Part shown: in pieces, positions 1 through 64,000 of the stretch
How positions within the stretch are numbered: the first letter of the stretch is position 1
How the letters are laid out: the number at the start of each line of letters is the position of its first letter
Source of the DNA: an uncultured archaeon
Lineage (GTDB): Archaea > Iainarchaeota > Iainarchaeia > Iainarchaeales > GCA-2688035
Assembly: GCA_964354805.1 (NCBI GenBank)
Contig: CAYHBD010000016.1
Coordinates: 68,532-132,531, forward strand
DNA: 64,000 bases
Direction: 5' to 3'
The notes under the pieces: model-generated
Seen by the model: only the letters and a program-made list of their open reading frames with translations
Told to the model about the DNA's origin: nothing
Database searches by the model: none
Program-made: the position numbers and the translations under genes

Positions 1-1752
1 CTCCCTGTCAAGAACGCTGTCAAGTTTGTTCACTCTTGGCCTTTTGCTGTTCTTGTCCCTGCGCAGAGTAATCCCTAATTGCTGCAGCAGCCTGTTCATG
101 CCCTCCTCCATTGAAAAAGGTCCTTCCGCTTTTCCGTTTCTTGCTGCTTCTCCCGAGAAAACCATTAACCTGTCAGCAATGTAATCAAGGAAAAGCAAAT
201 CGTGGTCTACAATGAAAGCGCTTTTTCCCTTCACATCAACAACGCTTCTAATTGCCTTTGCAACAGCCAGCCTCTGCTCTACATCCAAATGCGCTGAAGG
301 TTCATCCATTAAAATCAAATCGCTTTCCTTTAAAAGAGTTGAAGCAATTGCGCACCTTTGCAGCTCTCCCCCGCTCAATGTGTCAAGGCTTTTTTCCATT
401 AATGCATCAATTGCGAGAGGCCTTATTACGTTGCTTTGCACGCCTGCATCGCTTAAATCAACTTTTTCCCGCAACAGCATTTCCTGTACTGTTTCCCTGC
501 TTTCAACTGAAAGATACTGCGGTTTATACACGACTTTTAGATGCAAATCCACTTTGCAATTGTCCGGCTTTATTTCGCCTGCCAGCATTTTGACAAAGGT
601 TGTTTTTCCTGTTGCATTGGGTCCTAAAATGCCAACCACTTCATTTCTATTAATGCTGTTTGCGTCAGCGTGCAATTCAAATCTGCCTAATTTTTTCCGC
701 AAAGCAGGCCATTGCACTAATATGTCGCCATGCCTTGTTTTTTTGGCTTCCCTTTCGCTGAATTCAATTGCATATGACCTGAACCTGTAATTCTCTTCCT
801 TGCTGTATCCATCCAGGTAAGTGTTTATTCCCTCTCTTGTTGTTTTCACCTGGCTCACTATTCCGAAAACAGCAGGCTTCCCGTACATTAAGTGCACGAA
901 ATCGCTCAAATAATCAAGCAAAATCAAATCATGCTCTACAACGATTACGCTTTTCCCGCTTTCAGCAATCTTTCTGATAAAAGCGCCAACATTCATCCTC
1001 TGCCTTATGTCCAGATAGCTGCTTGGCTCATCAAAAAAATAAACATCAGCTTCCTTTAATGCAGCTGCAGCAATCGCTGTCTTCTGCAGCTCGCCACCTG
1101 AAAGCTCGGAAACCTTCTGCTGCATTATTGGCTCAATCTGCAATTCAGCGGCAATTTCCCGCAATTTTTTCCTTTCATCAACCCTGCGCAGCAAATCAGC
1201 AACTCGTCCATGCACAATCTTTGGCAGCTTATCAACAGCCTGTGGTTTCACGCTTGCCCTTATTTTGCCTGCGCTCAATTTTTCAAAAAACGCCTGCTCT
1301 TCTTTTCCCCTGAAGAATTCAATCACTTTCTGCCAGCTTGGCTTTTCATCCGCTGTCCCAAGATTTGGAACAAGCTCAGTGCTCAGAATGCGCAGTGCTG
1401 TTGTTTTTCCAATGCCGTTCTGCCCAACCAATCCAACAACATTCCCTTGCCTTGGCAACGGCAGCCTGTGCAGCCTGAACATATTTTTTCCAAAGCAGTG
1501 AACAGGCTGCTTTAGTGAAATCGACAAATTCACTATGCTGATTGCGTTGAATGGGCATTTTTTTTCGCAGATTAGGCAGCCTATGCACAAGTCCTCGCTG
1601 ATGTTCGGCTTCTCGTTTTCAGCGTGTGAAATGCATTGCTTGGCTGCTCTGTTCACTGGGCAAACCTGCTCGCAAAGCCAATTCCCGCATTTTTTCGGAT
1701 TGCATTTGTCATAGTTTATTACAGCAATCCTCTGCCTAATGTCCTGCTTCAT
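1..1752 (-). CDS. abcE1: ABCE1 / RNase L inhibitor-type ribosome-recycling ATPase; C-terminal end runs off the window (absent from the supplied ORF track because no stop is reached)
   Basis: Own translation from ATG at 1750-1752 (minus): MKQDIRQRIAVINYDKCNPKKCGNWLCEQVCPVNR...EDLCIGCLICEKKCPFNAI (two 4Fe-4S Cys clusters). Then Walker A GLVGQNGIGKTT, signature SGGELQK, second Walker A GILGPNATGKTT and SGGELQR. The frame stays open to base 1. Confidence 0.9.
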   Translation of the reverse strand, partial: MKQDIRQRIAVINYDKCNPKKCGNWLCEQVCPVNRAAKQCISHAENEKPNISEDLCIGCLICEKKCPFNAISIVNLSISLKQPVHCFGKNMFRLHRLPLPRQGNVVGLVGQNGIGKTTALRILSTELVPNLGTADEKPSWQKVIEFFRGKEEQAFFEKLSAGKIRASVKPQAVDKLPKIVHGRVADLLRRVDERKKLREIAAELQIEPIMQQKVSELSGGELQKTAIAAAALKEADVYFFDEPSSYLDIRQRMNVGAFIRKIAESGKSVIVVEHDLILLDYLSDFVHLMYGKPAVFGIVSQVKTTREGINTYLDGYSKEENYRFRSYAIEFSEREAKKTRHGDILVQWPALRKKLGRFELHADANSINRNEVVGILGPNATGKTTFVKMLAGEIKPDNCKVDLHLKVVYKPQYLSVESRETVQEMLLREKVDLSDAGVQSNVIRPLAIDALMEKSLDTLSGGELQRCAIASTLLKESDLILMDEPSAHLDVEQRLAVAKAIRSVVDVKGKSAFIVDHDLLFLDYIADRLMVFSGEAARNGKAEGPFSMEEGMNRLLQQLGITLRRDKNSKRPRVNKLDSVLDRE

Positions 1753-1863
1753 AGTAAAATAAGTTAAGGGAGTTGAACAAATAAATACCTTTGCCCTACT
1801 TTGGCTTCGGCTATTCCAGTTATTGCTGCTATTTAAGAAAAAGAAAAAAAGAGAGCACTGCTT

Positions 1864-3369
1864 TTACCAGTAATAGCGGTGCTCCACTGTGTAAGTTACT
1901 GTTTTGCTTCCATTTGCAGGCACTTTTACAGTGAATTCTATTGTGCTGCCTGTTTTCTTTTCAAATGCATCGCTGTTTTTTGTTATTTCCCAGCTTGAGC
2001 CAACATATTCGTGCACTACTACCTCTGCCTCGCTATCCTTGTGGTTCCGCAGCTGTATTTCATAGCTATGCCTATAGTAGCCTACTGCCAGGTTTGTTGA
2101 CTCTGTTTGCTTTCTCTCTCCAACAATGTCAAATGCATCCCCAAGATACAGGTTCACTTCCTCGTCCTTTGCTGTGTGGTCAATCAGGTCTTCTCCAACA
2201 AACTGCAATTGGCCTTCGCTGTCAGCTTTGTATACCCTAACCTTTCCTTTTGGCAAAGGCAATCCCATTCCCTGTTGTTCGCTGTTCTTGAAATTAAGTT
2301 TTGTTTGAACCTTTGTCCCTTGCATTGCTCCATCATAGTAGAATATCTTTTTCACTGGAACGCCCTCTGCAGCCAAAAGCGCAATCTGCTTTACCTCATT
2401 GTTCATTACATCAGTTTTCCTGCCCAAAGTGTACATATGGTATTCAAACAGCCCTTCCTCTACAAACTGTTGTGGGGCAGCACCTGAAACCGCCCTGTCA
2501 TATGCGTACTCCTCTTTGTACGTTTGTTCCACTACTCTGTGGACATCTCCTGCAACCAATTTCAATTTTGTGTCCGGATAGTTTGTTCCGCTCTTGTTGT
2601 CAATGCTTACCCAGCCCTTGAAATCCATTGCTGTGTCGCCTGCATTTACTTTTGCAATGTATTCCGCGTGCCATAGTATGCCGTCTGTAAGGTATGTTGT
2701 CTGGGTTTGCCTGCTTCCCTCTTTTGTTGCATACAATTTCCATATGAGCGTTGGCTTTACCCAGAGGTTTTCAGGCAGCTTTGGGAAAATGGTTCTTGCT
2801 GGATTCAGTGATACAACCCCTTCGCTTGTTTGCAAAAGAATGCCGTCACTGTAGCTTAGCAGTGTTCCTGTGTATTCTTTGGTTTTTTCGCCATCGAAGT
2901 CCAACACTGTTATTTCTTTGTCCAAGTATTTTTGCAACAGCTTTTCCCTTGAAACAAGGTCATACTCATAGTTCTGTTCAATAACTGTCGTGTCAGAGTA
3001 TTGCATGTCCTGGAAGAAAACACTGGTTGGATCGATTTTTGCTGCAACATCAGTGTATTTTACCAGGTTTACGCCCTCTTTCAGGGAAAGGTTTCTTATT
3101 TCCTTTACTAAAGCAAAATTCTGGTTGTAGATTGTCAGCTCTGTTCCCTCTTTCTGGTCACTGGTTTCTTCTGCCGCGAATCTTGCAACAACAGCCTGCG
3201 GTTTTTCGCTTGAAACAACATAGGCAACCTCCTTGATGTCTATTGCCGGTATGTCAACTCTTCTGCCGCCTGGCTGTTGCTCGATTTCAGTTGGGTTGAT
3301 TAAAACAACAGCAGAGACAATTATCACTGCAATTAAAATGCCTGCAATAATGTACTGTGGCTTGTTCAA
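1864..3369 (-). CDS. Membrane-anchored hypothetical protein, DUF4139/DUF4140-like
   Basis: 501-aa ORF with an N-terminal TM helix (IIAGILIAVIIVSAVVL). The beta-rich body (LTIYNQNFALVKEIR...) resembles the DUF4139 family from memory. No catalytic motif recognised. Confidence 0.45.
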   Translation of the reverse strand: MNKPQYIIAGILIAVIIVSAVVLINPTEIEQQPGGRRVDIPAIDIKEVAYVVSSEKPQAVVARFAAEETSDQKEGTELTIYNQNFALVKEIRNLSLKEGVNLVKYTDVAAKIDPTSVFFQDMQYSDTTVIEQNYEYDLVSREKLLQKYLDKEITVLDFDGEKTKEYTGTLLSYSDGILLQTSEGVVSLNPARTIFPKLPENLWVKPTLIWKLYATKEGSRQTQTTYLTDGILWHAEYIAKVNAGDTAMDFKGWVSIDNKSGTNYPDTKLKLVAGDVHRVVEQTYKEEYAYDRAVSGAAPQQFVEEGLFEYHMYTLGRKTDVMNNEVKQIALLAAEGVPVKKIFYYDGAMQGTKVQTKLNFKNSEQQGMGLPLPKGKVRVYKADSEGQLQFVGEDLIDHTAKDEEVNLYLGDAFDIVGERKQTESTNLAVGYYRHSYEIQLRNHKDSEAEVVVHEYVGSSWEITKNSDAFEKKTGSTIEFTVKVPANGSKTVTYTVEHRYYW

Positions 3370-3484
3370 ATTGAATCACCAGCAAATAATTGGCGTTTCT
3401 CCAATTTAACCTTTTCGCTTTTGTAAGTGAGCAAAATCGCAGCCAAAAACTATTTTAAACCATTTTCGCCCAAAATTCCCTATC

Positions 3485-4267
3485 ATGCGTAAAAGCAAAA
3501 ACTGCAATCCAGAAATTGAAAAGCTCACCTTTACTTTCATAACTGCAATTGAAAACAGCTGCAAGGGAGTGCAAAAGGCAGCAGTTCTATTCAGCGGGGG
3601 CGTAGATTCAGCACTGGTTGCAAAAGCAGTGAGTGCGCAAGTAACCCAAACCACTTTATTTGTATCAGGCTTTTCAGGGAGCAGTGCGTTAAGCGCTGCA
3701 GAGCAGGGAGCAAAGCAACTGCGCCTGCCCCTTAGAAAAATAATTCTTTCAGAAAAAAAACTGAAAAACGTAATTCCAAAAATTAAAAAAATAATCAAAA
3801 CAAAGTCACCCCTGCATCTGCAGATTGCTTTGCCAATCTACTTTGCAATGCAGGGAACAAAAAAAGCCGGCTTCAAGCACATTTTCACAGGCATGGGAGC
3901 GGACGAACTGTTCCTCGGATACGATTACTTCAGAAGAGCATTTAACGGCAAAAATAGCGCTGCAATTAAAAAGCTGCAGAAAGAAAAGCTCGCTTCCTTC
4001 TGGAAAACGGATTTCGCCAGAGATAGCGCAATCGCAAGGGCGCTTGGATTGCGCTTGCATGTCCCCTTTCTTTTCCCCGCATTTATGAAGGCAGCGCTTG
4101 CATTCCCTGTAAAGCAGAATTTGCGTGGCAAAAACGATTTGCTGCGTAAGCACGCGCTGCGCTCCCTTGCGCTGCAATTTGGCATTCCGCAGGAAATCGC
4201 TTTCAAAAGAAAAAAAGCAGTGCAATACGACAGCGGAGTGAGCAAAGTGGTGAAGAGACTGCTTTAA
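3485..4267 (+). CDS. PP-loop ATP pyrophosphatase, asparagine-synthase-like C-terminal domain only
   Basis: PP-loop motif VLFSGGVDSALVA and GMGADELFLGYDYF. No glutaminase N-domain in the ORF. Confidence 0.6.
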   Translation: MRKSKNCNPEIEKLTFTFITAIENSCKGVQKAAVLFSGGVDSALVAKAVSAQVTQTTLFVSGFSGSSALSAAEQGAKQLRLPLRKIILSEKKLKNVIPKIKKIIKTKSPLHLQIALPIYFAMQGTKKAGFKHIFTGMGADELFLGYDYFRRAFNGKNSAAIKKLQKEKLASFWKTDFARDSAIARALGLRLHVPFLFPAFMKAALAFPVKQNLRGKNDLLRKHALRSLALQFGIPQEIAFKRKKAVQYDSGVSKVVKRLL

Positions 4268-4812
4268 GGGGCATTGCACAAGTTGTTCGCAGAAGTAGAT
4301 GGTATCTTATCAACCTCACACAGATTAGACTTGTCATCCTTAACATCTATTTTGCAACTAGGGGCTGGGTCATAATTTGCACTTTTGTTAAATTGTACTT
4401 TGTCTTTTTCGTATTCAATTTTAATGCCATCGAGAGTTTTTTCACAATAGATATCAACATCAACCTGTATATTTCCAATTACATTAACATTATCCACATG
4501 ACAGTTTTCTAGCGATGCATCATCAAGTGTTGACCTAAAATACCCGCTAGTGTTATCCCCTAAAGTGGCTTTAATTGAAGCCATGTTCTTTGTGCAGCCA
4601 TTTTTAAAGCCATCATCTGCTATTGCATCACTTGCACTTTTGTCAAGCAAATACCTGGCGGTCAGCCATTCTCTTTTCAAATCAATTATTGCTTTGGCAT
4701 AGTCTTTTTCGCTTTGTGCTCTAACCATTGCACTTGAATTGAATGCAACAGCAATAATTACCACTATTGCAATCGATGCGATTACTCCGCTGTAAGCTCC
4801 TTTCCTATTCAT
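4264..4812 (-). CDS. Type IV pilin-like protein (class III signal peptide), minor pilin candidate
   Basis: N-terminus MNRKG/AYSGVIASIAIVVIIAVAF. Last gene of a 4-gene overlapping operon of pilin-like ORFs. Confidence 0.55.
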   Translation of the reverse strand: MNRKGAYSGVIASIAIVVIIAVAFNSSAMVRAQSEKDYAKAIIDLKREWLTARYLLDKSASDAIADDGFKNGCTKNMASIKATLGDNTSGYFRSTLDDASLENCHVDNVNVIGNIQVDVDIYCEKTLDGIKIEYEKDKVQFNKSANYDPAPSCKIDVKDDKSNLCEVDKIPSTSANNLCNAP

Positions 4813-5129
4813 GCATCCTCACAAAAAACCTTTGGGGTTAATGTTTCCCTGCTCCTCAAATCGTTTGCTTTTGGATCTAGCAGTAATTCATAGACCGTCA
4901 CGCATTCACCGTATTCTTTTCCACTAAAGTTATGGCTCTCACCTAGCTGATTTAAATAAAAGCCAGTGATTGCTTGGTCCTCTGCCTGTTGCCTCAAAGA
5001 GCTTGAAATGTCTCCTTTCTCTGGCAGCGCATTTTGCTGAGCTGCAAGCGCTACAGCAAGCACTATAACCAAAATTAATGCAAGAACCGCATCCATTGTA
5101 AAAAGAAAACCCTTTTTCATATCTTCCAC
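4809..5129 (-). CDS. Type IV pilin-like protein (class III signal peptide)
   Basis: MEDMKKG/FLFTMDAVLALILVIVLAVALAA. 4-nt overlap with the downstream gene and 13-nt overlap with the upstream gene. Confidence 0.6.
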   Translation of the reverse strand: MEDMKKGFLFTMDAVLALILVIVLAVALAAQQNALPEKGDISSSLRQQAEDQAITGFYLNQLGESHNFSGKEYGECVTVYELLLDPKANDLRSRETLTPKVFCEDA

Positions 5130-5593
5130 ACCCTTATGCTGATTGGAATTGCTCCGGCAGAGGTGAATGTTCCCTTTTCAAAATTCTCTTTTGTTATTGG
5201 CCCATTATTTGTTACAACCAATCGTTTTGTTTCATAGAAGTCTTCCCCATTATAAGCTGTGCCGCAATTAGAATTCGCCCTAGTGCTGCTGATTTTATAA
5301 CAGTACCCGCTTGGAAATAAGTTCCCAAAACTACCAATTGTACTTTCATCTATACAATTAACCAAAAATACCTTTGCCGGTCCACCAAGGCTTTGGATTT
5401 CGCAGGTTGTGCCATCGCTCGCAACCAACAAATCAGCAGCCGTCTCCGCCACCTGTTTCAATTCATCATGCAATTGCTGTTCTTTTTGGCTGTATGCGTT
5501 CACTTCAATGCTGTGAATCAGCAAGGCGATTGCTGCTGTTACTGCAACCATTGAGATAATGAAATCCAAGCTGAATAACTGCCCTTTCTGCAT
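5117..5593 (-). CDS. Type IV pilin-like protein (class III signal peptide)
   Basis: MQKG/QLFSLDFIISMVAVTAAIALL. Confidence 0.65.
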   Translation of the reverse strand: MQKGQLFSLDFIISMVAVTAAIALLIHSIEVNAYSQKEQQLHDELKQVAETAADLLVASDGTTCEIQSLGGPAKVFLVNCIDESTIGSFGNLFPSGYCYKISSTRANSNCGTAYNGEDFYETKRLVVTNNGPITKENFEKGTFTSAGAIPISIRVWKI

Positions 5594-5604
5594 TTTTCAA
5601 TCAC

Positions 5605-6018
5605 TTATTTTGATATTGTTATTAACTCTCCGCATTTTGCTGTGCCAGGCACGTTTGTAATTCCTGCTGGATTAACAAATTTTTTTAATACGCTCACTAC
5701 TGGTTCGGCAGCATACCCTAAAGTTATAATTCCATTGCCTCTGTCAATGCTGACATCGCACGGCTGCAGCTTCTCTTCTCCGGGAACAGCTATTTTTGGA
5801 ATTGTGTAAGAAATGCTTGTGCCAGCTGCCCCATCACTTAATGCAGATGAGGTTGAAATTATTGCCGCAAGCGTGTTTCCGATTGAGTCAAGCTGCTGCC
5901 TTATTGTGCTGCTTTTCTGGGTTTCAATTATTGTGCTGCCGACTGCTGCAATTGAGCCTAATACAACTAACGCTACAACTATTGTGAGAATAAAATCCAA
6001 GCTGACCTGGCCGCGCAT
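5605..6018 (-). CDS. Type IV pilin-like protein (class III signal peptide, QxSxD/E motif)
   Basis: MRG/QVSLDFILTIVVALVVLGSIAAV. Confidence 0.7.
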   Translation of the reverse strand: MRGQVSLDFILTIVVALVVLGSIAAVGSTIIETQKSSTIRQQLDSIGNTLAAIISTSSALSDGAAGTSISYTIPKIAVPGEEKLQPCDVSIDRGNGIITLGYAAEPVVSVLKKFVNPAGITNVPGTAKCGELITISK

Positions 6019-6054
6019 TTCAGTTAAACAATATGTTTTCTCTGTTTTTAAGAA

Positions 6055-7569
6055 TTAGCCTTCTATCAAACTGCTGCCAGTCATCTCTTTTGGCTTACTT
6101 ATTCCCATTAATTCAAGAACAGTTGGCCCAATGTCCTGCAGGCCTGCTCCCTTGCGCAGTTTCGCTTTCAGCAACGCTGGCTCGTTTGAAACAAGAATAA
6201 ATGGAACATCATTCACCGTGTGCGATGTCTGCCACTGCTTGCTTTTGTCTTCAAGGTTCCCGTGGTCAGCGAAAATGAACAAAACATAATCCTTTTCCAG
6301 CCCGGCTGCAACAATTCTGCCAACGCATTGGTCAACGGTTTCCGCAGCTTTCAAGCAGGCTTCCCATTTGCCAGTGTGCCCGACAAGGTCGCCGTTCACC
6401 AAATTTACTGCAATAAAATCATAACAATTTTTTCCTATTTCCTGCACTAATTTGTCTGTTACTTCAAATGCGCTCATTTCAGGCTGCAAATCATAAGTTG
6501 CAACCTTCGGCGATGGCACAAGCATTCTGTCTTCCCCCTTGCTCGGCTCTTCAATCTGCCCGTTGAAAAAGAACGTAACATGCGCGTACTTCTCTGTTTC
6601 CGAAATGCGCAGCTGTCGCAGCCCAGCCTTGCTTATCACTTTCCCAAGAAGGTTTTTGATTTGAATGTCCTCGAACGCAACCAGTGCATTCATTGGTTTG
6701 TAGAAAGATGTCATTGCAACAAAGCAAACCTGCAATGGCTTTCTTTCCCATCCTGGAAATTCTTTTTCAACAATTGCCTGCGTTAATTGCCTTGTCCTGT
6801 CCGTCCTGTAATTATAGAAAATGATTGAATCGTTTTCCTGCACTCCCTTGTAGCCTTTTGCTTTTCTTGGCACAATGAATTCATCCGTTTTTCCCTTGGA
6901 ATAGCATTGCCCGATTTCCTTTTCAATCTCCTCAAACTCGCTTTCGCACTCTCCCCTTGCAATGCAATCGTATGCCTTTTTTGTCCTCTCCCATCGCTTG
7001 TCCCTGTCCATTGTGTAATATCTTCCGCTCAATGTCGCGATTTTTCCAACTCCGAACTGCTTAATCTTCTTCTTTAACAGCTTAATATGTTTCACGCCAT
7101 CATTCACCTGGGCATCTCTGCCATCAGTGATAACATGCACAAGCACATCAGAAAATTTTTGCTTTTTGCATAAGAGAAGCAGCGCATGCAGGTGGTTTTC
7201 ATGAGCGTGGACTCCTTCGCTCTGCAGTAATCCAATCAAGTGCAGCCTTGTTTTGTTTCGCCTGCAGTTTTCAATCGCTTTAAGAAAAGCAGGATTTTTA
7301 AAAAACTCGCCTTTTGCAATCGCGTTGTTTATTCTCTCCATAGGCTGCCAAATAATTCTCCCACTGCCAATGGTTAAATGCCCAACCTCGCTATTTCCCT
7401 GATAGCCCTTTCCCAAGCCAACTGCCTCACCGCTGCATTTAAGCAAAGTGTTTGGATATTCTTGCATCAGCCTATTAGTGTTTGGAGTTTTTGCTGCAGC
7501 AATCGCATTCTGCTCTTTCTTTGGATTAAAGCCCCAGCCGTCCCTTATTACTAAAATGACTTTTTTCAT
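6055..7569 (-). CDS. gpmI: 2,3-bisphosphoglycerate-independent phosphoglycerate mutase (bacterial-type iPGM)
   Basis: 504 aa. Motifs VILVIRDGWG, GNSEVGHLTIGSGR, ITDGRD and ADHGN, characteristic of GpmI. Confidence 0.9.
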   Translation of the reverse strand: MKKVILVIRDGWGFNPKKEQNAIAAAKTPNTNRLMQEYPNTLLKCSGEAVGLGKGYQGNSEVGHLTIGSGRIIWQPMERINNAIAKGEFFKNPAFLKAIENCRRNKTRLHLIGLLQSEGVHAHENHLHALLLLCKKQKFSDVLVHVITDGRDAQVNDGVKHIKLLKKKIKQFGVGKIATLSGRYYTMDRDKRWERTKKAYDCIARGECESEFEEIEKEIGQCYSKGKTDEFIVPRKAKGYKGVQENDSIIFYNYRTDRTRQLTQAIVEKEFPGWERKPLQVCFVAMTSFYKPMNALVAFEDIQIKNLLGKVISKAGLRQLRISETEKYAHVTFFFNGQIEEPSKGEDRMLVPSPKVATYDLQPEMSAFEVTDKLVQEIGKNCYDFIAVNLVNGDLVGHTGKWEACLKAAETVDQCVGRIVAAGLEKDYVLFIFADHGNLEDKSKQWQTSHTVNDVPFILVSNEPALLKAKLRKGAGLQDIGPTVLELMGISKPKEMTGSSLIEG

Positions 7570-7937
7570 TCCACCACTTCCAATTGCAGCTGCTTTCCGC
7601 TTGCATCAAATGCCCTCACGCTTTCAAAAGAGAAAGGATAGGCAATTATTAAATGTATTTCCCCCATTGCCCTGAATGCGGCAAGGTCTCCCCTGGAAGG
7701 GGAAGCGCTTGGCCCAGGGTGCGAGTGAACGCTGCCAATTGCCCCGCTTGTATAAGGCAGCAAATCCAGCCTGATTGAGCTGAATGTTTCGCCAAATGTT
7801 GCGGGCAGAATAATAAATTCGTCAATTACGCTGCTTTTCTTCTCCCTGCGCCCAAGCAGTGCAATGAACTCGTGCGGATAAGTGTTTTGCGCAGCAACAA
7901 CAAGCGCCTGCAAGGTTTGCTTTTTTATTTTGACCAC
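7566..7937 (-). CDS. JAMM/MPN+ domain metalloprotease
   Basis: JAMM motif GSVHSHPGPSASPSRGDL (HxHx7Sx2D) with an upstream E (PHEFIALL). 4-nt overlap with gpmI. Confidence 0.75.
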   Translation of the reverse strand: MVKIKKQTLQALVVAAQNTYPHEFIALLGRREKKSSVIDEFIILPATFGETFSSIRLDLLPYTSGAIGSVHSHPGPSASPSRGDLAAFRAMGEIHLIIAYPFSFESVRAFDASGKQLQLEVVE

Positions 7938-9146
7938 TCACAGCCCCAAGTAGAATAAAATTGTGGGAATCATTAAAAATGCCATGCTGTTTGTTCTCCG
8001 CGTGTCAGTGCTTAGAATGAGAAGGCCAATTGCAGTAGCGGTTATGTAGAAGATGATGCCTGTTGCTCCGCTGAATATTGCAACCATTGCCGTCAGGAAC
8101 ACAAGCACAATTGAATTTATTTTTTTGTAGTTAATCAAATGGATTTTTTTCAGCGCCTTTTTTGCAATCAAATCAGTTGCAATCGCTGCAATGCCCAATG
8201 CAATCAATGAAGCTGCAACAACGTAAAGCAATTCCTCGCTGCCGAATGGCATTATTTGTTTCATTGCCGCTGCGCTCCCTGTCCTTGTTTTCCCCCAGGC
8301 AAACAAAACAAAGAACGACAGCACCATTGTTGCTGTGTTTACGCCTCCAAGCAGCAGCAGGTAATCCGCTGTTTTTATTTTTCCAACAAATTTCCTTATT
8401 ATGAACGCTGCCTGGTTTGAGCCAATCGCCGGCATTAGAGAAACAATTGCCGCCCCGACCAATGCAAGAACGCTGCTGCGCAGCAATCTGCTTTTTTCAA
8501 TGAAAAATTCACCAATATGCTGTTCCACCATGCACTGTTTTTGCCTGATGCTGTAAATCAGTGTGCTTGAGCCAAAGAATCCTGTTGAAAGGCAGAACAA
8601 GGAATTCTGCAGCGAAAAGCTGCTTTCCAATGCAATCAATCCAAGTACTCCGCTTAATGCGATTATTGCGCAGGCCCATGCTTTCTTTTGCCTGCCTTTT
8701 TCGCCCCAAATCATTATTGCAAGGACCGCAATCAACACAAAAGGGATTATTGTTGTAAGAAACTGCTTGCTTCTCTCTGTGAACAAAATAAAAATCGGGG
8801 CAATTGCTATTGCAGCCAAGCCGGCTGCCAGGCCGCCGACAATAGTCATCCTTATTGCAATAAATCCTTTTCCCTGCAGCAGCAGCCTGTGCCCAGGCAG
8901 CACTGAAAGAAAGCTTTCGCTGTCAGGCGCCCCCAAAAGAATTGATGGAACAAAGTCAACAAAGCTCTGCGTTACACTCATTGCTGCAAGCATCAGAACA
9001 AAGCCCAGATTGTTTGTTGCAGCAAAGCCAACAGCCAAAACAGCGATTGTGTTCGCGTGCAATCCCGGAATCAGCCCGGCAATTATTCCAAGAACGCAGC
9101 CCAACAAAACAAACAGCAGCAGCTCTATTACCATTTTTTTAACCAC
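7938..9146 (-). CDS. Polytopic membrane protein, TctA/DUF112-like
   Basis: 402 aa with about 10 TM segments. GLIPGLHANTIAVL and ILLGAPDSESFLSVLPGHRLLLQGKG resemble TctA-family motifs (from memory). Confidence 0.5.
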   Translation of the reverse strand: MVKKMVIELLLFVLLGCVLGIIAGLIPGLHANTIAVLAVGFAATNNLGFVLMLAAMSVTQSFVDFVPSILLGAPDSESFLSVLPGHRLLLQGKGFIAIRMTIVGGLAAGLAAIAIAPIFILFTERSKQFLTTIIPFVLIAVLAIMIWGEKGRQKKAWACAIIALSGVLGLIALESSFSLQNSLFCLSTGFFGSSTLIYSIRQKQCMVEQHIGEFFIEKSRLLRSSVLALVGAAIVSLMPAIGSNQAAFIIRKFVGKIKTADYLLLLGGVNTATMVLSFFVLFAWGKTRTGSAAAMKQIMPFGSEELLYVVAASLIALGIAAIATDLIAKKALKKIHLINYKKINSIVLVFLTAMVAIFSGATGIIFYITATAIGLLILSTDTRRTNSMAFLMIPTILFYLGL

Positions 9147-9191
9147 CTTTTTTCTTTTGGTACAGCTTTTCTTTTCCTAAAAGAAAAGGTG

Positions 9192-9551
9192 TTACCATGA
9201 TTCCACTTTTGCAACAATTATTTCCAGCGCGTTTTTGTACACCTGCACTTTTCCTGACACTGCAATAAAAGCGTTTTTCGCAATCAGCTGCCTTTGCTCT
9301 TCGCTTGGGTTAAAAATAACCGCCTGCATTTTTCCAGTGCCGTCATTCAACTGAAAAAACAAATTGTTTTGCCTGCCCCAAACAGAATCAACCCTTCCCT
9401 TTAGCAGCACGCTGCTGCCTGCCATTTGCTCATTCAATTCACCGATATTCGCGGGGGCTGGCTCAAACGCAGAGGTTAGTGCGAAAAGAAGAGCAATTCC
9501 AGCGATTGCTGAAATCAAAGCAATCCTCGCAATGTTATACTGTTGCAGCAT
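9192..9551 (-). CDS. Membrane-anchored OB-fold (tRNA_anti-like) protein
   Basis: N-terminal TM helix, then VLLKGRVDSVWGRQNNLFFQLNDGTGKMQAVIF...AVSGKVQVYKNALEI, typical of an OB-fold nucleic-acid-binding domain. Confidence 0.55.
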   Translation of the reverse strand: MLQQYNIARIALISAIAGIALLFALTSAFEPAPANIGELNEQMAGSSVLLKGRVDSVWGRQNNLFFQLNDGTGKMQAVIFNPSEEQRQLIAKNAFIAVSGKVQVYKNALEIIVAKVESW

Positions 9552-9616
9552 TCAAAAAATTCGCTTTAAGGAAAAGGTATTAAAAGAAGCAGATAATTCG
9601 CTCTTTAACGAAGCTA

Positions 9617-9982
9617 TTAGCAGGGGATTAGTGATTCATTTAGATAAATGTTAATTGTTTCAAAATTTGTTTTATCCATAATAAGATCTTTAATTGTTCC
9701 TTCACCACTCCCGGTTAAACCTAATTCACTACATGTTAGTGTATCAGGCTCAGCAGACAAATTAAAATCAATTGTTAAGCCGCTCACTGCTGGCTTTACT
9801 TCGTCAATGTACACAAAGTAATCCAGTTTGCCTGCGTTTTCCACTACCTTAACTTTCAGCAATTCCATTGCTGTTACTGAATCATTTATGTTTGTGTAAT
9901 AGCTTGCAATGGCAATGCTTCCTGCTAAAACAATCAATGCGATTATAAGCAATTCAATGCTAGTCTGCGCTCTGTCATTCAA
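9617..9982 (-). CDS. Type IV pilin-like protein (class III signal peptide, QxSxE)
   Basis: MNDRA/QTSIELLIIALIVLAGSIAIA. Confidence 0.7.
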   Translation of the reverse strand: MNDRAQTSIELLIIALIVLAGSIAIASYYTNINDSVTAMELLKVKVVENAGKLDYFVYIDEVKPAVSGLTIDFNLSAEPDTLTCSELGLTGSGEGTIKDLIMDKTNFETINIYLNESLIPC

Positions 9983-10520
9983 CCTTGATCACTCCAGCGC
10001 TATCTCTTGTTATAGCGTATGCCTTAAATGGTGGGAGTGGGCCTTGGATTTTCAGGCTGGCACAATTGCTCGGCACGGCGGTTTGCAGCAATGCAATTGA
10101 AGCGCTGCACTCAAAGTAAGGGGGTGATCCTATTTCCTCGCACCCCCGGGGTTTCGGTCTTTTTTCATTCATTTTGTTTACATCCACAGTAAAATTAATC
10201 TGGTTTCCACTGCATGAAATGCTTGCCTTGTTTGGAACAAGCAGGTGAATTGTTTTCTTGCTCTCGCCGCTGTTTGCAGCTGCTTCGTTTAAAGCGTTCG
10301 CCAATTTTTGGGCAGAAATTTTTGTATCGCTTACTCTTTGTACATCCTCTGCTGCAACTGTTGCGTCATTTATCAGCGGCCAGACTGTTCCGTAAATGTA
10401 AACAAGCGTGATAACAATCAGCAGAATAAATTCAATGCTGACCTGGCCTTTTTGCCTTTTGGCAAAAACCCCAGGGAAAAATGGCAATTGCTTCGCAATT
10501 GCTTGCCCTCTTTTGTTCAA
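9975..10520 (-). CDS. Type IV pilin-like protein with extended leader containing a repeat element
   Basis: ...KRQKG/QVSIEFILLIVITLVYIYG. I prefer the TTG start at 10518-10520 (giving MNKRGQAIAKQLPFFPGVFAKRQKGQVSIEF). It overlaps the TGA stop of the upstream peptidase gene as TTGA, and it matches the MNKRGQ start of ORF 38211-38615. Confidence 0.6.
   Translation of the reverse strand: MNKRGQAIAKQLPFFPGVFAKRQKGQVSIEFILLIVITLVYIYGTVWPLINDATVAAEDVQRVSDTKISAQKLANALNEAAANSGESKKTIHLLVPNKASISCSGNQINFTVDVNKMNEKRPKPRGCEEIGSPPYFECSASIALLQTAVPSNCASLKIQGPLPPFKAYAITRDSAGVIKVE
10445..10502 (+). repeat. Two-hairpin repeat element, copy inside the pilin-gene 5' end
   Basis: GGCC-TTTTTGCC-tttt-GGCAAAAA-CCCCAGGGAAAAATG-GCAATTGC-ttc-GCAATTGC. 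Confidence 0.7.
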
Positions 10521-11500
10521 TGCAAGAAAACCCAAATCAAATCACCAACTACATTCAACGCAATGTATGCAATCAATACAGCCGGAACCATTGCAGCGCT
10601 CTCCTTCACCATTATTGCATCCTGCAATTTTCCTTCCTTGACCAATTGCTGCAATTCTTTTATTTCCTCAACTGTAACTCCGCCTGCCCTCGCGCTTGAA
10701 ACAATTTCCCTTTGCTGCATTGTTTTGCTGGATCTATTAGCAACAAAGTAGTTAATTAAATTTTTTATTCCCTTTTCAGGCGCCCTTTTCGCATTTCCAG
10801 CGCTTTCAACAATTGTTTCACCAACAATCATACCCTCCTGCAAATCGCTTATCCTGATTGTTTTTCTCATTAAAACCTTTGACATGGTGTGCAATTTGAA
10901 CAAAAAATAAACCAGCCAGATTGCAGCAATCGGCAGCAACAATTGGAAAAGGGCGTCATCCTTGTTCAAAAACGCGTAGCTGCCCAATGCAGCGATAACC
11001 ACAAAGCCAATGCCAAAAAAAAGCAATTGCCTTATGATTTTTTTCCCGTGTCGTTTGTCCCTATGCAGCCTTCCCAATGCGAGGAAAATCCCATATGGCA
11101 GCATTGCAAACAAGCTGAAAATGAATAAAGTTAGGAAAAAGATTGGCAGCTCAATTGCCGCAAACAAAGGAATTGAAAGAACCCCAAGCCTGCCCAGAAT
11201 ATTTGGATTCACTGGATTCAATGCGGCAATCCCGGTGAAAAGCTTCACGTCACCGCCTGCCCAGACACCGGCTTTGTACAAAAGCAGGGAGAACAGGAAA
11301 GCAGCAATTGCCGCAATAACGGAATTAAAGAAAAGAAAAAAATTGCTTTCAAGAAAGCCAAGCGCCAAATAGCCAATTAAACCAAGCGCAATCATTCCAT
11401 AAGTGAGCTTGTCGCTCACAATCCTCTGCTTTAAATCAGTGTAGGATGCAATAATCAGCGCAATCAGTGAAGCAAGAAAAAAGAACAAGAAAGGGGTCAA
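10517..11500 (-). CDS. A24-family prepilin/preflagellin peptidase (PibD/FlaK-like) with C-terminal extension
   Basis: Polytopic protein with the two Asp motifs SYTDLKQRIVSD and WAGGDVKLF. TTG start. Located inside the pilus locus. Confidence 0.75.
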   Translation of the reverse strand: MTPFLFFFLASLIALIIASYTDLKQRIVSDKLTYGMIALGLIGYLALGFLESNFFLFFNSVIAAIAAFLFSLLLYKAGVWAGGDVKLFTGIAALNPVNPNILGRLGVLSIPLFAAIELPIFFLTLFIFSLFAMLPYGIFLALGRLHRDKRHGKKIIRQLLFFGIGFVVIAALGSYAFLNKDDALFQLLLPIAAIWLVYFLFKLHTMSKVLMRKTIRISDLQEGMIVGETIVESAGNAKRAPEKGIKNLINYFVANRSSKTMQQREIVSSARAGGVTVEEIKELQQLVKEGKLQDAIMVKESAAMVPAVLIAYIALNVVGDLIWVFLH

Positions 11501-11512
11501 AAAAAGCCCCCC

Positions 11513-11689
11513 TTATGCAGTCTGCAGCAGTGAAGCAATTGAATTATCCCTGTAATCCAAAATCTTTGCCTGAGCCTGCAAAGCAACGCCCCTGATTGAA
11601 TCAACAACAATCGCCGCAATCATTGCAAGAGTAATGCCAAACAAAGCCATAAGCAAATACTCAATCGAAACCTGCGCTCTTTGCTCCAT
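11513..11689 (-). CDS. Small Flp-like archaeal pilin (class III signal peptide), 58 aa; below the ORF-track cutoff
   Basis: Own translation: MEQRA/QVSIEYLLMALFGITLAMIAAIVVDSIRGVALQAQAKILDYRDNSIASLLQTA. Confidence 0.65.
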   Translation of the reverse strand: MEQRAQVSIEYLLMALFGITLAMIAAIVVDSIRGVALQAQAKILDYRDNSIASLLQTA

Positions 11690-11716
11690 TGCAAACCACC
11701 ATTCTTTATCTAATTA

Positions 11717-12070
11717 TTATGGCGTAGCCGTTGTACAGGTTTTCTTATTGCCTAAACCGCAGCTTGCAAAGTCCGTTGTAGCAGTGGCGTTAGTCATATC
11801 TGCTTTTAGTGGCTGGCACGCATAGCAAAGCCCTGCTGCTGTTTTAACACACGGCGAAACAGGAACTGCGGGTGGTCCCACCGACGCAACGTTGCAGCTA
11901 AGTGCACTGCATGACGCGTATGTTGCTTTCATTGCGCATTTGGTGGCTGCTTCTGGGTTTTGTGTTGTTGTTGGTATTCCTGTTATTAGTGCGATTACTA
12001 TTGATGCCACTAAGACTGCTCCTCCTATGAGCAGCAGGTATTCCAATGCTCCCTGGCCTTTTTTATTCAT
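11717..12070 (-). CDS. Type IV pilin (class III signal peptide), Cys-rich mature domain
   Basis: MNKKG/QGALEYLLLIGGAVLVASIVIAL. Confidence 0.75.
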   Translation of the reverse strand: MNKKGQGALEYLLLIGGAVLVASIVIALITGIPTTTQNPEAATKCAMKATYASCSALSCNVASVGPPAVPVSPCVKTAAGLCYACQPLKADMTNATATTDFASCGLGNKKTCTTATP

Positions 12071-12250
12071 AGATTTTACTCTCCGTTTTGATGTTAATTT
12101 ATTCTTTTTTCTGGTTAATAAATATTCCTTTTATGTTTTTTAACCTTTTGGGGCTGTTTCTTTTCTGTTTCTTTAACCCTTGCCGGCGTTTTCTGGTATT
12201 GCCCTTTTATTTCTCTTTTTTTTTGGGTTAATCCATGATTTTTTTGTTTC

Positions 12251-12388
12251 TTATGGTGTTGTTGCTCCTTCGCCTGCTGCTGTTGCAGCCTGCTTCAGCA
12301 TTACGCCCACGATTGCGGCAATTGCAACCGCCGCCCCAATCAACAGCAGCATTTCAATTGATGCCTGCGCTTTTTCTCCCAGTTCCAT
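12251..12388 (-). CDS. Small Flp-like archaeal pilin, 45 aa; below the ORF-track cutoff
   Basis: Own translation: MELGEKA/QASIEMLLLIGAAVAIAAIVGVMLKQAATAAGEGATTP. Confidence 0.6.
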   Translation of the reverse strand: MELGEKAQASIEMLLLIGAAVAIAAIVGVMLKQAATAAGEGATTP

Positions 12389-12436
12389 TTCATCCACCAA
12401 ACCTGTTATTTGCCCATTCACGCTTTTCCACGGCTT

Positions 12437-13384
12437 TCACGCGTGTATTCCACTGATTAATCCGCTTGAAGCGAATGCTGATAAGTAAAAGCACGCGTAT
12501 GCAATCAATAATAGTATTGGCAGGTATATAATACTTTTGTTCATTTTTCCTTCCCTCACCAATGCAATCATTATGGCGCCTGCCACGACCTCAATCAGTA
12601 TGTATGATTGCAGCAAGAGAATGATTATGCTGTTTGTTGCCATCGCATCTTGGATTTGAATGCTTGATAAATTCAAGCCAATTGCTGTCTGCATTAGGAG
12701 GTTTATTACTGTTGAAATCAAGCCAATGATAATTGGCGCAATAATTGCGCCGGCTGCAATAATGAAAATAACCTGCAGCATTGTTCCGCTTATTCTTTCC
12801 CTTGTAATCCTGTGCAGTTCCCTTACATCATCGGCTATTTCATCAAGCACATCAGCCAGGCCAGCGCCTGCTTTGATTGAATCAATTATTATTGAAACAG
12901 TTCTTTTCACCAGAACGGAATCAATGTTTCCAGCAAAGCTGCGCAGGCTGTTCTCAAGGTTTTCGCCTTCTTCCATTTTTCGCAAAACGGTTTCCAGTTC
13001 CTTGCTTATTGGGCCATAGCCTGCTGTAACGATTTCCCTTAACGCGTACTCGTATGTTCCGCCTGATTTCAGGATGTCTGCCATTTGCTTCAGCGCTTCG
13101 GGCAGCATTTCCTCTATTGCGCTTGTTCTCCTTATTGCAAGCAGGTAGGGGTATCCAAGCATCAGGTCTGCTGCAACAATGAAAATTATTGGTGAAATCA
13201 GAGCTGAAATCGGCAATTGCAACATGAATACGAGGGCAATTGTTAAGAAAGCCAATAGAATTGAAACAAGCAAAGAAATCAGCAGCCATGCCTCTGCCGC
13301 TATTTTGAAATTTATTTGATGCAGGGCCTGCTTGTACGATTGCCAGAATTTGAATCCAGTGGATTTTTCAGCCATTTCTTTCAC
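12437..13384 (-). CDS. Type II secretion system F-domain membrane protein (TadC/FlaJ-like)
   Basis: 315 aa. TM-cytoplasmic domain-TM architecture with the LKSGGTYEYALREI...SLRSFAGNIDS pattern of T2SS-F domains. Confidence 0.75.
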   Translation of the reverse strand: MKEMAEKSTGFKFWQSYKQALHQINFKIAAEAWLLISLLVSILLAFLTIALVFMLQLPISALISPIIFIVAADLMLGYPYLLAIRRTSAIEEMLPEALKQMADILKSGGTYEYALREIVTAGYGPISKELETVLRKMEEGENLENSLRSFAGNIDSVLVKRTVSIIIDSIKAGAGLADVLDEIADDVRELHRITRERISGTMLQVIFIIAAGAIIAPIIIGLISTVINLLMQTAIGLNLSSIQIQDAMATNSIIILLLQSYILIEVVAGAIMIALVREGKMNKSIIYLPILLLIAYACFYLSAFASSGLISGIHA

Positions 13385-13417
13385 GCCCTTGTTTTGGATT
13401 TTTTTTAACCTCTTTTT

Positions 13418-14623
13418 TCACACCCTTGGTTGGGCTGTTTTAATGTATACGACAAAGCAAATCAAAATGAATGGGATTACCAGCAGATAAATTGCCGCAA
13501 TTACCGGCAGGCTCAATGGCAGTGCCGCTAAAGCAATGCCTGTTGACTGCAGTGGGCTGTTTCTCACCGCGCCCAAAACACTGACCATTACCGGCAGAAC
13601 AATTGCGCCGAAAACAAATAATACCCCGAGAAAATTCATTCTCATTCCAAATTCCCTGATTGCGCTCCTCATTTCGAATGAAACATCTTCAGCAATGTCA
13701 CTCATTGCATCACTCAGGTTGCCGCCTGTTTTCAATGCCCTGATTATGTGGATTGCCGCATTCCGCAATGCCTTGCTTTGCGTCCTTACTGCCAGATGCC
13801 TTAGCGCGTCCTGCGTATCAATGCCTTCCTCCACTTCCGTTATCACCTGGCTGAATTCTTCTGACAATGCGCCGTAGTCCGCTGTTGCAATTGTCTGTAT
13901 TGTTTTGTACAATCCAATTCCCGCCCTCAGTTCTGTTGCCATGTGCCTTAATGCGAACGGCAGTTCAACGCTTACAGCGCTGCCCCTTGCAATTGCCTTT
14001 CGTTTTGGAATAATTAACAGCACTACCGAGGAGATAAAGAATGAAAGGACTGAGATGATTATTATGAGCAAAATTCTTGTTGCAAGAGCCATATTCAGGT
14101 AAGTTAGGATTGCAATTGACAAAACCAATGAAATGAAGAAAACAATTGTTGAGGATGCAACAGTTAATGCGAGATACTGCTTGCTGCTGTACCTCATGTT
14201 CGCCGAATACAAATAGAATGCCAGCATCTCCATTTCAGGGAATTTGCCCAAAGCGTTTGCAATCGGCTTCAAAACAGCGCCCAAACTCAAATAAATTTTT
14301 GCAAGCGCCTGAATTATTTTCGATTTAACTTCACGCAGTTCTTCAATTGTTTGAATCTCAACGCCGGCACCTTTGTCTTCGGCAATAAGACCCCGCAATT
14401 CTCCAAGAACCCCTTTTACCTCCGCAAACTCAACACCTTCAGCCCTGTATTTTTCCCGCATTCTTTTGACTATCTTGTCAACCTTCTCCATGTCAATTTC
14501 AGAGGCAGCTTCCTCCGCTGGTGCAGCAGTTTTTCCTGCAACCGGCTTTTCATCCGCTGCAATCTTTTTCTTCAATGAAGCAACATTTTCAGGCATCAGT
14601 GCCAACTCCAATAAGATTTTCAT
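13418..14623 (-). CDS. Type II secretion system F-domain membrane protein (TadB/FlaJ-like) with N-terminal cytoplasmic extension
   Basis: 401 aa. LRHMATELRAGIGLYKTIQTIA...ALKTGGNLSDAMSDIAED. Adjacent to the second T2SS-F gene and the ATPase. Confidence 0.75.
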   Translation of the reverse strand: MKILLELALMPENVASLKKKIAADEKPVAGKTAAPAEEAASEIDMEKVDKIVKRMREKYRAEGVEFAEVKGVLGELRGLIAEDKGAGVEIQTIEELREVKSKIIQALAKIYLSLGAVLKPIANALGKFPEMEMLAFYLYSANMRYSSKQYLALTVASSTIVFFISLVLSIAILTYLNMALATRILLIIIISVLSFFISSVVLLIIPKRKAIARGSAVSVELPFALRHMATELRAGIGLYKTIQTIATADYGALSEEFSQVITEVEEGIDTQDALRHLAVRTQSKALRNAAIHIIRALKTGGNLSDAMSDIAEDVSFEMRSAIREFGMRMNFLGVLFVFGAIVLPVMVSVLGAVRNSPLQSTGIALAALPLSLPVIAAIYLLVIPFILICFVVYIKTAQPRV

Positions 14624-14730
14624 TTACAAGGGCAGCAATCAATCCATCTGCATCCATTCAGCGCCCCTCCAATAAAAACATTTCAACACATTTTGAGCAA
14701 AAGATTCGGCAGCTGCTGTATCCAGCCATT

Positions 14731-16500
14731 TCAGCGCCCCTCCAGCAAAAATAACTCGCTTGCCTTCTTTGTTTCAGCAATTCCCCTAATGCCCCTTGCC
14801 GCAAGCTGCTGCAGGAAAATTGTTCGCTCTCTCCACTCTTCTTCAATCTTGTTCCTGCTCAAGCCTGTGAAGTCCTGCAAAATTTTAAGGTACTTAATTG
14901 GCGCGGTTGTTTTCTCAATTGTGTCAGTAACCGGATTCCGTTCAAAAATCGTCTGGGTTTGCGGGCTTCTCAGCAGAACACCGCTGACTTCGCTGATGTT
15001 TGTAATCCTCCTGATAGTGCCCCGCTTCTTGTCATGGATTTTGTGCTCAACCATTATGATGTCAAGCCCTGATAGCATTACCTCCGGCACACTCATTGGC
15101 GGGTTGGTAACACGCACAATTGTTTCCTGCGGGCTGTTTGCGTGAACTGTTCCCATGCAACCGTCATGCCCGGTATTGAGTGCGGTGAACAGGGTGAATG
15201 CTTCATCGTGCCTTACCTCTCCCACAATTATCCTGTCAGGTCTCATTCTCAGGCTGTTTTTTGTCAAAATATCAAGCGTCAGCTCTCCCTTTCCCTCTAA
15301 TCCCGGCGGCCTTGCCTCAAGCCTAATCCAGTGGCGCAAAGGCAGATTTAACTCTGCCGTGTCTTCGATTGTTATTATTCTTTCCCTTTCCGGAATGAAG
15401 CTGGCTAAGCAGTTCAAGGTTGTTGTTTTCCCGCTTGAGGTTCCGCCTGCTATTAGAATGTTTGCCGGCTTTGCTCCCATTCCTTCAACGCAAAGCCACA
15501 GGAAGCCAGCAACCTCTGCTGAAATAGTGCCCAGGCTGATTAAGTCAATCATGCTGTAAGGATCCTTTCTGAATTTTCTTATTGTGAGCGTTGCGCCTTC
15601 AACCGAAGCCGGTGCAATTGTTGCGTTCACCCTGCTTCCATCAGGCAGCCTTGCATCAAGCAATGGGCTGCTTATGTCTACTCTCCTTCCAACCTGCCTT
15701 GCAATCCTGTTGATTAAATCAATTACTTCCTGGTCGCTGTAGAACTCTATGTTTGAGGTCATCATTTCGTATTCCCTGTGGAACAAGTAGACAGGTTTTC
15801 TCGGGCCAATGATCATTATTTCCTCCAAGTTGTCATCTGTTACAAGTGGGTCGATTATTCCATATCCAACCATTTCCCTTACAACGCATTCAGCGTAGAA
15901 TTCAAATCTTCTCTCCGGAATGTGCAATTCTGGGCTGTTCCGCAGGATTTCAAGGATTTTTTGCGTGTAAACAGCTTTCCTCTGCTCCGGCTCCCTGATT
16001 CTGTAGGGGGAAATCGTAATCAGTCTTGTTGCAGCCTCTTTTATTGTACTAATCACTGTTTTCTCTGCTTTTGTCGGCCTTGCAACCGGAACATAATAAT
16101 AAAGCAACGACTTTCCCGGAATCTGGTAAATTTTCACATCCCCGTAAGCAGTGATTTCCTTTTTTTGCGCTGCCCTCTCGATCTCTCTTTCGACATCGCT
16201 TTTCTCCGGAACCTCTTCCGCTGCTTCCCGCTCCGCAACCACTGTTCCTATGGCCTCGCTTCCCTTTGCCTCCGCTGCAATTGCCGCGGCACCGGCTTCT
16301 TCGGCAGCTGTTTCCTTTCCGGCAATCTCTTCCAGCGCCTCTATTGTTTCCTCGCCTGGCGCTGTCTCATCTTCGCCTGCCCTAAAGCTTTTTTCCAACT
16401 CTTCGCCAAGCGATGCAGCGGGCTTTTTCTGCTGCTCTTCCTTTTTCTTTTCAGCCTTGACTTTTTTAATCAATTCAGCCAAGTAATCCTGTTCAGGCAT
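14731..16500 (-). CDS. Type IV pilus/archaellum-family secretion ATPase (FlaI/TadA/VirB11-like) with acidic N-terminal extension
   Basis: Walker A IAGGTSSGKTTTLN, Asp box ITIEDTAEL, Walker B DRIIVGEVR, His box TGHDGCMGTVHA. Confidence 0.9.
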   Translation of the reverse strand: MPEQDYLAELIKKVKAEKKKEEQQKKPAASLGEELEKSFRAGEDETAPGEETIEALEEIAGKETAAEEAGAAAIAAEAKGSEAIGTVVAEREAAEEVPEKSDVEREIERAAQKKEITAYGDVKIYQIPGKSLLYYYVPVARPTKAEKTVISTIKEAATRLITISPYRIREPEQRKAVYTQKILEILRNSPELHIPERRFEFYAECVVREMVGYGIIDPLVTDDNLEEIMIIGPRKPVYLFHREYEMMTSNIEFYSDQEVIDLINRIARQVGRRVDISSPLLDARLPDGSRVNATIAPASVEGATLTIRKFRKDPYSMIDLISLGTISAEVAGFLWLCVEGMGAKPANILIAGGTSSGKTTTLNCLASFIPERERIITIEDTAELNLPLRHWIRLEARPPGLEGKGELTLDILTKNSLRMRPDRIIVGEVRHDEAFTLFTALNTGHDGCMGTVHANSPQETIVRVTNPPMSVPEVMLSGLDIIMVEHKIHDKKRGTIRRITNISEVSGVLLRSPQTQTIFERNPVTDTIEKTTAPIKYLKILQDFTGLSRNKIEEEWRERTIFLQQLAARGIRGIAETKKASELFLLEGR

Positions 16501-16636
16501 ACATTAATCCAATAAGAAATAGGCATTCTATTATATAAACTTTTTTTATGCGTTTTGGGGGATGTCATTTGCAATTTTTAAAAAATTTAAATGATATTTT
16601 TTCAATTGAATTAAATTAGAATTAAAGCGCAATTGC

Positions 16637-18364
16637 CTATTTCTTTTCCTTTATTTCCAGCAGCAATTGTTCAATGAATTTTTCCACTTTCACCGGGCCG
16701 ATTACTTTTCCGCTTCTCTCCCTCACAGTAACAGTGCCTTCTTTTTCCTCTTTATCGCCGGCAACCAAAATGTAGGGAACCTTTTGCATTTGCGCGTCCC
16801 TTACTTTTGCTGAAACCGTTTCGGTTCTGTCATCCAGTTCAACCCGCAAGCCCGCTTCCCGCATCTGCTTTACTGTTTTTTCCGCATATGCTTTGTGCCT
16901 GTCCGCTATCGCAATCAATGAAACCTGCACTGGCGCAAGCCATGAAGGAAAAGCCCCGCCATAATGTTCAATCAGTATTCCAAAGAATCTTTCCATTGAA
17001 CCGTAAATTACCCTGTGCAGCATCACCGGTCTTTTTGGCTTGTCATCCCTGTCAATGTAATGCAAATCGAATTTTTCGGGCATGCTAAAATCCAGCTGGA
17101 TTGTTGCGCACTGCCATGTCCTGTCCAAGGCATCCCTAATATGGAAATCGATTTTTGGGCCGTAGAATGCGCCCTCGCCTTCCTTCACTTTGAATTCAAT
17201 TTTTCTTTTCTGCATTGCGTTGCCAAGCGCCTTTTCAGCTTTCTCCCAAATGGCAGCGCTGCCCATCGCGTTTTCAGGCTTTGTGCTTAATTCAACATGG
17301 TATGGAAACCCAAACGTTTTGTAAAAGTGGTCAACCAGTTCAATTATTTTGATTATTTCTTCTTCCATTTGTTCTTCAGTGCAGAAAATGTGTGCATCAT
17401 CCTGGGTGAATTTCCTAACCCTGAACAATCCGTTCAAGACCCCTGATTTTTCATGCCTGTGGACTATTCCCATTTCAGCCATTCTGATCGGTAAATCCCT
17501 GTAGCTGTGCCTTTTCGTTTTGAATATGAGGATGCCTCCAGGGCAGTTCATTGGCTTTACGGCAAAATCCTCATCGTCAATTTTGGTGAAATACATGTTT
17601 TCCTTATAGTGGTCCCAGTGCCCGCTCTGCACCCACAAATCTTTTCGCAGAATAAGCGGGGTGTTTACCTCAACATATCCGGCTTTTGCATGCTCTGCTC
17701 TCCAAAAGTTTGCAAGCTCGTTCCACACAATCATTCCTTTTGGGTGGATGAAAACGCATCCAGGCGCTTCAGGCTGCATGCTGAACAGGTCAAGCTGCTT
17801 TCCAAGCAGCATGTGGTTTCTTTTCTCAGCTTCCTCTTTCCTCTGCACCCACTGCTGCAGCATTTTTTCTTCCGGAAAAGAAATTCCGTAAATCCTCTGC
17901 AGCATTTTGTTTTTCTCGCTGCCCCTCCAGTAAGCGCCTGCAACCCGCAATAATTTAATTGCTTTAATCTGCTCGCTGTTTTCAAGGTGCGGTCCTTTGC
18001 ACAAGTCAGTGAATTCGCCATTGGTGTAAATGGAAACCTTTTTTCCCGGCAATTCATTGATTAATTCAATCTTGTATTGTTGCTCTTTGAACAATTCAAG
18101 CGCTTTCTTTTTGTCAATCTCTTTTTTTTCAAATGCCTGTTTCTCTGCAATTATTTCCGCCATTTTTTTCTCAATACACTGCAGGTCGTCAGGCGTAAAT
18201 GGCCTGCTTGAGTCAAAATCGTAGTAGAAGCCCTCTTCAATTGAGGGCCCGATTGCGAATTTCACATCTGGAAAAAGCAGCTTTACGGCTGCCGCCATCA
18301 CATGGCTGCTGCTGTGCCAGAAGTGCTGCCTGTCCTCTTCCTTGCTCCAGTCGATTTTGCCCAT
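16637..18364 (-). CDS. thrS: Threonyl-tRNA synthetase (no N-terminal TGS domain)
   Basis: 575 aa. HSSSHVMAAAV (editing-domain HxxxH) at residues 17-21, class II core (FRVRKFTQDDAHIF, GAFYGPKIDF) and a C-terminal anticodon-binding domain. Confidence 0.92.
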   Translation of the reverse strand: MGKIDWSKEEDRQHFWHSSSHVMAAAVKLLFPDVKFAIGPSIEEGFYYDFDSSRPFTPDDLQCIEKKMAEIIAEKQAFEKKEIDKKKALELFKEQQYKIELINELPGKKVSIYTNGEFTDLCKGPHLENSEQIKAIKLLRVAGAYWRGSEKNKMLQRIYGISFPEEKMLQQWVQRKEEAEKRNHMLLGKQLDLFSMQPEAPGCVFIHPKGMIVWNELANFWRAEHAKAGYVEVNTPLILRKDLWVQSGHWDHYKENMYFTKIDDEDFAVKPMNCPGGILIFKTKRHSYRDLPIRMAEMGIVHRHEKSGVLNGLFRVRKFTQDDAHIFCTEEQMEEEIIKIIELVDHFYKTFGFPYHVELSTKPENAMGSAAIWEKAEKALGNAMQKRKIEFKVKEGEGAFYGPKIDFHIRDALDRTWQCATIQLDFSMPEKFDLHYIDRDDKPKRPVMLHRVIYGSMERFFGILIEHYGGAFPSWLAPVQVSLIAIADRHKAYAEKTVKQMREAGLRVELDDRTETVSAKVRDAQMQKVPYILVAGDKEEKEGTVTVRERSGKVIGPVKVEKFIEQLLLEIKEKK

Positions 18365-18478
18365 AACTTAAGAATAAGTTGCGCTTTTTATTTAAAACTA
18401 TGGGGGATGGTGGATTGCTCTCCTTATCAACTTCTATTGATTGCTTTTTAATTAATTTTACAGCATAACTATCAGTAT

Positions 18479-19711
18479 ATGATTTCTCCTAACCTGTGCA
18501 TCAGGTGCAAGGGCAAATTGCTGTGTGGCTTGAGCTACTGCCAGATTCTGCGAAAGTACAGCGAGCAGAGCAGGGCGGTTGCCGAAATTAAGGGCAATCG
18601 CTTCACTGGGAGCAGCCCGCCAAGCATTTTTGTCAGCTGGGGCAACTATCCCAATGTCCAGATCGCTCCCCTAAGTCCTACAGCTGTGATGGACAGCGCT
18701 TTGTTTGATTCTCCGGAGAAATGGTTCGGCCTGCCCCAAGAGCAAATAGTTTCCTTCAGGGAACAACTGCTTAGGAGCAACAAGCGCATCAATGTGAATG
18801 CCGCATCAAAGCCTTCTTATGATTTGTTTGAGATGCAGCAGCTGGTTATGGCTGCAAAGCCGACAGCAATTGACGTGCAGCTGGAGCGCAAGCCAGTTCC
18901 CTTTCTTTCATTCCACGAAAGCGTTGCACCGCTTGGGCCAAGCGCCCCCTTGGTTAAAATGCGTTTGGAAGAGAACCCGAAAATAAACAGAAAAGTTGAC
19001 AAAGCGGTTGCCGATACTGATTTGAAATCAAACGATGCATTGATTTTTTTATACGATGCCGGCTTTCCAATAAGCACTCTGCAAAAGCTGTTAAGCGCGG
19101 GCACGCTCGGCATTGGAAAGAACAGGAAATTTGTCCCAACCAGGTTTTCGATTACCGCTGTTGACACAAATATTGGAACTGAGTTAATAGAGGAAATAAA
19201 AAATTTTCAGCAAATTGGGGAAATCCAGTTTTTTTCATCGGAATATCTTGGAAACAGGTTCTTTATTCTTTTAATCCCTGCTGCTTGGGCTTTTGAGAAT
19301 TTGGAGGCATGGGTTCCTGGCAGCATGTGGTATCAGGAAAAAGACCCATCAAAGATTGCGATAATGCAGGACCACGAATTTTATGATGGGAGAACGGACT
19401 ATGCGGCAAATGTTGAGGGGGCTTATTATTCTGCGAGGTTGGCGGTTTGTGAGTATTTAAAAAAAATAAAGAGACAAGCAGCAGTTCTTGTTTTTCGGGA
19501 GATTACTCCCGAATATAATATTGGGCTTGGGGTTTGGGTAATCAGAGAAACTGTAAGGAACGCGCTTTCAAAGAAACCTTTAACTTTTTCTGATTTAGAG
19601 TTGGCTTTGGCTCTTGTTGAAAGAAAATTGCAGACCCCCTTCAAGCTGTGGAAAAAGGAGAGCAAACTTTTAGATTTTTTGCAACATCAGCGGCGGCTTT
19701 CTGATTTCTGA
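18479..19711 (+). CDS. Archaeal Nre-family (DUF650/DUF651) putative DNA repair protein
   Basis: N-terminal CIRCKGKLLCGLSYC Cys cluster and overall length match Nre proteins as I recall them. Assignment is from memory only. Confidence 0.5.
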   Translation: MISPNLCIRCKGKLLCGLSYCQILRKYSEQSRAVAEIKGNRFTGSSPPSIFVSWGNYPNVQIAPLSPTAVMDSALFDSPEKWFGLPQEQIVSFREQLLRSNKRINVNAASKPSYDLFEMQQLVMAAKPTAIDVQLERKPVPFLSFHESVAPLGPSAPLVKMRLEENPKINRKVDKAVADTDLKSNDALIFLYDAGFPISTLQKLLSAGTLGIGKNRKFVPTRFSITAVDTNIGTELIEEIKNFQQIGEIQFFSSEYLGNRFFILLIPAAWAFENLEAWVPGSMWYQEKDPSKIAIMQDHEFYDGRTDYAANVEGAYYSARLAVCEYLKKIKRQAAVLVFREITPEYNIGLGVWVIRETVRNALSKKPLTFSDLELALALVERKLQTPFKLWKKESKLLDFLQHQRRLSDF

Positions 19712-20978
19712 AAGGAACTTTCCAGCCTGAGATTTCGGGGTTAAATATGTAAACTTCTCTAATTATTGTTCCAAATGATTTCTTTTTACCAAATTCTCTG
19801 CGTTCGGTTGAGATAATGTTTGCTTGTTTTAGAATATCCAAGTAGTGCCTTAAACCGTGGGCCCACCTGCCCCCAAAGCTTTTTAATTTTGCTTCTTTGG
19901 CTAAATATTCTGCAAGTTTATAACGGTGGGTTTCCTTAAGCTGCATTATAGCCAACAAAACTTTTTTCAAGGATACTTTACTGGCTGATTTATGTGGGTA
20001 AACTCTGTCAAAAATATCTATTGCGTCATTTATTGAATTAACTGCCCCCCTATAACCATTTATGGATTCATACAATTTTAACCATTTCTCCGTTTGTGGT
20101 TCAAACAATTGCATCCATTTTATTGTTTCATCCTTTGTTAATGAATTGCTCCAAAACCGCCAATATCTGCCACTTTGCTTTTCCATTTTGTGAAACTTTA
20201 CACCTGTTTGCTCCAGAATTTGACAGATATCCTCTTGAAATTTTTTACTTGCCACACAAAATTCCACCTGGTTTTTCATTCCAACTCCAGCTTCAAAAGT
20301 TAATGCCCCAAGCGCAAATGATTTCCTCAATTCAATGGTCGATTTTTTGATAATTTGAGGTTCATTTACCGTGTAGATTTTATTTCCATTGCAAAACCCA
20401 AATATTTTATGAAGATACCGGCCAAATATTTTATTATTGAATGCAATCGCCCACTCGTGTTCACTTTTGCTGCGAGCAGCATAGCTTAATCCAAACTCTT
20501 TTTCAACCCATTTTCCAAACGCATCTATGTTAGTTTTATGTTCATCAGTAATGCAGAAGAAATTTCCTGCTAATGTGCCATCCGCTGCATGGGCGCCAGC
20601 AATCTTGCAAAGGTTTTTTGTTAAAACTTTCGGTGCTTTAACTACTTTCTCTGGTGGCTGGTTCGTTTTAAGGAATTCTATTTTCTTTTGCACAAAGAAT
20701 CGTTTTTCAGGTTTATTCGCCAAATTTAGCAATTGTTCAATAAAAACTAAAGGATAAAACTCTTTTCTGAGATAAACAATTCTTTCGGCAGTTGGCTTGG
20801 AAATACCAAATTTTTTCATTAAGTGTCTGCAAAGCTTGGCTTTGCTCAATCCTCTTGCTGCAATCTCGTCTATCAATTCACCAAGCGCCTGTTTTAATTC
20901 TTTTCCTTTCCCTGCAATCCATTTTCTCGGCGCGTCATCCAAAAGGGGGTCATGTAATGTAAATAGGTCCAACTGCAT
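19641..20978 (-). CDS. Free-standing HTH-LAGLIDADG-wHTH protein (homing-endonuclease-like), paralog of 50909-52177
   Basis: LAGLIDADG-like motifs LCKIAGAHAADGTL and ALGALTFEAGVG. N-terminal HTH-like LSKAKLCRHLMKKFGISKPTAERIV. Co-linear similarity to ORF 50909-52177 (LDLFTLHDP/FDLFELHDP, EPQIIKKS/EPQIIKHS, NPEISGWKVP/NPNIWEWRAP). Confidence 0.5.
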   Translation of the reverse strand: MQLDLFTLHDPLLDDAPRKWIAGKGKELKQALGELIDEIAARGLSKAKLCRHLMKKFGISKPTAERIVYLRKEFYPLVFIEQLLNLANKPEKRFFVQKKIEFLKTNQPPEKVVKAPKVLTKNLCKIAGAHAADGTLAGNFFCITDEHKTNIDAFGKWVEKEFGLSYAARSKSEHEWAIAFNNKIFGRYLHKIFGFCNGNKIYTVNEPQIIKKSTIELRKSFALGALTFEAGVGMKNQVEFCVASKKFQEDICQILEQTGVKFHKMEKQSGRYWRFWSNSLTKDETIKWMQLFEPQTEKWLKLYESINGYRGAVNSINDAIDIFDRVYPHKSASKVSLKKVLLAIMQLKETHRYKLAEYLAKEAKLKSFGGRWAHGLRHYLDILKQANIISTERREFGKKKSFGTIIREVYIFNPEISGWKVPFRNQKAAADVAKNLKVCSPFSTA

Positions 20979-21178
20979 GCAAACATTGTATTTGACTCTT
21001 TTTAAGCTCCTTTGGAAAGAGTGGAGTTCCGCTGCTGCTTAAAAAGGAAAGCGCTCTGCTTGACAGGCTGCTGCACCAGCGAACACAGGTACAGTTTTCG
21101 TAGGGCTTGTGCGACTTTTATTTTACACCACTTTTTTTAAAGTTGATTGGTGTGCTGTAATATTAGTGAATAAAATCC

Positions 21179-21973
21179 ATGAAAGTATCTGATTGGTATT
21201 TTCTCCCTGCTGGCATCATTTGGATTATTTCAAGTGGTTTTTTGGTTTTGGTTGGTTCTTTTAGTGGGGTTGAACTTTTTTCAATAATGGCTGCGTTAGC
21301 TCTTTTGTGGCGGCATTTTTCAGAGCGGGTTAGATTGGGGTTAACCTCTAAAAAGAAAGCTCGGGCAGTTTTTGTTGTCATAGTGGTATTGTCTGTCGTA
21401 TATATCCTAGTTCTTTTTAATTATGAAAACACAAGAACTCAAACAATACTTGATTTCGTTAAAACTAATTATGGTTTAAACCTAAATAGTGCTAACGCAT
21501 TAACCATATCAGATTGTACCACCGACCAATGCGTCCTTGAAAAGTCAGATGCGTTTTCAAGTTTTTGTAAAAGCGTTTCTGAGGATACCCTTTGTGAGAA
21601 AGCGGGCGTTACAGATTTTTTTCTATCTAATACTTGTGCACGGTTTAAAGCAAATGTTGGGTTTGCCTGCGTTTCTTGGATGCCTGAGACTATTAATGAG
21701 AAATGGGCATGTGGAAAAATAACAGACGTAAAACTGCGTGAAGATTGTATTTTCAAAGCTTTTGAAGTGCAAGGAGACCGCTCTTTATATTGTGACCGAA
21801 AAAAAGCAATTAAGTCCAGCTCTGGGTTTAGCGTGCTTGATGTAACCGTCGAAAAAGCAAGAGAAATCTGTTACCGCTTATTAGCTATGACCGCCAATGA
21901 GAGCAGTTTCTGTAATCAGATATCAAATGAAAGCGAAAAGATGCTTTGTGTTGAGATGTCGAAAATTCAATAA
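21179..21973 (+). CDS. Hypothetical membrane protein with Cys-rich extracytoplasmic domain
   Basis: 264 aa. Three N-terminal TM helices followed by a domain with about 12 Cys. No family recognised. Confidence 0.45.
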   Translation: MKVSDWYFLPAGIIWIISSGFLVLVGSFSGVELFSIMAALALLWRHFSERVRLGLTSKKKARAVFVVIVVLSVVYILVLFNYENTRTQTILDFVKTNYGLNLNSANALTISDCTTDQCVLEKSDAFSSFCKSVSEDTLCEKAGVTDFFLSNTCARFKANVGFACVSWMPETINEKWACGKITDVKLREDCIFKAFEVQGDRSLYCDRKKAIKSSSGFSVLDVTVEKAREICYRLLAMTANESSFCNQISNESEKMLCVEMSKIQ

Positions 21974-22093
21974 AATATGCCCCAAAGCGCGATTTAACAT
22001 ACCACTTGGGATCACATCTTTTGCTGCCACTCTTTTTAGCAAACTTTAAAAACTTATTTTGCTTTATTTTCTGTATATTACTTGGTTTTTTTT

Positions 22094-22726
22094 ATGCCTG
22101 ATTTTATTCCAAAAAAAGTTTTTTTAACGAAGGGCACCGGCATGCATAAAGACAGGCTGGCTTCTTTCGAGATTGCTTTACGCGATGCGGGAATTGAGAA
22201 ATGCAACCTGGTTTACGTTTCTTCAATTCTGCCGCCGAATTTTGAACTGATTAGCAAAGAGAAGGGCGTCCAGTTTTTGAACGCCGGCCAGATTGTTTTC
22301 TGCGTTCTTGCAAGGACTGACAGCAATGAGCCAAACAGGCTTATCTCAGCGGCAATCGGGGTTGCTGTTCCAAAGGAAAAGCAGCAATACGGTTACCTCT
22401 CAGAGCACCATGCTTTTGGTGAAACAGCGCAGAAGAGCGGAGAATACGCTGAAGACCTTGCAGCAACAATGCTTGCCTCAACCCTTGGAGTGGAATTCGA
22501 CCCGGACAAGGCATGGGATGAAAGAAAGCAGGAATACATGGCAAGCGGCAACATTTTCAAAACAACAAACATTTGCCAAAGCGCTGAATGCAACAAAAAC
22601 GGGTTGTGGACAACGGTCATAGCGGCAGCAGTGCTGCTGCTGGAAGAGAACTCCCAGCCTAAAGCCCAGGCGCCAGAGCAAGAGCAGTTGCCAAAGCCTG
22701 CTGCAACTCCGCAATTGCCGCACTAA
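22094..22726 (+). CDS. pdaD: Pyruvoyl-dependent arginine decarboxylase
   Basis: ATG at 22094. [39 protein letters not shown] (self-cleavage Ser-Ser site) and [12 protein letters not shown] resemble PdaD. Confidence 0.85.
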
Positions 22727-22838
22727 TTGTCGAAGAACGTCAATAAAAAATTTGTTAAATAAATTGTGCAATTCAGCTTTTGAATCTCGTGAACTGTGCT
22801 GGAATTGCAAAAACTGCTGTTTTTGTCAGCTTTAAATT

Positions 22839-23801
22839 TCAGCTTTTGAATCTCATGAACTGCGCAAGCAGCGCTTCAAGCTGGATTCTTTCATTCGCTC
22901 CTTCAACCATCCTGAAATTGTATTCCCCGATTAAGTCAACCAACGCGATTTTTGTTTTGTCAGCAACATCTTTCTCATCTGCGTCCATTACTTCCCTGTA
23001 CAACTGCAGCATTATGTCTTCTCCCGACATTCCATGCTCGAACAGCAGCTTGTCCAACAATTCCCTTGCCTGCAGGAACTTTCCTTTCAGTGCCAGCTGA
23101 ATCATTTCCTGCACTTCTTTTGGCTTTGCCCTGCTGCTTACGTTGAATACAACTTCCTCTGTTATTTTGCTGTTCAACGCAGCGCTTGTCTGCAGAACAT
23201 TTATTGCTTTTCGCATGTCGCCAATGCTAACGTAAACAATTGCGTCAACCGCATTTTTCTCAAGGTGCAGTTTTTCTTTCTCTGCAATTGACTGCAGCCT
23301 CTGCTGCATTTCTTTTGCAGTCAATGGCTTGAACCTGAACACAACGCAGCGTGATTGGATTGGCTCAATTATCCTGCTGCTGTAATTGCAGCTTAAAATG
23401 AACCTGCATGTCCTCGTGTATTTTTCCATTGTTCTCCTCAGAGCCTGCTGGGCATCCGAGGTTAATGCATCGCTTTCATCCAAAAAGATTATTTTGAAAT
23501 CGCCGCCGAATGCAAGCGTTCTCGCAAAATCCTTTATCGTGTTTCTTACAACATCAATGCCCCTTTCATCCGATGCATTCAGTTCCAAAAAATTCCTTTC
23601 AAATTGTTCGCCAAACAATTCTTTTGCCAACGCAACTGCAGCGCTGGTTTTTCCAATCCCTGCTGGCCCGGAAAAAAGCAGATTCGGTGAATTGTGTTTG
23701 CTTACATAGGCCTGCAGCCTGCTGATTATCTCCTGCTGACCAACAACGTCAGAAAGCCTGCTTGGCCTGTATTTTTCAACCCATGGAAGCTCGATTGCCA
23801 T
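22839..23801 (-). CDS. rfcS: Replication factor C small subunit
   Basis: PWVEKYRP, Walker A SGPAGIGKTS, DESDALT, SRC motif (IQSRCVVFRF). ATG at 23801 preferred over the upstream TTG. Confidence 0.9.
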   Translation of the reverse strand: MAIELPWVEKYRPSRLSDVVGQQEIISRLQAYVSKHNSPNLLFSGPAGIGKTSAAVALAKELFGEQFERNFLELNASDERGIDVVRNTIKDFARTLAFGGDFKIIFLDESDALTSDAQQALRRTMEKYTRTCRFILSCNYSSRIIEPIQSRCVVFRFKPLTAKEMQQRLQSIAEKEKLHLEKNAVDAIVYVSIGDMRKAINVLQTSAALNSKITEEVVFNVSSRAKPKEVQEMIQLALKGKFLQARELLDKLLFEHGMSGEDIMLQLYREVMDADEKDVADKTKIALVDLIGEYNFRMVEGANERIQLEALLAQFMRFKS

Positions 23802-23891
23802 AAATACCCGCACCAAAATATGTTCCTAGGAAAACTGTTTTAAACCTATTATTGCAATTATTAACTAATCTGAGCGATTTGTTGATTTTAT

Positions 23892-24485
23892 ATGGGTGAA
23901 GGGGAAAAAGCCGGAGAGGAAAAGGGCGCTGGCCCAGCTTTTTCAACCAATCAATGGATTGTTGTTGGTTTTCTGTTTGTTTTGTTTTTTGTTTTGCTTA
24001 AAGTACTGAATGTATTAAGGGATGCGGCTAGTTCTATCCCTGTGTTGAACCTGTTTTTTCTCATCCCTGACCCCTTCCAAAGCCCAATGTTTTTTGCTAT
24101 GCCGATTGTGAGCTTTTTCATTATTTTTTTCATAATTGATTGGGCGAATCGCTATTTTGCCACCAAGCACGCCTTGCATCCTGCCTTTATTTTATTGTTT
24201 TTTTTCCTCAGCTTTTTTGCATTCTATGTTGCGCTTTTTTGGTATCATACAGATTTTACCAGGGATAGCAACGTTAAACTTTTAATTTGCGTTTCAGATG
24301 AAATCGGCGGGCCTTTTGGAAAATGCTCTGATATAGCGAACGCATTAATCAAAGAAGGCACTTTTAATCAATACATTTTTATTAATTTCTGGGAAAGGTT
24401 GCATGCAAACGCTTTCATGTTATTCATCTGGGGCGGTGTATTCGGCTGGATAACGCGCTTTGCTGTTGAAAAAATCAAACTGTAA
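23892..24485 (+). CDS. Hypothetical polytopic membrane protein
   Basis: 197 aa with multiple TM helices. No motif recognised. Confidence 0.45.
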   Translation: MGEGEKAGEEKGAGPAFSTNQWIVVGFLFVLFFVLLKVLNVLRDAASSIPVLNLFFLIPDPFQSPMFFAMPIVSFFIIFFIIDWANRYFATKHALHPAFILLFFFLSFFAFYVALFWYHTDFTRDSNVKLLICVSDEIGGPFGKCSDIANALIKEGTFNQYIFINFWERLHANAFMLFIWGGVFGWITRFAVEKIKL

Positions 24486-24533
24486 AAGCCTTTTTTTGCT
24501 TTTGCAAAAAAAAGCCTTGGCACAATGCCAAGC
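24486..24533 (+). repeat. Two-hairpin repeat element, variant copy directly after a stop codon
   Basis: AAGCC-T7GC-tttt-GCA8-GCCTTGG with an alternative second hairpin CTTGGCA-caa-TGCCAAG. Confidence 0.6.
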
Positions 24534-24574
24534 AATGAAACAAAAAACAAATATTCTTTAGCTTGGCATTGTGT

Positions 24575-24643
24575 GGGAAAAATTGCCTTCGGCAAAGCTT
24601 TTTTTCTCACGAAAAAAGCCTTGGGAAAAATTGCCTTCGGCAA
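24575..24643 (+). repeat. Two-hairpin repeat element: half copy (24575-24594) plus full copy (24595-24643); the GGGAAAAATTGCCTTCGGCAAAGC unit repeats at a 48-nt period
   Basis: GGGAAAAATTGCCTTCGGCAA | AAGC-T7C-tcac-GA6GCC-TTGGGAAAAA-TTGCC-ttc-GGCAA. Confidence 0.7.
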
Positions 24644-24679
24644 AGCCTTTTTTTAATTCTTCTCTTCCCCAATTTTTTT

Positions 24680-25927
24680 ATGCACGCATTCGTTTCCGGC
24701 TACGGCTGCAGCTTGAACAAATCAGACACCGAGCAGATTAGGGGCTTTCTTGCAGTGCACGGTTTTCAGTTAGCCGGCAACCCCAACAAAGCTGATTTAA
24801 TTGTAATAAACACCTGTGCAGTGAAAGAGCAGACCGAAGCAAAAATGCTCAAAGCAATAAAGCAATTGAATTCCATTGCAGAGCGCAACGGAAGCAAGCT
24901 GGTTGTAGCAGGCTGCCTTCCCGCAATAAACCCGGATGCAGTCAAAGCAATTTCTGCAAAAATAATTCAAATTGGTCCATCGCTTTCCCAATTAGCTTGC
25001 TTTTTGAATTTGCCTGAAAAAGAATTTTCTCCCCTGCTTGAGGAAATCAAAGAAAATCCACTCATTTCAATTATTCCGATTGCAAGGGGCTGCATTGGCA
25101 ATTGCTCTTACTGCTGCGTTAAAAACGCGAGAGGCAGTCTCCGCAGTTATTCAATAAAGGAATTGAATGAAAAATTCAAAAAAGCAATAAAAGAAACAAA
25201 AGAAATATGGCTTACAGCACAGGACTGCGGCTGCTATGGCTTTGACCAAAACACAAATCTGCCAGCTCTGTTGAAATCTCTTTTGCAAAATAAGGGCGAT
25301 TTCCGAATCAGGGTTGGAATGATTAATCCAGCGCACCTGCACTCTTTTCTCAATCAATACCTTGCCCTCTTCTCCGATGAGCGCTTGTACCGTTTTTTCC
25401 ACATTCCACTGCAGAGCGGCAGCAATGCTGTCCTGCATTCAATGCTGAGGCCTTACAAAAAAGAAGCTTTTTTGTCCCTAGTTAAAAAAATCAGGCAACA
25501 CTTTCCAGATGCAACAATTGCAACAGATGTAATTGCCGGCTTTCCAGGCGAAACAGAACAGCAATTCCAGGAAACGGTTTCTGTTCTCAAAAAAGCGCAT
25601 CCTGACATTGTGAACATTTCGCGCTTTGGAGCAAGGCCAAACACGACCGCCGCCCTAATGCCAGGACGGTTGCATGGGCGGGAGCTGAAGAAGAGAAGCA
25701 GGATTCTAACAGCGCTTTGCAGGGAAATCGCCCTGAAAAGAAACAAGCGCTTTGTCGGCAAAAAAATGCGGATTCTTGTAACGGAAAAGGGCAGCAAAGG
25801 CAGCTTTGTTGGAAGAGCCCAGAACTACAAGCCTGTTGCAATAAAAGAAAACCGCTTAGGCGAATTTGTTAGCGTGCGGATAAATAAAGCTTTTTCAACC
25901 TATTTAAGTGGAACAGTGTTAAGCTAA
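24680..25927 (+). CDS. Radical-SAM methylthiotransferase, MiaB/MtaB (CDKAL1-like) family
   Basis: ATG at 24680 (MHAFVSGYGCSLNKSD...). Radical SAM cluster GCIGNCSYCCVKNARG, and a TRAM-like C-terminus (FVGRAQNYKPVAI). The upstream part of the track ORF is repeat-element sequence. Confidence 0.85.
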   Translation: MHAFVSGYGCSLNKSDTEQIRGFLAVHGFQLAGNPNKADLIVINTCAVKEQTEAKMLKAIKQLNSIAERNGSKLVVAGCLPAINPDAVKAISAKIIQIGPSLSQLACFLNLPEKEFSPLLEEIKENPLISIIPIARGCIGNCSYCCVKNARGSLRSYSIKELNEKFKKAIKETKEIWLTAQDCGCYGFDQNTNLPALLKSLLQNKGDFRIRVGMINPAHLHSFLNQYLALFSDERLYRFFHIPLQSGSNAVLHSMLRPYKKEAFLSLVKKIRQHFPDATIATDVIAGFPGETEQQFQETVSVLKKAHPDIVNISRFGARPNTTAALMPGRLHGRELKKRSRILTALCREIALKRNKRFVGKKMRILVTEKGSKGSFVGRAQNYKPVAIKENRLGEFVSVRINKAFSTYLSGTVLS

Positions 25928-25987
25928 TAGTTTTTTTTATTTTCAACCTATTTAAGCGGAACTGTCTTGCCTGCAATAGTTTTTTTA
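25893..25987 (+). repeat. Imperfect tandem duplication (about 47 nt, two copies) spanning the 3' end of the methylthiotransferase gene
   Basis: TTTCAACCTATTTAAGTGGAACAGTGTTAAGCTAATAGTTTTTTTT followed by TTTCAACCTATTTAAGCGGAACTGTCTTGCCTGCAATAGTTTTTTT. Confidence 0.7.
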
Positions 25988-26069
25988 ATATTCTTTACTA
26001 AGTAATATTAATTCAGAAAGTAAACTTTTGGAAAAAGTTTAACCAAAAAGCTTTACCTGGGGTGTTTCA

Positions 26070-26828
26070 TTGCTTTTCGTCAATGTTTTGGAGCAGTATA
26101 AGGCGAATGCAAAAACCTTGCTGGTGTTTGCCCTATTGCTGGTTTTTGTCCTTGCTTTTGTGGCAGTGCAGCCTGTTTTTTTCAGCAGCGGCAGCGTTTT
26201 TCTGGACTACAATCTTGCGACAGCCGACTTATGGCAACTGCTTCCAGCCGCAGCATTTATTGCCCTGTTTTTGGCTTTTTACTCTTTTTTTATTTCAATC
26301 ATTTTGTTCAGTGTCAGAAACAGCCTGAGCAGGCTGAGGCAGCATTACTACCTGCATGAAATGATGCAGCGCTTTACGCTGAAAATTTTTATTTTTTATT
26401 TGTTATTCTGTTTTCTGCTGTTTCTGCTTGTCACTGGCTTGCTTTTCTTGGGCGTTCAGATTGAATTAATCAATGTCATTGTTCTTCTGGTTTCAGTTGC
26501 CCTGCTTTTTGTCCCGCAGGCAATTGTTGTTGACGAGGAAGGCTTGCGCTATGCGATTTCTAGCAATTTTGATTTCATTGCAAAAAACAAAGGCGCTGTG
26601 CTGACTGTGCTCATTGTCGGCTGCGTAATGCTTGCAGCCCTGCAATTGGTTGAGTTTGCAATAGACCAAATTGCATTAATCGGCTCGCTTGTTTCCCTTT
26701 TCATTGCACTTGTATTCATTCTGCCGTTCATTGAAATAATGAAAACATACTTTTACATGATGCGCTTTGAGCTGATAAAGGGCCATGAGGTTGCGAGGAG
26801 GAAAAAGCCGCATCCAGCGAGGCATTAG
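26070..26828 (+). CDS. Hypothetical polytopic membrane protein
   Basis: 252 aa with about 6 TM helices. No motif recognised. Confidence 0.45.
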   Translation: MLFVNVLEQYKANAKTLLVFALLLVFVLAFVAVQPVFFSSGSVFLDYNLATADLWQLLPAAAFIALFLAFYSFFISIILFSVRNSLSRLRQHYYLHEMMQRFTLKIFIFYLLFCFLLFLLVTGLLFLGVQIELINVIVLLVSVALLFVPQAIVVDEEGLRYAISSNFDFIAKNKGAVLTVLIVGCVMLAALQLVEFAIDQIALIGSLVSLFIALVFILPFIEIMKTYFYMMRFELIKGHEVARRKKPHPARH

Positions 26829-26941
26829 TTGCTAACAAAGCCACTTTAAAAATCTTTCTTTAACTTCCCTTATTTTTTAATTACCAAACCGTTTTTTTCA
26901 GAAAACAAACTTTTAAATAAACTTTTTTTCAGATTATTAAT

Positions 26942-27000
26942 AAGCCTTTTTCACTTCCGTGAAAAAGCCTTGGGAAAAAGGGCAATTGCTTCGCAATTGC
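26942..27000 (+). repeat. Two-hairpin repeat element, copy upstream of the Lrp/AsnC gene
   Basis: AAGCC-TTTTTCAC-ttcc-GTGAAAAA-GCCTTGGGAAAAAGG-GCAATTGC-ttc-GCAATTGC. Confidence 0.75.
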
Positions 27001-27026
27001 AAAGATTTTTTATTTGGGGGGATGAA

Positions 27027-27500
27027 ATGCAGGCAGCTTTTGACAAAACTGATTTAATAATCCTAAAAAGCCTGATGCACGATGGCAGGGCAAGCTTCAG
27101 CAGCATTGCGAAGGAAACGGCTTTAACCGATGTCGCAATAAAGAAGAGGGTTGAAAGCCTGCGGAGAAGGGGCATTGTCAGCAGCATTACGGCGAACCTG
27201 AACTATAAGGCCCTCGGCTTTGAAAACCCAATTTTTGTCCAAATCCGTAGCGAGATTGGAAAAAACAAGGATTTGATTAAAAAAATGGAGAACTTTGACC
27301 ACATAATCGAATTATACCAAGTGCTTGGTGAATACAACTTGCTGGCAAAAATGGTTGTGAACGATTTAAGCGCAGCGGAAAAAGTGATAAGCAAACTCGG
27401 CCTGATCGACGGCGTGCTTGATGTCAAAGCGCTGGTTGTATTGAACGAACTAAAGCAGGGCAAAGTACTGCCCTCAACAGCGCTGCAGAGAAAATTGTGA
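27027..27500 (+). CDS. Lrp/AsnC-family transcriptional regulator
   Basis: ATG at 27027. DKTDLIILKSLMHDGRASFSSIAKETALTDVAIKKRVESLRRRGIV (HTH) plus a RAM-like C-domain. Confidence 0.8.
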   Translation: MQAAFDKTDLIILKSLMHDGRASFSSIAKETALTDVAIKKRVESLRRRGIVSSITANLNYKALGFENPIFVQIRSEIGKNKDLIKKMENFDHIIELYQVLGEYNLLAKMVVNDLSAAEKVISKLGLIDGVLDVKALVVLNELKQGKVLPSTALQRKL

Positions 27501-27518
27501 ATCGATTTTTTTTTTGAC

Positions 27519-28127
27519 TTATTTTATTTGGTCTGAAAGCAGCCAGGCGCACAGCATCATTGTGCTAATGCCCAATCCAACCATTCCATGAAAGTAAAAA
27601 ACCTGCGGCTCAAATATTCCGAAACCAAAAAATAGCAGTCCGACTAAAAAGCCAACTGTTCTTGCTCCGCCTGTTGCAACGCTTGAGCCTTTTGCCTTTT
27701 TTATCCTTGAAGATGCAAGAATCGAAAATGCAAAAAACCCCGCTTCCCAGAAAAAATCGTATTCTGTTTTTGGGAAAGGGTAATGCCCAAGTAGGAAAGC
27801 TGCGAAAATTCCCGCAAAAGCAAAAGACAATAGCATTTTGAGCAAATCATCAGGTTGCCTAATGTGCGGAAGTATATTATTGAATTTTCCTTCAAAAAAA
27901 TATTGCTTTATTTTTTGGATTGTGTCAGACTGGAAGAAAATGAAAAGTGCTATCCATAAGCCACCCCAAATAACACCAAACGGGTTCATGAAATGGAACA
28001 AAAAGCCTTGAAAAACCACAAAGCCAAAGCACTGCAGCAGGAAAAAGGATGCAATCGCGCCCCAGAACGATTCAACCCTGATTTCTTCCAGATTGCCGGC
28101 TTTCATGGTTTTAATAGGATCCGCCAT
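27519..28127 (-). CDS. Hypothetical membrane protein
   Basis: 202 aa with about 6 TM helices. No motif recognised. Confidence 0.4.
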   Translation of the reverse strand: MADPIKTMKAGNLEEIRVESFWGAIASFFLLQCFGFVVFQGFLFHFMNPFGVIWGGLWIALFIFFQSDTIQKIKQYFFEGKFNNILPHIRQPDDLLKMLLSFAFAGIFAAFLLGHYPFPKTEYDFFWEAGFFAFSILASSRIKKAKGSSVATGGARTVGFLVGLLFFGFGIFEPQVFYFHGMVGLGISTMMLCAWLLSDQIK

Positions 28128-28205
28128 TTATTAAGAAAAAGCGCTTCTTTGTTTTTATAGCTTTTGCTATACAAGATAATTGGATTTTTTTGCGGGTGCT
28201 GTTGA

Positions 28206-30524
28206 ATGATTCTGATAATTGCGGAGAAAGCTATTGCCGGGCGAAGAATTGCGGGAATTCTTGCTGGTGAAAGGCATTTGGAGAAAGCGAGCGCTGGGGC
28301 AATCTATTTTGATTTCGAGCAGAAGGGGCAGCAATACAGCGTTGTTCCATTGCGGGGGCACATTGTTGACGTGGATTTTCCAGTTAAATACAGCCAGTGG
28401 CTTGGGACAGATTTGCGGAAGCTTGCTGAAAGCGAAATAGAATACATTGAAACAGAGAAAACAATTGCAGGCCTTTTGAAGAGAATCGCGCCCCTTGTTG
28501 AAGAGGCCATTGTTGCAACTGATGACGATAGGGAAGGGGAATCAATCGGCCTGGAAGCAATTGAAATACTGCATAGTGTTAACAAAAAAATCCCTGTAAA
28601 GAGAATGAAGTTCAGTGCAATAATTGAACAGGAAATAAAACCGGCTTTCGCTGCCCTGCAGCCGCTGGACAGGAACCTTGCTGAAAGCGCCAATGCAAGA
28701 AGGGAAATAGACCTTGTCTGGGGTGCTGTCCTGACAAGATTCCTCTCGCTTATTTCAGGTCAGCTTGGAAAACAGTTCCTCAGCATGGGCAGAGTTCAAG
28801 GCCCTACGCTTGGCTTGATTGTTGACAGGGAAAAGGAGAGAATGGCGTTTGAATCAAAAAAGTACTGGATAGTGCAGGCGCTTTTTGAAAAAGACAAGCA
28901 GCAATTCATTGCATTGCACAAGAAAGGCAGGTTCTGGGAAAAGGGGGAAGCTGAGAAAGCAGCCCAGTGCAAAAAGGCAAAAGAGGGGACAGTGCAGCAG
29001 GTAAAGAAAACAAAAAAGGTTCTAAGCCGGCCTGTTCCGTTCAACACAACCCTTTTCCTGAGGGCAGCAACAGCAATCGGCTTCAGTGCCGGAAGGGCAA
29101 TGCAGATTGCCGAGACTCTTTACCAGCAGGGCTTAACCAGCTATCCGAGAACAGACAACAGCGTTTACCCGCCAGCGCTTGATTTGAGGGCAATTTTAAG
29201 CCAGCTGGCAACAGTGCACCAGTTTGCTCCAATGGCAGGGCAATTGCTTAACCAGAAAAAACTTGAAGCAAGCAAGGGCACTTTTGCAAAAGACCATCCT
29301 CCGATTCACCCTGTTGCAGCGCCATCGCGCCAGCTGCAGGCTGATGAGTGGAGAATCTACGAGCTGATTTGCAGGCGCTTTATGGCAACGCTTGCTGAAG
29401 ATGCTTTAACGGAGAACCTTGCTGTTGAAATAGAGCTGGCAAAAGAACTGTTTGTTGCAAACGGGCAGCGTTATTTGAGCAAGGGCTGGAAGCTATTCTA
29501 TCCTTACAGCAAGGCTGAGGAAACAATTCTGCCAGTGCTGCAGAAAGGCGACAAGGTTCTGCTTGTCAAATTGGATATGCTGGCGAAGGAAACACTGCCG
29601 CCTCCTAGATACAGCCAGGGTGCTTTGATTAAGGAAATGTCAGATTTGAATTTGGGCACGAAAGCAACCAGGGCTGAAATAATCCAGAAGCTTTATGCAA
29701 GAAAATACATTTCAGGGCAGAAGGCAATTGAGCCAAACAAGATTGCTTTTGCAGTGATTGATTCGCTTGAGAAATACGATGGCGTTGTTGTTAAGCCAAA
29801 GATGACTGCCGATCTGGAAAAAGAGATGGATACTGTTGCTGAAGGAAAGAAAGAGAAAAAAGCTGTTGTTGACGAAAGCAGGCAGTTCCTTTCGAGCGCT
29901 TTGCAGCAGCTGTTGCAGAATAAAAACGAGATTGGTTCAATGCTGCGCGCTGCTTTGAGGGCCGATGCAATAATCGGCAAGTGCACAAAGCCTGGATGCG
30001 ATGGCGAGCTTTTGATGAGGCATGGCAGGACTGGAAAGCGTTTCCTAGGCTGCTCTGCTTATCCAAAATGCACTAACACTTTCCCTCTGCCGCAAAAGGG
30101 CAGCATAACTGTTCTGCAAAAGCGGTGCGATGCCTGCGGCAATTTCATGATTCAAGTTGGCGGCAGAAGATACAGGTTCAGCATGTGCATTGACCCGAAC
30201 TGCAAAAGCAAGGATGAGTGGAAGAAAAAGCGCGAAGAGAGGATCAGGGCGCAGGGAGAGAAAGAAGCAGCTGAGAAAGCCGCAGAAAAGAAAGTTGTTG
30301 AAGAAGCTGCAGAAAAGAAAGCAGCTGAGAAAGGTGCTGGAAAGAAAGTTGCTGAAAAGGGTGCAGAAAAGAAAGTGGCCGAAGATGGTGCCGGAAAAAT
30401 TAAAGAATTGAAAGCGCTTCCCAAAAAGAAAAAGGCAAAAAGCAGCAAGCTGAAAGAAACAGGGCAAGTAGCAGAGAAAAAGAAAAAAATCAAGGAATTT
30501 AAAACCGCGAGCCCAAGCGAGTGA
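28206..30524 (+). CDS. topA: DNA topoisomerase I (type IA) with C-terminal zinc ribbons and a Lys/Ala/Glu-rich tail
   Basis: TOPRIM LIIAEKAIAGRRIA...ATDDDREGE, active-site region SYPRTDN, Zn ribbons CTKPGCDG...CSAYPKC and CDACG...CIDPNC, then AAEKK-type repeats. Confidence 0.9.
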   Translation: MILIIAEKAIAGRRIAGILAGERHLEKASAGAIYFDFEQKGQQYSVVPLRGHIVDVDFPVKYSQWLGTDLRKLAESEIEYIETEKTIAGLLKRIAPLVEEAIVATDDDREGESIGLEAIEILHSVNKKIPVKRMKFSAIIEQEIKPAFAALQPLDRNLAESANARREIDLVWGAVLTRFLSLISGQLGKQFLSMGRVQGPTLGLIVDREKERMAFESKKYWIVQALFEKDKQQFIALHKKGRFWEKGEAEKAAQCKKAKEGTVQQVKKTKKVLSRPVPFNTTLFLRAATAIGFSAGRAMQIAETLYQQGLTSYPRTDNSVYPPALDLRAILSQLATVHQFAPMAGQLLNQKKLEASKGTFAKDHPPIHPVAAPSRQLQADEWRIYELICRRFMATLAEDALTENLAVEIELAKELFVANGQRYLSKGWKLFYPYSKAEETILPVLQKGDKVLLVKLDMLAKETLPPPRYSQGALIKEMSDLNLGTKATRAEIIQKLYARKYISGQKAIEPNKIAFAVIDSLEKYDGVVVKPKMTADLEKEMDTVAEGKKEKKAVVDESRQFLSSALQQLLQNKNEIGSMLRAALRADAIIGKCTKPGCDGELLMRHGRTGKRFLGCSAYPKCTNTFPLPQKGSITVLQKRCDACGNFMIQVGGRRYRFSMCIDPNCKSKDEWKKKREERIRAQGEKEAAEKAAEKKVVEEAAEKKAAEKGAGKKVAEKGAEKKVAEDGAGKIKELKALPKKKKAKSSKLKETGQVAEKKKKIKEFKTASPSE

Positions 30525-30535
30525 GAAGGAGGAAG

Positions 30536-30575
30536 AGGGAGCATAAATCGCTTCCCTCCTGATCTAGCTTTTTTT
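30536..30575 (+). terminator. Possible terminator after topA: imperfect hairpin plus T7 run
   Basis: AGGGAGC-ataaatc-GCTTCCCT (7-8 bp with one bulge) followed by gatctagcTTTTTTT. Starts 12 nt after the topA stop. Confidence 0.3.
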
Positions 30576-30635
30576 CAGAGTGATGCATTGAATGCAGCCC
30601 CTGTTTTTACTTGGTGAGCCTAATCCTCCCAGAGC

Positions 30636-30725
30636 GCTGCATTAAAAAGCGAATTAATTGTTCAAATGCAGCACCCCTTCCAAAGTGTTGCATAAAAAAC
30701 AAAATTAATTGTTCAAATGCAACAC
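30636..30725. repeat. Two 39-nt direct repeats (51-nt period), each a stem-loop with a covarying stem
   Basis: Unit 1 at 30636-30674: GCTGCATT-21 nt-AATGCAGC. Unit 2 at 30687-30725: GTTGCAT-N-ATGCAAC. Both share the loop core AATTAATTGTTCAA. A related TGCATTgAATGCA lies at 30584-30596. Confidence 0.6.
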
Positions 30726-30905
30726 TTTGTCTCTCAACCGTGTTTCAAAAAACTTTCTACTCCCCCTTTTTTGTCAACCCCTCCTATTACATTGCATTAA
30801 TATATGACCCTATTTGATATATATCAATTCATTTGCTTTTAGTGCCTCTTTTTGCACAGTTAATTTTTTAAAGATGTTCCATTTAATACATTTTTAGTGG
30901 TTTTT

Positions 30906-31442
30906 ATGTCAAATCAGATGCGTGTTATTGACGGCATTAGAATAGCTATTTTGGATTCTTTGCTCAAGCCGCGCAGCGTTCAGCCAAACATCAGGCAGAT
31001 AAAGCACTACACCGACTTTCACAAGGCTACAATCAAGAGCAGCCTTGATTTTCTGCAGAAGGAAGGCGTTCTGCAGGGCTTTGGCCCTAAGGTTGATTTC
31101 AGAAAGCTTGGCTACAATCTGGAGGTTTTGACCCTGAGCCAGGCTGATTTAAGCGCACAAAAAGAATTTGAGAAATACCTTGAGACAATAGGCAAGGACC
31201 CGCACGTTTACTGGGCGAGCAGTGTTGTTGGTTCTGGCAACTGGAATATTTTAAGCAGGCACATCCACAGGGACATTGAATCTTTCCACGCTGAAGGCCA
31301 GAAGAGGTACAGGTCAATAGCAGGCTTCTATGACCTGGTCAAGGACACGCAGAGCTTTTTTTCAGTAGAGCCAGTTTTCAAGAACGCAAGCAGGACAAAG
31401 TCAATAATCGAATTGATTAAAAGGGACGCAGGAAAAGATTAA
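30906..31442 (+). CDS. Putative winged-helix transcriptional regulator (Lrp-like architecture)
   Basis: IRQIKHYTDFHKATIKSSLDFLQKEGVLQGFG resembles a wHTH. The C-terminal alpha/beta domain is unassigned. Confidence 0.4.
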   Translation: MSNQMRVIDGIRIAILDSLLKPRSVQPNIRQIKHYTDFHKATIKSSLDFLQKEGVLQGFGPKVDFRKLGYNLEVLTLSQADLSAQKEFEKYLETIGKDPHVYWASSVVGSGNWNILSRHIHRDIESFHAEGQKRYRSIAGFYDLVKDTQSFFSVEPVFKNASRTKSIIELIKRDAGKD

Positions 31443-31561
31443 GCAGCCCAGCATTAATTAAAAAAGGGATAAACAGTTTATTTTTTTGAAAACGCAATTG
31501 GTTTTGCCAATGGAAATATAAATCGATTTGGGCAAAAGCATTGAATTGGCTGTTGATTGAA

Positions 31562-32365
31562 ATGGAAGTAGAGATTGATTTGGACAAAAGCGTTGAGGAA
31601 AACGCTTCTGAATACTTTGAGCGGAGCAAGAAAGCGAAGAAAAAACTGCAGGGCCTGATGCAGGCAATTGCCGAAACAGAGGAAAAATTAAGCCAGCTGC
31701 AGGCAGCGCCTGTTGAGAAAAAGCAGGCTGCAATAAAGCGGAAAATGCAGTGGTTCCAGGCATTCCACTGGTTCAAGAGCAGCGATGGCTTTCTTGTAAT
31801 TGGAGGCAGGGACGCGAAAAGCAATGAAGCGATTGTAAAAAAACATCTGGACAAAGATGATTTGTTTCTGCACGCTGACATTCAGGGAGCATCAGGCTGC
31901 GTAATAAAAAGCGATGGCAAAAAAGTGCCGGAAAGCACGCTGCAGGAGGCAGCCCAGTTCTCTGCTGTCCGCAGCAAGGCATGGCAGCAGGGCCTGCCTG
32001 CAGTTGATGTTTACGCTGTTGCGGAAGAGCAGGTTTCCAAGAAAGCCCAAAGCGGCGAGTTCCTTTCAACAGGCGCTTTCATGATTTACGGCGAAAGGCA
32101 GTGGTTCAGAAAAACAGGACTGCAATTTGCAATCGGATTGCTGAAAGAAGGCGAAACCTTTGCCGCAATGGCAGGCCCTCCAAGCGCGGTGAAAAAACAC
32201 TGCATTGTTTCCTTTGAAATAGTGCAGGGAAAGCAAAAGCCAAGCGATGTCGCAAAAAACCTGCTTGGCCTGTTTGAGAAAAAAGTGCCACAAAACGCTG
32301 TTTCGCTGGATGAAATAATTGCAGTGCTGCCTGGCGGCAGCCTTGGAATTAGGGAACGCTTTTAA
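31562..32365 (+). CDS. NFACT-R (DUF814) domain protein, Rqc2/NEMF/FbpA C-terminal-like, stand-alone
   Basis: FHWFKSSDGFLVIGGRDAKSNEAIVKKHLDKDDLFLHADIQGASGCVIK is the DUF814 signature. Preceded by a coiled-coil segment. No NFACT-N domain. Confidence 0.7.
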   Translation: MEVEIDLDKSVEENASEYFERSKKAKKKLQGLMQAIAETEEKLSQLQAAPVEKKQAAIKRKMQWFQAFHWFKSSDGFLVIGGRDAKSNEAIVKKHLDKDDLFLHADIQGASGCVIKSDGKKVPESTLQEAAQFSAVRSKAWQQGLPAVDVYAVAEEQVSKKAQSGEFLSTGAFMIYGERQWFRKTGLQFAIGLLKEGETFAAMAGPPSAVKKHCIVSFEIVQGKQKPSDVAKNLLGLFEKKVPQNAVSLDEIIAVLPGGSLGIRERF

Positions 32366-32411
32366 TTCTTTTTCCCATTGAATAATTTACTAAAACTTAA
32401 GGAGTGGAAAA

Positions 32412-35400
32412 ATGCCGGAGAAAAGCATTGAATTGAGGGTTGCAGACCCTGACCCAACGCATGTTGGAAGGAACATTGTCACTCTGGACAGGGAGACAAA
32501 GCAGGCGCTTAGCATTACCTCTGGCGACATTGTGGAAGTGGAAGGAACAAAAAAGACCGCCGCAATTGTCTGGCCAGCAAGGGCAGAGGATGAAAGCAAA
32601 AAGATTGTGCGGATGGACAACTTCATCAGGCACAATGCTGGCGTTGGCTTGGGCGAAAAGGTTGCCGTAAGAAAGTGCGAGCCAAAGGAGGCAAAGAAGG
32701 TTGTGCTTGCACCAAGTCAGGAAATTCGCATTATCGCCAGCGGCTTTGAGAGGATTTTGAAGAAGAACTTTTTGGGCAGGCCCCTGACTATTGGGGACAG
32801 CGTTTGGATTAGCGTTTTCGGCAGCGGCTTTGTTTACAGGGTGATTGACACCAACCCGAGAGGCATTGTGAAAGTAACTGATTTCACCCAGTTTTCTTTA
32901 AAGGAAAAGCCAGTGAAGGGCGAGCTTGAGGCAATTCCAAGGATTGCATACGAGGACATTGGCGGCCTTGACGAGCTGATTCAAAAGGTTCGAGAAATGG
33001 TTGAACTGCCGATGAAGCACCCTGAGTTGTTCAGAAGGCTTGGCATTGTTCCGCCCAAGGGCGTTTTATTGCACGGCCCTCCCGGCTGCGGAAAAACACT
33101 GCTTGCAAAAGCTGTTGCAAACGAAACACAGGCGCACTTCATTTCAGTGAATGCCCCTGAAGTAATGTCAAAGTATGTTGGGGAAGCAGAAGAGCGCATT
33201 AGGCAGATGTTCAAGGACGCCGAAGAAAACGCGCCAAGCATTATTTTCATTGACGAGATTGATGCAATCGCGCCAAAAAGAGAGGAAGTGATTGGGGAAG
33301 TGGAGCGAAGGGTTGTTGCCCAGATTCTTGCTTTGATGGATGGCCTTGAGGCAAGGGGCAATGTCATTGTTATTGCTGCGAGTGTAACTGGTGACACTCC
33401 TGTGTTGGTTAAGAAGGGGGGTGTTATTCAACTAGCTACAATTGGGGAAGTGGTTGACCCATATTATGCGGATGGGGGGGAAGGCATCCAAAAAGACGCC
33501 AGCGACTTGGAAGTTCTTGGGATGAAAAAGTTGGTTGCCAAACACAATTTGCCTTGGACTTGCTTTGGTGGAAGCAAATTCCAGCCGGTAAAAGCGGTGT
33601 TTAGGCATAGGGTTGCTGAAATTTATGAAATTGATTTTAATGGCGGAAAAATCAAGACAACCGGCAACCACTCAGTCTTTGTTAGAACTAGGAATGGCAT
33701 TCGGGCTAAAAGAGTTGACGATTTGAGTTTGAATGATGTTTTGGTTGATTTGCCATATAAGGTTAATCGGACTACCCCTGCTAAAATGGAAGTCAGGGCG
33801 CATGAATTCGCTTTGAGTGAAACTCCAATTAAACTTCCAGTTTATGGCAGTGAAGTTCAAGAGATGTATGCATTGGCAGTAGCAAGACAAATTAGTCCAC
33901 AGCAAGTTTCTAAAACAATGGGCGTTCATGTTACAACCGCGTATGGCTGGCAGCGGGGTGACAGAAAGCCAGACTTTTGCAGGTACCACGAGGCAGGCAT
34001 CCCAAACGAAGTAATTATCACGCCTGAATTGATGAAATTGTTTGGATATTATGTTGCCGAAGGTTATGCCAGATCGGAACTTGATTTCTGTTTCGGCGCC
34101 AAGGAGACGCATTTAATTGATGATGTTAGGAGTTCCATGAAATTAGTTTTCAATGTTGAACCTGATTCAATCATTGTTACAAATAATCGTTGTAACATTG
34201 TTTATCACAAAAAACCTTTGGCAGATTTTTTTGCAAGGCATTGCGGTAAGGGTGCCCGCAACAAAAGGCTTGCCTCATTCTTTTTCGAACTACCCAAAGA
34301 ATATTTCCTAAGCTTCTTGCAGGCATACATTGACGGAGATGGTTACGAAGACAAAAACGGAAGGCTGGAGGCAACATCAGTAAGCAAATCGCTTATCTGG
34401 GAACTGAACTGGCTTTGCAGGATGCACGGAATCAAATCCTATATTCACCAGTTTACCGCCAAAGAGGGAAGAACAATTAAAGGCGGAAAACCATTGAAAA
34501 AGACACTCGCATATCGCTTAGGTATCGGGAAAACCAACAATCCGTTCAGACTTTGCAAAAAAGTGCCGGCTCAAGGCTTGGCCAGAATTAAAAAAATCGC
34601 CAAAAAACAGTTTGACGGTTTCGTTTACGACCTGTGCGGTTGTGAAGAGGAAGCATTTTTTGGTGGTGAAGCCCCCATTTTGCTCCACAACACAAACAGG
34701 GTTAATTCAATTGACGAGGCATTGAGAAGGCCGGGCAGATTTGACAGGGAGATAGAGTTCCCTGTTCCTGACAAGGAAGCGAGGAAAGAGATTCTCGCAA
34801 TTCATACAAGGGGAATGCCTATCCACCCGCCGCTTGATTTTGAGTATTTGCGCGAGCTGGCTGAAAAAGAGAACGGCAAGTTTTTGTCAAAGCAAACAAT
34901 GGAGCAATTGGCAAAGCTGGTGAAAAAACCAGGCGATGAAAAAGAATTCTTTGCCTCTTTGGATGAAAAGGCAAAGGCAGAGGTAACAGAAGCCCTCAGG
35001 GACAAAATGCTTGAATACTTTGCTTCAATAACACACGGCTTTGTCGGGGCTGACCTTGCTGCTTTGGCAAAAGAGGCAGCAATGAAGGCGCTGAGGCGCT
35101 ATCTGCCAAAGATTGATTTGGAGGATGAGAAAATCCCCCCTGAATTATTGGAATCAATGGAAGTCAACAAAAGGGATTTCATTAATGGATTGAAGGATGT
35201 TCAGCCAAGCGCACTGAGGGAAGTGACGATTGAAGTTCCGAATGTCAAATGGGGGGACATCGGTGACTTGGAGGATGTAAAAGAGGAACTGAAGCAGGCT
35301 GTTGAATGGCCTTTAAAGCACCCCGACAGCTTTAAAAAAATGGGCATAAGGCCGCCCGCCGGTGTGCTATTGTTCGGGCCGCCTGGTTGCGGAAAAACAC

Positions 35401-36068
35401 TGCTTGCAAAAGCTGTTGCAACTGAAAGCGAGGCAAACTTTATTTCGATCAAGGGCCCGGAACTTTTGTCGCTTTGGGTTGGAGAATCGGAAAGAGGAGT
35501 TCGAAAGGTTTTCAGGAGAGCGCGGCAGGTTGCCCCCTGCATTGTTTTCTTTGACGAAATTGATTCAATTGCAGGCAGAAGAGGCATGGGCGCAGACAGC
35601 CATGTGACAGAAAGGGTTGTAAACCAGCTGCTTACAGAATTGGATGGAATTGAGCAGAACAGAAACGTTGTTTTTCTGGCTGCAACAAACAGGCCTGACC
35701 TGCTCGATCCTGGCCTGCTTAGGCCAGGCAGAATAGACAAGCTGATTAAGATTGATGCACCGGATGAAAAAGGCAGGCTTGCAATATTCAAGGTTCACAC
35801 AAAGAATGTCAGCCTTGCAAAGGATGTTTCTCTTGAAGAGCTTGCAAAGAAAACAGCCGGCTTCAGCGGAGCAGACATTGAAGGGCTTGTAAGGGAGGCA
35901 GCTTTGATTGCATTGAAGGAAAACAAGCTGGTTCCAAAGCCAGTTGAAAAAACTCACCTTGAGCAAGCGCTTGCGGAAGCGAAAGCAAGCATTTCCCCAA
36001 AGGTTGAAGAAGCATACGAAGAATTCGAAGAGCACCTCAGCGAATTCAAGCCGAGCTACGTTGGTTAG
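32412..36068 (+). CDS. cdc48: CDC48/VCP-like AAA+ ATPase (two AAA domains) interrupted by an intein in D1
   Basis: CDC48 N-domain. D1 Walker [16 protein letters not shown] and Walker [12 protein letters not shown]2 [15 protein letters not shown] and [10 protein letters not shown]. The conserved VIVIAATNRP is split as VIVIAA|S...HN|TNR. Confidence 0.92.
33381..34691 (+). mobile_element. Intein (437 aa) with LAGLIDADG homing-endonuclease domain, inserted at the sensor-1 ATN motif of CDC48 D1
   Basis: Block [11 protein letters not shown] (Ser1), block [20 protein letters not shown] motifs [11 protein letters not shown] and [12 protein letters not shown]-terminal FVYDLCG...ILLHN followed by the +1 Thr. 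Removing 33381-34691 restores [27 protein letters not shown]. Confidence 0.85.
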
Positions 36069-36075
36069 ATGCCTC

Positions 36076-36654
36076 CTAAGGCGGGATAGGAACCATAAGC
36101 CACCCTATAATGGCTGAGAAGAAAACCGCTGCCCAAACAGAGGCGTTCCAGGCAAGAACTTTTTTTCCATCAAGTAACCAGACCGGCAGCATGTTGAACA
36201 TTGCCAGGAAAAAATTGATGTAGGCAGTGTAGAAGAATATCATGTTCAGCCAAGAGCTAAGGTTTAACAGCAGCAACAGAGAAAAAATAACCCCCAGTAC
36301 AACGTTTATTGCTGGCCCTGCAACCGAAATTATTCCGTTTTGCCTTCTGTCCAAGTTTCCTAGAATGTATGTGGCGCCAGGCATTGCAAATATGAGTCCA
36401 ATTAATGATAAAAAAACTGCAAAAATGAGACCCGGCTGCCAAGCCCTGTATTCTGAGTGAAATCCAAATTTTCTTGCGACGTTTCTGTGGGCCATTTCGT
36501 GTAAAACAAACGCTGTTCCAACACCAACCAAAGCCAGAGGAAACGCTTGGGGAAAGCCAGTTAGACCTAAAAACCCTCCGCTAAGGGCAATTGCAAACGC
36601 AACGCTCAGCGTCAGCCAGCTGATAATTAAATCGTTCCTCTCCCTTGCATTCAT
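36076..36654 (-). CDS. Site-2 protease-family (M50) membrane metalloprotease
   Basis: HEMAHR zinc motif in a TM helix and NMLPVWLLDG (NxxPxxxLDG). Confidence 0.7.
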   Translation of the reverse strand: MNARERNDLIISWLTLSVAFAIALSGGFLGLTGFPQAFPLALVGVGTAFVLHEMAHRNVARKFGFHSEYRAWQPGLIFAVFLSLIGLIFAMPGATYILGNLDRRQNGIISVAGPAINVVLGVIFSLLLLLNLSSWLNMIFFYTAYINFFLAMFNMLPVWLLDGKKVLAWNASVWAAVFFSAIIGWLMVPIPP

Positions 36655-36702
36655 AAGCCTTTTTCACTCCGTGAAAAATCCTTGGGGAAAATCGCCTTTG
36701 GC
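36655..36702 (+). repeat. Two-hairpin repeat element, copy abutting the M50 protease start codon
   Basis: AAGCC-TTTTTCAC-tcc-GTGAAAAA-TCCTTGGGGAAAATC-GCC-ttt-GGC. Confidence 0.65.
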
Positions 36703-36810
36703 ATGCAAATTTTTTATTGAAAAAGAATTAAAAACCAAGCCGCTCATTTTCTTCGTTTTTTGCCGAATTAACTGCATGGTTTTTATATCTTGCCAAAGGG
36801 TGCTTTTTTT

Positions 36811-37014
36811 ATGGCTAAAATGTTTTCTTGGTTAAGGGATTGCCTGCTGGACAGAAGGGCGCAGATTTCAGTGGAACTGATAATCATCATGGCGGCTGTT
36901 GTTGCACTGGTCCTGATGCTCGTGAGCCAGCTGCAGTCAACAGGCACTGATGCAAATAAGAAAATTGGAGAGAAAGCCGAAGATGTCTTCAAGAAAATTG
37001 AGGAAATCAAATAA
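36811..37014 (+). CDS. Small type IV pilin (class III signal peptide)
   Basis: MAKMFSWLRDCLLDRRA/QISVELIIIMAAVVALVLMLV. ATG at 36811 preferred over the TTG at 36790. Confidence 0.6.
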   Translation: MAKMFSWLRDCLLDRRAQISVELIIIMAAVVALVLMLVSQLQSTGTDANKKIGEKAEDVFKKIEEIK

Positions 37015-37029
37015 AAACAGTGTTCCAAA

Positions 37030-37443
37030 ATGCACAGCAGCAGAGGCCAGCTTAGCTTGGAGTACCTGATTTTGTTGGCTGCTGTTCTAGCTGTTTTTGC
37101 CATGCTGCTGCCGCTTCTTAGCAGCATTTACTCGCACGGATTGTTTGCCTTGGACTCAATCAACGCAAAGCAGTTCGCTGTTTCAATGCAGCAGCACGTT
37201 GACGAAATGCAATTTCAGGCGGACGGCGCGATTGCTTCATTCAGCGTAAAACCGTTTAAAGTGTGGGGTATCAGGAGCGATGCCAAGCAATTCCTTGTCA
37301 CAGTGCCTGACCCTGAAGGGAAGCCAAAAGAATTCGCAGTAAACTTTCCAAACGAAATCGAATTGCTGCCTGCGACAGTTGCAAAAGAAACGCATTTTGT
37401 GGTGCAAAAGCAATCAGGCAGAATCCTGCTTGAATACAACTAG
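37030..37443 (+). CDS. Type IV pilin-like protein (class III signal peptide)
   Basis: MHSSRG/QLSLEYLILLAAVLAVFAMLL. Confidence 0.65.
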   Translation: MHSSRGQLSLEYLILLAAVLAVFAMLLPLLSSIYSHGLFALDSINAKQFAVSMQQHVDEMQFQADGAIASFSVKPFKVWGIRSDAKQFLVTVPDPEGKPKEFAVNFPNEIELLPATVAKETHFVVQKQSGRILLEYN

Positions 37444-37776
37444 CTTTATTTCATGCCTCTGCATTAAGCCGTCAAAGAAAACGATTTCCGACGCAATGCC
37501 CGCCTTCCCCCCTTCTCCAACTGTTGTTTCAGTTCCGTCAAGAACGATTTTTCCGCTCACGCCGGGGAAAGCAAAGCGAAAATCCCCCTGCATTTGCCCT
37601 GCATTTAGACTGCTTCCCTGCATTTGCCAGATTGAAAGCAAATCGTTTTCCTTCTTGAAAACATGCAGGTCATTCAAATAACTGCTCTGCTGGGGCAAAG
37701 GAAAAGCAAGCAGCGATACAAGCAACGCCATTGACAGAATTGCCTCAGCGCTCAAATAAAAGCCCTTATTTTTCAC
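37414..37776 (-). CDS. Type IV pilin-like protein
   Basis: MKNKG/FYLSAEAILSMALLVSLLAF. Confidence 0.6.
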   Translation of the reverse strand: MKNKGFYLSAEAILSMALLVSLLAFPLPQQSSYLNDLHVFKKENDLLSIWQMQGSSLNAGQMQGDFRFAFPGVSGKIVLDGTETTVGEGGKAGIASEIVFFDGLMQRHEIKLVVFKQDSA

Positions 37777-38227
37777 ACACGCTCACCGCCACAAGCCCTT
37801 TCACGCCATTCAGCAAAACAAGCCTGTCCAAAGCAATACAGTTTTTGCCTGCAGGGCCCTCAAAAAAACCCTGTTCAATCCCAAACTCATCCTTAAAAGA
37901 AACCCTGCTGACAAAAAAGCCATCTTTCTCAAATTGCTCTGCCCTGCTGAGCAGAACGCTGTCCAAATTATTGCTCAAAACCCTGTGCTTCTCTGCATCA
38001 AACAAGGCGCTTCCAAGCAAGGGTTGCTCTGCATCATTGTTCTTAACCAGGCTGTCAGCCAAAAATATTGCGTTCCTCTGCAAATCAAATCTGTTGATTG
38101 ATTCAACCTGCTGGTCCTTCAAAACGCTGGCATGCATCAAAATCAGCAAAACCATCAACAGCATTGCAATAAAAGAAACCGCCAAATCAATAGAGAAAAT
38201 AAACCCACGTTCACCGGTAATGTTCAT
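37766..38227 (-). CDS. Type IV pilin-like protein
   Basis: MNITGERG/FIFSIDLAVSFIAMLLMVLLIL. Confidence 0.6.
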   Translation of the reverse strand: MNITGERGFIFSIDLAVSFIAMLLMVLLILMHASVLKDQQVESINRFDLQRNAIFLADSLVKNNDAEQPLLGSALFDAEKHRVLSNNLDSVLLSRAEQFEKDGFFVSRVSFKDEFGIEQGFFEGPAGKNCIALDRLVLLNGVKGLVAVSVCEK

Positions 38228-38615
38228 TTGGGGTTACCTCCAGCTTGTTGCCCTGCTCTCTTTCAACAGTCTTAAGCAGGGGCGCAATGCACTGCGTTTT
38301 CTTCATTTTTTCGCCTTCGCTGCTTTCAACCACGTTTTCATTTGCACTGCAAGGCATTGCAGGCAGCAATTCTTTCACATTGCCACTGTACAAAGCGTCT
38401 GCCCCAATGCAGCAAAACTCAGTGGCAGCTTTTGCCTTGAGTGCGGCAACGGCATCCTGCGCCTCTGTGTTCATGTTGTTCACGCTGTGCAGCATTATCG
38501 CCAACAGCGCGAGAAAAACGCAGAAGCAAGCAATTGCCTCAAGCTGTAACTGGCCTTTTTTGTTGATACAAAAAAGCCCAGGGAAAAATTGCTTCGCTTG
38601 GCCCCTTTTGTTCAT
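38211..38615 (-). CDS. Type IV pilin-like protein with extended leader containing a repeat element
   Basis: MNKRGQAKQFFPGLFCINKKG/QLQLEAIACFCVFLALLAIML. Confidence 0.6.
   Translation of the reverse strand: MNKRGQAKQFFPGLFCINKKGQLQLEAIACFCVFLALLAIMLHSVNNMNTEAQDAVAALKAKAATEFCCIGADALYSGNVKELLPAMPCSANENVVESSEGEKMKKTQCIAPLLKTVEREQGNKLEVTPNEHYR
38552..38597 (+). repeat. Two-hairpin repeat element, copy inside the pilin-gene 5' end (second hairpin degraded)
   Basis: GGCC-TTTTTTGT-tgat-ACAAAAAA-GCCCAGGGAAAAATT-GC-ttc-GC. Confidence 0.65.
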
Positions 38616-39175
38616 CCAACCACCGTTGCTTTGATGCTATATCCCGGTGGCAGCCTGAACACTGTTTTTGTGTTATCTCCCGCAATTTCCGCCTCAATAA
38701 AATTGTTCCGTTGCAGGCCGCCTGTGAAATCGTATTCAGCCAGAACGGTTTTGCCCTTAATGCTTACTATGAGCGCTGTGCTGTTGTTGTTCAGAAAATC
38801 TTCAAACTGCAAGCCATCGCTTGTAGTGAATTGCATTTTTGTCTCAGCATCATATCCCTTGAATTGCACTTTTATTTTAGAATTGTATTCTTTCTCAGTT
38901 TCCGCAAACAATAGCACCAACTTTCCGTTCACAAAAAGCTTTAATTCCTCTTGCGGAATGTTCAGCAATATTGCCTGCTGCAGGCTTTCCCTGACCATTG
39001 CATCTGTATTGTTTTCAATGACTGTTCTGATGAAACTGGCTTTTTCGGCTTCGAATGCAATCGTTTTCCCCTGCGCAAGAATTTTGTCAGCTTCAATGCT
39101 TTCGTTCAAAAAATTTGTTTCCAGCGCTATTGCTGAAAGCAGCAAAAGAAAGCAAAAAATGCCCTTGTTGTTCAT
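38612..39175 (-). CDS. Type IV pilin-like / pilus-associated protein
   Basis: MNNKG/IFCFLLLLSAIALE. First gene of the minus-strand pilin operon. Confidence 0.5.
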   Translation of the reverse strand: MNNKGIFCFLLLLSAIALETNFLNESIEADKILAQGKTIAFEAEKASFIRTVIENNTDAMVRESLQQAILLNIPQEELKLFVNGKLVLLFAETEKEYNSKIKVQFKGYDAETKMQFTTSDGLQFEDFLNNNSTALIVSIKGKTVLAEYDFTGGLQRNNFIEAEIAGDNTKTVFRLPPGYSIKATVVG

Positions 39176-39236
39176 CGTGCTCCCTGAAAAAATCAGGGCA
39201 AAGGAACAGATTTAAATAAGCAGGCAATTGCGTTAT

Positions 39237-39983
39237 TCAACGAAATTGTTTCTTGGCCTTGCTTGCAGTGAACCCAATCAGCAATGCAACGACCACAATT
39301 GCTGCAACCAAAGCTGCAATTTTCAGCAAAGGTGCTTCATACTGTATTGCAGGGCATTGGGCGCTTGGGCATTGTATTGCGCTGCATTGTGTTTCAGCAG
39401 CTGGTGCCGTTGGCTGCTTTTCAATGCCAATTATTTCTAAACCGTTTCCATCAGCCTCGCTTGTTTTCCCAGTTGCCGCAGGCGCGTTCTGGTCAGCCGC
39501 GGTTATGCCTATGACATTCTCGCTTTTACCTGCTTCTTTTTCTCCGCCGGCAGGTGCGGCAATGCATGGCACGGCATTGGGCGCTTCTGTTATGGTCGGC
39601 ACCCTGCTTTCAGCCTGCAGCATTTGCCCTGGTGCTTGACTGCCGACTGTTAAAAGCAATCCGTACAATAAGCCAACCATTACTACAGCGCTTATAGCCA
39701 AAACAATTAGGACATTTGCCGGCGCTTCTGTTGCGAAAATATTTTTTCCCTTTCTTGTGAGGGTGTAATACTTCCACTTCCTGCCTTCGTCCAGCCCTTC
39801 AATCAGCCCTGCCTGCTGCAGTATGTCCAGGTGCTGTTTTATTGTCGGCGCAGCCATGTCCAGCTTTTTGCTTAACTCTGTAAGGGTGTGGTTTCTTTCC
39901 CGCAGCAGTTTAATCATTTCAGTCCTTGTTTCACTGGCAAGGGCTTTGAATTCGTTGTTTGAAATTGCAATAGAGCTATCCAT
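39237..39983 (-). CDS. ArsR-type winged-helix regulator fused to two TM helices flanking an Ala/Pro/Cys-rich segment
   Basis: ALASETRTEMIKLLRERNHTLTELSKKLDMAAPTIKQHLDILQQAGLIE...KWKYYTLTRKG, TM helix ANVLIVLAISAVVMVGLLYGLLL and C-terminal TM helix LLKIAALVAAIVVVALLIGF. ATG at 39983 preferred. Confidence 0.7.
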   Translation of the reverse strand: MDSSIAISNNEFKALASETRTEMIKLLRERNHTLTELSKKLDMAAPTIKQHLDILQQAGLIEGLDEGRKWKYYTLTRKGKNIFATEAPANVLIVLAISAVVMVGLLYGLLLTVGSQAPGQMLQAESRVPTITEAPNAVPCIAAPAGGEKEAGKSENVIGITAADQNAPAATGKTSEADGNGLEIIGIEKQPTAPAAETQCSAIQCPSAQCPAIQYEAPLLKIAALVAAIVVVALLIGFTASKAKKQFR

Positions 39984-40052
39984 TTCAGGCTGCACCCGAT
40001 ACAAAGGTATTTGCCTAAATTGCTTTAAATAGGTTTCATTTTTGTTAGGTAG

Positions 40053-40100
40053 AAGCCTTTTTGCTTCCGCAAAAAGCCTTGGGAAAAAGAGCCTTCGGCA
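40053..40100 (+). repeat. Two-hairpin repeat element, copy between the ArsR-like gene and the 585-aa secreted-protein gene
   Basis: AAGCC-TTTTTGC-ttcc-GCAAAAA-GCCTTGGGAAAAAGA-GCC-ttc-GGC. Confidence 0.7.
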
Positions 40101-40118
40101 GACCCTTGCACATTTCTT

Positions 40119-41876
40119 TTAGCATCCTGTTCCTGCTTTCCATTGCCTCATTTTCTGCATTAGTGTCAGCATGGTTATTTCTCCTTTTTTCCACTGCCCA
40201 ATAAAGCCCAGCAACTCTGGCTCCCTAATGCATTGTTGAGTGCAGTCTGTTGGGCATGTTTCAATTGTTTCGCCTGCATCGCAAGTGCCGTTGCCGCAGC
40301 AGACATTGTCTTCGTCTGTTAATCCATCAAAGTCGTTGTCTTTGCTGTCGCATACTTCTTCAAGAAACTTGATTGCGCTTAATTTTTCGTTGATTGCATA
40401 TTCAATGCTTGTATCAAAAACAATTGTGCCTCTTTGGTATTTTCTGTACCATGTGCTGCCTTCTTTGTGGGGCTCTTCTAAAGGCAATCCTAACTTGTAA
40501 CCATAAGTGAAGTAGTTAACCATTGGCTTGTCGTACTCGCTTGGATTGATGTAAATGTATGTGTTTTGGTTTCCAACTAAATGGGCAAAAAGCCAAATCT
40601 GGTAAGCTAGGGGGTTGTTGGCCTCTGCTTCGGAAAAGGTGCTTGCAACATAAAGTTGTTTTTTGTTGTTGTCGCCTAATCTTTTTGATTGGCGGTAATA
40701 AGCTTCAACATTGGCGTCTTGATTCCAGAAGCCGTTTTCAAACATTATCATGTCAAAACTATTTAAATTTTCTGTACTGCTGGTTAACCTATCCAAAAAT
40801 GCGGTTAGGGTTATTTCCAGGTTGCCTGAGTCGGTTACTGTCCTGAATCCGTTTAATATAAGGCGGGTATTAGGTTTTGCTGCCTTTATTTCCTTAGCAA
40901 TCAATATTACATTATCAATTAATTTGTTCCTCTGGTCGTCTATGCTTCCAGTGGAAATATACTTTCCAACATAATTAATCCAGTAGTCTGAGGGAATCCA
41001 ATTATCCAAGAAAACATCATCATTCCCATACCGTGCCTGTCTTATTAATACGTATTCTACTGCGTATTCCCTTACAACAGAGTTGCTAAAGTTAAAGAAC
41101 CATCTTCTTTCAGTTCCACCCCCACCTCTCCAATAAGTACATGCGGGCGTTTCATCGCACCCATATCCCCAAGGGTAAACAATAGTTTTCCCATTCCGGT
41201 AATCCTCGTCAGGGGAGTCTTTGAGAGGCTCGGTGTTGGTCTTGTTATCTTTCCAAATGGTATTCCCCCCAGAATCTGTTTGAACTCCATAACTGCATCC
41301 CCCTTCGCCAAACTCTTCTCTTTCTTGACACATTTTGTTTATATCTGCTCTTTGAATAATGTCTTTTCTAACTTTCCCGTCTCCATCGGCATCATATTTT
41401 GTGAATAGAGCATCTATGTCTGATTGATCAAGTGCAACCACATTAATTCGTTGTCGGTTTTCAGTGGCGGAAGGGTCGAAAAGGCTTTCTTTATCAAAAC
41501 TACCGTGTGGGTGAATGTTGGTTGTTGAAATATAATGAAAAAAATCTAAGCCATTGTATCCGTTTCCAATAGTAAATTCTGTTCCCTGGATTTGCTCGGC
41601 ATTTCCTTCGTAATACCTTATTTCGTAAAATTTTAGGATTTCATTGAAGTTTGTGTTCCCTAACTTGCTTCCGCAGTCGATCGCGCAGTTTTCGCTGTTT
41701 TCCCCTAATCCTGGTTCGCAGTTTTGGTTGCCGCATGCGTCCAGGGTTTCTTGCAGTTGGAGTGTGGAATGCTGTTCATTTTGTGGCGTTGTTGTTTCAG
41801 GTTGTTGGCTATGCGAATTTGAGTTTGCAAGCAACGCTATTGCAAGAATAATGATAATTATTGATTTATGTTTCAA
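40119..41876 (-). CDS. Secreted protein, TIM-barrel glycoside-hydrolase-like core, EF-hand-like loop, Cys-rich modules and shared C-terminal tag
   Basis: TTG start, signal peptide MKHKSIIIIILAIALLANS. CGNQNCEPGLGENSENCAIDC and CGNGTCDAGETIETCPTDC modules, YDADGDGKVRKD, and the tag GFIGQWKKGEITMLTLMQKMRQWKAGTGC. The hydrolase call is weak. Confidence 0.65.
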   Translation of the reverse strand: MKHKSIIIIILAIALLANSNSHSQQPETTTPQNEQHSTLQLQETLDACGNQNCEPGLGENSENCAIDCGSKLGNTNFNEILKFYEIRYYEGNAEQIQGTEFTIGNGYNGLDFFHYISTTNIHPHGSFDKESLFDPSATENRQRINVVALDQSDIDALFTKYDADGDGKVRKDIIQRADINKMCQEREEFGEGGCSYGVQTDSGGNTIWKDNKTNTEPLKDSPDEDYRNGKTIVYPWGYGCDETPACTYWRGGGGTERRWFFNFSNSVVREYAVEYVLIRQARYGNDDVFLDNWIPSDYWINYVGKYISTGSIDDQRNKLIDNVILIAKEIKAAKPNTRLILNGFRTVTDSGNLEITLTAFLDRLTSSTENLNSFDMIMFENGFWNQDANVEAYYRQSKRLGDNNKKQLYVASTFSEAEANNPLAYQIWLFAHLVGNQNTYIYINPSEYDKPMVNYFTYGYKLGLPLEEPHKEGSTWYRKYQRGTIVFDTSIEYAINEKLSAIKFLEEVCDSKDNDFDGLTDEDNVCCGNGTCDAGETIETCPTDCTQQCIREPELLGFIGQWKKGEITMLTLMQKMRQWKAGTGC

Positions 41877-41916
41877 TTTAAATCAATCAAATAAGTGCTT
41901 TCTTTAATAAAAATTT
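41877..41916 (-). promoter_or_regulatory. Conserved promoter/leader, copy A (TATA-like TTTTTATT at about -38 to -31 from the start codon)
   Basis: Gene-sense AAATTTTTATTAAAGAAAGCACTTATTTGATTGATTTAAA|TTG. Aligns with copies at 46636-46676, 57579-57619 and 62025-62064. Confidence 0.6.
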
Positions 41917-41986
41917 AATTGAGGGGGCTTGTGGCTGGCAAAAGCACAGCTGGCAGTGCAGTTGTGCCCTGCAATTAAGTATTTAT

Positions 41987-42907
41987 ATGATTTTAATCAA
42001 TTCATTAACTATGTTGTTTGATTTGAATTCAATGGTTTACAATTCGCTTGATTATGCGGCAAGAGAGGTTGTGCCAAAGGCATTGCAGGGGGACATGGGG
42101 GCAATTGCTGCAATCGGCATAACTGCAATTGTCCTGATTGTTGCAGTAATTTTTTTTGTTGAATTGCCTGCGTGGATTCTGGGTTTGTTCAAGCGTTTCT
42201 TTTTGCTTGCATTACTTGCTGTTTCAGCTATTTTCTTTCTTTCCAGTTTCAATGAAAAATTGCTTTTAGGGCAGGCAGACGCAGTTATTGCAGCACTTGC
42301 TGTAATTGGCGTTCTTTCTGCTGTGATTGCTTTTGCGATTTTAATAATTTCAATCAAGCGCCAGGTGTTGAGGCCAAAGGCTGAAAAAATCAGCGAACTG
42401 AAGAAAAAGATGCTTGAGGCAGCTGCAGTGGAATTTAAGGGGGATGAATCTCAGTCTTTTGCTCCTGCCGAGGAAAAGCCGGCAATAACAATTGCTGCCA
42501 CAGAGCAGCCTGTGAAGATTGCACTACCCATGAGGGCAAAAATTTTATCTTTTTTCAATGAAAAAAGCGCTTTGGCTGCATTCGCTTTTGTAATTGTTTT
42601 TGAGTTGGGTGTTAGCAGTGGCTTGGCTGTTTCAATGCCTGATGAAACAATTGCATTGGCTTTCCTGGGCTTTTGCCTGCTTGCTTCGCTTGTTTTCATT
42701 AAAGTTGCTTTCCAGAATTTTTTGCACGGATTGCGTTATTTGTTCTTCGCGCTTTTTTTCGGCTCGGCTTTCGCAATCGCGTTAGGCCACTTCTGGGCAG
42801 GCATTGCATTGCAGGAACTGCTTTCACTAGCCTTTTTCAAAACAAGCAGCTTTACTGCGCTGATAGCTGCACTGGTTGCAGGCATGCTGATTGGCTCAAA
42901 AGGGTAA
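41987..42907 (+). CDS. Hypothetical polytopic membrane protein
   Basis: 306 aa with TM helices on both sides of a charged central linker. No motif recognised. Confidence 0.45.
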   Translation: MILINSLTMLFDLNSMVYNSLDYAAREVVPKALQGDMGAIAAIGITAIVLIVAVIFFVELPAWILGLFKRFFLLALLAVSAIFFLSSFNEKLLLGQADAVIAALAVIGVLSAVIAFAILIISIKRQVLRPKAEKISELKKKMLEAAAVEFKGDESQSFAPAEEKPAITIAATEQPVKIALPMRAKILSFFNEKSALAAFAFVIVFELGVSSGLAVSMPDETIALAFLGFCLLASLVFIKVAFQNFLHGLRYLFFALFFGSAFAIALGHFWAGIALQELLSLAFFKTSSFTALIAALVAGMLIGSKG

Positions 42908-42981
42908 GCAGCTTGTATTTTCTTTCATATTTTTTGCCCACAAATTAATCCTTCAAAATTTATAATCAAAAGAATGGGCAA

Positions 42982-43809
42982 TTACAATTCTTCCCAGTAT
43001 TTCTGCATCAACAGCGCATCTCCCTCTAAGTTTGGGCTTTCTGAAATAATGCAGCCGCCTGCCTTTTTCTCTTGCAACGCTTCCAGAAGCCACTTGAAAT
43101 TGAAAGTGTTTCCCTTTTCCTGCAGATTCATGTGATTTCTTTCGCCTTTTGCGCTGAAATTTATTCCGCTCACGTGCATCTGCAAATCCTGCAAGAACTT
43201 TTCCGGAATCTCTTCAATTGCGCTCAAAAAATCTGCCTTGCTTTTGAACCTGCCGTTCTCCCTCGCGTGCAAATGGCTCCAATCAACCATTGGCTGCACT
43301 CCTTTTACCTGCCTGCATATTTCCAGCGTTTCCTGCAGGCTGCCAAGCTGGCTTCTCTTTCCTGTTGTTTCAGGCGCAAGCTTTATTGCCCATTTGTTTG
43401 ATTCAATTTCTTTTGCAATTTCAGCTATTTCGCCGGCAACCCTTTCCAGCACTTCCCCCTTTTCCTGCTCCTGAAAGTATGCGGGGTGAAAAGTAACAAT
43501 TTTTGCGCCGGCAATTTCCCCGATTTCCGCACTGAGCAAAATCCTCTTTTTGCTATCCTCAACTTTTTTCTTTTCATTTGAATTCAGATTAATGAAGTAT
43601 GGTGCATGAACCCTGAGCATTACATTGTTTCTTTCAGCTGTCTTTCTCACTTCTTTTGCTGTTGCGGCATTCATGTGCACTCCCCTTACAAACTCCAACT
43701 CCATTGCATCCAGGCTAAGCTGCCTTATTCTTTCAATTCCAGAAACGCTGTCGGCTGCAGCAGCCGAATGCGGCACGCCTGCTGTTCCAAAAAGCATTTT
43801 TGGCTTCAT
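42982..43809 (-). CDS. nfo: Endonuclease IV-like AP endonuclease (xylose-isomerase-like TIM barrel)
   Basis: LRVHAPYFINLNS (nfo signature-like), VTFHPAY, and WSHLHAR histidines. Confidence 0.7.
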   Translation of the reverse strand: MKPKMLFGTAGVPHSAAAADSVSGIERIRQLSLDAMELEFVRGVHMNAATAKEVRKTAERNNVMLRVHAPYFINLNSNEKKKVEDSKKRILLSAEIGEIAGAKIVTFHPAYFQEQEKGEVLERVAGEIAEIAKEIESNKWAIKLAPETTGKRSQLGSLQETLEICRQVKGVQPMVDWSHLHARENGRFKSKADFLSAIEEIPEKFLQDLQMHVSGINFSAKGERNHMNLQEKGNTFNFKWLLEALQEKKAGGCIISESPNLEGDALLMQKYWEEL

Positions 43810-43884
43810 TTAAACTTCACTAACACAATATTTCATGAATTCTTTAATAAATTCAGCCCATTCTTTTTTCTTCCATTACCGGTG

Positions 43885-46635
43885 CTATGCCGGCAGGCAT
43901 CCTGTTCCTGCTTTCCATTGCTTCATTTTCTGCATTAGTGCGAGCATGCTTATTTCCCCTCTTTTCCACTGGGGAATGTACTGGTTCATTAATGTCGGCG
44001 TGTCAACGCATTCTGGTGTTTGAGCGCAGCCGCTTTTGTCAAGCGTGCATTGTGCCGTGCATCCAAGTGTTCCTCCAAAATACCCCAAAGAAACGCAGCT
44101 TTCTCCAAAAAGGGCTGTTCCATCGCATTGTTCTCCCAAATCATCATCAACGCCGCCGTTGCCGCATGCTGTATATGATTCGCAGCCGTCACTCAAATTG
44201 CCATTGCTGTTTTGGTATCCTTCAAAGCAGCCATCGAAATGGCAGCTTCCTGCAACACAGCTGCTGAAAGCGTGCGGGTAATAGCATACATTGCTACAGC
44301 TGCCGCAGTTGAATGGGTCATTCTGCAAATTAAATGGTTCGTCTATTGGTGTGCTCCAAGTTGCTGTTGAACTAGAGCTTGTCCAGTACCGCGCGTCTCC
44401 ATCATTGTCAGCGCCGTCGCATATTTCAATTCCTGGGTTGTCTTTTAGCGTGTTCCAGCTGTATTCTGCAGTGTTTACTACTCCACCAACATTGTTGTAG
44501 AATTCGTGGTCTATTATGCCAAGCGCGTTGTATTTGTTTGCAAGATATGACCACCATTTGATGGCTGTTTCATCATACCATGGTCCCCCAAAAAATTCAA
44601 AACCAAGGGTGTTGTAAAGGTTAGGGCCGTTTTCCATGTTTAGATACTGATTGTTTGTGGTATACCACCAATCGATTGGAACAACGTTTTCCCTTTTCAA
44701 TAAATCCAGCGCATGCCAGCTTTTTCCAGTTTGGCCGCCGTACATAGCCTGATATGATTCAACGCCGCCGTTGTGGAACGGGCTTATCATGTCATCCCAT
44801 ATAAGCACTTTTGTGTCTGCGTTGTAGCTGTGGATTATGTCAACCATTTTGTTCAAAAACTTTCCAAGCACCTGATAGTTCTCAAAGCCCCTTTTCTTTG
44901 ACCTGCTATCCCTGTTGAATCCCCTGATTTCATCCATTCCAATGAAAACAAAGTCAGGTTTCTTCTCCATTGTGCTTTTTATATTGTTTCTGTATTCATC
45001 AAGCACTGCAGGGTCTGAGAGGCTTGCATACTCATTTCTTGTTTGCTGGAAATTTACAATAAAGTCGTAGTCTATTGCAACCTCTGCACCGGGCAATATC
45101 CTGCCACCTTCAACTCTTTGAACAGTTGTTTTTTTTCCAGCCAGTGGGTTGCTGAAATTGAATTCCCCTGTTGTGCTCAACGTGTAGTCCGTGCCTTCGG
45201 TGTATTTCACTGTTCTATCCTTATTCCAAACCTGCAGCCCAGTATCTGGCGTCCTAATCACATTCCTTAGGGCTTTTGTCAGGTCAATTAATTCAAAGTC
45301 GTCAAGCCACCATGTTACTGGCTCGCAGAACATGGCCCTGCTGTAAATGGTAAATCCTGCCGCGCCATTAAAAGAAGTGAACATCAAAAAATATTGCTTC
45401 CACTCCCCGCTGTTATCCGTTATGTTGCCATTGTAGTATACACTTGCTCCCCCTATAATAAGAGTGTTCCCTGGCTCATCTTTCATAACAACAGTGAATT
45501 GCGGCTGCCTGTCATTGTTGTTTGGGTCGTTTTTTTTCGCCCAAAAAGTGAACATGTAAATCTTGTCTGACTCAATTGGGATCTGGCTTTCTGTCAGAAA
45601 ATAGCTGCTTGAATCAAGCCCCAATGTATGTTCAGCAACCATCTTTACAGAGCAGTTGCCTGAATGGCTTTGCGTGCAATCCCTTGTCCACTGTCCTCTC
45701 TGCTGCTCTATTGGATAGTTTGAATATTTCCAGCCATCCGGAACTCCGTCTCCATCTTCATCAAATTCCAAATCAGGGTTTGGCAGTTCAACCCCGCCTG
45801 CTGGCTCTGCAATGCCAGAGCTGTTGAACCTGAATGGGGCATTGTATGCCCACACACCTTCATGGAGGTTTTTTCCTTGTCCTTCTGCATATGGTGGCAA
45901 GCCCAGCTTTGTAGAAGTGAAGAAGTGCCTGTCCCTTACATACTCAGTCAGCGGGCCATTGATCCAAATATTGTATTTGTATTTGGCTAAGTGTTCAACC
46001 CAGGCTTCTTGTGTGCCGTAGTAGGGAGGCCAATCTTGTCTGCTGTAAGGGTCCCATATAGTGGGTTCAGTTCCTCCATAGAACCCCCTTATTTTTAAGT
46101 CAGGCCAGTCTGTTATTTTTGCATTTGGCAGAATTATGCTGCTGCCCTCTTTTTTCAGCAGCCAAGTGAGTGAAACAACGCCGTAGAATGTTCCTGCTGT
46201 CGTGTTCCCCAAAATTAGAATCTGGTTTGGCTGAATTATGAGAACATATCCTTGGTTGAATTTATCTTGTGTCAATTCGTTGTTTATGTTGATTCCTGCG
46301 CTGCTTGCGATTGCTGCTATTGCTGCATTTGTGTTCGGGTTTCCTATTACGATTCTTTTCTCTGCTGGCATTGCAGTTATGTCAACTATTCCAAGGCTAG
46401 TTCCCAATGCCGCGCTTATTTTTTTATTTAAGTCGGTTGCTGCAAAGCTGTCTTCTGTTGCCAGGTCAGCCGCAATTTTCCAGCTGCTGTCAATGCTTAC
46501 TGCTGTTGTTGAGAGAGTTTGAATGCTTTTTGGCTTTGGGATTATTGTTGCCGGGTCAATCGGCTGGGCATAGCTGGCTGTAGCCAAAAGCAACAGGAAA
46601 AATGCGATTGCAACAATTATTGTTTTTTGCTTCAA
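43885..46635 (-). CDS. Large secreted protein: GH20-like N-terminal/TIM region, CBM4/9-like module, Cys-rich region and shared C-terminal tag
   Basis: TTG start, signal peptide MKQKTIIVAIAFFLLLLATASYA. IIPKPKSIQ...DWPDLKIRGF resembles GH20. NPDLEFDEDGDGVPDGW is CBM-like. Tag QYIPQWKRGEISMLALMQKMKQWKAGTGCLPA. Confidence 0.7.
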   Translation of the reverse strand: MKQKTIIVAIAFFLLLLATASYAQPIDPATIIPKPKSIQTLSTTAVSIDSSWKIAADLATEDSFAATDLNKKISAALGTSLGIVDITAMPAEKRIVIGNPNTNAAIAAIASSAGININNELTQDKFNQGYVLIIQPNQILILGNTTAGTFYGVVSLTWLLKKEGSSIILPNAKITDWPDLKIRGFYGGTEPTIWDPYSRQDWPPYYGTQEAWVEHLAKYKYNIWINGPLTEYVRDRHFFTSTKLGLPPYAEGQGKNLHEGVWAYNAPFRFNSSGIAEPAGGVELPNPDLEFDEDGDGVPDGWKYSNYPIEQQRGQWTRDCTQSHSGNCSVKMVAEHTLGLDSSSYFLTESQIPIESDKIYMFTFWAKKNDPNNNDRQPQFTVVMKDEPGNTLIIGGASVYYNGNITDNSGEWKQYFLMFTSFNGAAGFTIYSRAMFCEPVTWWLDDFELIDLTKALRNVIRTPDTGLQVWNKDRTVKYTEGTDYTLSTTGEFNFSNPLAGKKTTVQRVEGGRILPGAEVAIDYDFIVNFQQTRNEYASLSDPAVLDEYRNNIKSTMEKKPDFVFIGMDEIRGFNRDSRSKKRGFENYQVLGKFLNKMVDIIHSYNADTKVLIWDDMISPFHNGGVESYQAMYGGQTGKSWHALDLLKRENVVPIDWWYTTNNQYLNMENGPNLYNTLGFEFFGGPWYDETAIKWWSYLANKYNALGIIDHEFYNNVGGVVNTAEYSWNTLKDNPGIEICDGADNDGDARYWTSSSSTATWSTPIDEPFNLQNDPFNCGSCSNVCYYPHAFSSCVAGSCHFDGCFEGYQNSNGNLSDGCESYTACGNGGVDDDLGEQCDGTALFGESCVSLGYFGGTLGCTAQCTLDKSGCAQTPECVDTPTLMNQYIPQWKRGEISMLALMQKMKQWKAGTGCLPA

Positions 46636-46676
46636 TTTGAATCAATTAGAATAAGTGCTTCATTCAATAAAAATTT
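46636..46676 (-). promoter_or_regulatory. Conserved promoter/leader, copy B
   Basis: Gene-sense AAATTTTTATTGAATGAAGCACTTATTCTAATTGATTCAAA|TTG. Confidence 0.6.
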
Positions 46677-46713
46677 AATCCTTTATTTAATTACATTTAT
46701 TCACAGGATTTTT

Positions 46714-47844
46714 ATGCCAGGCAACATTTTTGCAAAAAAGGCAAGGATTCACGAGCTGTTCAAGGACGAGCGCTTCCTTTACCCCGAGTATGTTCCGGAG
46801 CGTTTGCCCCACAGGGATGCCGAGGTTGATTCCCTTGTTTTTGCACTGCAGCCTGTATTGCAGGGGAAAAAGCCACAGAATGTTTTTGTTTCCGGAAAAA
46901 GTGGAACAGGAAAAACAGCAACAGTGCGCTTTGTTCTGAACGAATTGCAGCAGTACAGTGACAGGGCAAAAGGGCTTTACATCAATTGCTTCCAGTTCAA
47001 CACAAGGCATTCAGTTCTAACGCAGATTGCGAACTTTTTGGGCGAGGCAACCCCACGAAGAGGGATTGCTTCAGATGAAACATACAGCCATATGCTGAAG
47101 GCATTGCAGTCCATAAATTTTGTGCCGGTAATTGTACTGGACGAAGCAGACCAATTAATGCATGAAAAAGAGGCAAGCAAGCTGTTCTATGACCTACTGC
47201 GCGTTATTGAACAGCACCACAAGGGCTTTGGCCTGGTTTTCATTAGCAATGTTGCAGAATTCACCGCATTGCTTGATGCAAGGGTAAAAAGCAGCCTTGC
47301 GGAGCAAACAATCTGCTTCGAGCAGTATTCACCCCAACAGCTTAAGGACATTCTGAGGGAGAGAGCCCAGTATGCTTTTTTTCCAAATGCCCTTGAGCCA
47401 GATGTAATAAATGTTGCTGCTGCCCATGCAGCAAAATTCGGCGGGGATGCAAGGATTGCAATAGAGTGCCTTTTGAAAGCAGGGAGGGAAGCTGAAAGGG
47501 AGAACGCCCTCAAGGTTACAGTGCAGCATTTGCAGAAGGTTTTCCCCCTGATTGATTCAGCCGCCTTGCAGAAAGCGATTAATTATTTGGGCGAGCACGA
47601 GAAAGCAATCCTGCAATCGATTCCTGCAAACCAGGTAATTGCAAGCGGGGATTTGTTCGCTGCCTACAAAAAAGCTGTAAAGAAGCCGTTCTCGCAAAGG
47701 CAGTTCAGGACAATGAGGGCAAACCTGGAGAGAATGCATTTGATTAATTGCAAAGAAGCCGCAAAGGGAAAAATGGGCAGGACAGTGTTTATTTCCCTTG
47801 CTTTTCCCAAAAGCAGGCTTGAGCCATCCACCACAAACAAATAA
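46714..47844 (+). CDS. cdc6: Orc1/Cdc6 replication initiator
   Basis: ATG at 46714. PERLPHRDAEVDSL, Walker A VSGKSGTGKTAT, Walker B VIVLDEADQL, and a C-terminal winged helix. Confidence 0.9.
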   Translation: MPGNIFAKKARIHELFKDERFLYPEYVPERLPHRDAEVDSLVFALQPVLQGKKPQNVFVSGKSGTGKTATVRFVLNELQQYSDRAKGLYINCFQFNTRHSVLTQIANFLGEATPRRGIASDETYSHMLKALQSINFVPVIVLDEADQLMHEKEASKLFYDLLRVIEQHHKGFGLVFISNVAEFTALLDARVKSSLAEQTICFEQYSPQQLKDILRERAQYAFFPNALEPDVINVAAAHAAKFGGDARIAIECLLKAGREAERENALKVTVQHLQKVFPLIDSAALQKAINYLGEHEKAILQSIPANQVIASGDLFAAYKKAVKKPFSQRQFRTMRANLERMHLINCKEAAKGKMGRTVFISLAFPKSRLEPSTTNK

Positions 47845-47884
47845 AAACCTTATTAACCCATTAATTTTAATCGGTGAGTAATGG

Positions 47885-48925
47885 GTGGCTAAAAAGGGTG
47901 CTGGGAAAAAGTCTGCCAAAAAAGGCAGGGCTGGGAAGAGGGCAAAGCCAGCCGCTGTTTCTAAAGTAGTTAAACGGGACATTAAGTCCTTGCAAAAAGG
48001 GTTGAAGAAAGAGATTTCCCTGACAAAAAAGGTCAGCAGGAAAGCAGGCAAGCAGGAGAACCAGCTTGATTTGCTTGCAAAAGAGATTGAAAAGCTTAAG
48101 AAGAAAAAGAAGAGGTCTGCCCTCTCTGAATACAACAAGTTCATGAGACAGCAGATAAGGAAAGGGCTTTCTTTCAGGCAGGCTGTAAGGGAGTGGAACA
48201 AGAGGAAAAAGGCGCTTGCAAAAAAGACCAAGAAACCAACAGCATACAACGTGTTTGTTTCAATGCAGTTAAAGCAAGGCAAAACAATGAAGCAGGCTAT
48301 CGCAGCATGGAACAGGCTGAAGAATCCTGCCAAGAGAAAAAGACCGGCAGGAAAAAAGTTTGCGGTTGCAAAGCCAAAAGCAAAGGCACTAAAAAAGAGG
48401 CCTGCAAAGAGAAAGGCAGCAAAGCCGAGAAAAAAGCCAGTGAAGAGGAAGGCAGCAAAGCCAAGGAAAAAGAGGGTTGTGAGGCGCAGAAGGCCTGTTA
48501 AGAGGCGGATTGTGAAGCCCAAGAGAAAGATGGTTTTAAGGCGGAAGCTGCCTGTTGTAAAGCCAAAGCGCATTGTGCGCAGGGTTACTGTTGAAAAGCC
48601 GGTTATTTTGACAAAACAAGTTTTCCCCAAAGAAGAGATTGTACTGCTTATTGAGAAAGCGATTGAAAAGCTTTCATCGGCAGAAAAGCGGGTTGTTGTA
48701 GAATCAAGGGCAATTTCAGCCCAAAAGGGCGAACTACTTTGCGATGAAGAGGTTGCGCTCAGAATGCTCAATGTTTATTTCTCTGAGATAGCGAGGTATG
48801 GCCTGAAAAGGAAGCTTACTCTTGATGAAGTGATTAACGCCTACTTTTATGCATTGCTGCGGATTGAGAGAAAGGGCATTGAAATCAATGAAATAAAGGA
48901 AGCAATGCTCAGGAAAGGAATGTAG
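47885..48925 (+). CDS. Lys/Arg-rich putative DNA-binding protein with two HMG/YABBY-like helical repeats and a C-terminal domain duplicated in the next gene
   Basis: GTG start. Repeats SEYNKFMRQQIRKGLSFRQAVREWNKRK and TAYNVFVSMQLKQGKTMKQAIAAWNRLK. KRKAAKPRKKPV occurs twice. C-terminal domain EEVALRMLNVYFSEIARYGLKRKLTLDEVINAYFYALLRI. Confidence 0.55.
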   Translation: MAKKGAGKKSAKKGRAGKRAKPAAVSKVVKRDIKSLQKGLKKEISLTKKVSRKAGKQENQLDLLAKEIEKLKKKKKRSALSEYNKFMRQQIRKGLSFRQAVREWNKRKKALAKKTKKPTAYNVFVSMQLKQGKTMKQAIAAWNRLKNPAKRKRPAGKKFAVAKPKAKALKKRPAKRKAAKPRKKPVKRKAAKPRKKRVVRRRRPVKRRIVKPKRKMVLRRKLPVVKPKRIVRRVTVEKPVILTKQVFPKEEIVLLIEKAIEKLSSAEKRVVVESRAISAQKGELLCDEEVALRMLNVYFSEIARYGLKRKLTLDEVINAYFYALLRIERKGIEINEIKEAMLRKGM

Positions 48926-48936
48926 GTGAACAATGC

Positions 48937-49227
48937 ATGGCTGGATTGAGCAATGAAGAGATTGCGGCAAGGATTGTGCAAATCTATTTTGAGGAAGTTG
49001 CAAGGCTTGGCTTCAGGAGAAAGCTTTCGCTTGATGAAACAATAAACTCATACTATTACACTCTGCTTCGCTTGGGCAAAAAGAGAGAGGAAGAGGAAAA
49101 AGCCAAAGCGCTTGTTCTAAAGGAAGAAGCAGAACTTAAAACAGAAACAAAACAAGAAATTCTGCCGAGCCAGCAAACAGTCACAACAACAAAAACAGTT
49201 GAAACAATGACAACAAGAAAAGAGTAA
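48937..49227 (+). CDS. Small protein paralogous to the C-terminal domain of the preceding gene
   Basis: EEIAARIVQIYFEEVARLGFRRKLSLDETINSYYYTLLRL aligns position by position with residues near the C-terminus of ORF 47885-48925. Confidence 0.5.
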   Translation: MAGLSNEEIAARIVQIYFEEVARLGFRRKLSLDETINSYYYTLLRLGKKREEEEKAKALVLKEEAELKTETKQEILPSQQTVTTTKTVETMTTRKE

Positions 49228-49247
49228 GCGAAGAGAAATAAGTTTCT

Positions 49248-49736
49248 TTATTTCCTTTGAATTCTGGGAACCCTGCTTGTTTTCCTGCGTTTGAATGCCA
49301 GCCTTTCATTCATTGTTGGGTTTCCTGAATATCTCCCCCTTATTGTTTCAGCATTTGGGTATCTCCAAGAATTCGGGTGCTGCATTGCGTATTCTTTACC
49401 AAAAACAGGGATTGCACCTTTGAGAAGCATTCTTCCTGCTGCACGCCTAAAGTTGATATCTTTGAAAGGCCCTTCTTCAATCGGGAACCACCTTATTTTA
49501 CTGATCAGCTGCAGCGAGCGTGCATTGGACAGGAGAGGGGCCATAGCGTTTTTTACATGCTCGTTGCCTCTACATACTATAACCACATCAATGTCTGATT
49601 TCGGCACTGCCATGTTTGCTGCAACGCTTCCGCAGACAAAAACAGCTTTCAAATTCTCGCCCATGCGCTTTTGCAGTTCTGCGGCAAACTTGTGCGCTTG
49701 CTGCATTTTTTGTTTCGAAGGAGTCAACTTTGCCAT
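49248..49736 (-). CDS. Nucleotidyltransferase-fold (pol-beta/MNT-like) protein
   Basis: VFVCGSVAANMAVPKSDIDVVIV (G-S ... D-x-D motif). Confidence 0.65.
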   Translation of the reverse strand: MAKLTPSKQKMQQAHKFAAELQKRMGENLKAVFVCGSVAANMAVPKSDIDVVIVCRGNEHVKNAMAPLLSNARSLQLISKIRWFPIEEGPFKDINFRRAAGRMLLKGAIPVFGKEYAMQHPNSWRYPNAETIRGRYSGNPTMNERLAFKRRKTSRVPRIQRK

Positions 49737-49872
49737 ATGAGCCTCCTGCTTTGTTTTTTTTCTTCTTTTTAATTTATGCCCTTATTCTTCGCTTTATCGG
49801 CAGCCTCAGCTGAATTATTGTGCCCCTGTTTGGGCCATAAGAGGCAGTCGCCAAACTTGTTATATATCGTAA

Positions 49873-50316
49873 TTACCGCTTTCTCCCCATTATCATTACC
49901 GCATCTTGTATATCCCCAAAATAAGCGCCGAATTCATGTAACAGATCTTCAGTTTTGTGTAACCCCAATGTTATCGGGTTTGTATTAATTACGCTTGTCA
50001 TTTGTCCTCTCTTAACAAAATATTCCCCGCAAAGAACAGCCAGTTCGTATTTTCCTTCCCATATTTGTTTTCTCCTTTCCAAAAATTCGTCACGTTTCCT
50101 TTTGAGAACCGATAAATCTTTTTCTTCAAAGCAATCAACTGAGTATGCTTTGACATCGGTCCCAAGTTTTTCAGTAGCAGTTATCAATGCAGCAGCTTTT
50201 TGTCGCATTGTCCTCATTACGGCGATTTTCTTTGCCGTCGACAGGTTGAGGAATTTTTTTGAAAGCAAATTTCTTGGAACTCTCCTGATGTAATTCCTTT
50301 TCTGCATAAAAATCAC
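49873..50316 (-). CDS. Hypothetical protein
   Basis: 147-aa ORF upstream of the NTase gene on the same strand. No motif recognised (no HEPN Rx4-6H). Confidence 0.35.
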   Translation of the reverse strand: MIFMQKRNYIRRVPRNLLSKKFLNLSTAKKIAVMRTMRQKAAALITATEKLGTDVKAYSVDCFEEKDLSVLKRKRDEFLERRKQIWEGKYELAVLCGEYFVKRGQMTSVINTNPITLGLHKTEDLLHEFGAYFGDIQDAVMIMGRKR

Positions 50317-50510
50317 TAGTGGCTCAGCTGTATTTTCACGACATCGTTCATTTTCAAAGCATGTTCTTTCCCTAATTTTTGTTTGCTTCTTCTTTTGAGT
50401 GCATCTATTCTATAGATGGGTTTAACTCTTTAAATTAGTTTCTAAAACGCCCTTGTCAATTTTTGTTTTCATCTCATCACCTCCCTTGGATTGAATTTTT
50501 TCTTAGGACT

Positions 50511-50588
50511 CTGCTTTTCTCGGCTTAAACCTTTCCCTGCCTTATTGCAGGTCGGCTTCGCCTAAAGGTTTAATGCCTCCAAAAGCAG
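50511..50588. ncRNA. Candidate structured RNA/DNA element (nested perfect stems); strand undetermined
   Basis: CTGCTTTT (50511-18) pairs with AAAAGCAG (50581-88). GGC (50522-24) pairs with GCC (50575-77). TTAAACCTTT (50525-34) pairs with AAAGGTTTAA (50564-73). Inner hairpins are CCTGC-cttatt-GCAGG and GGC-ttc-GCC. Confidence 0.35.
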
Positions 50589-50631
50589 CAGAGACGTCCA
50601 CGAAAAAATTCATTAAATTGGAGGTGATTCG

Positions 50632-50775
50632 ATGGATTTCAAAAAATTCGATTTTCCTCTTCCAACAGAGGAGGAAATAAGGGTTGTAAAAGAGATAGCA
50701 AAAGTTGCTTCAGAGGAGCTGGATGGAAGGGATATGTGGATTTTGCGGGAGTTCTTGGAGAGTGATTCCGAATGA
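50632..50775 (+). CDS. Small acidic ORF (47 aa) with strong Shine-Dalgarno
   Basis: GGAGGTGAttcgATG. Translation MDFKKFDFPLPTEEEIRVVKEIAKVASEELDGRDMWILREFLESDSE. No family recognised. Confidence 0.3.
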   Translation: MDFKKFDFPLPTEEEIRVVKEIAKVASEELDGRDMWILREFLESDSE

Positions 50776-50908
50776 ATCACTCTTCTTCCACTTCCACAGG
50801 AAATCTTTCCGCATGCGCAGCTGACAGCGGAAGTTTTCATAAGGAAAAAGCAGCGGAAGCCCGCTCTCTTCCAAGGGTGTTTATAATGAGAAAAAAGGGG
50901 GTTTTATT

Positions 50909-52177
50909 ATGGGTGTTGAGGAGTTAGACTTTGATTTATTCGAATTGCATGATCCAAAAGACGACAAAAAGCCGTATTTTTGGACGAAAATTGGAGGCAA
51001 AGAGATTCAATCACTATTCGAAGATTTAGTTAATAATATTTGTAAAACAAAAAATGTGAATAAAAATGAGCTGGCTAAAGAATTAAGCAAAGAGCTGGGT
51101 TGCTGTGTTTCACTTTTGCAAAAATATTTTTATTCCAAAAGGGATCTTTATCCAATCCCTTTAATCAACCGATTACTAGACCTGCTTGAGAATGAAAATA
51201 AAAAAATGCAAATGAAAAGTTTATTTTCTAAAAAGATTGAATACTTAAAGATCGGGGGCTCTAGCCAAAGACAAAGGGCGGTTAAATATTTGACGCCAGA
51301 ACAGGCAAAACTTTGCGGAGCAATTGTTGCCGATGGGTGTTTAGTAAAATCTAAAGTTGGAGAGCACGGGATTGTCATTAGGGATTATTACAAGAAAGCA
51401 TTAGCAAAGACAAACGCTTGGTTCAACCAAGCCCTTGGCATTTCTTCTGTTGTGAGAAAGGACAAAGGGAAACCAAGCCATTTTCTAAAAATCGATAACA
51501 AAATTGCTGCAAATTTTTTTAACAAATTTTTTGAGATACCATTTGGAAAAAAATCAGCAATTGTTAAGGAACCACAGATAATTAAACATTCCCCATACAG
51601 GCTAGACTTTGCAGAAGGGGCACTTCTGTTTGATGGAAGTGTTGAGTTGGACTACCTGGTTTCCTATGGGACAATCAGTAAAAAGTTAGCAGAAGATTTG
51701 CTCGAAATTCTAACCCTAAATGGCTTTGAAATTGAATTAAGATATTTCAAAACAACTGGTCTGTATAGATTACGAACTAAAAGATTAACAAGGGAGCAAA
51801 CAGACAAATGGATTGCCTTTTTTGGCAAAGACACTGAGAAAGGCAGTAAGCTTTATCAAATGACTTACGGCTTTCCAAATAGGGTGGGCTCTGTGGGTTA
51901 TTTCATGTTTGCAATTTCAAATTTCTGCAATTTTGCAAACAGTTCAAAGATTTCAATTAAAGACGTCTTCGCCGCAATAAAAGAAAATAATTGCGTAACA
52001 AAGGCGACTTTGAAAGATATTCTAAGAATTGGAACAAGCACTCTTTACAAATATTTATGGATCCTAGAAAAAACAAACTCAATCAAAGCTGAAAAATTTA
52101 ATGGCGGTGAAAATAGAGAAAACAAATATTCTTACAATCCAAATATTTGGGAATGGCGTGCGCCATCAAAGCTTTAA
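50909..52177 (+). CDS. Free-standing HTH-LAGLIDADG-wHTH protein, paralog of 19641-20978
   Basis: LAGLIDADG-like motifs LCGAIVADGCL and AEGALLFDGSV. N-terminal HTH-like NKNELAKELSKELGCCVSLLQKYF. C-terminal wHTH-like ATLKDILRIGTSTLYKYLWILEK. Confidence 0.5.
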   Translation: MGVEELDFDLFELHDPKDDKKPYFWTKIGGKEIQSLFEDLVNNICKTKNVNKNELAKELSKELGCCVSLLQKYFYSKRDLYPIPLINRLLDLLENENKKMQMKSLFSKKIEYLKIGGSSQRQRAVKYLTPEQAKLCGAIVADGCLVKSKVGEHGIVIRDYYKKALAKTNAWFNQALGISSVVRKDKGKPSHFLKIDNKIAANFFNKFFEIPFGKKSAIVKEPQIIKHSPYRLDFAEGALLFDGSVELDYLVSYGTISKKLAEDLLEILTLNGFEIELRYFKTTGLYRLRTKRLTREQTDKWIAFFGKDTEKGSKLYQMTYGFPNRVGSVGYFMFAISNFCNFANSSKISIKDVFAAIKENNCVTKATLKDILRIGTSTLYKYLWILEKTNSIKAEKFNGGENRENKYSYNPNIWEWRAPSKL

Positions 52178-53358
52178 TGCTTAAGTAGAATCTTGATCAC
52201 ATCATCATATCGCAATTCATATTCGTCAGAAATTTTTTGGCCTGTTCTGCAATTGATGGCCCCCATATACCTATCCAAAAAACTGCTGTGGACTTTGCCA
52301 GCTAAATCTTTTGTAGTGCTCCCTTTTTTCATTAGATATGCATCTGGAAGAACCTGCCCTTGCCCATTAGCCAGTTTATGCTGGTCCTCTACAGGATAAA
52401 CAACAATCAGCTTTAGCAGTTCAAAAGCTGTTTTATTAATTGCCTGCTGAACCCCTGTGCTGCCCCAAACATCCAGCATATGCGTTTGAATAAAGTCAAG
52501 CGCGTGCTTCTGCTGTTCATTCATGTTGCCCTTTGCACTAAACTCTTTCGCACCAGGAACATAATCAATCAATCCAGTCCTTGCAGCTTTCCTCAGCGTT
52601 AACTCTGCTTCAGCGCAGCATGGCACAAAAATCTTTTCTGGGAATTCCTTTTTCAATTTTTCAAAGTTCTCTTTTGCCTGGGGCAAATCCATTTTGTTGC
52701 ATGCAATCAGCATTGGCTTGCTCCTCTGCCTTATTGCTGACGCAAACCTAAGCACTTCCTCTTCATTCCACTCGCTTGGCTTTGGGCCGAAATGCTCGCT
52801 TTCAAAAACATCTTTCACCTGTCCTTCACCCATTCCAAGCCCGCTTAACTGATCTGCAATCGGCTCCCAGGGCTTGCTGCTTGCTGTAGCGCCCTTGCTT
52901 ATCTTTGCCCAGTTCTTTTCCAAAATCCCGCGCACCCAGTAATCAATCTCTTTCTCCAAAAACCTGACATCGTTTGCAGGATCATGACCTTTTGCCGGAT
53001 TTCCCTCTGCATCAGTTGTGCCGCTGCAATCCAAAACATGAATCAGTGCAGCTGCCTGCATTAAATCGTTCATAAACTGGTTGCCCAATCCCTTGCCCTG
53101 CCATGCTCCCTCGATCAATCCCGCAACATCCAGCAAAGTTGCGGGAATCAGCCGAATGCCATTCTCGCATTTGCTGTTCTGGGGCATGCACTGCTTTCCA
53201 AACTCAGGGTGCACGCATTTTGCCGTAACATACCCAGTTCCTTGGTTCGGCTTTATTGTTACAAAAGGCCTGTTTCCAATCTCAGCATCAACAAGCGAGG
53301 CAGCGCTGAAAAAGGTAGTTTTTCCGGTGTTTGTTTTTCCAACAATTCCAATCTGCAT
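52174..53358 (-). CDS. ychF: YchF/OLA1-type P-loop GTPase/ATPase with C-terminal TGS domain
   Basis: G1 IGIVGKTNTGKTT, G3 LLDVAGL, G4 ACNKMD, and a TGS-like C-terminus. Confidence 0.8.
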   Translation of the reverse strand: MQIGIVGKTNTGKTTFFSAASLVDAEIGNRPFVTIKPNQGTGYVTAKCVHPEFGKQCMPQNSKCENGIRLIPATLLDVAGLIEGAWQGKGLGNQFMNDLMQAAALIHVLDCSGTTDAEGNPAKGHDPANDVRFLEKEIDYWVRGILEKNWAKISKGATASSKPWEPIADQLSGLGMGEGQVKDVFESEHFGPKPSEWNEEEVLRFASAIRQRSKPMLIACNKMDLPQAKENFEKLKKEFPEKIFVPCCAEAELTLRKAARTGLIDYVPGAKEFSAKGNMNEQQKHALDFIQTHMLDVWGSTGVQQAINKTAFELLKLIVVYPVEDQHKLANGQGQVLPDAYLMKKGSTTKDLAGKVHSSFLDRYMGAINCRTGQKISDEYELRYDDVIKILLKH

Positions 53359-53569
53359 GTAAAAACCTGTACCTGAATCGCTTTTTATTTTAAACGCCAG
53401 CAGGCTTTTGATGCAATTGCAAAAGAAGTGGATGAAATGCCAGAGCTTTCGGATGCTGAACTGGAAGCATTGCTTGGGGAATAACCTTACCCTTTTTTTC
53501 TTTTTTTTGCAAGAATTTTTGTAATTTCTAATTATAATAAAAAACTAACCCTGTGGAAATTATTTCAAC

Positions 53570-54952
53570 ATGGCAGAGCTTTTTACCGACAAATTTTTTC
53601 CACAAAATTTTGAGCACTTCGTTGGAAACAGCGAGGTGGTTGAATCAGTAAAGCAGTGGGCAGACCAATGGGGCAAAGGGAAGCAGCAAAAGCCACTGCT
53701 GTTCTACGGTGCAACAGGAACAGGCAAGACATGCCTGGCGATTCTGACAGCAAAAATGTTCGGCTGGCAGCTGTTTGAATTCAATGCCAGTAATTTCAGG
53801 ACAAAGGACACTGTTGAAAAGATTGCAGGCAGCGCAGCACAGGGAGCAAGCTTTTTCGGAAAGCCAAGGCTGGTTTTATTGGATGAGGTTGATGGATTGC
53901 AGGGAACAGCCGACAGGGGCGGTGCAGCTGCAATCAGCGCTTTGCTGCGTTCAGCAAAAAACCCCGTTATTCTAACAGCAAACGACATTTACAGCGACCA
54001 AAAGATTGCCCCCCTGAGAGCGCAGTGCAACCTGATGCATTTCAAGAAAATAAATTACTTGAGCATTGCAAAGAGATTGCGGGAAATCTGTGCATTGGAA
54101 AAAATTGAGGCGGAAGAAGATGCTTTGCAATTGCTTGCGCGCAACTGCGCCGGAGATTTCAGGTCTGCTCTTTTGGATTTGCAGACACTTTCATTGAATG
54201 GCAAAATTGATTTGAATGCGGTGAATCTGCTCGGCTACCGGGAGAGGCAGCAGGATGTTTTCAAAACAATCGAAGCAATATTCAAGGGGAAAAGCCTTGC
54301 AGAAATAAGGAAAGCGAGAGCCCAGAGCGAGGTAAGCGATGAAATGCTTTTGAGGTGGATTGAGGAAAACATTCCAAGGCATTTTGTGGATGGAAATGAC
54401 ACGGCAAATGCTTTCGAGCGCTTGAGCAAAGCGGATGTATTCAATGGAAGGATAATGAACAGGCAGCACTACGGCTTTCTGCGCTACAGCAGCGAACTGA
54501 TGACAGCAGGAGTTGCCCTCTCAAGGGAGCACGATTACCATGGCTGGATTCATTACCAGTTTCCCGGGCTTTTAAGGGTGCTGAGCAAGAGCAAAAAGGA
54601 AAGGAATCTGAAAAAAGAGTTGTGCAAAAAGATTGGAAAGCAAACGCACTCAAGCAGCAGAGCGGTGATGGCGCAGGATTTGCCTTTCCTGCAGGTTTTC
54701 TTCAAAGAAAAGGAAAAGGCAGCGCGTTTTGCAGCCCAGTTCGATTTGAGCGAGGAAGAAATCGCTTTCCTGCTCAGCACAAAACCTGAAACAAAAAAAG
54801 TTGGTGCAATTGCAGCTACAGCAGAGCAGCTGAAAAAAGAGCGCATTGCGGAGAAAAGAAAACAGTTCGCGCCTTTGTCTGAGCAACCTGGAGAAGAGCT
54901 GGGTGAAGAAAAGCAACAGCAAGCAGAAGAAGGGCAAACGAAACTGCTTTAG
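53570..54952 (+). CDS. rfcL: Replication factor C large subunit
   Basis: Walker A LFYGATGTGKTCLA, Walker B LVLLDEVDGL, and a charged C-terminal tail typical of archaeal RfcL. Confidence 0.85.
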   Translation: MAELFTDKFFPQNFEHFVGNSEVVESVKQWADQWGKGKQQKPLLFYGATGTGKTCLAILTAKMFGWQLFEFNASNFRTKDTVEKIAGSAAQGASFFGKPRLVLLDEVDGLQGTADRGGAAAISALLRSAKNPVILTANDIYSDQKIAPLRAQCNLMHFKKINYLSIAKRLREICALEKIEAEEDALQLLARNCAGDFRSALLDLQTLSLNGKIDLNAVNLLGYRERQQDVFKTIEAIFKGKSLAEIRKARAQSEVSDEMLLRWIEENIPRHFVDGNDTANAFERLSKADVFNGRIMNRQHYGFLRYSSELMTAGVALSREHDYHGWIHYQFPGLLRVLSKSKKERNLKKELCKKIGKQTHSSSRAVMAQDLPFLQVFFKEKEKAARFAAQFDLSEEEIAFLLSTKPETKKVGAIAATAEQLKKERIAEKRKQFAPLSEQPGEELGEEKQQQAEEGQTKLL

Positions 54953-54956
54953 AAAA

Positions 54957-55229
54957 TTATTTATTTTCTTCTGTATCCTTTATCTTTTGTATGCCCATAA
55001 AACCAAAGAGGCCCAGTGCAGTCAAAAGATGGCTGTTCAGCATTCCGAGGGCGAGAAGCATTGCAAGAGGAGTAAACTCTGCCCAAACAAGGCCTGCGTT
55101 TATGAGCAATTTAGTCATAGCACATAGGCAAGGCAACTTGGACAGGATTGTCTTGACAATGCTGCGCTTGCAAATCAGAGCAAGCAGGCTGCCAAAGGAA
55201 GAAAAGAAGGCAAGAAGGGCAATACTCAA
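54957..55229 (-). CDS. Possible small membrane protein
   Basis: 90-aa ORF with 2-3 hydrophobic helices, immediately downstream of the 762-aa secreted-protein gene on the same strand. A competing plus-strand ORF looks non-protein-like. Confidence 0.3.
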   Translation of the reverse strand: MSIALLAFFSSFGSLLALICKRSIVKTILSKLPCLCAMTKLLINAGLVWAEFTPLAMLLALGMLNSHLLTALGLFGFMGIQKIKDTEENK

Positions 55230-55295
55230 AGATTATAGAAGAATGATAAGGGGCTGAACTTTTTTTTAAATTTCTGTTTCAAGCATTGCTTGGCA

Positions 55296-57584
55296 CTATG
55301 CTGGCGTTGAGCATCCGTCCCCCGTGTTCCGTTGCCTTATTTTTTGCATTAATGCAAGCATGCTTATTTCTCCTCTTTTCCACTGGCTGATATATCCCAA
55401 CAGTTTTTCGTTGTCAACGCATTCTGTTATTGCCGTGTTTGTGCAGTCTGCTGCGCATGTTTCAGCGCTTTCTCCAAGCTCTGGTTCACATGTTCCGTTG
55501 CTGTTGCAAAAATTTAGTGGATTTGGGTCTTCTCCGTCCCTAATTCCATCCTTGTCTGAATCTGGGTAAAAAACATCAGTCCCAATTGCAGTTTCTTCCG
55601 TGTCTAAAAGCCCGTCGCTGTCCGAATCCGTGATGCCTGTTTTGTTTTTTCCCAAAAACTTGGCTATGCCGTATACATTGGACCTGAACGTGTTTGTGCT
55701 TATCACTTTTCTATTCACCCCGCTTAAATCGTAGTCTTCTTTCCAAAAGCCCGTTTGCGCATCAGGGGCATAGTCTCTTAGGTATGCATCAATCCCTTTG
55801 TTCACCCCATAGCCCCATGCAATGCCCTCAATATCCCAATAGCCCCTTGTTTCGGCATAAGGTTTGCTTAAATCAAGGCAGCCGGAGTAATTTGCAGGGG
55901 ACGTGCTGTCAAGGCAGGCATCTGAAATCATAAATTTGTATATGTATCCATCACCGTGATCTTGTAAGCCGTAAGATGGAATTGGGGTCACAAATTCGCC
56001 GTTTGCTTCCTCATCTATCAGGTAGTAGTTGAATCCGGCAAACCCGTACAGGCAGAGGTAGGGCTCCTCAGGGTAATAATAGTTGCAGGAAAATACCGGG
56101 TCGTTTGGATTAATTGTTGCATTTCCGCTTGGAGTGGTTGTAGTGTCATAGCTTCCTGTGGTATAGAATGTGAAAATATTTCCAGCTCCCTTTGGGTCAG
56201 GGCGCTCGTCATATGTGATGACCCTGTCTATGTAGTAGAGTGAATCCTCCAAAGCCTTTCTTATATTATCGCTGGTTGTTCCCGTTTCCTCCATTTTCTT
56301 CTCAATAAATCCCATTCTCCTAATTAGCTCAAGGCTTTCCCGCACGGCAAAGGCAGGCGGTTCAAACGGCCTTGCCGGCGTGCATTTGTCGTCCAATGCA
56401 TGGTACTGCTGGCACCAGCTCCTGTTTCCATACTCTTGGAAGACATCGGTAAGCCAGTTTAGCTGGAGATTTAAATTATTCAATGCCGAGCTGTTGCCTG
56501 TGACCTCGTAATAGCGCCATAAAAACGGCAATAGGTTTGATATGGTGCTGTCGTTTATCGGCTTGTGCAACAAATAGCCGGCAACCAGCGACCCATATCC
56601 TTGGCCTCCTGTTACTAGCCTGCTCTTGCTGCCTGCCATTAGGGGGATTCCGCCGTTTGCATAAGGCTTGAATGCCTGCCCGTTTTTGAGAGGGTGTTCC
56701 GGCGGAAGGCTGCTGATATATGCTTTGAAAGGGTGCAACCCGCTCTTGCCAGACCAGCCAACAGTGATGTCAAAATAGCTTGCCCTTATTTCAAAATCGT
56801 TTCTGTATGCTTCCACCAGATTAAAAAATTTTGTTGCCCCATCCAAAAAATCTGTTCTGTCAATTCCTTCCAATGGGTCAACAACTCCCGAAGAAAAATC
56901 AAGGTCTTTTGTTGAATCATACAACTCCAGCAAAAAAATCGCAGCTTTGGTGCTGATGCTGTCGTCAAAAGCCACCCATGCGTCTTCCCTGGATAAAAGC
57001 CCGGCAAAGTCTATATCCCCCTGCTCTTTCGGAGTTTTTATTTTGGGCAGTGCCCAGTGGCCGATTTCATTTTGGATTTTGGCGTTGCTTCTGGTCTCAG
57101 GGTTATCTGGAATTATGAATGCATAATCAATAAGGCCCCCGCTCTCAAGCTGTGGCTTTTGCGATCCGTCTTTTGGATTTGTTTCCAAGTCTTTTTGAAT
57201 TGACAACAGCGTTTTTCCGGCTTCAATCGCATACTCCAAATATAATTTGTTTCCCGTGTTTTCGTATGCCCGCAGAAAAGCCAGCCCTGCCCCGGGGATG
57301 CCTGGTTCCATAATAGAAACAAGGGGCTGGTTTGCTGCAACACTGTCGTCAACCCCCCACATTGGTTTTGAAGGGTCGTCCACTGTTTTTACCATTGGGA
57401 AGCCAACATAAGTATTGCCATCTGCGTGTTCAAACCTGCCGCCGCTTTCCCAAAAGGACTGGATAGCGGAATCGAGGTTGTCCAGCAAAATTTGGTTGTT
57501 TGAAGCTTGAGCGCCAGCTGCCCCAAGCAAAAGCGTTAGCAGAAAAGCAATTGCAATAATCTCCCCGTGGTGTTTCATTTTCAT
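55296..57584 (-). CDS. Large secreted protein: alpha/alpha-toroid-like polysaccharide-active core (weak call), TSP3-type Ca-binding repeats, Cys-rich module and shared C-terminal tag
   Basis: Signal peptide ...IIAIAFLLTLLLGAAGAQA. DSDSDGLLDTEE...DSDKDGIRDGEDPNP, CNSNGTCEPELGESAETCAADC, and tag GYISQWKRGEISMLALMQKIRQRNTGDGCSTPA. Alignment of the leaders favours the second ATG (57578) as the start. Confidence 0.7.
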   Translation of the reverse strand: MKMKHHGEIIAIAFLLTLLLGAAGAQASNNQILLDNLDSAIQSFWESGGRFEHADGNTYVGFPMVKTVDDPSKPMWGVDDSVAANQPLVSIMEPGIPGAGLAFLRAYENTGNKLYLEYAIEAGKTLLSIQKDLETNPKDGSQKPQLESGGLIDYAFIIPDNPETRSNAKIQNEIGHWALPKIKTPKEQGDIDFAGLLSREDAWVAFDDSISTKAAIFLLELYDSTKDLDFSSGVVDPLEGIDRTDFLDGATKFFNLVEAYRNDFEIRASYFDITVGWSGKSGLHPFKAYISSLPPEHPLKNGQAFKPYANGGIPLMAGSKSRLVTGGQGYGSLVAGYLLHKPINDSTISNLLPFLWRYYEVTGNSSALNNLNLQLNWLTDVFQEYGNRSWCQQYHALDDKCTPARPFEPPAFAVRESLELIRRMGFIEKKMEETGTTSDNIRKALEDSLYYIDRVITYDERPDPKGAGNIFTFYTTGSYDTTTTPSGNATINPNDPVFSCNYYYPEEPYLCLYGFAGFNYYLIDEEANGEFVTPIPSYGLQDHGDGYIYKFMISDACLDSTSPANYSGCLDLSKPYAETRGYWDIEGIAWGYGVNKGIDAYLRDYAPDAQTGFWKEDYDLSGVNRKVISTNTFRSNVYGIAKFLGKNKTGITDSDSDGLLDTEETAIGTDVFYPDSDKDGIRDGEDPNPLNFCNSNGTCEPELGESAETCAADCTNTAITECVDNEKLLGYISQWKRGEISMLALMQKIRQRNTGDGCSTPA

Positions 57585-57619
57585 TCAATTAGAATAAGCA
57601 CTTTGTTTAATAAAAATTT
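57579..57619 (-). promoter_or_regulatory. Conserved promoter/leader, copy C
   Basis: Gene-sense AAATTTTTATTAAACAAAGTGCTTATTCTAATTGAATGAAA|ATG. Confidence 0.6.
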
Positions 57620-57639
57620 TGTTGTCGCCCAAAAGCGCT

Positions 57640-59286
57640 TCAAACTTCCATTTCAAGCACCGCTGTCGGCATCTGCAAACCGAAATTCTGCAGAACAGCT
57701 TTGCTAACCTCTCCAAGCAAACCCTTTTTGTTCCCGATTTTTATTGCAGCACTTTTTCCCGCAACAAATGCGGCATTATTCAATTCCTGCAGCTCATACT
57801 GCAATCCAAGGTGCTCTGCTATTGCCTGCAGCACGCTCTTTATCACTGTGAATTCCGCTTCCTTGCCGCACAATGCAATGCAGAGTTTGGTTTTTTCCGC
57901 AACAGCTGTTTCGCTTTTTGGCTCCAATTCAACCGTTTTTCCCAATTCAAAAATCTTCTGTGGATATGCATAGTGCTTGTTTGCTGCAAGGAAATCAAGC
58001 AGCTCTGGGAACAGATGCTTTCTGAAAACAGTGTAGCTCAGGCTCACTGGGTTTGCCAACTCGACAAACTGTTCTTTCTCCGCATCCAATCCAATCATTG
58101 CAGCCTGCTTTTCCTTGTTTGTCATTGTGTAAGTAAGCACTTCCTGCAGGCCAAGCCCAATGCACACTTCTCTCACCAAATCGATTTGCCTTGTTTCATC
58201 CCTCTCCTTTCCAACTGTTGCAAGCTTTATCTGCAAAGGCTGGATTTTGTTATAGCCGTAAGAAATCAAAACATCCTCAATCACATCAACAGGGTGCAGA
58301 ATGTCCTGCCTGTACGCCGGATAAGCGCATTCAAGCATTGCCCCTTTTTCTTTTACCTCATACCTTGCCTTCTGCAGCAATTCGATTATTTCCTTATTTC
58401 CCAAATCCAACCCGCTGAATTCCTTAATATCCTGAATTTTTACATTCACTTTTTTCGGCGAAAAATCAGGCGTTTCAATTTTCTTGTTCGGATAGCGAAC
58501 CGCAACACTGTAAATGCTGAAACCCCTTTCTGCAAGCGCCGACACCATTACATTCAAAGCAGTGTTAACCGTTTCCTGCTCAAAGCCTGTTACCTCAACC
58601 AGCATCTCTTTTGTTGCCTCGCTTACTTTTCCGGTGAGCTGGGAATTAATTATTGGCGGCATTGATGCAACAACCAGATTGCTGTCCTCAAGGATTGGGA
58701 ACCTGTCACTGCCCTGCAACAGGTGCGCGTACTCTTTCCCTGTCGGATGCTCCTGCAATATCTCCAGCAAATCCATTTCAACCTTGTACTCCAGTGGAAT
58801 GAATTTTTTCTCCCTTGGCTTATATGCGCGATAGTGCATTGGAGGTAGTAGCTTGCTCCAGTCATACAATCCAATTGCTGCCTCTTTTCTTTTCCTTCCA
58901 AAAGTCAGGCAGACCTTTTCCTGAAGCTGAATCATCTGCACAAGGAATTCCTCTGTCACTTTCACATTTTTCACAATTGCAGCAGCAATGCACGGCCTGA
59001 CGCCTGCAACGCTTTTGTCAACAATCAATTCAACCCCGCTTTTCTTTACAGAATATTTTGGAATTCCCCTTTCTTTGGTAAGCCTGCCTCTCAATTCGCG
59101 GGCAATTCCCTCAGCGCTGAGCAAATCTGGCCTGTTTGAGTCCTTTACCTCGACAGTAATGCTATCCCCCTCGGCAGAATCCACCTCGCTTTTCGCATAC
59201 ATTACAGCCTCTTTGAATTCAGCAAGCGAAAGCTTTTTTCCAACCAGCTTCTGCATGTCACGCAAGCTGACATTTACGTTTGGCAT
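57640..59286 (-). CDS. pheT: Phenylalanyl-tRNA synthetase beta subunit (archaeal type)
   Basis: Start at ATG 59284-59286 (MPNVNVSLRDMQKLVGKKLS...), typical of the archaeal PheT N-terminus, with B3/4 and B5 domains. The upstream 38 codons of the track ORF overlap the neighbouring gene. Confidence 0.9.
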   Translation of the reverse strand: MPNVNVSLRDMQKLVGKKLSLAEFKEAVMYAKSEVDSAEGDSITVEVKDSNRPDLLSAEGIARELRGRLTKERGIPKYSVKKSGVELIVDKSVAGVRPCIAAAIVKNVKVTEEFLVQMIQLQEKVCLTFGRKRKEAAIGLYDWSKLLPPMHYRAYKPREKKFIPLEYKVEMDLLEILQEHPTGKEYAHLLQGSDRFPILEDSNLVVASMPPIINSQLTGKVSEATKEMLVEVTGFEQETVNTALNVMVSALAERGFSIYSVAVRYPNKKIETPDFSPKKVNVKIQDIKEFSGLDLGNKEIIELLQKARYEVKEKGAMLECAYPAYRQDILHPVDVIEDVLISYGYNKIQPLQIKLATVGKERDETRQIDLVREVCIGLGLQEVLTYTMTNKEKQAAMIGLDAEKEQFVELANPVSLSYTVFRKHLFPELLDFLAANKHYAYPQKIFELGKTVELEPKSETAVAEKTKLCIALCGKEAEFTVIKSVLQAIAEHLGLQYELQELNNAAFVAGKSAAIKIGNKKGLLGEVSKAVLQNFGLQMPTAVLEMEV

Positions 59287-59287
59287 T

Positions 59288-60283
59288 TCACTCAACCCTT
59301 CCTTTTTGAAATTCTTTTTTGCATAGCGGGCATTTGTAGCGCCGATATTTTCTATTCTCTTGCTTTGTAAAACCGTTTCTCCAAACTTTTTTGTGTCCAC
59401 AATGAATGCAGGGAATATCTATTGTGCCCAAATTTTTCTTTTTTAAAAGTTTTTTCTCATCATTACTCTTTTCATATTTTATAATGCGTAATTTAGCCTC
59501 CCGCTTTTCTTCATGTTTAGAAAAAGGCAATAATGTGTCTGCTAACTTTACAATATCCTTATGGTTCGTCATCATAACCCGGTATAAGTCAAAGTTGCAC
59601 TTCCGTGTCCCATAAACGCCTTTTTTTCTAACCAAATAAAGATGCGAGTTAAACCCAAGCCCTTTTAGTTTTTGATTAATCTGTTCCAAAATTGTTTTAT
59701 CACAGGTGCCCAGACTAAAAACAAGATCTTTCCATTTCCCGCCGTATTTCTTATGTTCGGTTATTATCCAGCTGGCTTCACTGTCACAGTACCCCGCTAA
59801 AAACGAGTAGAATGCCCCTTCGTCATTTAAGATCCAATCCGGAATTGATTTTGGTTTTTCTATTAAAAAGTCAAATGAAGGGTGCAGATAACAATTTATT
59901 TTTCGGCTTTTCTCGGTAAAGCCCCCCTTTGCCTCGTATTCATTGACATGAGAATATTTTTCAAAGGCATCTCTAAACATTTGCATTTGCGCTTTTTTTG
60001 GGGATGTAGTGCAGGCAACTACTAACCTGCAGTGTTTTTGGGCACTAACATCACCGGTTCTTAATCCAATTAAATATGCTTTTTCAATTAAGTTTCCGTC
60101 GAATGTGTGTCTTGTGAGATTTTTTCTGTCAGACGGTCGCCTAGCCACCTTGAATCGTTCCATATGGTAGGCAATACTCCCTTTGGATTTCATGCCGTAC
60201 ATTTTTGCAATCTTGAAAAGGGAAAGTTCTTTTTTCCAATACAAATCCTCCAACACTTCTTTTGATATTTCTTCTCTATTCAT
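59288..60283 (-). CDS. Free-standing LAGLIDADG homing-endonuclease-like protein with N-terminal HTH and C-terminal zinc ribbon
   Basis: Motifs AYLIGLRTGDVSA and FLAGYCDSEASW. C-terminal CIHCGHKKV...YKCPLCKKEF. SD GGTGGGAG lies 4 nt before the ATG. The stop lies 1 nt before the pheT ATG. Confidence 0.6.
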   Translation of the reverse strand: MNREEISKEVLEDLYWKKELSLFKIAKMYGMKSKGSIAYHMERFKVARRPSDRKNLTRHTFDGNLIEKAYLIGLRTGDVSAQKHCRLVVACTTSPKKAQMQMFRDAFEKYSHVNEYEAKGGFTEKSRKINCYLHPSFDFLIEKPKSIPDWILNDEGAFYSFLAGYCDSEASWIITEHKKYGGKWKDLVFSLGTCDKTILEQINQKLKGLGFNSHLYLVRKKGVYGTRKCNFDLYRVMMTNHKDIVKLADTLLPFSKHEEKREAKLRIIKYEKSNDEKKLLKKKNLGTIDIPCIHCGHKKVWRNGFTKQENRKYRRYKCPLCKKEFQKGRVE

Positions 60284-60295
60284 ACTCCCACCGAT

Positions 60296-60439
60296 TTACC
60301 TCTTGACCGTTACTTCCAATATCTCCTTTTCTTTTACTTTGAATTTCTTAACTATCCTTGATGGAATTGTTATAACTAATGCATTTCCTGTTTTCCAAAC
60401 CTTTGCATCAAATATTCTATGCAGCCCCACACTTATCAC
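60296..60439 (-). CDS. AbrB/SpoVT/MazE-like swapped-hairpin small protein (47 aa, GTG start); not in the ORF track
   Basis: Own translation: VISVGLHRIFDAKVWKTGNALVITIPSRIVKKFKVKEKEILEVTVKR. K-x-G-N-S/A-x-x-V/I-x-I-P is the AbrB-type motif. Confidence 0.45.
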   Translation of the reverse strand: MISVGLHRIFDAKVWKTGNALVITIPSRIVKKFKVKEKEILEVTVKR

Positions 60440-60447
60440 GTAAATAC

Positions 60448-60470
60448 TTTGTATATACAAATATTAAAAA
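60448..60470 (-). promoter_or_regulatory. TATA-like box plus perfect 14-bp palindrome upstream of the AbrB-like ORF
   Basis: Gene-sense TTTTTAATATTTGTATATACAAAGTATTTAC|GTG. TTTGTATATACAAA (60448-60461) is its own reverse complement. The spacing fits a leaderless transcript starting near the GTG. Confidence 0.45.
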
Positions 60471-60479
60471 GGTTTTCTC

Positions 60480-61949
60480 TTAATTCGTCACCATTGGCGC
60501 GTTTCTCAACCATTGCAGGTCTTTGCTAAACAATTGCCGTATGTCTTCAATGCCCAGCTTAATCATCGCCAGCCTATCTACACCAATGCCCCATGCTATT
60601 ACTGGTTCTTTAATTCCCAAAGGCAGAGTAAGCTCTGGCCTGAAAATTCCTGCGCCAGCTACCTCCATCCAACCAATCTTTGGGTGTTCAATGTAAAGTT
60701 CGCAACTTGGTTCGGTGAAAGGGAAGTACCCACTTGTGAATTTTACTTTTTTTGCTCCAGCCATTTCAATTGCAAGTTGTTTTAAAATGCCAAGCAAGTG
60801 CCTAAATGTCAGGCTTTTGTCTATTATTATTCCTTCTAACTGATTAAATTCAATCAAGTGCCGTGCGTCAACTATATCGGGTCTGTAACATCTTGCAATC
60901 GTAAAGTATTTTCCCGGCACTTCAACTCCTTCTACAAGCTGCCTTGCACTGTGGGCAGTCCCGTGTGCAGCCGGCATCAACCTGCTTGCAATCTGTTCGC
61001 TCCACTTATAGCGCCATCCCCTGCTTCCAGTGCCTGCCCCATTCTCGTGCGCTGCCTTCACTCTTTCAACAATTTTTTTGTCAGGCAGCTTTCCGAATTT
61101 CGGCTGCTTTAATTGGTAAGTGTCAGTCCAGCTTCTTGCAGGATGATTCTGCGGCTGGAAGAGAGCATCAAAGTTGTAGAATTCCTGCACAATAAGCCTT
61201 TCCTGCATTTCCTGAAAGCCAAGAGAAACAAGCTTTCTCCTCAACTGGTTCAGGAACTGCACATAGGGCTGCCTTTTTCCGATAATTATTTTCGGGACAG
61301 CGCCCTCAATATTGTACGTTCTTTCCTTTACATCGGCAAGCAATTGCAATGCCTCTTCCCCTGATTTGTTCAGCCTTGCTTTCTCTTCAGTTTTTTCAAT
61401 TCTTTCAACCAGGCTCCTCCTCATTGCCTCGCTTAATGCTGCATTCTCTTCCTTCCCAAGCTCTTCCCCTGAAGAGATTTTTTTCAGCAGCCCTTCCACC
61501 ACATACTTTCCTTCAATCAGCTGTTTTTCCAATCCTGTGAATTCAAGCATTGTTTCCTCGCCAGGCATTACGCTCACCCAGGCATTCCTTTTTGTAATTC
61601 CCATTGCAACATTTAGCTCCGGGGCATTCAGGCTGCTTTTGCCCTTAACCTGCTGCAGTGTTCCCTTGCCCCCTAGCGCCTGCAGTGCCTCAACGAACAA
61701 TCTTTCAGGCAGGCCGTTGCCCAAGCTGGTTTTTCCCATCGCTGTTAGAACAAGCAGGCTTTTCTTTTCCTCACTTAATTCAATCAGGCCCTTCTCCTTG
61801 AGCCACTGCACCGCCCTCCTCACGCTGTCAATGGGCAGGTCGCTTTCCTTGCTTATCCCTTCCGCTCCCTTAAAGCTGCCGCTGTCAAGTGCCCTCAGTG
61901 TTCTTGCCTCGATTTCGCTCAGGCTCTGTACTGTTTTTTGTAAATCCAC
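60480..61949 (-). CDS. pheS: Phenylalanyl-tRNA synthetase alpha subunit (archaeal/eukaryal type)
   Basis: 489 aa. N-terminal wHTH repeats and class II motifs (FQPQNHPARS, YFPFTEPS, GIGVDRLAM). Confidence 0.92.
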   Translation of the reverse strand: MDLQKTVQSLSEIEARTLRALDSGSFKGAEGISKESDLPIDSVRRAVQWLKEKGLIELSEEKKSLLVLTAMGKTSLGNGLPERLFVEALQALGGKGTLQQVKGKSSLNAPELNVAMGITKRNAWVSVMPGEETMLEFTGLEKQLIEGKYVVEGLLKKISSGEELGKEENAALSEAMRRSLVERIEKTEEKARLNKSGEEALQLLADVKERTYNIEGAVPKIIIGKRQPYVQFLNQLRRKLVSLGFQEMQERLIVQEFYNFDALFQPQNHPARSWTDTYQLKQPKFGKLPDKKIVERVKAAHENGAGTGSRGWRYKWSEQIASRLMPAAHGTAHSARQLVEGVEVPGKYFTIARCYRPDIVDARHLIEFNQLEGIIIDKSLTFRHLLGILKQLAIEMAGAKKVKFTSGYFPFTEPSCELYIEHPKIGWMEVAGAGIFRPELTLPLGIKEPVIAWGIGVDRLAMIKLGIEDIRQLFSKDLQWLRNAPMVTN

Positions 61950-62024
61950 TTTGAACCACTTTTTGATAATTGAATATTATAAGAACATTAAAACCATTTT
62001 TTAATATTTGCAATGCAAGTGGTT

Positions 62025-62064
62025 AAGTTTTTATTCAGGGAATTGCTTATTGTAATTGATTGAA
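62025..62064 (+). promoter_or_regulatory. Conserved promoter/leader, copy D
   Basis: AAGTTTTTATTCAGGGAATTGCTTATTGTAATTGATTGAA|ATG. Confidence 0.55.
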
Positions 62065-64000
62065 ATGAAGCATCTGCTTGTGTTTCTGTTAATTGCAATG
62101 CTGTTTATTACCGCTGCTACTGCTGCGCAAAGCTGCGTAGCAGCCCCTGGCGCGGAAAACCTTATAGTTAACGGGGATTTGGAATTGGGCAGCGGTGATG
62201 TCCCCGAGTGCTGGTATAAAACTGGTGATGACTCAATTAATAATATCTTGTTGTGGGTTGCTGACCCCTTTTCAGAAGGCCATGGGAAGGTTCTTTATTC
62301 TGAATTCACTGGAGTTGGGGTGAAAACCTCTTTTCGCTGGTATCAGGTTGTTGAAGGGCTAGAACCAAACACTTGGTATGAGCTATCAGCAGACATGGCC
62401 TTTAAGGATATGGTTCCGCTCATAGACCTTAACCAAGAGATGGATGAAGATTCTGTTGCTGTTGGAATAGCTGGGGCCACCTTTGGGAAGCTACGATACC
62501 CGCTTTATATTATGGGGTTAGAATATGGTGAATGGGATGAAGACGTTTGGGTTTACAGAACCTACAAAGAGAAAAGCCAGGGCTGGGCAAAACTAACGAC
62601 GTATTTTAAAACGGATGAAGGCGTGGACAGAATGACCATAAGGACACTCAACTATCCAAAAGGAAAATTATACGTTGACAATCTTGTCCTAAAAAAGGCT
62701 GGAGAAAGGAATTCGTTCAAGAAATCAGGCACGTTGGAATTTTTAAAATACAAGGGCAAGGATTTTTTTCCAATTGTTCTCCGGGATTATCCGGTGGACG
62801 CAGCCGGGACGCCTTTATCATTAAGTGAAATAAAAGCAGCAGGGTTTAACACTGTTAATGCACTAGGCTATCCATCAATAAAAGAAGCATCACTTGAAAA
62901 CAATCTGGTTCTAATGATGCAGCTTAATGAGTTTCTATATAAGGAGGGCGACTCTCTAGATAGACAGTCTTGGGTTTATGACCCAAGCCATTCAATAAAT
63001 TACCAGGGGGCAAGGATAATTAAAGAGCGTATTGATAAATGGGGTAACGTTGAAAACGTTGAAAACTTTTTATTCTTTGCCGGCATGGATGAAATTACAT
63101 GCAAACCAGTGAGAAGGGGGGCACTCTTGCCCCAACTGGAGTCATTTAAAAAAATAAAAGAATACATAGGTGCCAATGCCCCCGGAAAATACATTAGATA
63201 CAACTTTTGCGGAAATTACTCCCCCTACACTGGCATAGCCCAACACTTTGCCGATTATTATTTTCCAACAATGGATATTGTGACCTTTAATCAAAACATG
63301 CCTCAAGCATACCCTCAAACAGAAAAACCAAGAGAACTGGGAAAAGGGGGGGAAATCGCGAGATTGCTATTAGACCTATCTTACACATCAGGTGCCCCAA
63401 AAAACATTTTTGCCGTTGCCTTGGGCGTGCGCGAATGGTCTACCTGGGACGGCGTTCATGACTCTGACAACCCTTATATTGGAAAACTTCCATTTAATTT
63501 GCAAAGATTTCAAGTTTGGGACCAGATAATAAACGGGGCAACTGGATTAATAGTCCTTAATTTTGGAGACAATCAATATTATGATTACAGAATAAACTTA
63601 GACAAGCCTCTTGACGATTACCACTGGCAGCAAATCAAAACCATCTCAAAAGAAGCAGCCGCCCTTTACGACGTTCTCCTGGAAAAAGATTTCTACAATG
63701 AATGGCAGGCAAGCGATAACAGAATAGAAGCAATGATGAAGAAGCATGCTGGCAAAATCTATCTTTTCACTGCAAGCACGCACTATGAAGACATTCACGA
63801 TGTAATAATCACTCTCAATAGTCAGTACACAATAAAATCAGTGAAAGCACTCAATGACATAATCAACGGAGACATAACAAACCCAATTGATAGACCAATT
63901 ACACCAGCAACAGCAAACAGTTTTGTCGACGACTTTGTTGGGGACGACGGCTCGCATGCATCTGCAGTAAGCCCTGGATATGCTGTGCACATTTACGAGA
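62065..64000 (+). CDS. Secreted CBM-plus-glycoside-hydrolase-like protein; 3' end runs off the window (not in the ORF track)
   Basis: Own translation: MKHLLVFLLIAMLFITAATAAQS (signal peptide), NLIVNGDLELGSGDVPECWY (CBM4/9/22-like start), then a long alpha/beta region. The frame is open to base 64000. Confidence 0.65.
   Translation, partial: MKHLLVFLLIAMLFITAATAAQSCVAAPGAENLIVNGDLELGSGDVPECWYKTGDDSINNILLWVADPFSEGHGKVLYSEFTGVGVKTSFRWYQVVEGLEPNTWYELSADMAFKDMVPLIDLNQEMDEDSVAVGIAGATFGKLRYPLYIMGLEYGEWDEDVWVYRTYKEKSQGWAKLTTYFKTDEGVDRMTIRTLNYPKGKLYVDNLVLKKAGERNSFKKSGTLEFLKYKGKDFFPIVLRDYPVDAAGTPLSLSEIKAAGFNTVNALGYPSIKEASLENNLVLMMQLNEFLYKEGDSLDRQSWVYDPSHSINYQGARIIKERIDKWGNVENVENFLFFAGMDEITCKPVRRGALLPQLESFKKIKEYIGANAPGKYIRYNFCGNYSPYTGIAQHFADYYFPTMDIVTFNQNMPQAYPQTEKPRELGKGGEIARLLLDLSYTSGAPKNIFAVALGVREWSTWDGVHDSDNPYIGKLPFNLQRFQVWDQIINGATGLIVLNFGDNQYYDYRINLDKPLDDYHWQQIKTISKEAAALYDVLLEKDFYNEWQASDNRIEAMMKKHAGKIYLFTASTHYEDIHDVIITLNSQYTIKSVKALNDIINGDITNPIDRPITPATANSFVDDFVGDDGSHASAVSPGYAVHIYE

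What the first reader, a model, noticed from the sequence alone, without database searches (positions are those of the whole stretch)
19641..20978. Paralogous free-standing HTH-LAGLIDADG-wHTH proteins (two copies 30 kb apart)
ORFs 19641-20978 (445 aa) and 50909-52177 (422 aa) are co-linear paralogs. Shared landmarks in order are:
- LDLF(T/E)LHDP at the N-terminus
- an HTH-like segment
- KKIE(F/Y)LK
- LAGLIDADG motif 1 (IAGAHAADGTL / CGAIVADGCL)
- EPQIIK(K/H)S
- motif 2 (GALTFEAGVG / GALLFDGSVE)
- a C-terminal wHTH-like region
- NP(E/N)I.(G/E)W(K/R).P near the end
The acidic residues of both motifs are retained, so nuclease activity is possible. Neither copy is inside an intron or intein. Both lie next to non-core genes. 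Counting the intein and the pheS-pheT gene, this 64-kb window holds four LAGLIDADG modules. The 3' end of 19641-20978 overlaps the convergent Nre-like gene by 71 nt.
Basis: partly seen in the sequence, partly recalled or inferred. Interest (0 to 1): 0.6.

Follow-up and report, generated by a model that had tools for sequence, protein, structure and literature searches.

The report
Homing-endonuclease cassettes replacing two gene tails
The two paralogous genes encode intact LAGLIDADG DNA-cutting enzymes that belong to selfish cassettes: each cassette has entered the 3' end of a housekeeping gene (nre, or an Obg-like GTPase gene), supplied a foreign replacement tail for that gene, and left the original tail as a dead relic beyond the endonuclease gene, an element type so far described in fungal mitochondria rather than in archaeal chromosomes.

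Summary
**Observation confirmed.**
- ORF A (19641-20978, minus strand, 445 aa) and ORF B (50909-52177, plus strand, 422 aa) are co-linear paralogs (30% identity, E 5e-49).
- The AlphaFold model has pLDDT 90. It shows an N-terminal HTH, a double-motif LAGLIDADG core closest to archaeal intein endonucleases, and a PadR-like winged helix.
- D133, K200 and E229 are invariant or nearly so across the family.

- Subfamily A abuts the 3' end of nre in all 22 loci with enough flank. Subfamily B abuts the 3' end of a YGR210-like GTPase gene in all 9 loci.
- Both are patchy: A occurs in about 10 of 215 species genomes of the phylum. Close relatives have empty sites. Pseudogenes, a remnant and unrelated LAGLIDADG genes occur at the same nre site.
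- The window holds relics of the native gene tails just beyond each endonuclease gene. The nre relic is at 21017-21103. The GTPase relic is at 50316-50429 and matches the tail of the empty-site ortholog at 24 of 27 residues.
- The resident tails are divergent. For nre the resident tail is also AT-rich, like the endonuclease gene.

**Verdict.** These are mobile endonuclease cassettes that carry a replacement gene tail, the mORF or "gene hybrid" type. Cleavage activity and the exact target site are inferred, not shown.

First readers of this scan noted the same family in two other genomes.

The parts
18479..19711 (+). nre (NreA-like) host gene, a mosaic of a native 5' part and a foreign 3' part
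   Evidence: Pfam Nre_N E 6e-91 and Nre_C E 3e-38. GC3 falls from 0.72 to 0.3-0.45 along the gene, and the two halves are 0.57 and 0.41, the largest split of any gene in the window. CTG makes up 9 of 25 Leu codons in codons 1-250 but 1 of 20 afterwards. In the C-part tree the stem of (G000, G001, G011) is 0.47, against 0.076 in the N-part tree.
19466..19711 (+). Minimal replacement (cassette-borne) tail of nre. The upstream limit is inferred, and the compositional shift starts near 18960.
   Evidence: The longest relics in homologous loci begin at Nre residues about 337-343, at the motif RFIT(D/N)EY..PLGVWV (L021, L018). The window's own relic proves only that the last 28 codons were replaced.
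19641..20978 (-). Endonuclease gene A (445 aa): HTH, double-motif LAGLIDADG core and winged helix
   Evidence: The AF2 model has pLDDT 90.2. Foldseek matches intein and intron LAGLIDADG enzymes. The family profile matches the TliVMA intein in PDB at E 2.5e-10. The wHTH is supported. GC3 is 0.33 against 0.45-0.53 for host genes.
20999..21005 (-). TATA-like box (TTAAAAA) 21-27 nt upstream of the start codon of A; candidate promoter (inference only)
   Evidence: Read directly from the sequence. Not tested.
21017..21103 (+). Relic of the native nre tail (28 codons plus TAG): KSGVPLLLKKESALLDRLLHQRTQVQFS*
   Evidence: The tail HMM hit covers positions 72-91 and ends at a stop. The BLOSUM62 local score is 73 against the Nre tail of relative G018, reached by 0 of 2000 shuffles. 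The relic is on the nre strand, 38 nt beyond the start of A. Its GC3 is 0.57, host-like, against about 0.41 for the 3' half of the gene.
52174..53358 (-). YGR210-like Obg-family GTPase host gene, a mosaic
   Evidence: Pfam YGR210-like_G4 E 2e-37, MMR_HSR1 and TGS. Identity to the empty-site ortholog G012 is 84% (289/345) over residues 1-345 but 44% (20/45) over residues 350-394.
52174..52325 (-). Replacement (cassette-borne) tail of the GTPase gene, about the last 45-50 codons. The junction lies near 52300-52340 and is inferred from the identity drop.
   Evidence: The relic in G140 (L071) covers the homologous residues about 340-393.
50909..52177 (+). Endonuclease gene B (422 aa), paralog of A
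   Evidence: LAGLIDADG_3 scores 22.8 bits. GC3 is 0.33. The gene overlaps the GTPase stop by 4 nt.
50430..50908 (+). 5' flank of B inside the cassette (479 nt, no assigned function)
   Evidence: It lies between the relic and the start of B.
50316..50429 (-). Relic of the native GTPase tail: ..IDALKRRSKQKLGKEHALKMNDVVKIQLSH*
   Evidence: Tail HMM E 2.2e-7 over positions 91-120, on the GTPase strand, ending in a stop. 24 of 27 residues are identical to the tail of the G012 ortholog, whose site is empty. The resident tail instead reads GQKISDEYELRYDDVIKILLKH.

Best explanation
A and B are the endonuclease genes of two paralogous mobile cassettes. They are of the 'mobile ORF plus replacement gene tail' kind (mORF, or gene hybrid).

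**What each cassette holds.**
- A recoded, foreign copy of the last roughly 45-85 or more codons of a conserved host gene: nre for subfamily A, a YGR210-like Obg GTPase gene for subfamily B.
- A gene for a monomeric double-motif LAGLIDADG endonuclease that is extended by an N-terminal HTH and a C-terminal winged helix.

**Proposed cycle (inferred).**
1. The enzyme cuts cassette-free alleles inside the conserved 3' coding region. For nre this is probably at or near the codons for the RFIT(D/P)EY..PLGVWV.RE block. For the GTPase it is near residue 340.
2. The break is repaired from a cassette-bearing allele.
3. This copies in the endonuclease gene together with its tail. The host protein stays complete, and recoding of the site presumably makes the new allele immune to cutting.
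4. Co-conversion extends a variable distance upstream.
5. The original tail, now cut off from its gene, is left beyond the endonuclease gene and decays.

**Shown here:** the fold and conserved catalytic residues, site fidelity, patchiness with empty sites, decay products, mosaic host genes, and relics of native tails.

**Inferred:** cleavage activity, the exact target, immunity of the recoded tail, and how DNA passes between cells.
For: **1. The enzyme looks intact.**
- The LAGLIDADG fold is predicted at pLDDT 90. Foldseek gives TliVMA intein E 7e-10, I-Tsp061I TM 0.68 and I-DmoI TM about 0.65. The family profile matches PDB at E 2.5e-10.
- D133-G134 and K200 are invariant, and E229 is conserved in at least 90% of 22 sequences at 31-67% identity.
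- WhiA, the domesticated relative, lacks these residues (PMC3384342).

**2. Site fidelity.**
- A is next to the 3' end of nre in every locus with enough flank, convergent in most and tandem in 7.
- B is next to the 3' end of the GTPase gene in the window, L009-L013 and G123, G136 and G140.

**3. Patchy distribution with empty sites.**
- Strong A matches occur in about 10 of 215 species genomes of the phylum, while nre is in 39 of 41 relatives.
- In relatives, nre and rfcS are 11-33 nt apart or overlap (G009, G002, G035, G022).
- Empty B sites occur in G009 and G012.

**4. Decay and turnover.**
- A is a pseudogene in G095/L031, and other subfamilies have broken copies.
- A 51-codon remnant of a different LAGLIDADG gene lies in G011 (E 2e-17).
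- Two other LAGLIDADG genes occupy the same nre site in G007 and G017.

**5. Relics of native tails beyond the endonuclease gene, on the host gene's strand, each ending at a stop.**
- nre relics: window 21017-21103; L018 (E 8e-22, 13 nt after the stop of A); L021 (8e-26); L030 (2e-20); L020 (1e-9); L019 (3e-5).
- GTPase relics: window 50316-50429 (E 2e-7, 24/27 identical to the G012 tail); L071 (3e-18).

**6. Mosaic host genes.**
- Identity of the GTPase to G012 drops from 84% to 44% at about residue 345.
- nre GC3 falls towards the endonuclease gene in occupied loci (median +0.18) but not in empty ones (median -0.01). Mann-Whitney p is 0.001 for all loci and 1.7e-4 for the GC-rich subset. The switch is abrupt in L016, L027 and L015.
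- In L021 the relic has GC3 0.51, equal to the 5' part of nre, while the resident tail has 0.35.

**7. Foreign composition.** A and B have GC3 0.33 against 0.45-0.53 for host genes.

**8. One phylogenetic conflict between A and Nre.** L020 and L025 are sisters in the A tree (100/100). The Nre tree rejects that pairing (AU p 0.011), and the A tree rejects the Nre clade (p 0.001).
Against: - No biochemical evidence for cleavage exists, and the target site is only inferred from where the relics begin.
- The A and Nre trees mostly agree locally, and the AU test does not reject monophyly of the Iainarchaeales copies of A (p 0.65). Much of the history may therefore be vertical descent with losses, and current mobility is unproven.
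- The clades tested for conflict were chosen after the trees were seen.
- A occurs in two orientations relative to nre. Simple homing would not produce that, so at least two orientation changes are needed.
- The GC3 gradient is not convincing for the GTPase gene.
- The loci compared are related to each other, so the p-values overstate the support.
- The window's nre relic is short: 28 codons, HMM E 0.11 on its own.
- No relic was found in G001, the closest A-bearing relative, nor for other subfamilies.
- No copy was found on viral contigs that could act as a vector.
Confidence: 0.8

Rival explanations
1. Fossil cassettes. The architecture arose by homing in the past, but the copies in this genome no longer move. 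The proteins are either inert passengers or kept for some other reason.
For: The A and Nre trees are largely congruent, and the AU test does not reject a single Iainarchaeales clade. The window's relics are eroded to 28-37 codons. Pseudogenes show that decay is common.
Against: Both ORFs are intact, with invariant catalytic residues and a confident fold. A is better conserved across phyla than Nre, for example 54% against 39% identity and patristic ratios of 0.45-0.5. That points to continued selection on the element or to recent transfer.
Confidence: 0.12
2. A domesticated LAGLIDADG protein that works with its neighbour. It could be a repair nuclease partnered with the PCNA-binding repair protein NreA, or a regulator of the adjacent gene. 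Adjacency would then reflect function rather than homing.
For: The A-nre pairing is strict in either orientation. Sequence conservation is high. Two extra DNA-binding domains are present. NreA is a DNA-repair factor (PMC4929162, listed; I read only the title and abstract).
Against: - Only about 5% of genomes in the phylum have A, although nearly all have nre.
- Paralogous subfamilies pair with unrelated genes: GTPase, TYW1/AMMECR1, ilvD, aroA/aroC, gatD/gatE and a class II aaRS.
- Unrelated LAGLIDADG genes occupy the same nre site.
- Functional coupling does not predict relics and foreign tails.
Confidence: 0.05
3. A WhiA-like transcription factor: a LAGLIDADG scaffold used only for binding, with the HTH domains doing the work.
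For: Foldseek hits WhiA (8dy9_I E 3e-6, 3hyi E 8.5e-6). The LAGLIDADG-plus-HTH architecture is shared.
Against: WhiA lacks the acidic and basic active-site residues and is a universal single-copy gene in its lineage (PMC3384342). Here D133, K200 and E229 are conserved and the distribution is patchy. Only 1 of 22 members gives a marginal Pfam LAGLIDADG_WhiA hit (E 0.032).
Confidence: 0.03

Closest known systems
Fungal mitochondrial mobile ORFs (mORFs) that form 'gene hybrids': Allomyces macrogynus atp6; Glomus sp. atp6, atp9, cox2, nad3 (PMC3630166)
   Same: An endonuclease ORF is inserted in the 3' part of a conserved gene. It brings a foreign in-frame C-terminus that replaces the native one. 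The native C-terminus is left downstream of the ORF as a relic that resembles the tails of close relatives. Three of the four Glomus elements also encode LAGLIDADG enzymes.
   Different: - The hosts here are chromosomes of DPANN archaea, not mitochondrial genomes.
- The endonuclease gene is a separate gene, often on the opposite strand (convergent, sharing 0-71 nt with the host gene's end). It is not in phase or co-transcribed with the host gene.
- The enzyme is about 430 aa, with an added N-terminal HTH and a C-terminal winged helix.
- The targets are nre and an Obg-like GTPase gene.
Archaeal intein-associated LAGLIDADG endonuclease domains (TliVMA and PhoVMA inteins 7qsu/7qss/7qst, PI-PfuI 1dq3, PI-PkoII 2cw7)
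   Same: These are the closest matches in both sequence and structure (profile E 2.5e-10, Foldseek E 7e-10). Blocks C, D and E, with the D...K...D/E active-site residues, align.
   Different: There are no Hint or splicing blocks, and the gene has its own start and stop codons. The extra DNA-binding domains are HTH and wHTH rather than the intein's DNA-recognition region or stirrup.
Free-standing homing endonucleases of T-even phages (seg and mob genes; 'intronless homing')
   Same: The genes stand alone between or beside conserved genes. They spread with co-conversion of flanking markers, and the donor is protected by sequence differences rather than by a splicing element. This comparison rests on my own knowledge.
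   Different: The phage enzymes are GIY-YIG or HNH, not LAGLIDADG. They carry no replacement gene tail and leave no relic. They sit in phage genomes, not cellular chromosomes.
WhiA/DUF199 (domesticated LAGLIDADG scaffold plus HTH)
   Same: A monomeric LAGLIDADG scaffold is fused to a helix-turn-helix domain, and the structural similarity is detectable.
   Different: WhiA has lost its catalytic residues and is a universal regulator in Gram-positive bacteria (PMC3384342). The family here keeps those residues and is patchy and site-bound.

Membership tests
Monomeric double-motif LAGLIDADG homing endonucleases | [quoted passage not shown] | tested here: met
   The AF2 model has pLDDT 90.2 and pTM 0.87. 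Foldseek gives I-Tsp061I TM 0.68, I-DmoI TM about 0.65 and TliVMA intein E 7e-10.
Monomeric double-motif LAGLIDADG homing endonucleases | An acidic residue at the end of each motif, plus a conserved active-site lysine | tested here: met
   D133 is invariant. E229 is conserved in at least 90% of sequences (D in B). K200 is invariant and aligns with the intein block D lysine.
Monomeric double-motif LAGLIDADG homing endonucleases | Site-specific double-strand cleavage of the element-free allele | not testable with these tools
   This needs purified protein and substrate DNA.
Monomeric double-motif LAGLIDADG homing endonucleases | Presence/absence polymorphism at one fixed genomic site, with degenerate copies | tested here: met
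mORF / gene-hybrid mobile endonuclease elements | The endonuclease ORF is inserted in the 3' part of a conserved host gene | tested here: met
   A is at the nre 3' end in all 22 loci, and B is at the GTPase 3' end in all 9 loci.
mORF / gene-hybrid mobile endonuclease elements | An inserted foreign C-terminus, in frame, replaces the native one | tested here: met
   Identity of the GTPase to its ortholog drops from 84% to 44% at about residue 345. The nre tail shows a GC3 and codon-usage switch and a long C-part stem.
mORF / gene-hybrid mobile endonuclease elements | A relic of the native C-terminus lies beyond the ORF and resembles the tails of close relatives | tested here: met
   Window relics lie at 21017-21103 and 50316-50429. 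Further relics are in L018, L019, L020, L021, L030 and L071. The B relic matches the G012 tail at 24 of 27 residues.
mORF / gene-hybrid mobile endonuclease elements | The ORF is in phase or co-transcribed with the host gene (as in Glomus atp6 and nad3) | tested here: not met
   A and B are on the opposite strand to their host genes in the window. In tandem loci a spacer of about 60-290 nt separates the nre stop from the start of A.
Intein-encoded endonucleases | Flanking Hint (protein-splicing) blocks inside a host protein | tested here: not met
   Pfam and NCBIfam find no Hint or intein domain. The ORFs have their own start and stop codons.
WhiA/DUF199 | Loss of catalytic residues, and universal single-copy presence in the lineage | tested here: not met
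   The catalytic residues are conserved. Only about 10 of 215 genomes have A.

The most novel reading that the evidence does not exclude
The HTH-LAGLIDADG-wHTH superfamily has 182 clusters at 50% identity with E <= 1e-30 and 1364 with E <= 1e-3. It may be a general chromosome-invading system of DPANN and neighbouring archaea. In this reading each subfamily is dedicated to the tail, or to the boundary, of one housekeeping gene. By carrying replacement tails, the cassettes would move pieces of core genes between phyla, making core proteins such as Nre and the Obg-like GTPase routine mosaics. The two added DNA-binding domains would lengthen the recognition site and allow retargeting to new genes.
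Probability: 0.45. Interest if true: 0.75.

Novelty: new variant of a known kind. Interest (0 to 1): 0.62.

Why it matters
- **New setting for a known element type.** Mobile endonuclease ORFs that bring a spare gene tail are known from fungal mitochondria. My literature searches found no description of them in archaeal chromosomes, and none of a LAGLIDADG family tied to nre or to an Obg-like GTPase gene.
- **Annotation and phylogeny.** Core genes of ultra-small archaea can be chimeras whose 3' parts come from other lineages. This matters for marker-gene trees and for reading codon-usage anomalies.
- **Unannotated family explained.** Hundreds of 'hypothetical' proteins with no Pfam or NCBIfam model now have a likely role.
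- **Possible tool enzymes.** The family offers compact, natural endonucleases with two accessory DNA-binding domains and defined, conserved candidate targets. These could interest people who engineer meganucleases.

Tried and rejected
- **Pfam and NCBIfam.** Neither names the family. Only sub-threshold or borderline LAGLIDADG_3 hits appear.
- **Viral contigs.** A scan of IMG/VR found no relative.
- **Broad horizontal transfer of A.** The AU test does not reject monophyly of the Iainarchaeales copies (p 0.65). Only the L020/L025 conflict is supported. Patristic-distance ratios between A and Nre vary from 0.2 to 1.6 and are suggestive, not decisive.
- **GC3 gradient in the GTPase gene.** It is not distinguishable from empty-site orthologs.
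- **Relics in other loci.** None was found for other subfamilies (aaRS, TYW1/AMMECR1, ilvD, aroA/aroC, gatD/gatE), for pheS/pheT in the window, or for the G007 and G017 nre loci.
- **The pheS-pheT ORF (59288-60283).** It cannot be tied to this family.
- **The 71-nt overlap with nre.** I considered a functional or antisense role and rejected it. The overlap ranges from 0 to 71 nt among homologs and involves only a disordered, non-conserved extension.
Full report
**1. The observation**

- ORF A (19641-20978, minus strand, 445 aa) and ORF B (50909-52177, plus strand, 422 aa) exist as described.
- They align over their whole length at 30% identity, E 5e-49.
- A overlaps convergent nre (18479-19711; Nre_N E 6e-91, Nre_C E 3e-38) by 71 nt.
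- B overlaps a convergent YGR210-like Obg-family GTPase gene (52174-53358) by 4 nt.
- Pfam and NCBIfam do not name either protein. B reaches LAGLIDADG_3 at 22.8 bits.

**2. The protein**

- A search of 5.8 billion proteins found 106 relatives of A. They are 39-67% identical, almost all 420-450 aa, and come from DPANN archaea.
- Invariant or nearly invariant residues in 22 aligned sequences:
  - D133-G134 at the end of motif 1 (CKIAGAHAADGT).
  - K200 and P207 (G.K.YTV.EP.IIK).
  - E229 at the end of motif 2 (ALGALTFEAGVG; D in B).
  - The N-terminal LDLF.LHD motif and the C-terminal W..P motif.
- The family profile matches the endonuclease domains of Thermococcus VMA inteins (E 2.5e-10) and PI-PfuI (1e-6). 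Motif 1, the block-D lysine and motif 2 all align.
- The AlphaFold model is confident (pLDDT 90.2, pTM 0.87). Only residues 427-445, the part that overlaps nre, are disordered.
- Foldseek returns intein and intron LAGLIDADG enzymes: TliVMA E 7e-10, I-Tsp061I TM 0.68, I-DmoI TM about 0.65. WhiA follows further down.
- The C-terminal 147 residues, modelled alone (pLDDT 91.6), match PadR-type winged helices and TFIIE (E about 0.01, TM about 0.5).
- The N-terminal HTH rests on two things. One is the helix pattern in the model (H46-57, H61-68). The other is Cro/C1- and XRE-type HTH annotations in relatives.
- WhiA, the known domesticated LAGLIDADG-plus-HTH regulator, has lost the acidic and basic active-site residues (PMC3384342). 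This family keeps them.

**3. Context: each subfamily is bound to one host gene**

- In three distant homologs of A (39-53% identity) the only shared neighbour is nre, tail to tail.
- I scanned one genome per species and ran tblastn on all loci. A lies at the 3' end of nre in every locus with enough flank. It is convergent in the window and about 14 loci, and tandem (nre then A) in 7 loci.
- B and its relatives are always tail to tail with the GTPase gene: the window, L009-L013, and G123, G136 and G140.
- More distant members lie in other positions:
  - between TYW1 and AMMECR1;
  - in front of ilvD;
  - between aroA and aroC;
  - between gatD and gatE (this copy is broken);
  - tail to tail with a class II aminoacyl-tRNA synthetase gene.
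- The profile finds 182 clusters (at 50% identity) with E <= 1e-30, and 1364 with E <= 1e-3.

**4. Patchiness, empty sites, decay**

- Among 215 species genomes of the phylum, strong A matches occur in about 10, spread over five families. One is a pseudogene with four stops.
- nre is present in 39 of 41 relatives.
- In these relatives nre and rfcS are convergent neighbours. The space between them holds one of the following:
  - nothing (11-33 nt or an overlap: G009, G002, G035, G022);
  - A (G000, G001, G122, G148; decayed in G095);
  - a different 338-aa LAGLIDADG gene (G007; LAGLIDADG_3 E 5e-18);
  - a 423-aa protein with the same architecture that only profile-profile comparison links to A (G017; hhalign E 8.7e-5 over 290 co-linear columns; ArsR-type wHTH E 2e-9);
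  - unrelated genes.
- G011 keeps a 51-codon remnant of the 338-aa gene (E 2e-17).
- G009 and G012, whose GTPase orthologs are 73-79% identical to the window's, have empty B sites with the same flanking genes.

**5. Relics and mosaic host genes: the decisive evidence**

Earlier notes of this scan on other genomes prompted me to look for displaced native gene tails.

*Evidence from nre*
- A profile of the last 92 Nre residues finds second, 5'-truncated copies of the nre tail. They lie beyond the endonuclease gene, on the nre strand, and each runs exactly to a stop codon:

| Locus | E-value | Note |
|---|---|---|
| L018 | 8e-22 | 13 nt after the stop of A |
| L021 | 8e-26 | |
| L030/G148 | 2e-20 | |
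| L020 | 1e-9 | |
| L019 | 3e-5 | |
| G095 | 0.013 | |

- In L021 the relic has GC3 0.51, like the 5' part of nre (0.51). The resident tail has 0.35, closer to the endonuclease gene (0.23) than to the 5' part of nre.
- In the window, 38 nt beyond the start codon of A, the plus strand at 21017-21103 reads KSGVPLLLKKESALLDRLLHQRTQVQFS*.
  - It scores 73 against the Nre tail of relative G018, reached by 0 of 2000 shuffles.
  - It is closer to the KKESALLD..LHQR-type tails of G018 and G022 than to the window's own resident tail (KKESKLLDFLQHQRRLSDF).
  - Its GC3 is 0.57, with host-like CTG leucine codons.

*Evidence from the GTPase gene*
- The minus strand at 50316-50429 reads ..KQKLGKEHALKMNDVVKIQLSH* (HMM E 2e-7).
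- It matches the tail of the empty-site ortholog G012 at 24 of 27 residues. The resident tail reads GQKISDEYELRYDDVIKILLKH.
- Identity of the window's GTPase to G012 is 84% over residues 1-345 and 44% over residues 350-394.
- G140 has a 54-residue relic (E 3e-18).

*Composition*
- The halves of nre in the window have GC3 0.57 and 0.41, the largest split of any gene here. A and B have 0.33 against 0.45-0.53 for host genes.
- Across loci, nre GC3 falls towards the endonuclease gene where one is present (median +0.18). It does not fall where the site is empty (median -0.01). Mann-Whitney p is 0.001 for all loci, but the loci are not independent.
- The switch point differs between lineages, as co-conversion tracts would.
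- In a tree of the Nre C-terminal part, the stem of (G000, G001, G011) is six times longer than in the N-terminal part.

**6. Interpretation**

- These features are the defining ones of the mobile-ORF 'gene hybrids' of fungal mitochondria. There, an endonuclease ORF enters the 3' part of a gene with a foreign C-terminus and leaves the native C-terminus downstream (PMC3630166).
- I conclude that A and B are the endonucleases of two paralogous cassettes of that kind, one in nre and one in the GTPase gene.
- The relics' 5' limits place the insertion point, and so probably the cleavage site, in two regions:
  - at or upstream of the conserved RFIT(D/P)EY..PLGVWV.RE block of Nre (homologous resident sequence about 19466-19525);
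  - near residue 340 of the GTPase (about 52300-52340).
The conserved core of A ends within 4 nt of the nre stop, and the rest is a disordered read-through.

**7. Limits**

- Cleavage, target, immunity and the route of DNA exchange are all inferred.
- The A and Nre trees agree in most local clusters, and the AU test does not reject one Iainarchaeales clade (p 0.65). The only supported conflict involves L020 and L025, and I chose those groups after seeing the trees.
- A therefore may be inherited vertically for long periods, with frequent loss.
- The two orientations of A need at least two rearrangements.
- No relic was found in G001 or for other subfamilies.
- No relative was found on viral contigs.

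**8. Novelty**

- Full-text searches for free-standing LAGLIDADG genes in archaea or DPANN found nothing describing this family or this element type in archaeal chromosomes.
- First readers of this scan noted the same family in two other genomes (e1-4800619, e1-2460575). Follow-up agents described analogous cassettes at other genes.
- Those are unpublished AI notes. I tested their leads here on this window and its relatives.

Noticed in passing
window 32412-36068 (+): The CDC48/AAA ATPase gene carries an intein (residues about 343-760) with a LAGLIDADG_3 endonuclease domain. The intein has GC3 0.42, against 0.54 and 0.48 for the exteins.
   Followed up: partly
window 59288-60283 (-): A 331-aa AT-rich ORF (GC3 0.38) lies between pheS (60480-61949) and pheT (57640-59400) and overlaps the start of pheT by 113 nt. 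Its LAGLIDADG_3 hit is below threshold (20.1 bits), and it shows no profile similarity to family A/B. The 3' half of pheS also drops in GC3 (0.54 to 0.45). No relic was found.
   Followed up: partly
window 21179-21973 (+) and 49873-50316 (-): Two AT-rich ORFs lie just outside the relics. One is 264 aa, Cys-rich, with 2 transmembrane segments at the N-terminus and a weak Saf_2TM hit (GC3 0.32). The other is 147 aa with no family (GC3 0.37). They are probably separate insertions at the same variable spots.
   Followed up: no
G000:C35 (L003 1168-2244) and G000:C18 (L004 205-1215): The same genome holds two more free-standing LAGLIDADG genes (358 aa and 336 aa). Many relatives hold 3-7 such genes each.
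   Followed up: partly
L041, L050, L053 (G004, G016, G020): In three relatives an alpha/beta-hydrolase gene directly follows nre, in the position where A sits in the window. Their Nre tails resemble the window's resident ('foreign-type') tail, which may mark former cassette carriers.
   Followed up: no
L062 4261-5472 (G023): A 403-aa protein with LAGLIDADG_3 and a Cro/C1 HTH sits directly upstream of the GTPase gene, where rfcL lies in other genomes.
   Followed up: no
relatives: Relatives carry two types of YGR210-like GTPase, about 61-79% and about 45% identical to the window's. G027 has both. B-like genes in G123, G136 and G140 sit beside GTPase genes that score much lower against the window's than the empty-site orthologs do (E 1e-94 to 1e-115 against about 1e-200).
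   Followed up: no
L039 2612-2716 vs L044 2202-2330: The sequence just upstream of A in G001 resembles the N-terminal extension of the unrelated 338-aa LAGLIDADG ORF of G007 (46% identity over 35 aa, E 3e-4). This may be a shared flank or promoter.
   Followed up: no

Follow-up and report, generated by a model that had tools for sequence, protein, structure and literature searches.

The genomes of DPANN archaea are tiny and streamlined and are usually thought to be poor in repeats. Among bacterial repeats, REP sequences typically flank a RAYT (Y1 HUH) gene, and the Rickettsia palindromic elements (RPE) were reportedly described by Ogata et al. in 2000. IS200/IS605 elements move by single-strand HUH transposition, and integron attC sites combine a variable sequence with a conserved fold and conserved ends. 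Bacterial REP/BIME arrays include palindromic repeats with GTAG and CGTC tags (Di Nocera et al. 2013, PMC3733652, where RPE are also mentioned), and the haloarchaeal PATEs are miniature elements derived from IS200/IS605 (PMC6006769).

The window, i.e., the whole 64,000-nucleotide stretch of archaeal DNA analyzed here, carries a family of two-hairpin repeats with a unit length of ~45 to 60 bp. By analogy, this family is best read as a putative archaeal counterpart of the bacterial tagged REP elements and of RPE. Like REP/BIME sequences, its units are short palindromes with a conserved tag at one end, lie mostly outside genes and often after them, form arrays, vary in number between relatives, and have stems that are maintained by compensatory change; some REP families also lack a known dedicated transposase. 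The family also satisfies the REP expectation of numerous extragenic copies that form arrays and vary between relatives; some copies are intragenic. The criterion of a 20- to 40-nt G+C-rich imperfect palindrome tagged with GTAG or CGTC is not met: the DPANN tag is AAGCC and lies within a stem in which a C.C mismatch is conserved, A/T pairs dominate the main stem, and a linker (GGGAAAAA) and a second hairpin are present. Moreover, the units of a DPANN array share one orientation, whereas those of REP arrays alternate, and the hosts are archaea in which no RAYT was found in the sequence searched. RPE are similarly selfish palindromes of a reduced genome that are tolerated in frame in protein genes and in RNA genes, but they are bacterial and 100 to 150 bp long, and the in-frame DPANN copies differ in that they lie, in either orientation, in the class III signal peptide that is cleaved from pilin-like proteins.

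The IS200/IS605 miniatures resemble the DPANN unit in that neither has inverted termini or duplicates its target in the classical way and both have hairpins near their ends; the DPANN unit apparently also shares with them insertion beside a short specific target, which is 4 to 5 nt long for IS200/IS605. Single-strand transposition of this type would be in keeping with the local plus-strand bias of the window, but orientation is mixed on other contigs, and the DPANN hairpin sequences vary so greatly between copies that a sequence-specific hairpin reader is hard to picture. The classical MITE criterion of terminal inverted repeats matching an autonomous IS is not met, and no related IS was found. 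As in attC sites, a conserved unpaired base distinguishes the two strands; the DPANN units, however, come without gene cassettes or an integron integrase, are far shorter, and lie scattered over the genome.

Unit architecture and stem covariation

Each unit consists of the AAGCC tag, an A/T-rich hairpin 1, the linker, and a short GC-rich hairpin 2, and in arrays the next AAGCC follows. Hairpin 1 is a long imperfect palindrome made of a T-run, a variable apex of 1 to 4 bp, and an A-run. At its base AAGCC pairs with GCCTT around the C.C mismatch (12 pairs, 98.2% paired); the hairpin outlined in the initial annotation was drawn too short. Its plus-strand loops are frequently of the UNCG type. In 57 of the 84 unique copies, hairpin 2 forms a perfect stem of ≥4 bp, compared with a mean best stem of 1.6 bp in shuffles; its commonest loop is TTC. 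Runs of T5-7 occur on both strands, and hairpin-plus-T motifs score as terminator-like on both. The left end (AAGCC and T-run) and the right end (hairpin 2 and then AAGCC) are direct rather than inverted repeats, and the element has no terminal inverted repeats. No flanking duplication of fixed length was met at the junctions, where the repeats are CAT, GCC/TGGCC or CGGC, up to AAGCC with its T-run. Flanking duplications are short and ambiguous, or 17 to 20 nt near tRNAs, and most copies have none; a universal long target duplication was ruled out, as only ~8 loci show one among roughly 80 copies. The combination of noninverted termini with such duplications fits no standard transposition chemistry.

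Stem statistics were computed on 76 distinct sequences from the window and the DPANN loci. In this set 99.2% of the hairpin 1 cells are paired (98 to 99% for stems overall). Changes on both sides affect 72 cells versus 18.5 in shuffles (72 to 74 versus ~18 for stems overall), and the covariation score is 0.246 versus ~0.01 to 0.03 with slid partners. The compensatory stem changes first seen in the window thus exceed both the shuffle and the slide controls, which supports selection for the fold rather than the sequence, as had been proposed, without settling whether it acts at the RNA or the DNA level. The stems are almost purely Watson-Crick, with 2 G.U and 3 other mismatches among 480 pairs. 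Reading the folding strand from G.U versus A.C mismatches was ruled out, since these are too few (5/480 pairs).

Copies in the window and in other DPANN archaea

A covariance model (R1) was trained on 15 copies, of which the one at 26942 belongs to the window and the remaining 14 to other genomes. With filters off, R1 returned seven matches in the window (E ≤ 3.5e-4, 28 to 62 bits), all on the plus strand, starting at 10446, 24486, 24595, 26942, 36655, 38553, and 40053; the next best match scored 18 bits. The reported repeat family is real, and every sequence listed as one of its eight copies is present. However, the "variant" at 24486-24533 and the "half" copy at 24575-24594 are parts of one unit split by a nested palindrome, which leaves seven units at six loci. 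The uniform plus-strand orientation claimed for the copies holds for all seven units at the six loci and fails elsewhere, as orientation is mixed on one contig of the MAG SO_2017_SWC_5. GC skew in the window mirrors gene orientation, and replication direction therefore cannot be read from it. The gene contexts that had been reported are correct: the copy at 24486 follows a stop codon directly, that at 36655 adjoins a start codon, and those at 10446 and 38553 lie within ORF 5′ ends.

The array upstream of the MiaB-like gene begins with unit 1, whose 5′ part (24486..24520, plus strand, R1 34 bits) lies directly 3′ of the stop codon of ORF 23892-24485 and reads AAGCC-T7-GC-TTTT-GC-A8-GCCTTGG. Between GCCTTGG and GGGAAAAA, the sequence contains the 53-nt nested palindrome (24521..24573, plus strand) with 13-bp arms (CACAATGCCAAGC / GCTTGGCATTGTG) and a 27-nt loop. 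The 3′ part of unit 1, the earlier "half" copy (24574..24595, plus strand), consists of (T)GGGAAAAA followed by hairpin 2, TTGCC-TTC-GGCAA, and its hairpin plus T-run is terminator-like on both strands. Unit 2 (24595..24643, plus strand, 45.3 bits) reads AAGCT-T6-C-TCAC-G-A6-GCCTTGGGAAAAA-TTGCC-TTC-GGCAA; the L122 orthologue reads CC-TCAC-GG here, with matching insertions in the two arms. The array closes with a terminal tag and T-run (24642..24660, plus strand), AAGCC-TTTTTTTAATTC, whose counterpart in the empty allele is AACGGC-TTTTTTAATTT (window, L121, and L122 compared). This T-run lies at -31..-24 relative to the MiaB-like ATG at 24680 and is probably the BRE/TATA of a leaderless MiaB-like mRNA, a role inferred from the usual archaeal TATA spacing. 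A general promoter (BRE/TATA) role of AAGCC and T-run was rejected, as the spacing misfits the M50 gene and the checked tRNA genes; only the terminal tag that precedes the MiaB-like gene could plausibly act in this way.

The highest-scoring unit (26942..27005, plus strand, 62 bits) lies in the Lrp/AsnC leader and reads AAGCC-T5-CAC-TTCC-GTG-A5-GCCTTGGGAAAAA-GG-GCAATTGC-TTC-GCAATTGC-AAAGA, followed 3′ by a T-run, a Shine-Dalgarno-like GGGGGGAT, and an ATG at 27027; its fold z-scores are -2.6 (plus) and -3.7 (minus). The unit at 40053..40100 (plus strand, 51.4 bits), AAGCC-T5-GC-TTCC-GC-A5-GCCTTGGGAAAAA-GA-GCC-TTC-GGC, lies between two minus-strand genes, GHL15-like (40119-41876) and ArsR-type (39237-39983). 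The M50 unit (36655..36704, plus strand, 41.6 bits) directly adjoins the start codon of the M50 protease gene, 36076-36654(-). The region is divergent, with a pilin-like gene beginning at 36811(+); this plus-strand gene replaced a gene call at 36783-37127(-) after comparison with L124 and L214. Read on the M50 strand, the insert is a 17-codon uORF (MPKAIFPKDFSRSEKGL) whose TGA overlaps the M50 ATG (ATGA).

Two variant units are antisense within pilin-like ORFs. Unit A (10442..10508, plus strand, 28.5 bits) lies in ORF 9975-10520(-), to which it adds 60 nt or 20 in-frame codons (AIAKQLPFFPGVFAKRQKGQ). Its hairpin 1, CCTGG-CC-T5-GCC-TTTT-GGC-A5-CC-CCAGG, is followed by the linker GGGAAAAA and by hairpin 2, GCAATTGC-TTC-GCAATTGC, and then TTGCCC, with RNA fold z-scores of -4.85 (plus) and -3.38 (minus). 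The second (38550..38603, plus strand, 36.3 bits) lies in ORF 38211-38615(-), where the insert of 48 nt gives 16 in-frame codons (AKQFFPGLFCINKKGQ), and reads CTGG-CC-T6-G-TTGATA-C-A6-GC-CCAG-GGAAAAA-TTGC-TTC-GC-TTGGCC.

Further copies beyond the window are numerous, with 85 model matches across the window and 45 DPANN loci and at least 20 loci with the exact core in one MAG. The same architecture occurs in MAGs labelled Iainarchaeota, Micrarchaeota, Aenigmatarchaeota, Nanoarchaeia, Woesearchaeota, and Altiarchaeota (labels and bin purity unverified). Arrays are found in the window, L001, L024, L043, L122, and L233, and two unrelated metagenome loci, L202 and L226, carry the nested palindrome at the identical place within the unit. 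When an independent metagenome seed covering only the left half was used, the right half TTGGGAAA was present in 40 of 129 matches, i.e., in 33/53 with a palindromic middle and 7/76 without one. Chance similarity is ruled out by the model E-values, the shuffles, and this linkage of the two halves. The architecture is absent from 71 bacterial or viral loci with a shared 18-mer, which gave only weak matches (≤30 bits); a viral or plasmid origin was rejected, as none of 7 exact 18-mers in IMG/VR had the hairpin architecture. Conservation of the core motif across several DPANN phyla is not what selfish repeats usually show and may point to a host function.

Filled and empty sites in relatives

Presence/absence polymorphism was looked for and found, with orthologous sites being empty at five of the six window loci in relatives of 70 to 88% identity, namely, the MiaB upstream site, the Lrp leader, the M50 protease start, and the two pilin signal peptides. 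The array upstream of MiaB varies in length, from 0 units in L121 through 2.5 in the window to ~5 in L122/L123. The Lrp leader is empty in L121 (..ATTATTAAT-ACGC|TTTTTTATTGGG) and in L122 (..AAT-ATC|TTTTTGG), and at the M50 start of L124, L125, and L214 the ATG is not separated from the TATA-proximal sequence by an insert. Orthologues of the first pilin (P0002, P0005, and P0007) read MNKRGQ|VSIEF without an insert, and the DNA is empty in L110, L111, and L113; those of the second read MMHRGQ|LQLEAI in L124 and MKNSGV|LQLEAM in L125. At the 40053 locus, L015 lacks the element upstream of the ArsR orthologue, where the neighboring genes differ. L103 has a filled segment beside an empty paralogous one, and the reverse case is seen in L214, whose pilin gene has a sense-strand in-frame copy while the window orthologue is empty. 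No copy was found in ~40 kb of the relatives L110, L121, L124, and L125, compared with seven in the 64 kb of the window. Most of the seven mapped junctions place the insertion just 5′ of a GC(C)+T-run (a small sample, in which hairpin sequences are not conserved); such motifs occur frequently in promoters, terminators, and lysine-rich signal-peptide codons. The "empty" sites might in principle be precise losses.

As judged by comparison of sequences, units are gained or lost between close relatives in arrays of variable length, sub-lineages such as the nested-palindrome carriers are copied to new sites, and new copies mostly lie immediately 5′ of host sequence that resembles the element start, GC(C) plus T-run. 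Copies persist where they do little harm: in intergenic regions, in 5′ leaders (with a coupled uORF as the result in one case), in cleaved class III signal peptides (in frame), and in putative tRNA introns. Sense-orientation copies occupy T-loop inserts of tRNA-Ala, one each in L094 and L093, and ARAGORN restored the tRNA in both (L094a, tRNA-Ala GGC; L093, tRNA-Ala CGC). By eye, similar T-loop inserts occur at L094b, L048, and L059, where the tRNA was not restored, and L092 has a copy in the 37/38 intron of tRNA-Pro TGG (ARAGORN calls mixed). Copies also lie directly 3′ of tRNA ends in both orientations. L001, L024, L076, and L083 share an order of tRNA, hairpin, reverse-oriented unit, and an exact duplicate of the last 20 nt of the tRNA (T54-3′ end), with tandem 91-nt periods in L076; L067 has a 17-nt duplication of T-arm-like sequence with no tRNA evident alongside. 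None of the window copies has a tRNA or tmRNA link.

Nature and spread of the repeats

The window had no match in Rfam 15 at gathering thresholds, which excludes a known RNA family, and at E ≤ 5 over 24400-27100 only chance-level matches were obtained. Literature searches by sequence string or topic found no description of the family, in line with the initial annotation, which had not recognized it. A Pfam scan of the ~50 window ORFs found no transposase, integrase, or HUH protein, and a pooled scan of 150 ORFs within 2.5 kb of copies found no recurring transposase or integrase family. The IS200/IS605-type or RAYT-like gene that had been suggested as a search target was not found in the searchable sequence: tblastn with IS608/IS200/RAYT queries (approximate sequences) over ~1 Mb of loci gave no match, and neither a Y1 transposase nor TnpB was found in the searched sequence, which includes no whole genome. 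Paired copies (L008 and L009) were considered as ends of an autonomous parent and rejected, as the ORFs between them encode small membrane proteins and a TrmB-like regulator.

Since the repeat is absent from the same sites in relatives, it behaves like an undescribed small mobile DNA, and the extra copies, the covariation, and the empty sites support the earlier suggestion of a REP/MITE-like or mobile structured module. We consider it probable that the family consists of REP-like, nonautonomous, insertion-polymorphic palindromic repeats, the mechanism of their movement being undetermined. A host cis element that does not move, i.e., a standard bidirectional terminator or 3′-end stabilizer, perhaps bound by a conserved factor through AAGCC and GCCTTGGG, would account for the T-runs and for hairpin 2 followed by a T-run on both strands, and for the many copies that immediately follow a stop codon or a tRNA 3′ end (the latter in both orientations), features shared with archaeal oligo-T and bacterial bidirectional intrinsic terminators. 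Among 32 placeable loci (12 convergent, 17 tandem, and 3 divergent), 29 face at least one gene 3′ end according to crude ORF calls, and seven loci begin at or overlap a stop codon; in addition, the core is conserved across DPANN classes and one orthologous site is retained in three genomes. However, four of the six window loci lie in regions that must be transcribed through (the two pilin ORFs, the M50 start, and the Lrp leader), with no gene 3′ end near the divergent M50 start, and sense-strand copies reside within putative tRNA introns. Terminators are not expected inside ORFs, leaders, or tRNA introns, are not insertion-polymorphic, and have no conserved 18-nt core across phyla, whereas here close relatives have a plain T-run in place of the element and a single site holds 0, 2.5, or ~5 units. 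Archaeal termination requires U-rich tracts only (PMC7515710), and, since the T-run comes before the hairpin, pairing at the apex of hairpin 1 would contribute nothing to oligo-T termination. A host element of this kind is improbable in our estimation, and a pure terminator or regulatory motif is unlikely.

Two further explanations of the family draw on the copies associated with tRNAs, and we hold both to be very improbable. An RNA-level module tied to tRNA splicing would arise in, or travel via, introns bearing the bulge-helix-bulge (BHB) motif and be excised, possibly as circular RNA, and then reinserted or copied to DNA. The sense copies in tRNA-Ala and tRNA-Pro (L094, L093, and L092; BHB geometry unmodelled) and the UNCG-type plus-strand loops would suit this, and intron transposition has been proposed in other archaea (review, PMC4090602). 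Most copies are nevertheless intergenic or in mRNA, without a BHB motif at their ends and in both orientations relative to transcription; the near-absence of G.U pairs is atypical of RNA-selected helices; and Pfam scans found no reverse transcriptase in the window ORFs and none recurring in neighboring ORFs. Alternatively, the repeats could be scars or miniatures of tRNA-targeting integrative elements, i.e., att remnants of tyrosine recombinases that were later dispersed by recombination. The duplicates of the last 20 nt of tRNAs are the identity block expected for T-loop-type integration, and a related model exists for Caldiarchaeum (PMC3293823), but long flanking repeats accompany only ~8 of roughly 80 copies, the ~60 to 130 bp between them are too few for a double-stranded circle, no integrase was found among the 150 ORFs neighboring copies, and no window copy lies near a tRNA.

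For the REP-like reading, it may be inferred that the hairpins persist as a requirement of the copying process, that copying probably acts on single-stranded or extruded DNA, and that it would rely on an enzyme supplied in trans or on homology-guided copying at the AAGCC and T-run end. Side effects on transcripts are likewise inferred: with T-runs on both strands, a unit after a gene may serve as a leaky bidirectional terminator or transcript-end hairpin. A bolder version, which we put forward only tentatively and think rather doubtful, is that of a mobile DNA defined by its structure and common to DPANN phyla, which needs no conventional transposase for its spread and actively creates tRNA introns, uORFs, and in-frame peptides. 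Its movement would depend on an unrecognized enzyme specific for the AAGCC/GCCTT stem and the C.C mismatch within it, or on homology-guided copying at AAGCC+T-run ends. The lack of a visible transposase raises a mechanistic question. A palindromic element that is common to several phyla and yet gained and lost in close relatives would offer a new handle on change in these genomes and a concrete, observable route to new tRNA introns, longer signal peptides, and rewired promoters, leaders, and gene ends. The covariance model could serve for repeat annotation, for flagging likely assembly break points, and for strain typing in metagenomes.

A possible degenerate relative lies on the minus strand at 9147..9191, directly after a stop codon, where R1 gives weak matches of ~12 bits; on that strand it reads ACC-TTTTCTTTT-AGG-AAAAGAAAA-GC.... 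L110 has an identical hairpin with identical adjacent flanks, and in L086 a full element occupies this intergenic site. The retention of an element-like hairpin at this site across relatives (window, L110, and L086) counts against mobility.

Copies in the window and architecture of the unit

The window (43% G+C) encodes archaeal housekeeping proteins (ThrRS, PheRS alpha and beta, RFC small and large subunits, Nre, a type IA topoisomerase, an intein-containing CDC48, type IV pilus proteins, and an archaeal prepilin peptidase). Of the fetched loci and protein matches, its closest relatives carry the labels Candidatus Iainarchaeum or Diapherotrites. A covariance model spanning positions 1 to 38 of the repeat unit (AAGCC, hairpin 1, and GCCTTGGGAAAAA), built from 15 copies of which 14 came from other genomes, was run over the whole window with filters off and returned seven matches at E <= 3.5e-4 (10446, 24486, 24595, 26942, 36655, 38553, and 40053) and no other match above 18 bits. 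All copies listed in the initial annotation were found in the window sequence and its same-strand claim holds (7/7 matches on the + strand), but its count of eight becomes seven units at six loci, because the "variant" (24486-24533) and the "half" (24575-24594) belong to a single unit that a nested palindrome (24521-24573) interrupts after GCCTTGG.

From 5' to 3', the unit starts with AAGCC, a run of 5 to 7 T, a variable apex of 1 to 4 bp capped by a 3- to 4-nt loop, a run of 5 to 7 A, and GCCTT. Folding and pair counts indicate that AAGCC pairs with GCCTT (A-U, A-U, G-C, a conserved C.C mismatch, and C-G), and hairpin 1 is thus an imperfect palindrome of 13 to 16 bp. GGGAAAAA comes next and precedes a short perfect hairpin (hairpin 2), usually closed by a GC pair and capped by a loop of 3 nt, most commonly TTC; its stem is at least 4 bp in 57/84 unique copies, compared to a mean best stem of 1.6 bp in shuffles. 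In arrays, the AAGCC and T-run of the next unit follow hairpin 2 immediately. Two copies in pilin genes have AAG...CTT swapped for CCTGG...CCAGG or CTGG...CCAG, with the stem base still paired. Long variants in the MAG SO_2017_SWC_5 (L042 447-538, L067 7150-7241, L014 5423-5512, L051 134-225, L041 6747-6836, and L016 919-1011) contain ~50 additional nt between the hairpin-1 region and AAAAAGCCTTGGGAAAAA, forming two more hairpins (AGAGATGCT..AGCATCTCT and CTGAACC..GGTTCAG).

Across 76 distinct sequences, standard pairing holds in 99.2% of cells for the eight core pairs of hairpin 1 and in 98.2% for the extended helix of twelve pairs, and 72 to 74 cells are changed on both sides, versus ~18 in shuffles. 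The observed covariation score was reached by 0/500 shuffles and collapsed when the partner was slid by 1 to 3 columns. The alignment was fitted to the covariance model and is therefore biased toward structure; parsing these copies with a simple pattern, without the model, gave the same pairing result. The excess of paired double changes and the slide control support the earlier proposal of selection for the fold. Because the stems are almost wholly Watson-Crick (475/480 pairs, only 2 G.U), the selected form (which strand, RNA or DNA) cannot be assigned, and the scarcity of wobble pairs is mildly in favor of DNA or of selection acting on both strands.

Filled and empty sites in relatives

Orthologous sites without the unit were found for 5/6 window loci, which supports the initial reading of a mobile element; no comparable orthologous context was found for the locus at 40053. 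Upstream of the MiaB-like gene, locus L121 (86% protein identity) has a 37-nt spacer without a unit (stop-AACGGC|TTTTTTAATT...ATG), the window has 2.5 units in 194 nt, and about five units fill 297 nt in L122 and L123 (88% identity), with some still recognizable as orthologous (C-TCAC-G in the window, CC-TCAC-GG in L122). The Lrp leader contains a 64-nt unit in the window at the point where L121 (...ATTATTAAT-ACGC|TTTTTT...) and L122 (...AAT-ATC|TTTTT...) are empty. At the M50 protease start, TATA-proximal sequence joins ATGAA directly in L124, L125, and L214; the 50 additional bases in the window form, on the gene strand, a 17-codon uORF whose TGA overlaps the M50 ATG. For the pilin-like ORF 9975-10520(-), orthologues P0002, P0005, and P0007 begin MNKRGQ|VSIEF without an insert, and the window protein and P0003 have 20 and 16 extra in-frame residues. 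Another 16 in-frame residues, in the pilin-like ORF 38211-38615(-), are absent from the L124 and L125 orthologues. In the reverse case, L214 has an in-frame sense-strand copy in the pilin-like gene starting at 36811 in the window, which is empty there. A filled segment adjoins an empty paralogous segment at the single locus L103, and ~40 kb of four relative loci contained no copies.

In L112 (200-400), a pilin-start relic (ATGAACAAAAGAAGGCAGGCAAGCATTGAATTT, MNKRRQASIEF...*) lies at the prepilin-peptidase stop codon, upstream of a filled pilin gene, and a direct repeat of ~30 nt thus flanks the inserted unit. On the minus strand at 9147-9191, a T/A-rich hairpin (TTTTCTTTT-AGG-AAAAGAAAA) immediately follows a stop codon; it is identical, with its immediate flanks, in L110 6262-6300 (a relative with ~70% protein identity), and the matching intergenic site of L086 is occupied by a full unit.

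On their right, mapped inserts usually abut GC(C) or a tag-like sequence and then a T-run (AACGGC-TTTTTT, ACGC-TTTTTT, GCC(C)-TCTTTT, and GCAAA-TTTTTT), similar to the element's own start, and left junctions share no more than 3 to 5 bases (CAT, CTG/GCC). Two mechanisms can be inferred and neither is demonstrated: an enzyme may recognize the GC(C)+T-run motif, or the AAGCC+T-run 3' of a donor unit may anneal to a look-alike host site in homology-guided copying. The window yielded no transposase, integrase, or reverse transcriptase, and no such gene turned up repeatedly around copies elsewhere, although no whole-genome search was made.

Distribution and association with tRNA genes

Scanning one genome per species for exact matches to AAAAAGCCTTGGGAAAAA identified at least 109 loci. 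Among the matches listed, about 45 are in DPANN MAGs, labeled Iainarchaeota, Micrarchaeota, Aenigmatarchaeota, Nanoarchaeia, Woesearchaeota, and Altiarchaeota, or unclassified archaea, and the bacterial and viral loci sharing the 18-mer lack the architecture (scores <=30 bits). A single MAG has at least 20 AAAAAGCCTTGGGAAAAA loci, with the full architecture present. In an independent metagenome scan seeded with the left half only (AAGCC-T6-N4-12-A6-GCC), TTGGGAAA-type sequence lay 3' of 40/129 matches, 33/53 with a palindromic middle and 7/76 with a non-palindromic one. This split ties the two halves to each other, and the family is large. The extra copies that the initial annotation had proposed to look for thus exist in quantity, in both DPANN MAGs and the metagenome scan.

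The nested palindrome (13-bp arms CACAATGCCAAGC / GCTTGGCATTGTG, loop ~27 nt) recurs at unrelated loci from different metagenome samples (L202 about 550-605 and L226 about 1103-1155), in each case at the identical position within the unit, GCCTTGG / GGGAAAAA; variant lineages are thus copied rather than reinvented.

In other genomes, units lie immediately 3' of tRNA ends in either orientation. Sense-oriented units also occur within T-loop inserts of tRNA-Ala genes, one each in L094 (6340-6560, -) and L093 (5460-5680, -), and, as read by eye, in a canonical 37/38 intron of tRNA-Pro in L092 (3880-4020, +); deleting the L094 and L093 inserts recovered tRNA-Ala in each (ARAGORN). By eye, tRNAs on the minus strand of L094 (about 5300-5420), L048 (1700-1920), and L059 (300-520) look similarly interrupted. 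MAGs with unit-interrupted tRNAs are Micrarchaeota, Woesearchaeota, and Iainarchaeota, and one MAG has several. At L001 (1140-1360), L024 (3280-3420), L076 (1-300, with 91-nt tandem periods), and L083 (1530-1700), behind a complete tRNA come a hairpin, a unit in reverse orientation, and an exact copy of the last 20 nt of that tRNA (T54 through the 3' end), the duplicates enclosing only ~60 to 130 bp. These look akin to T-loop-type site-specific integration or att duplications, involve a minority of copies, and are left unexplained. A similar 17-nt duplication of T-arm-like sequence in L067 (5190-5290) has no evident tRNA alongside.

Possible roles, known analogues, and other window features

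Termination is a plausible role for a unit that lies after a gene. T-tracts are present on both strands, hairpin 2 with its T-run scores as terminator-like on both strands, copies are enriched beside gene 3' ends, and U-rich tracts alone suffice for archaeal termination (PMC7515710). However, 4/6 window loci are in regions that need read-through, one occupies a divergent promoter region, and close relatives live without the element, so termination cannot explain the family's existence. Among known systems, bacterial tagged REP elements and Rickettsia palindromic elements come closest (PMC3733652), and some of these families likewise have no known transposase and are also intragenic. Unlike REP elements, the DPANN family lacks the defining GTAG or CGTC tag and a G+C-rich stem, and unlike classical MITEs, it lacks terminal inverted repeats and a fixed target duplication. 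Affiliation with the IS200/IS605-derived class is neither established nor ruled out. Searches of Rfam and the literature found no family or description of the element, although this absence does not prove it undescribed. The original observation is confirmed and its mobile REP/MITE-like interpretation supported, and we file the element as a small tagged palindromic mobile repeat whose mobilization mechanism remains open. It is unusual in its DPANN-wide archaeal distribution, in having an A/T-rich stem with a mismatch, in residing in frame within signal peptides, and in occurring in tRNA introns.

Other features of the window were also recorded. The CDC48 homologue (32412-36068, +; 1,218 aa) has an intein with a LAGLIDADG domain, and its L124 and L125 orthologues are 724 aa without an intein. 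Three large genes on the minus strand are paralogues (585, 916, and 762 aa; GHL15 or GH20b-like, or without a Pfam match) and have in common a conserved 96-nt 3' end (40118-40213, 43893-43988, and 55307-55402) and a conserved upstream 49-nt segment (TCAATTAGAATAAG...AATAAAAATTT; 41868-41916, 46628-46676, and 57571-57619) that also occurs at 16598-16646; at least the first is missing from L015, L124, and L214. The topoisomerase IA C-terminal tail contains a Lys/Ala-rich coding repeat of 27-nt period (30257-30391, +; (A/G)EKKxAE-type). Weak LAGLIDADG_3 matches in ORFs 50909-52177(+) and 59288-60283(-), the latter lying between the genes for PheRS beta and PheRS alpha and overlapping the beta start, may represent homing-endonuclease remnants.

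Follow-up and report, generated by a model that had tools for sequence, protein, structure and literature searches.

The window, a 64,000-nt stretch of DNA from an uncultured archaeon (assembly GCA_964354805.1), carries several genes for proteins with class III (prepilin) signal peptides and a family of hairpin repeats with six intergenic and two genic copies (Table 1). One genic copy lies in the gene that we call P2, whose product matches PF04021 below the gathering cut-off (E=3e-4; 21.0 bits vs 23.7); several of the 26 P2 homologues retrieved have a precomputed PF04021 assignment. Next to P2 is a gene for an A24 prepilin peptidase (Peptidase_A24, 2.5e-13; Arc_PepC, 1.6e-13), and the cluster also has a T2SSE-type ATPase (14731-16500) and two T2SSF/PilC-like membrane proteins (12437-13384 and 13418-14623). 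The neighbouring genes at 11717-12070, 37030-37443 and 36790-37014 pass the PF04021 gathering threshold. The second genic copy lies in g2 (or P1), whose product has no Pfam match, class III included; we label it pilin-like for its KGQ motif and hydrophobic N-terminus, its Glu at +5 and its gene cluster. We scored the class III pattern as Lys/Arg followed by Gly (or Ala) at -2/-1, Gln or a hydrophobic residue at +1, Glu at +5 (Gln type) and ~20 hydrophobic residues. Both proteins display it with Lys-Gly at -2/-1, as KKG/QLQLEAIACFCVFLALLAIML in g2 and QKG/QVSIEFILLIVITLVYI in P2. In these residues, and in being clustered with A24 peptidase, ATPase and PilC-like genes, the host genes resemble those of archaeal type IV pilin precursors of the EppA/PibD type. 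Processing sites of the KGQV and KGQL type, matching the P2 and P1 motifs, are known from the Epd pilins of M. maripaludis, and Gln at +1 is required in EppA-type substrates (PMC4371748).

Table 1. Class III signal-peptide genes, associated genes and element copies in the window; a slash marks the predicted cleavage site, and filled and empty refer to alleles with and without the element.
Feature	Position	Strand	Description
Class III signal-peptide protein gene P2	9975..10520	-	Leader (TTG)NKRGQAIAKQLPFFPGVFAKRQKG, then mature N-terminus QVSIEFILLIVI
60-nt element insert in P2, both hairpins	10443..10502	+	One 60-nt gap vs empty allele L054; hairpin 1 ~10443-10475, GGGAAAAA 10474-10481, hairpin 2 (GCAATTGCTTCGCAATTGC) 10484-10502
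A24 prepilin peptidase gene	10517..11500	-	Directly upstream of P2; P2 TTG and peptidase stop overlap (TTGA)
Uninterrupted pilin gene	11717..12070	-	Starts ATGAATAAAAAAGGCCAG (MNKKGQ/GALEYLLL); PF04021 4.5e-8
Element array, one full and two partial units	24494..24649	+	Repeat search; terminator-like on both strands; between stop of 23892-24485 (+) and ATG (~24681) of radical-SAM gene
Full intergenic copy	26941..27000	+	Between gene 26070-26828 and AsnC-type regulator gene
Intergenic copy	36653..36710	+	Abuts ATG (36654) of M50 peptidase gene; between divergent genes
Gene g4 (VKNKG/FYLSAEA)	37414..37776	-	Empty; L042 filled, +51 nt; L040 degenerate, +48 nt
Gene g3 (MNITGERG/FIFSIDL)	37766..38227	-	Empty; L042 and L049 filled, opposite orientation, +57 nt
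Pilin-like gene g2 (P1)	38211..38615	-	21-aa leader MNKRGQAKQFFPGLFCINKKG, then mature N-terminus QLQLEAIACFCVFLALLAIML
48-nt element insert in g2	38550..38597	+	Antisense to g2, gene strand encodes AKQFFPGLFCINKKGQ; hairpin 1 38550-38581, linker GGAAAAA 38582-38588, hairpin-2 remnant TTGCTTCGC 38589-38597
Original start and leader codons of g2	38598..38615	-	ATG AAC AAA AGG GGC CAA (MNKRGQ)
Gene g1 (MNNKG/IFCFLLLL)	38612..39175	-	Empty; L040 filled (MNNKGIAAKPLFFPRLFPKEKG/FFCF, +51 nt)
Intergenic copy	40053..40107	+	Between GHL15-like gene and ArsR-type regulator gene

The repeat unit is palindromic, ~45-60 nt long and usually intergenic. On the plus strand it consists of hairpin 1 (AAGCC-T5...A5-GCCTT), followed by GGGAAAAA, a conserved motif left single-stranded between the two hairpins, and by a variable hairpin 2. 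Its 18-nt core has nine matches with at most three mismatches in the window, against 0.94 expected, and none of 100 shuffles equalled nine. Every copy lies on the same side of the Orc1/Cdc6 gene (46519-47844). The same motif with variable hairpins recurs at 12 loci in at least seven other archaeal MAGs. No credible Rfam family was returned for the whole window at the gathering threshold or for positions 24400-27100 at E<=5. The family is uncatalogued and widely distributed in Iainarchaeota-type genomes, and the element is native to the intergenic DNA of Iainarchaeota-type DPANN archaea. The original prediction had offered three relations between element and class III leader: that the element targets signal-peptide coding sequence, that it derives from it, or that it is tolerated there as the leader is discarded. 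The first and third appear to hold. Derivation from signal-peptide or pilin coding sequence is unlikely, since the copies lie mostly between genes and other species have the motif too.

Both ORFs had been predicted to hold a repeat copy between MNKRGQ and a second K-G-Q, and sequence as well as repeat-family membership bears this out: ORF 38211-38615 reads MNKRGQ, then AKQFFPGLFCINKKGQ, then LQLEAIA, and ORF 9975-10520 reads (TTG)NKRGQ, then AIAKQLPFFPGVFAKRQKGQ, then VSIEF. The description of both copies as two-hairpin repeats stands for P2, whose insert shares 82% identity with the intergenic copy 26944-27000 over 57 nt, but in g2 only hairpin 1 is intact and hairpin 2 is a 9-nt remnant. The near-identical strings said to bracket the g2 copy (CTGGCCTTTTTTGTT and TTGGCCCCTTTTGTT) are present and 12/15 identical, and the uninterrupted gene at 11717-12070 does open as described, with ATGAATAAAAAAGGCCAG. 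The idea that the flanking NK(R/K)GQ codons are a duplication has to be dropped, however: the right-hand N-K-K-G-Q is the element's own hairpin arm (AAAAAGGC) and not a copy of the target.

Orthologue alignment, which had been proposed as a check, places uninterrupted MNNRGQ/LQLE and (M)NKRGQ/VSIEF leaders in close relatives, each differing from the window by one 48- or 60-nt gap. The short g2 leader occurs in P0004/L044 (MNNRGQLQLE), the gap being 48 nt, and short P2 leaders in P0008, P0011 and P0013 (MNKRGQVSIEF) and in L054 (...LNKRGQVSIEF). Because such orthologues exist, and because 25 of the 26 P2 homologues are devoid of the insert, the long leader is, judged from these alignments, derived and lineage-specific. 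The check thus speaks for insertion, and an ancient, conserved long leader is ruled out. Orthologous leaders span 5-12 residues, in keeping with the short leaders canonical for EppA/PibD substrates, whereas those of filled alleles span 21-27 and have an additional K/R-G site further upstream as well as a hydrophobic FFP(G/R)LF stretch. Related genomes yielded twelve leader length variants over five class-III-signal genes, namely nine element-bearing ones of 48-60 nt, a degenerate one of 48 nt and two short remnants (+33 and +9). The gains are +51 in g1, +48 in g2 (three genomes), +57 in g3 (two genomes, reversed orientation), +51 and +48 in g4, and +60 and +48 in P2. In seven filled/empty comparisons within genes and two between genes, the alleles differ by one clean gap. 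At the site of the intergenic copy 36653-36710, L040 and L042 have no element (+48/+49 nt); at that of 40053-40107, L040 and L046 have none (+47 nt) and L044 has one. A single MAG, GCA_053536015.1, combines filled g2, g3 and g4 with an empty P2.

All twelve leader length variants are multiples of three and none contains a stop codon, for which the chance is ~2e-6 if the variants are independent and ~5e-4 for seven events. This length is not intrinsic to the element, since intergenic inserts measure 47-49 nt and the tandem periods are 48, 50, 56 and 60 nt. Compared with the window, the g2 insert of L045 has a +1/-1 shift inside the element (FFPG vs FPWG) and both are still 48 nt. As predicted, ORF 38211-38615 is free of in-frame ATG, GTG and TTG codons from its start to KKGQ; a start codon after the element is likewise lacking in g2 of L042 and L045, g1 of L040 and g4 of L042. 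The predicted translation through the element thus gains indirect support from the reading frame, the compensating indels and the lack of a conserved downstream start. From these sequence features we infer that the element is read through, that the precursor is cut at the downstream K-G site by the A24 peptidase, and that the mature protein should be unchanged by the insertion.

The element could instead lie in an untranslated spacer, the in-frame start upstream of it being accidental; the pilin would then be a pseudogene or be initiated from an unrecognised codon downstream of the element. An in-frame TTG does occur inside the P2 element (10487-10485), L040 g2 has an ATG immediately 5' of NKKGQ, and hairpins near a start codon can block initiation. 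Besides the frame evidence and the compensating L045 indels, the position of the start argues against this: the g2 ATG (38615) and the TGA of the preceding gene, 38612-39175, overlap, and the same ATGA overlap, with MNNRGQ, is found in the empty allele L044. The mature region of g2 is moreover under strong purifying selection (dN/dS 0.07-0.15 at dS 0.25-1.0, filled-vs-filled pairs included), and we regard an untranslated or dead gene as highly unlikely. The P2 ORF stays open further upstream, to a TTG at 10535.

The junctions have a common signature. Every element-bearing leader insert adjoins an A-rich AAGG(G/C)-type site (AAGC in one inverted copy); the left junction retains the target-type AAGGGC, and the right one is invariably of the element type, AAAGGC. 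The two intergenic filled/empty sites have an identical signature. The new Lys-Gly codons therefore come from the terminal sequence of the element itself, and in all five copies that precede a Gln(+1) codon the stem reads CTGG/CCAG in place of AAG/CTT. Probably, then, we are looking at a site-preferring, REP/MITE-like palindromic element that survives in genes only where the encoded peptide is discarded. This explanation takes in what the sequences show, namely the insertion polymorphism with its junctions, the preserved frame, the covarying hairpins and the purifying selection that acts on the mature parts. Such an element would be mobile or recombinogenic and would enter beside sites that resemble its own end, A-rich and then AGG(G/C). 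It would land repeatedly at cleavage-site codons because this preferred sequence also encodes the Lys/Arg-Gly at -2/-1 of class III signal peptides. Since its terminal AAA-AAA-GGC reads Lys-Lys-Gly, the cleavage motif would be rebuilt just before the unchanged mature N-terminus. Insertions of 3n length would be translated from the original start codon, with the leader growing to its present 21-27 residues, and the A24 prepilin peptidase would cut the lengthened leader off. As the leader is removed, 3n insertions in it would be nearly neutral, and insertions elsewhere in genes would be purged. This neutrality is assumed; expression could suffer from the hairpins and from two sense-strand T5-T6 runs that closely follow the start codon. 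Mobilisation could be driven by a transposase (IS200/IS605- or RAYT-like) or result from microhomology or template-switch recombination. A point against the explanation is that the flanking repeats are imperfect and vary in length (6-12 nt), so that they are not a classical, fixed-length target-site duplication.

The g2 and P2 inserts have the CCCTGGG variant in common and encode near-identical leader peptides, so some insertion "events" may represent copying between pilin 5' ends rather than fresh insertion. Taken to its end, this would mean one or very few ancient insertions into a leader, with the filled leader then spreading by homologous recombination or gene conversion among similar pilin 5' ends and the element having no target preference of its own. 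The inserts of window g2 and L047 P2 fit well, being ~88% identical over 64 nt and encoding nearly the same peptide, NKRG(Q/H)AKQFFPG(L/V)FCI(N/S)KKGQ, in front of unrelated mature proteins; decayed duplicates of pilin 5' ends at L054, L047, L048, L040 g2 and L046 g2 also show that recombination is active. Nonetheless, at least four independent events are needed, because the g1, g3, g4 and g2/P2 inserts differ in linker (CCAAGG vs CCCTGG), hairpins, length, frame and, for g3, orientation. Both intergenic filled/empty sites, moreover, have the same junctions where pilin homology is absent, which makes spread by conversion alone a distinctly unlikely account. Had the inner stem of hairpin 1 been copied from the target, the leader codons would be present three times over. 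A comparison of stem and target gave no more likeness than expected of A-rich sequence, except in window g2 (ATCAAC vs ATGAAC).

Covariation was counted on an alignment of 28 copies using a structure given by hand. For hairpin 1, 87% of the cells are paired against 73% in shuffles, and none of 500 shuffles matched this value. Double-sided changes number 49 against 14.8 expected, and slid controls have much lower scores. An excess of G-U over A-C cells (15 vs 4) hints that the plus strand is the one that folds, a weak sign given alignment shifts. Fold z-scores are -2.6 for the copy at 10443-10502, and -4.1 and -3.5, one per strand, for that at 26941-27000. On either strand, hairpin 2 is flagged as a terminator-like structure at 24583-24595, 24631-24643 and 26982-27000, and element copies follow gene stops at 24494, 26941 and 40107 and the 3' end of a tRNA-Ala gene in L013. 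With a stable hairpin and a T-run at gene 3' ends, these copies resemble intrinsic terminators, and the element may act as a bidirectional terminator.

These properties also suit a regulator that has been co-opted and is retained for use. It might attenuate or terminate transcription between cistrons, set subunit ratios by way of mRNA stability, or switch individual pilins on and off through slippage at A6-A8/T6-T8. Compensatory changes preserve the stems even inside genes, including CTGG/CCAG beside the Gln codon, and the cleaved leader is the sole spot between overlapping cistrons where an RNA element leaves the mature protein unchanged. Filled g2 alleles have been kept to dS 0.5-0.85. In very close relatives, however, presence is patchy and varies gene by gene, which resembles drift or mobility; the closest g2 pair, at dS 0.25, consists of filled L042 and empty L044. 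The g3 insertion is reversed, some copies are degenerate or partly deleted (L040 g2 and g4, L046 g2), stem differences at orthologous filled sites fit separate insertions of different copies equally, and the few alleles compared include no frameshifted homopolymer variants. Co-option as the reason for retention therefore seems unlikely to us. A reading that we consider possible, if doubtful, is that of an active, site-specific element for which the prepilin leader is a safe harbour. The terminal arm would have been adapted to specify Lys-Lys-Gly; in one subfamily it would also specify Gly-Gln, with the CTGG/CCAG stem that meets the +1 Gln rule of EppA-type peptidases, so that insertion would be self-repairing at the protein level. 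As a by-product, hairpins, oligo-T and A/T homopolymers would tune or switch individual pilus subunits between strains.

The site-preferring REP/MITE-like element shares features with several known repeat classes. To our knowledge, in-frame genic palindromic repeats are known mainly from Rickettsia, where the cause of their tolerance is unclear. Rickettsia palindromic elements (RPEs) lie between genes but also, in frame, within them, where they are translated along with the host protein and tolerated (PMC10969869). Both RPEs and our element are palindromic and sit in frame in ORFs without disrupting them, as far as 3n length, the absence of stops and purifying selection speak for translation here. 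RPEs are bacterial, ~100-150 bp long and fall into ten families, whereas the element is archaeal, 45-60 nt long and without an Rfam match, so the likeness is functional only. RPEs also reside in surface-exposed parts of many unrelated mature proteins, in contrast to the genic element copies found here. These all lie at class III cleavage-site codons, where the peptide that they encode should be lost with the leader and the cleavage motif is re-created by the element.

With REP/BIME and terminator-like repeats (e.g. SPRITE of pneumococcus) the element shares short, abundant, mostly intergenic hairpins, tandem mosaics, a frequent position at gene 3' ends, the hairpin-plus-T-run architecture and stems that vary around constant short motifs. 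REP/BIME sequences have a GT(A/G)G head and are extragenic by definition; the element lacks this head and has in-frame copies in five genes, and no RAYT gene was seen in the window or in the fragments of related genomes. Like IS200/IS605-derived PATEs and archaeal MITEs, it appears non-autonomous, is polymorphic for presence at orthologous sites and has hairpins at both ends; it also seems to favour one strand and to enter next to a preferred short sequence with no clean duplication of the target. All junctions adjoin AAGG(G/A/C) or similar. All eight window copies lie on one strand, and both orientations are seen in L042 g3 and L018. GC skew in the window tracks gene orientation and shows no origin signal, and so offers no link between the one-strand orientation of the copies and replication direction. 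The PATEs and MITEs described so far are much longer than the element, whose target is a loose A-rich AGG(G/C) and not a fixed tetranucleotide and of which one copy is oppositely oriented. Instead of terminal inverted repeats the element has two separate internal hairpins, with non-complementary ends (the hairpin-2 side and the AAAAAGGC side). Among the ~45 ORFs in the window (64 kb) we identified no TnpA, TnpB or other transposase, and an autonomous element that shares its ends is not known.

In these archaea, tolerance of an in-frame repeat would have a simple and testable account, as the element is confined to a peptide destined for removal and itself restores the site of the cut; one sequence, reading Lys-Lys-Gly, would belong both to a repeat, selfish or structural, and to a signal for protein sorting. 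The alleles form a natural series of 5- to 27-residue leaders in which one could study how much variation in leader length and sequence archaeal prepilin peptidases tolerate. For annotation, overlong class III leaders or seemingly start-less pilin genes in DPANN MAGs may hold repeat insertions. A profile of the element-encoded leader peptide (doubled) retrieved only two 60-aa spurious ORFs from intergenic arrays, and not the known cases, from the protein collection, and so carries no information on how general the pattern is. A metagenome scan with the g3 alignment returned five loci, among them one new filled allele (L049) and three distant clusters, all with short leaders.

Reading of both sequences bears out the original observation that the hairpin repeat element lies in frame within the leaders of two class III signal-peptide genes, g2 and P2. 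In g2 (minus strand, 38615-38550), the start ATG AAC AAA AGG GGC CAA (MNKRGQ) is followed by the insert GCG AAG CAA TTT TTC CCT GGG CTT TTT TGT ATC AAC AAA AAA GGC CAG and then by TTA CAG CTT GAG (LQLE), giving MNKRGQ-AKQFFPGLFCINKKGQ-LQLE as a whole. In P2 (minus strand, 10520-10443), 60 nt separate TTG AAC AAA AGA GGG CAA from GTC AGC ATT GAA, and the translation is NKRGQ-AIAKQLPFFPGVFAKRQKGQ-VSIE. Each start codon shares bases with the stop codon of the gene before it (ATGA in g2, TTGA in P2); the P2 ORF is open upstream as far as a TTG at 10535 and holds another in-frame TTG at 10487-10485. The two hairpins ascribed to both inserts are present in P2, whereas hairpin 2 of the copy at 38550 is a 9-nt remnant. 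The second N-K-K-G-Q in g2, taken earlier for a duplicated flank, is the element's own arm and not a copied target; gene 11717-12070 does begin ATGAATAAAAAAGGCCAG, as stated before. The window host, a DPANN archaeon, is of the Iainarchaeota/Diapherotrites type: homologues carry the name 'Candidatus Diapherotrites archaeon', and the element motif is found again in 'Candidatus Iainarchaeum' MAGs. There are two type IV pilus-like gene clusters in the window.

Protein searches returned six relatives of the g2 product and 26 of the P2 product, and the DNA of these genes was then aligned globally. Among the g2 relatives, P0004 (MNNRGQLQLEA) lacks the insert, P0002 and P0006 have diverged inserts, and P0003 and P0005 carry odd short extensions. 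Only P0009 has an insert among the P2 relatives, the others beginning MNKRGQVSIEF, MNNKGQVSIEF or similar. For g2, the alignments show one clean 48-nt gap each for the window and the related loci L042 and L045 against L044; for P2 against L054, there is one clean gap each for the window (60 nt) and L047 (48 nt). The reading of the element as an insertion in class III leaders is thereby supported, and it is extended by three further class III genes, uninterrupted in the window and filled at the same place in relatives (syntenic clusters L040, L042 and L049). With the insertion point marked by a slash, these are g1 (window MNNKG/IFCF, L040 MNNKGIAAKPLFFPRLFPKEKG/FFCF, +51 nt), g4 (window VKNKG/FYLS, L042 VKNKGFAEGSFSQGFFSFGKKG/FYLS, +51 nt, with a degenerate +48 insert in L040) and g3 (window MNITGERG/FIFS, L042 and L049 MSTIGKPFLFLEKKEKPCEKKKIFEKG/FIFS, +57 nt, element inverted). 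All leaders of the distant cluster L052 (38% identity) are short, which makes short leaders the ancestral state. Insertion is polymorphic: MAG GCA_053536015.1 is filled at g2, g3 and g4 and empty at P2, and the closest g2 pair (L042 and L044, dS 0.25) is unlike in occupancy.

Several observations favour read-through translation of the element. All 12 leader length variants are multiples of three and lack stops (48, 48, 48, 51, 51, 48, 57, 57, 60, 48, 33 and 9 nt). At the two intergenic sites with filled/empty pairs the difference is 47 and 48/49 nt, and tandem element periods are 48, 50, 56 and 60, so the multiple-of-three length is extrinsic to the element. Inside the element, the g2 inserts of the window and L045 are offset by one base (TTT TTC CCT GGG versus TGT TTT CCC TGG), and a compensating difference in hairpin 1 brings the insert back to 48 nt. 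The frame in which the element is read varies by gene (FFPRLF versus FSQGFF), so conservation is limited to frame and terminal K-G, with no peptide in common. Most filled alleles have no start codon downstream of the element. The mature part of g2 is under purifying selection (dN/dS 0.07-0.15, dS up to about 1, filled-versus-filled pairs included), so these are working genes.

At every filled site the left flank equals the empty-site sequence (AACAAGGGC-ATT, AATAAGGGC-TTT, ACAGAGGGC-AG, AGAGGGGGC-AG), and the right end is element-type AAAAAGGC, after which the original sequence resumes. Both intergenic pairs carry the same signature (CAAGGA/TTTC to CAAGGG-element-AAAAAGGC/TTCT, and AAAAATTGC/CTTATG to AAAAAATT-element-AAAAAGGC/TTATG). 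With a target-type left flank and an element-type right end, the target is not truly duplicated; the element enters next to a sequence similar to its own end. That end reads Lys-Lys-Gly in the sole frame compatible with the host gene, so that insertion rebuilds the -2/-1 residues and leaves the +1 residue after them as it was. Where a copy stands before a Gln codon (GGC CAG/CAA), as five do, it always has CCCAGGG in place of CCTTGGG, which restores the outer stem as CTGG/CCAG. EppA-type peptidases need a +1 Gln and process KGQ(V/L/I) sites (PMC4371748), which accounts for this variant in Gln-type pilins.

We infer that a long precursor would be made from the original start codon and that the A24 peptidase would cut at the downstream K-G, the one preceding the hydrophobic helix; insertion is probably close to neutral. 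Functionally, the element comes closest to the Rickettsia palindromic elements, which sit within many genes and are translated there in frame (PMC10969869). It differs from them in size and host domain and, chiefly, in being confined to a leader that is predicted to be cleaved off and whose cut site the element restores. Full-text searches on Iainarchaeota repeats and on class III signal peptide insertions or repeat elements turned up no account of repeats that target such signal peptides. The architecture is REP/BIME-like or terminator-repeat-like. The element does not fit the definition of a MITE, as it lacks terminal inverted repeats and a fixed target duplication, or that of a REP, as it lacks a GTAG head and is not strictly extragenic.

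The 18-nt core AAAAAGCCTTGGGAAAAA has nine matches in the window at up to three mismatches, versus 0.94 expected. On the plus strand, hairpin 1 is AAG-C-C-T5-NN(N), loop, NN(N)-A5-G-C-CTT and keeps a conserved C·C mismatch; single-stranded GGGAAAAA separates it from hairpin 2, which varies in sequence (e.g. TTGCC-TTC-GGCAA or GCAATTGC-TTC-GCAATTGC) and is often followed by AAGCC-T5-8. Hairpin 1 is maintained: across 28 copies from the window, close relatives and other MAGs, 87% of its cells are paired versus 73% in shuffles (0 of 500 get there), and double-sided changes number 49 versus 14.8 in shuffles, with shifted controls much lower. Its outer 3-4 pairs co-vary too (AAG/CTT, AGG/CCT, CAG/CTG, CTGG/CCAG). 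Full copies fold well on both strands (26938-27004, z = -4.1 and -3.5), and no Rfam family matches the element.

Features of the window and of related archaeal loci (L numbers)
Feature	Position	Strand	Description
Pilus cluster 1	about 3.4-16.5 kb	-	T2SSE ATPase, two T2SSF, A24 prepilin peptidase, several class III signal-peptide proteins
Pilus cluster 2	36.8-39.2 kb		six small genes, K/R-G(A) cleavage motif then hydrophobic N-terminus
P2	9975-10520	-	class III signal-peptide gene
g1, g2, g3, g4	38612-39175, 38211-38615, 37766-38227, 37414-37776	-	class III genes
Element copies	24494-24649 (array), 26941-27000, 36653-36710, 40053-40107		direct-repeat family, orientation same as both leader inserts
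Composite repeat, MAG SO_2017_SWC_5	L004 930-1010, L007 460-540, L012 7120-7200, L018 1930-2010, L032 3870-3945		
Decayed P2 5'-end duplicate	L054 1428-1478, L047 about 170-215, L048 about 6200-6253		MKKRGQASIEFAGDFI-stop in L054
96-nt repeat	40118-40213, 43893-43988, 55307-55402	-	77-78% identity, 3' coding ends of three genes
49-nt repeat	16598-16646, 41868-41916, 46628-46676, 57571-57619	-	spans start codon and upstream of four genes
27-nt tandem repeat	30257-30391		four overlapping copies
Topoisomerase gene	28206-30524		
Cdc48/VCP-type AAA ATPase ORF	32412-36068		1218 aa
Free-standing ORFs	50909-52177, 59288-60283		weak LAGLIDADG_3 matches (E about 1e-4, 8e-4)
Orc1/Cdc6 gene	46519-47844		

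An exact degenerate 22-mer occurs in 38 stretches of GTDB species representatives, 12 of them from archaeal MAGs (Iainarchaeum, one labelled Micrarchaeota, and unclassified archaea); the remainder are single matches in unrelated bacteria, consistent with a chance origin. At the archaeal loci variable hairpins again flank the motif, tandem arrays are frequent, and at one locus (L013) the motif begins right at the 3' end of a tRNA-Ala. T-runs follow hairpin 2 on both strands, with a terminator-like flag in both directions. Two intergenic window sites lie behind genes running in the element's plus direction, one behind an opposite-strand gene and one between divergent genes. Plausibly, the native role is that of a bidirectional oligo-T/hairpin 3'-end element. 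The composite repeat of SO_2017_SWC_5 is longer, with hairpins GAGATGCTTTAGCATCTC and CTGAACCTTATAGGTTCAG ahead of the AAAAAGCCTTGGGAAAAA motif; the motif is thus joined to more than one kind of hairpin module, in the manner of BIME-like mosaics.

No transposase domain was found in the about 45 window ORFs. The element has a hairpin at each end, a sequence-specific site, no duplication and one-strand orientation (8 of 8 window copies), features that recall IS200/IS605-type single-strand transposition. Template switching or ectopic recombination would fit equally well, since the microhomologies are imperfect and variable and decayed duplicates of pilin 5' ends occur at these loci. The P2 duplicate lies at the A24 peptidase stop, upstream of the real pilin start, and short duplications of the g2 start region occur in L040 (MNKKAKLQGSTMNKKGQ) and L046 (MNTLNNKGQ). 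Such duplicates may have been left behind when the element was gained or lost, or when pilin 5' ends recombined with each other. The window g2 insert is nearly identical to that of L047 P2, which suggests that part of the spread took place by copying from one pilin 5' end to another.

The eight element copies of the window are all to the same side of the Orc1/Cdc6 gene (10-40 kb) and in one orientation, and the syntenic copies of L040 have the same relative orientation as in the window, which may reflect a replication-linked strand bias. Among other repeats, the 96-nt family sits in a GHL15-like gene (585 aa), a GH20b-like gene (916 aa) and a 762-aa ORF; as 3' coding ends, its copies encode a C-terminal module ...GQWKKGEITMLTLMQKMRQWKAGTGC common to the three proteins. 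The 49-nt repeat has a TATA-like AAATTTTTATTAAAG about 25 nt ahead of the start, and its placement suggests shared promoters with leaderless or short-leader transcripts. In the topoisomerase, the 27-nt tandem repeat codes for a segment rich in Lys, Glu and Ala close to the C-terminus. The two free-standing ORFs may be homing-endonuclease-like genes. The Cdc48/VCP orthologue of L042 (1207 aa) has Intein_splicing and LAGLIDADG_3 domains and that of L040 has 781 aa, with no intein family among the families listed, which points to an intein present or absent among close relatives.
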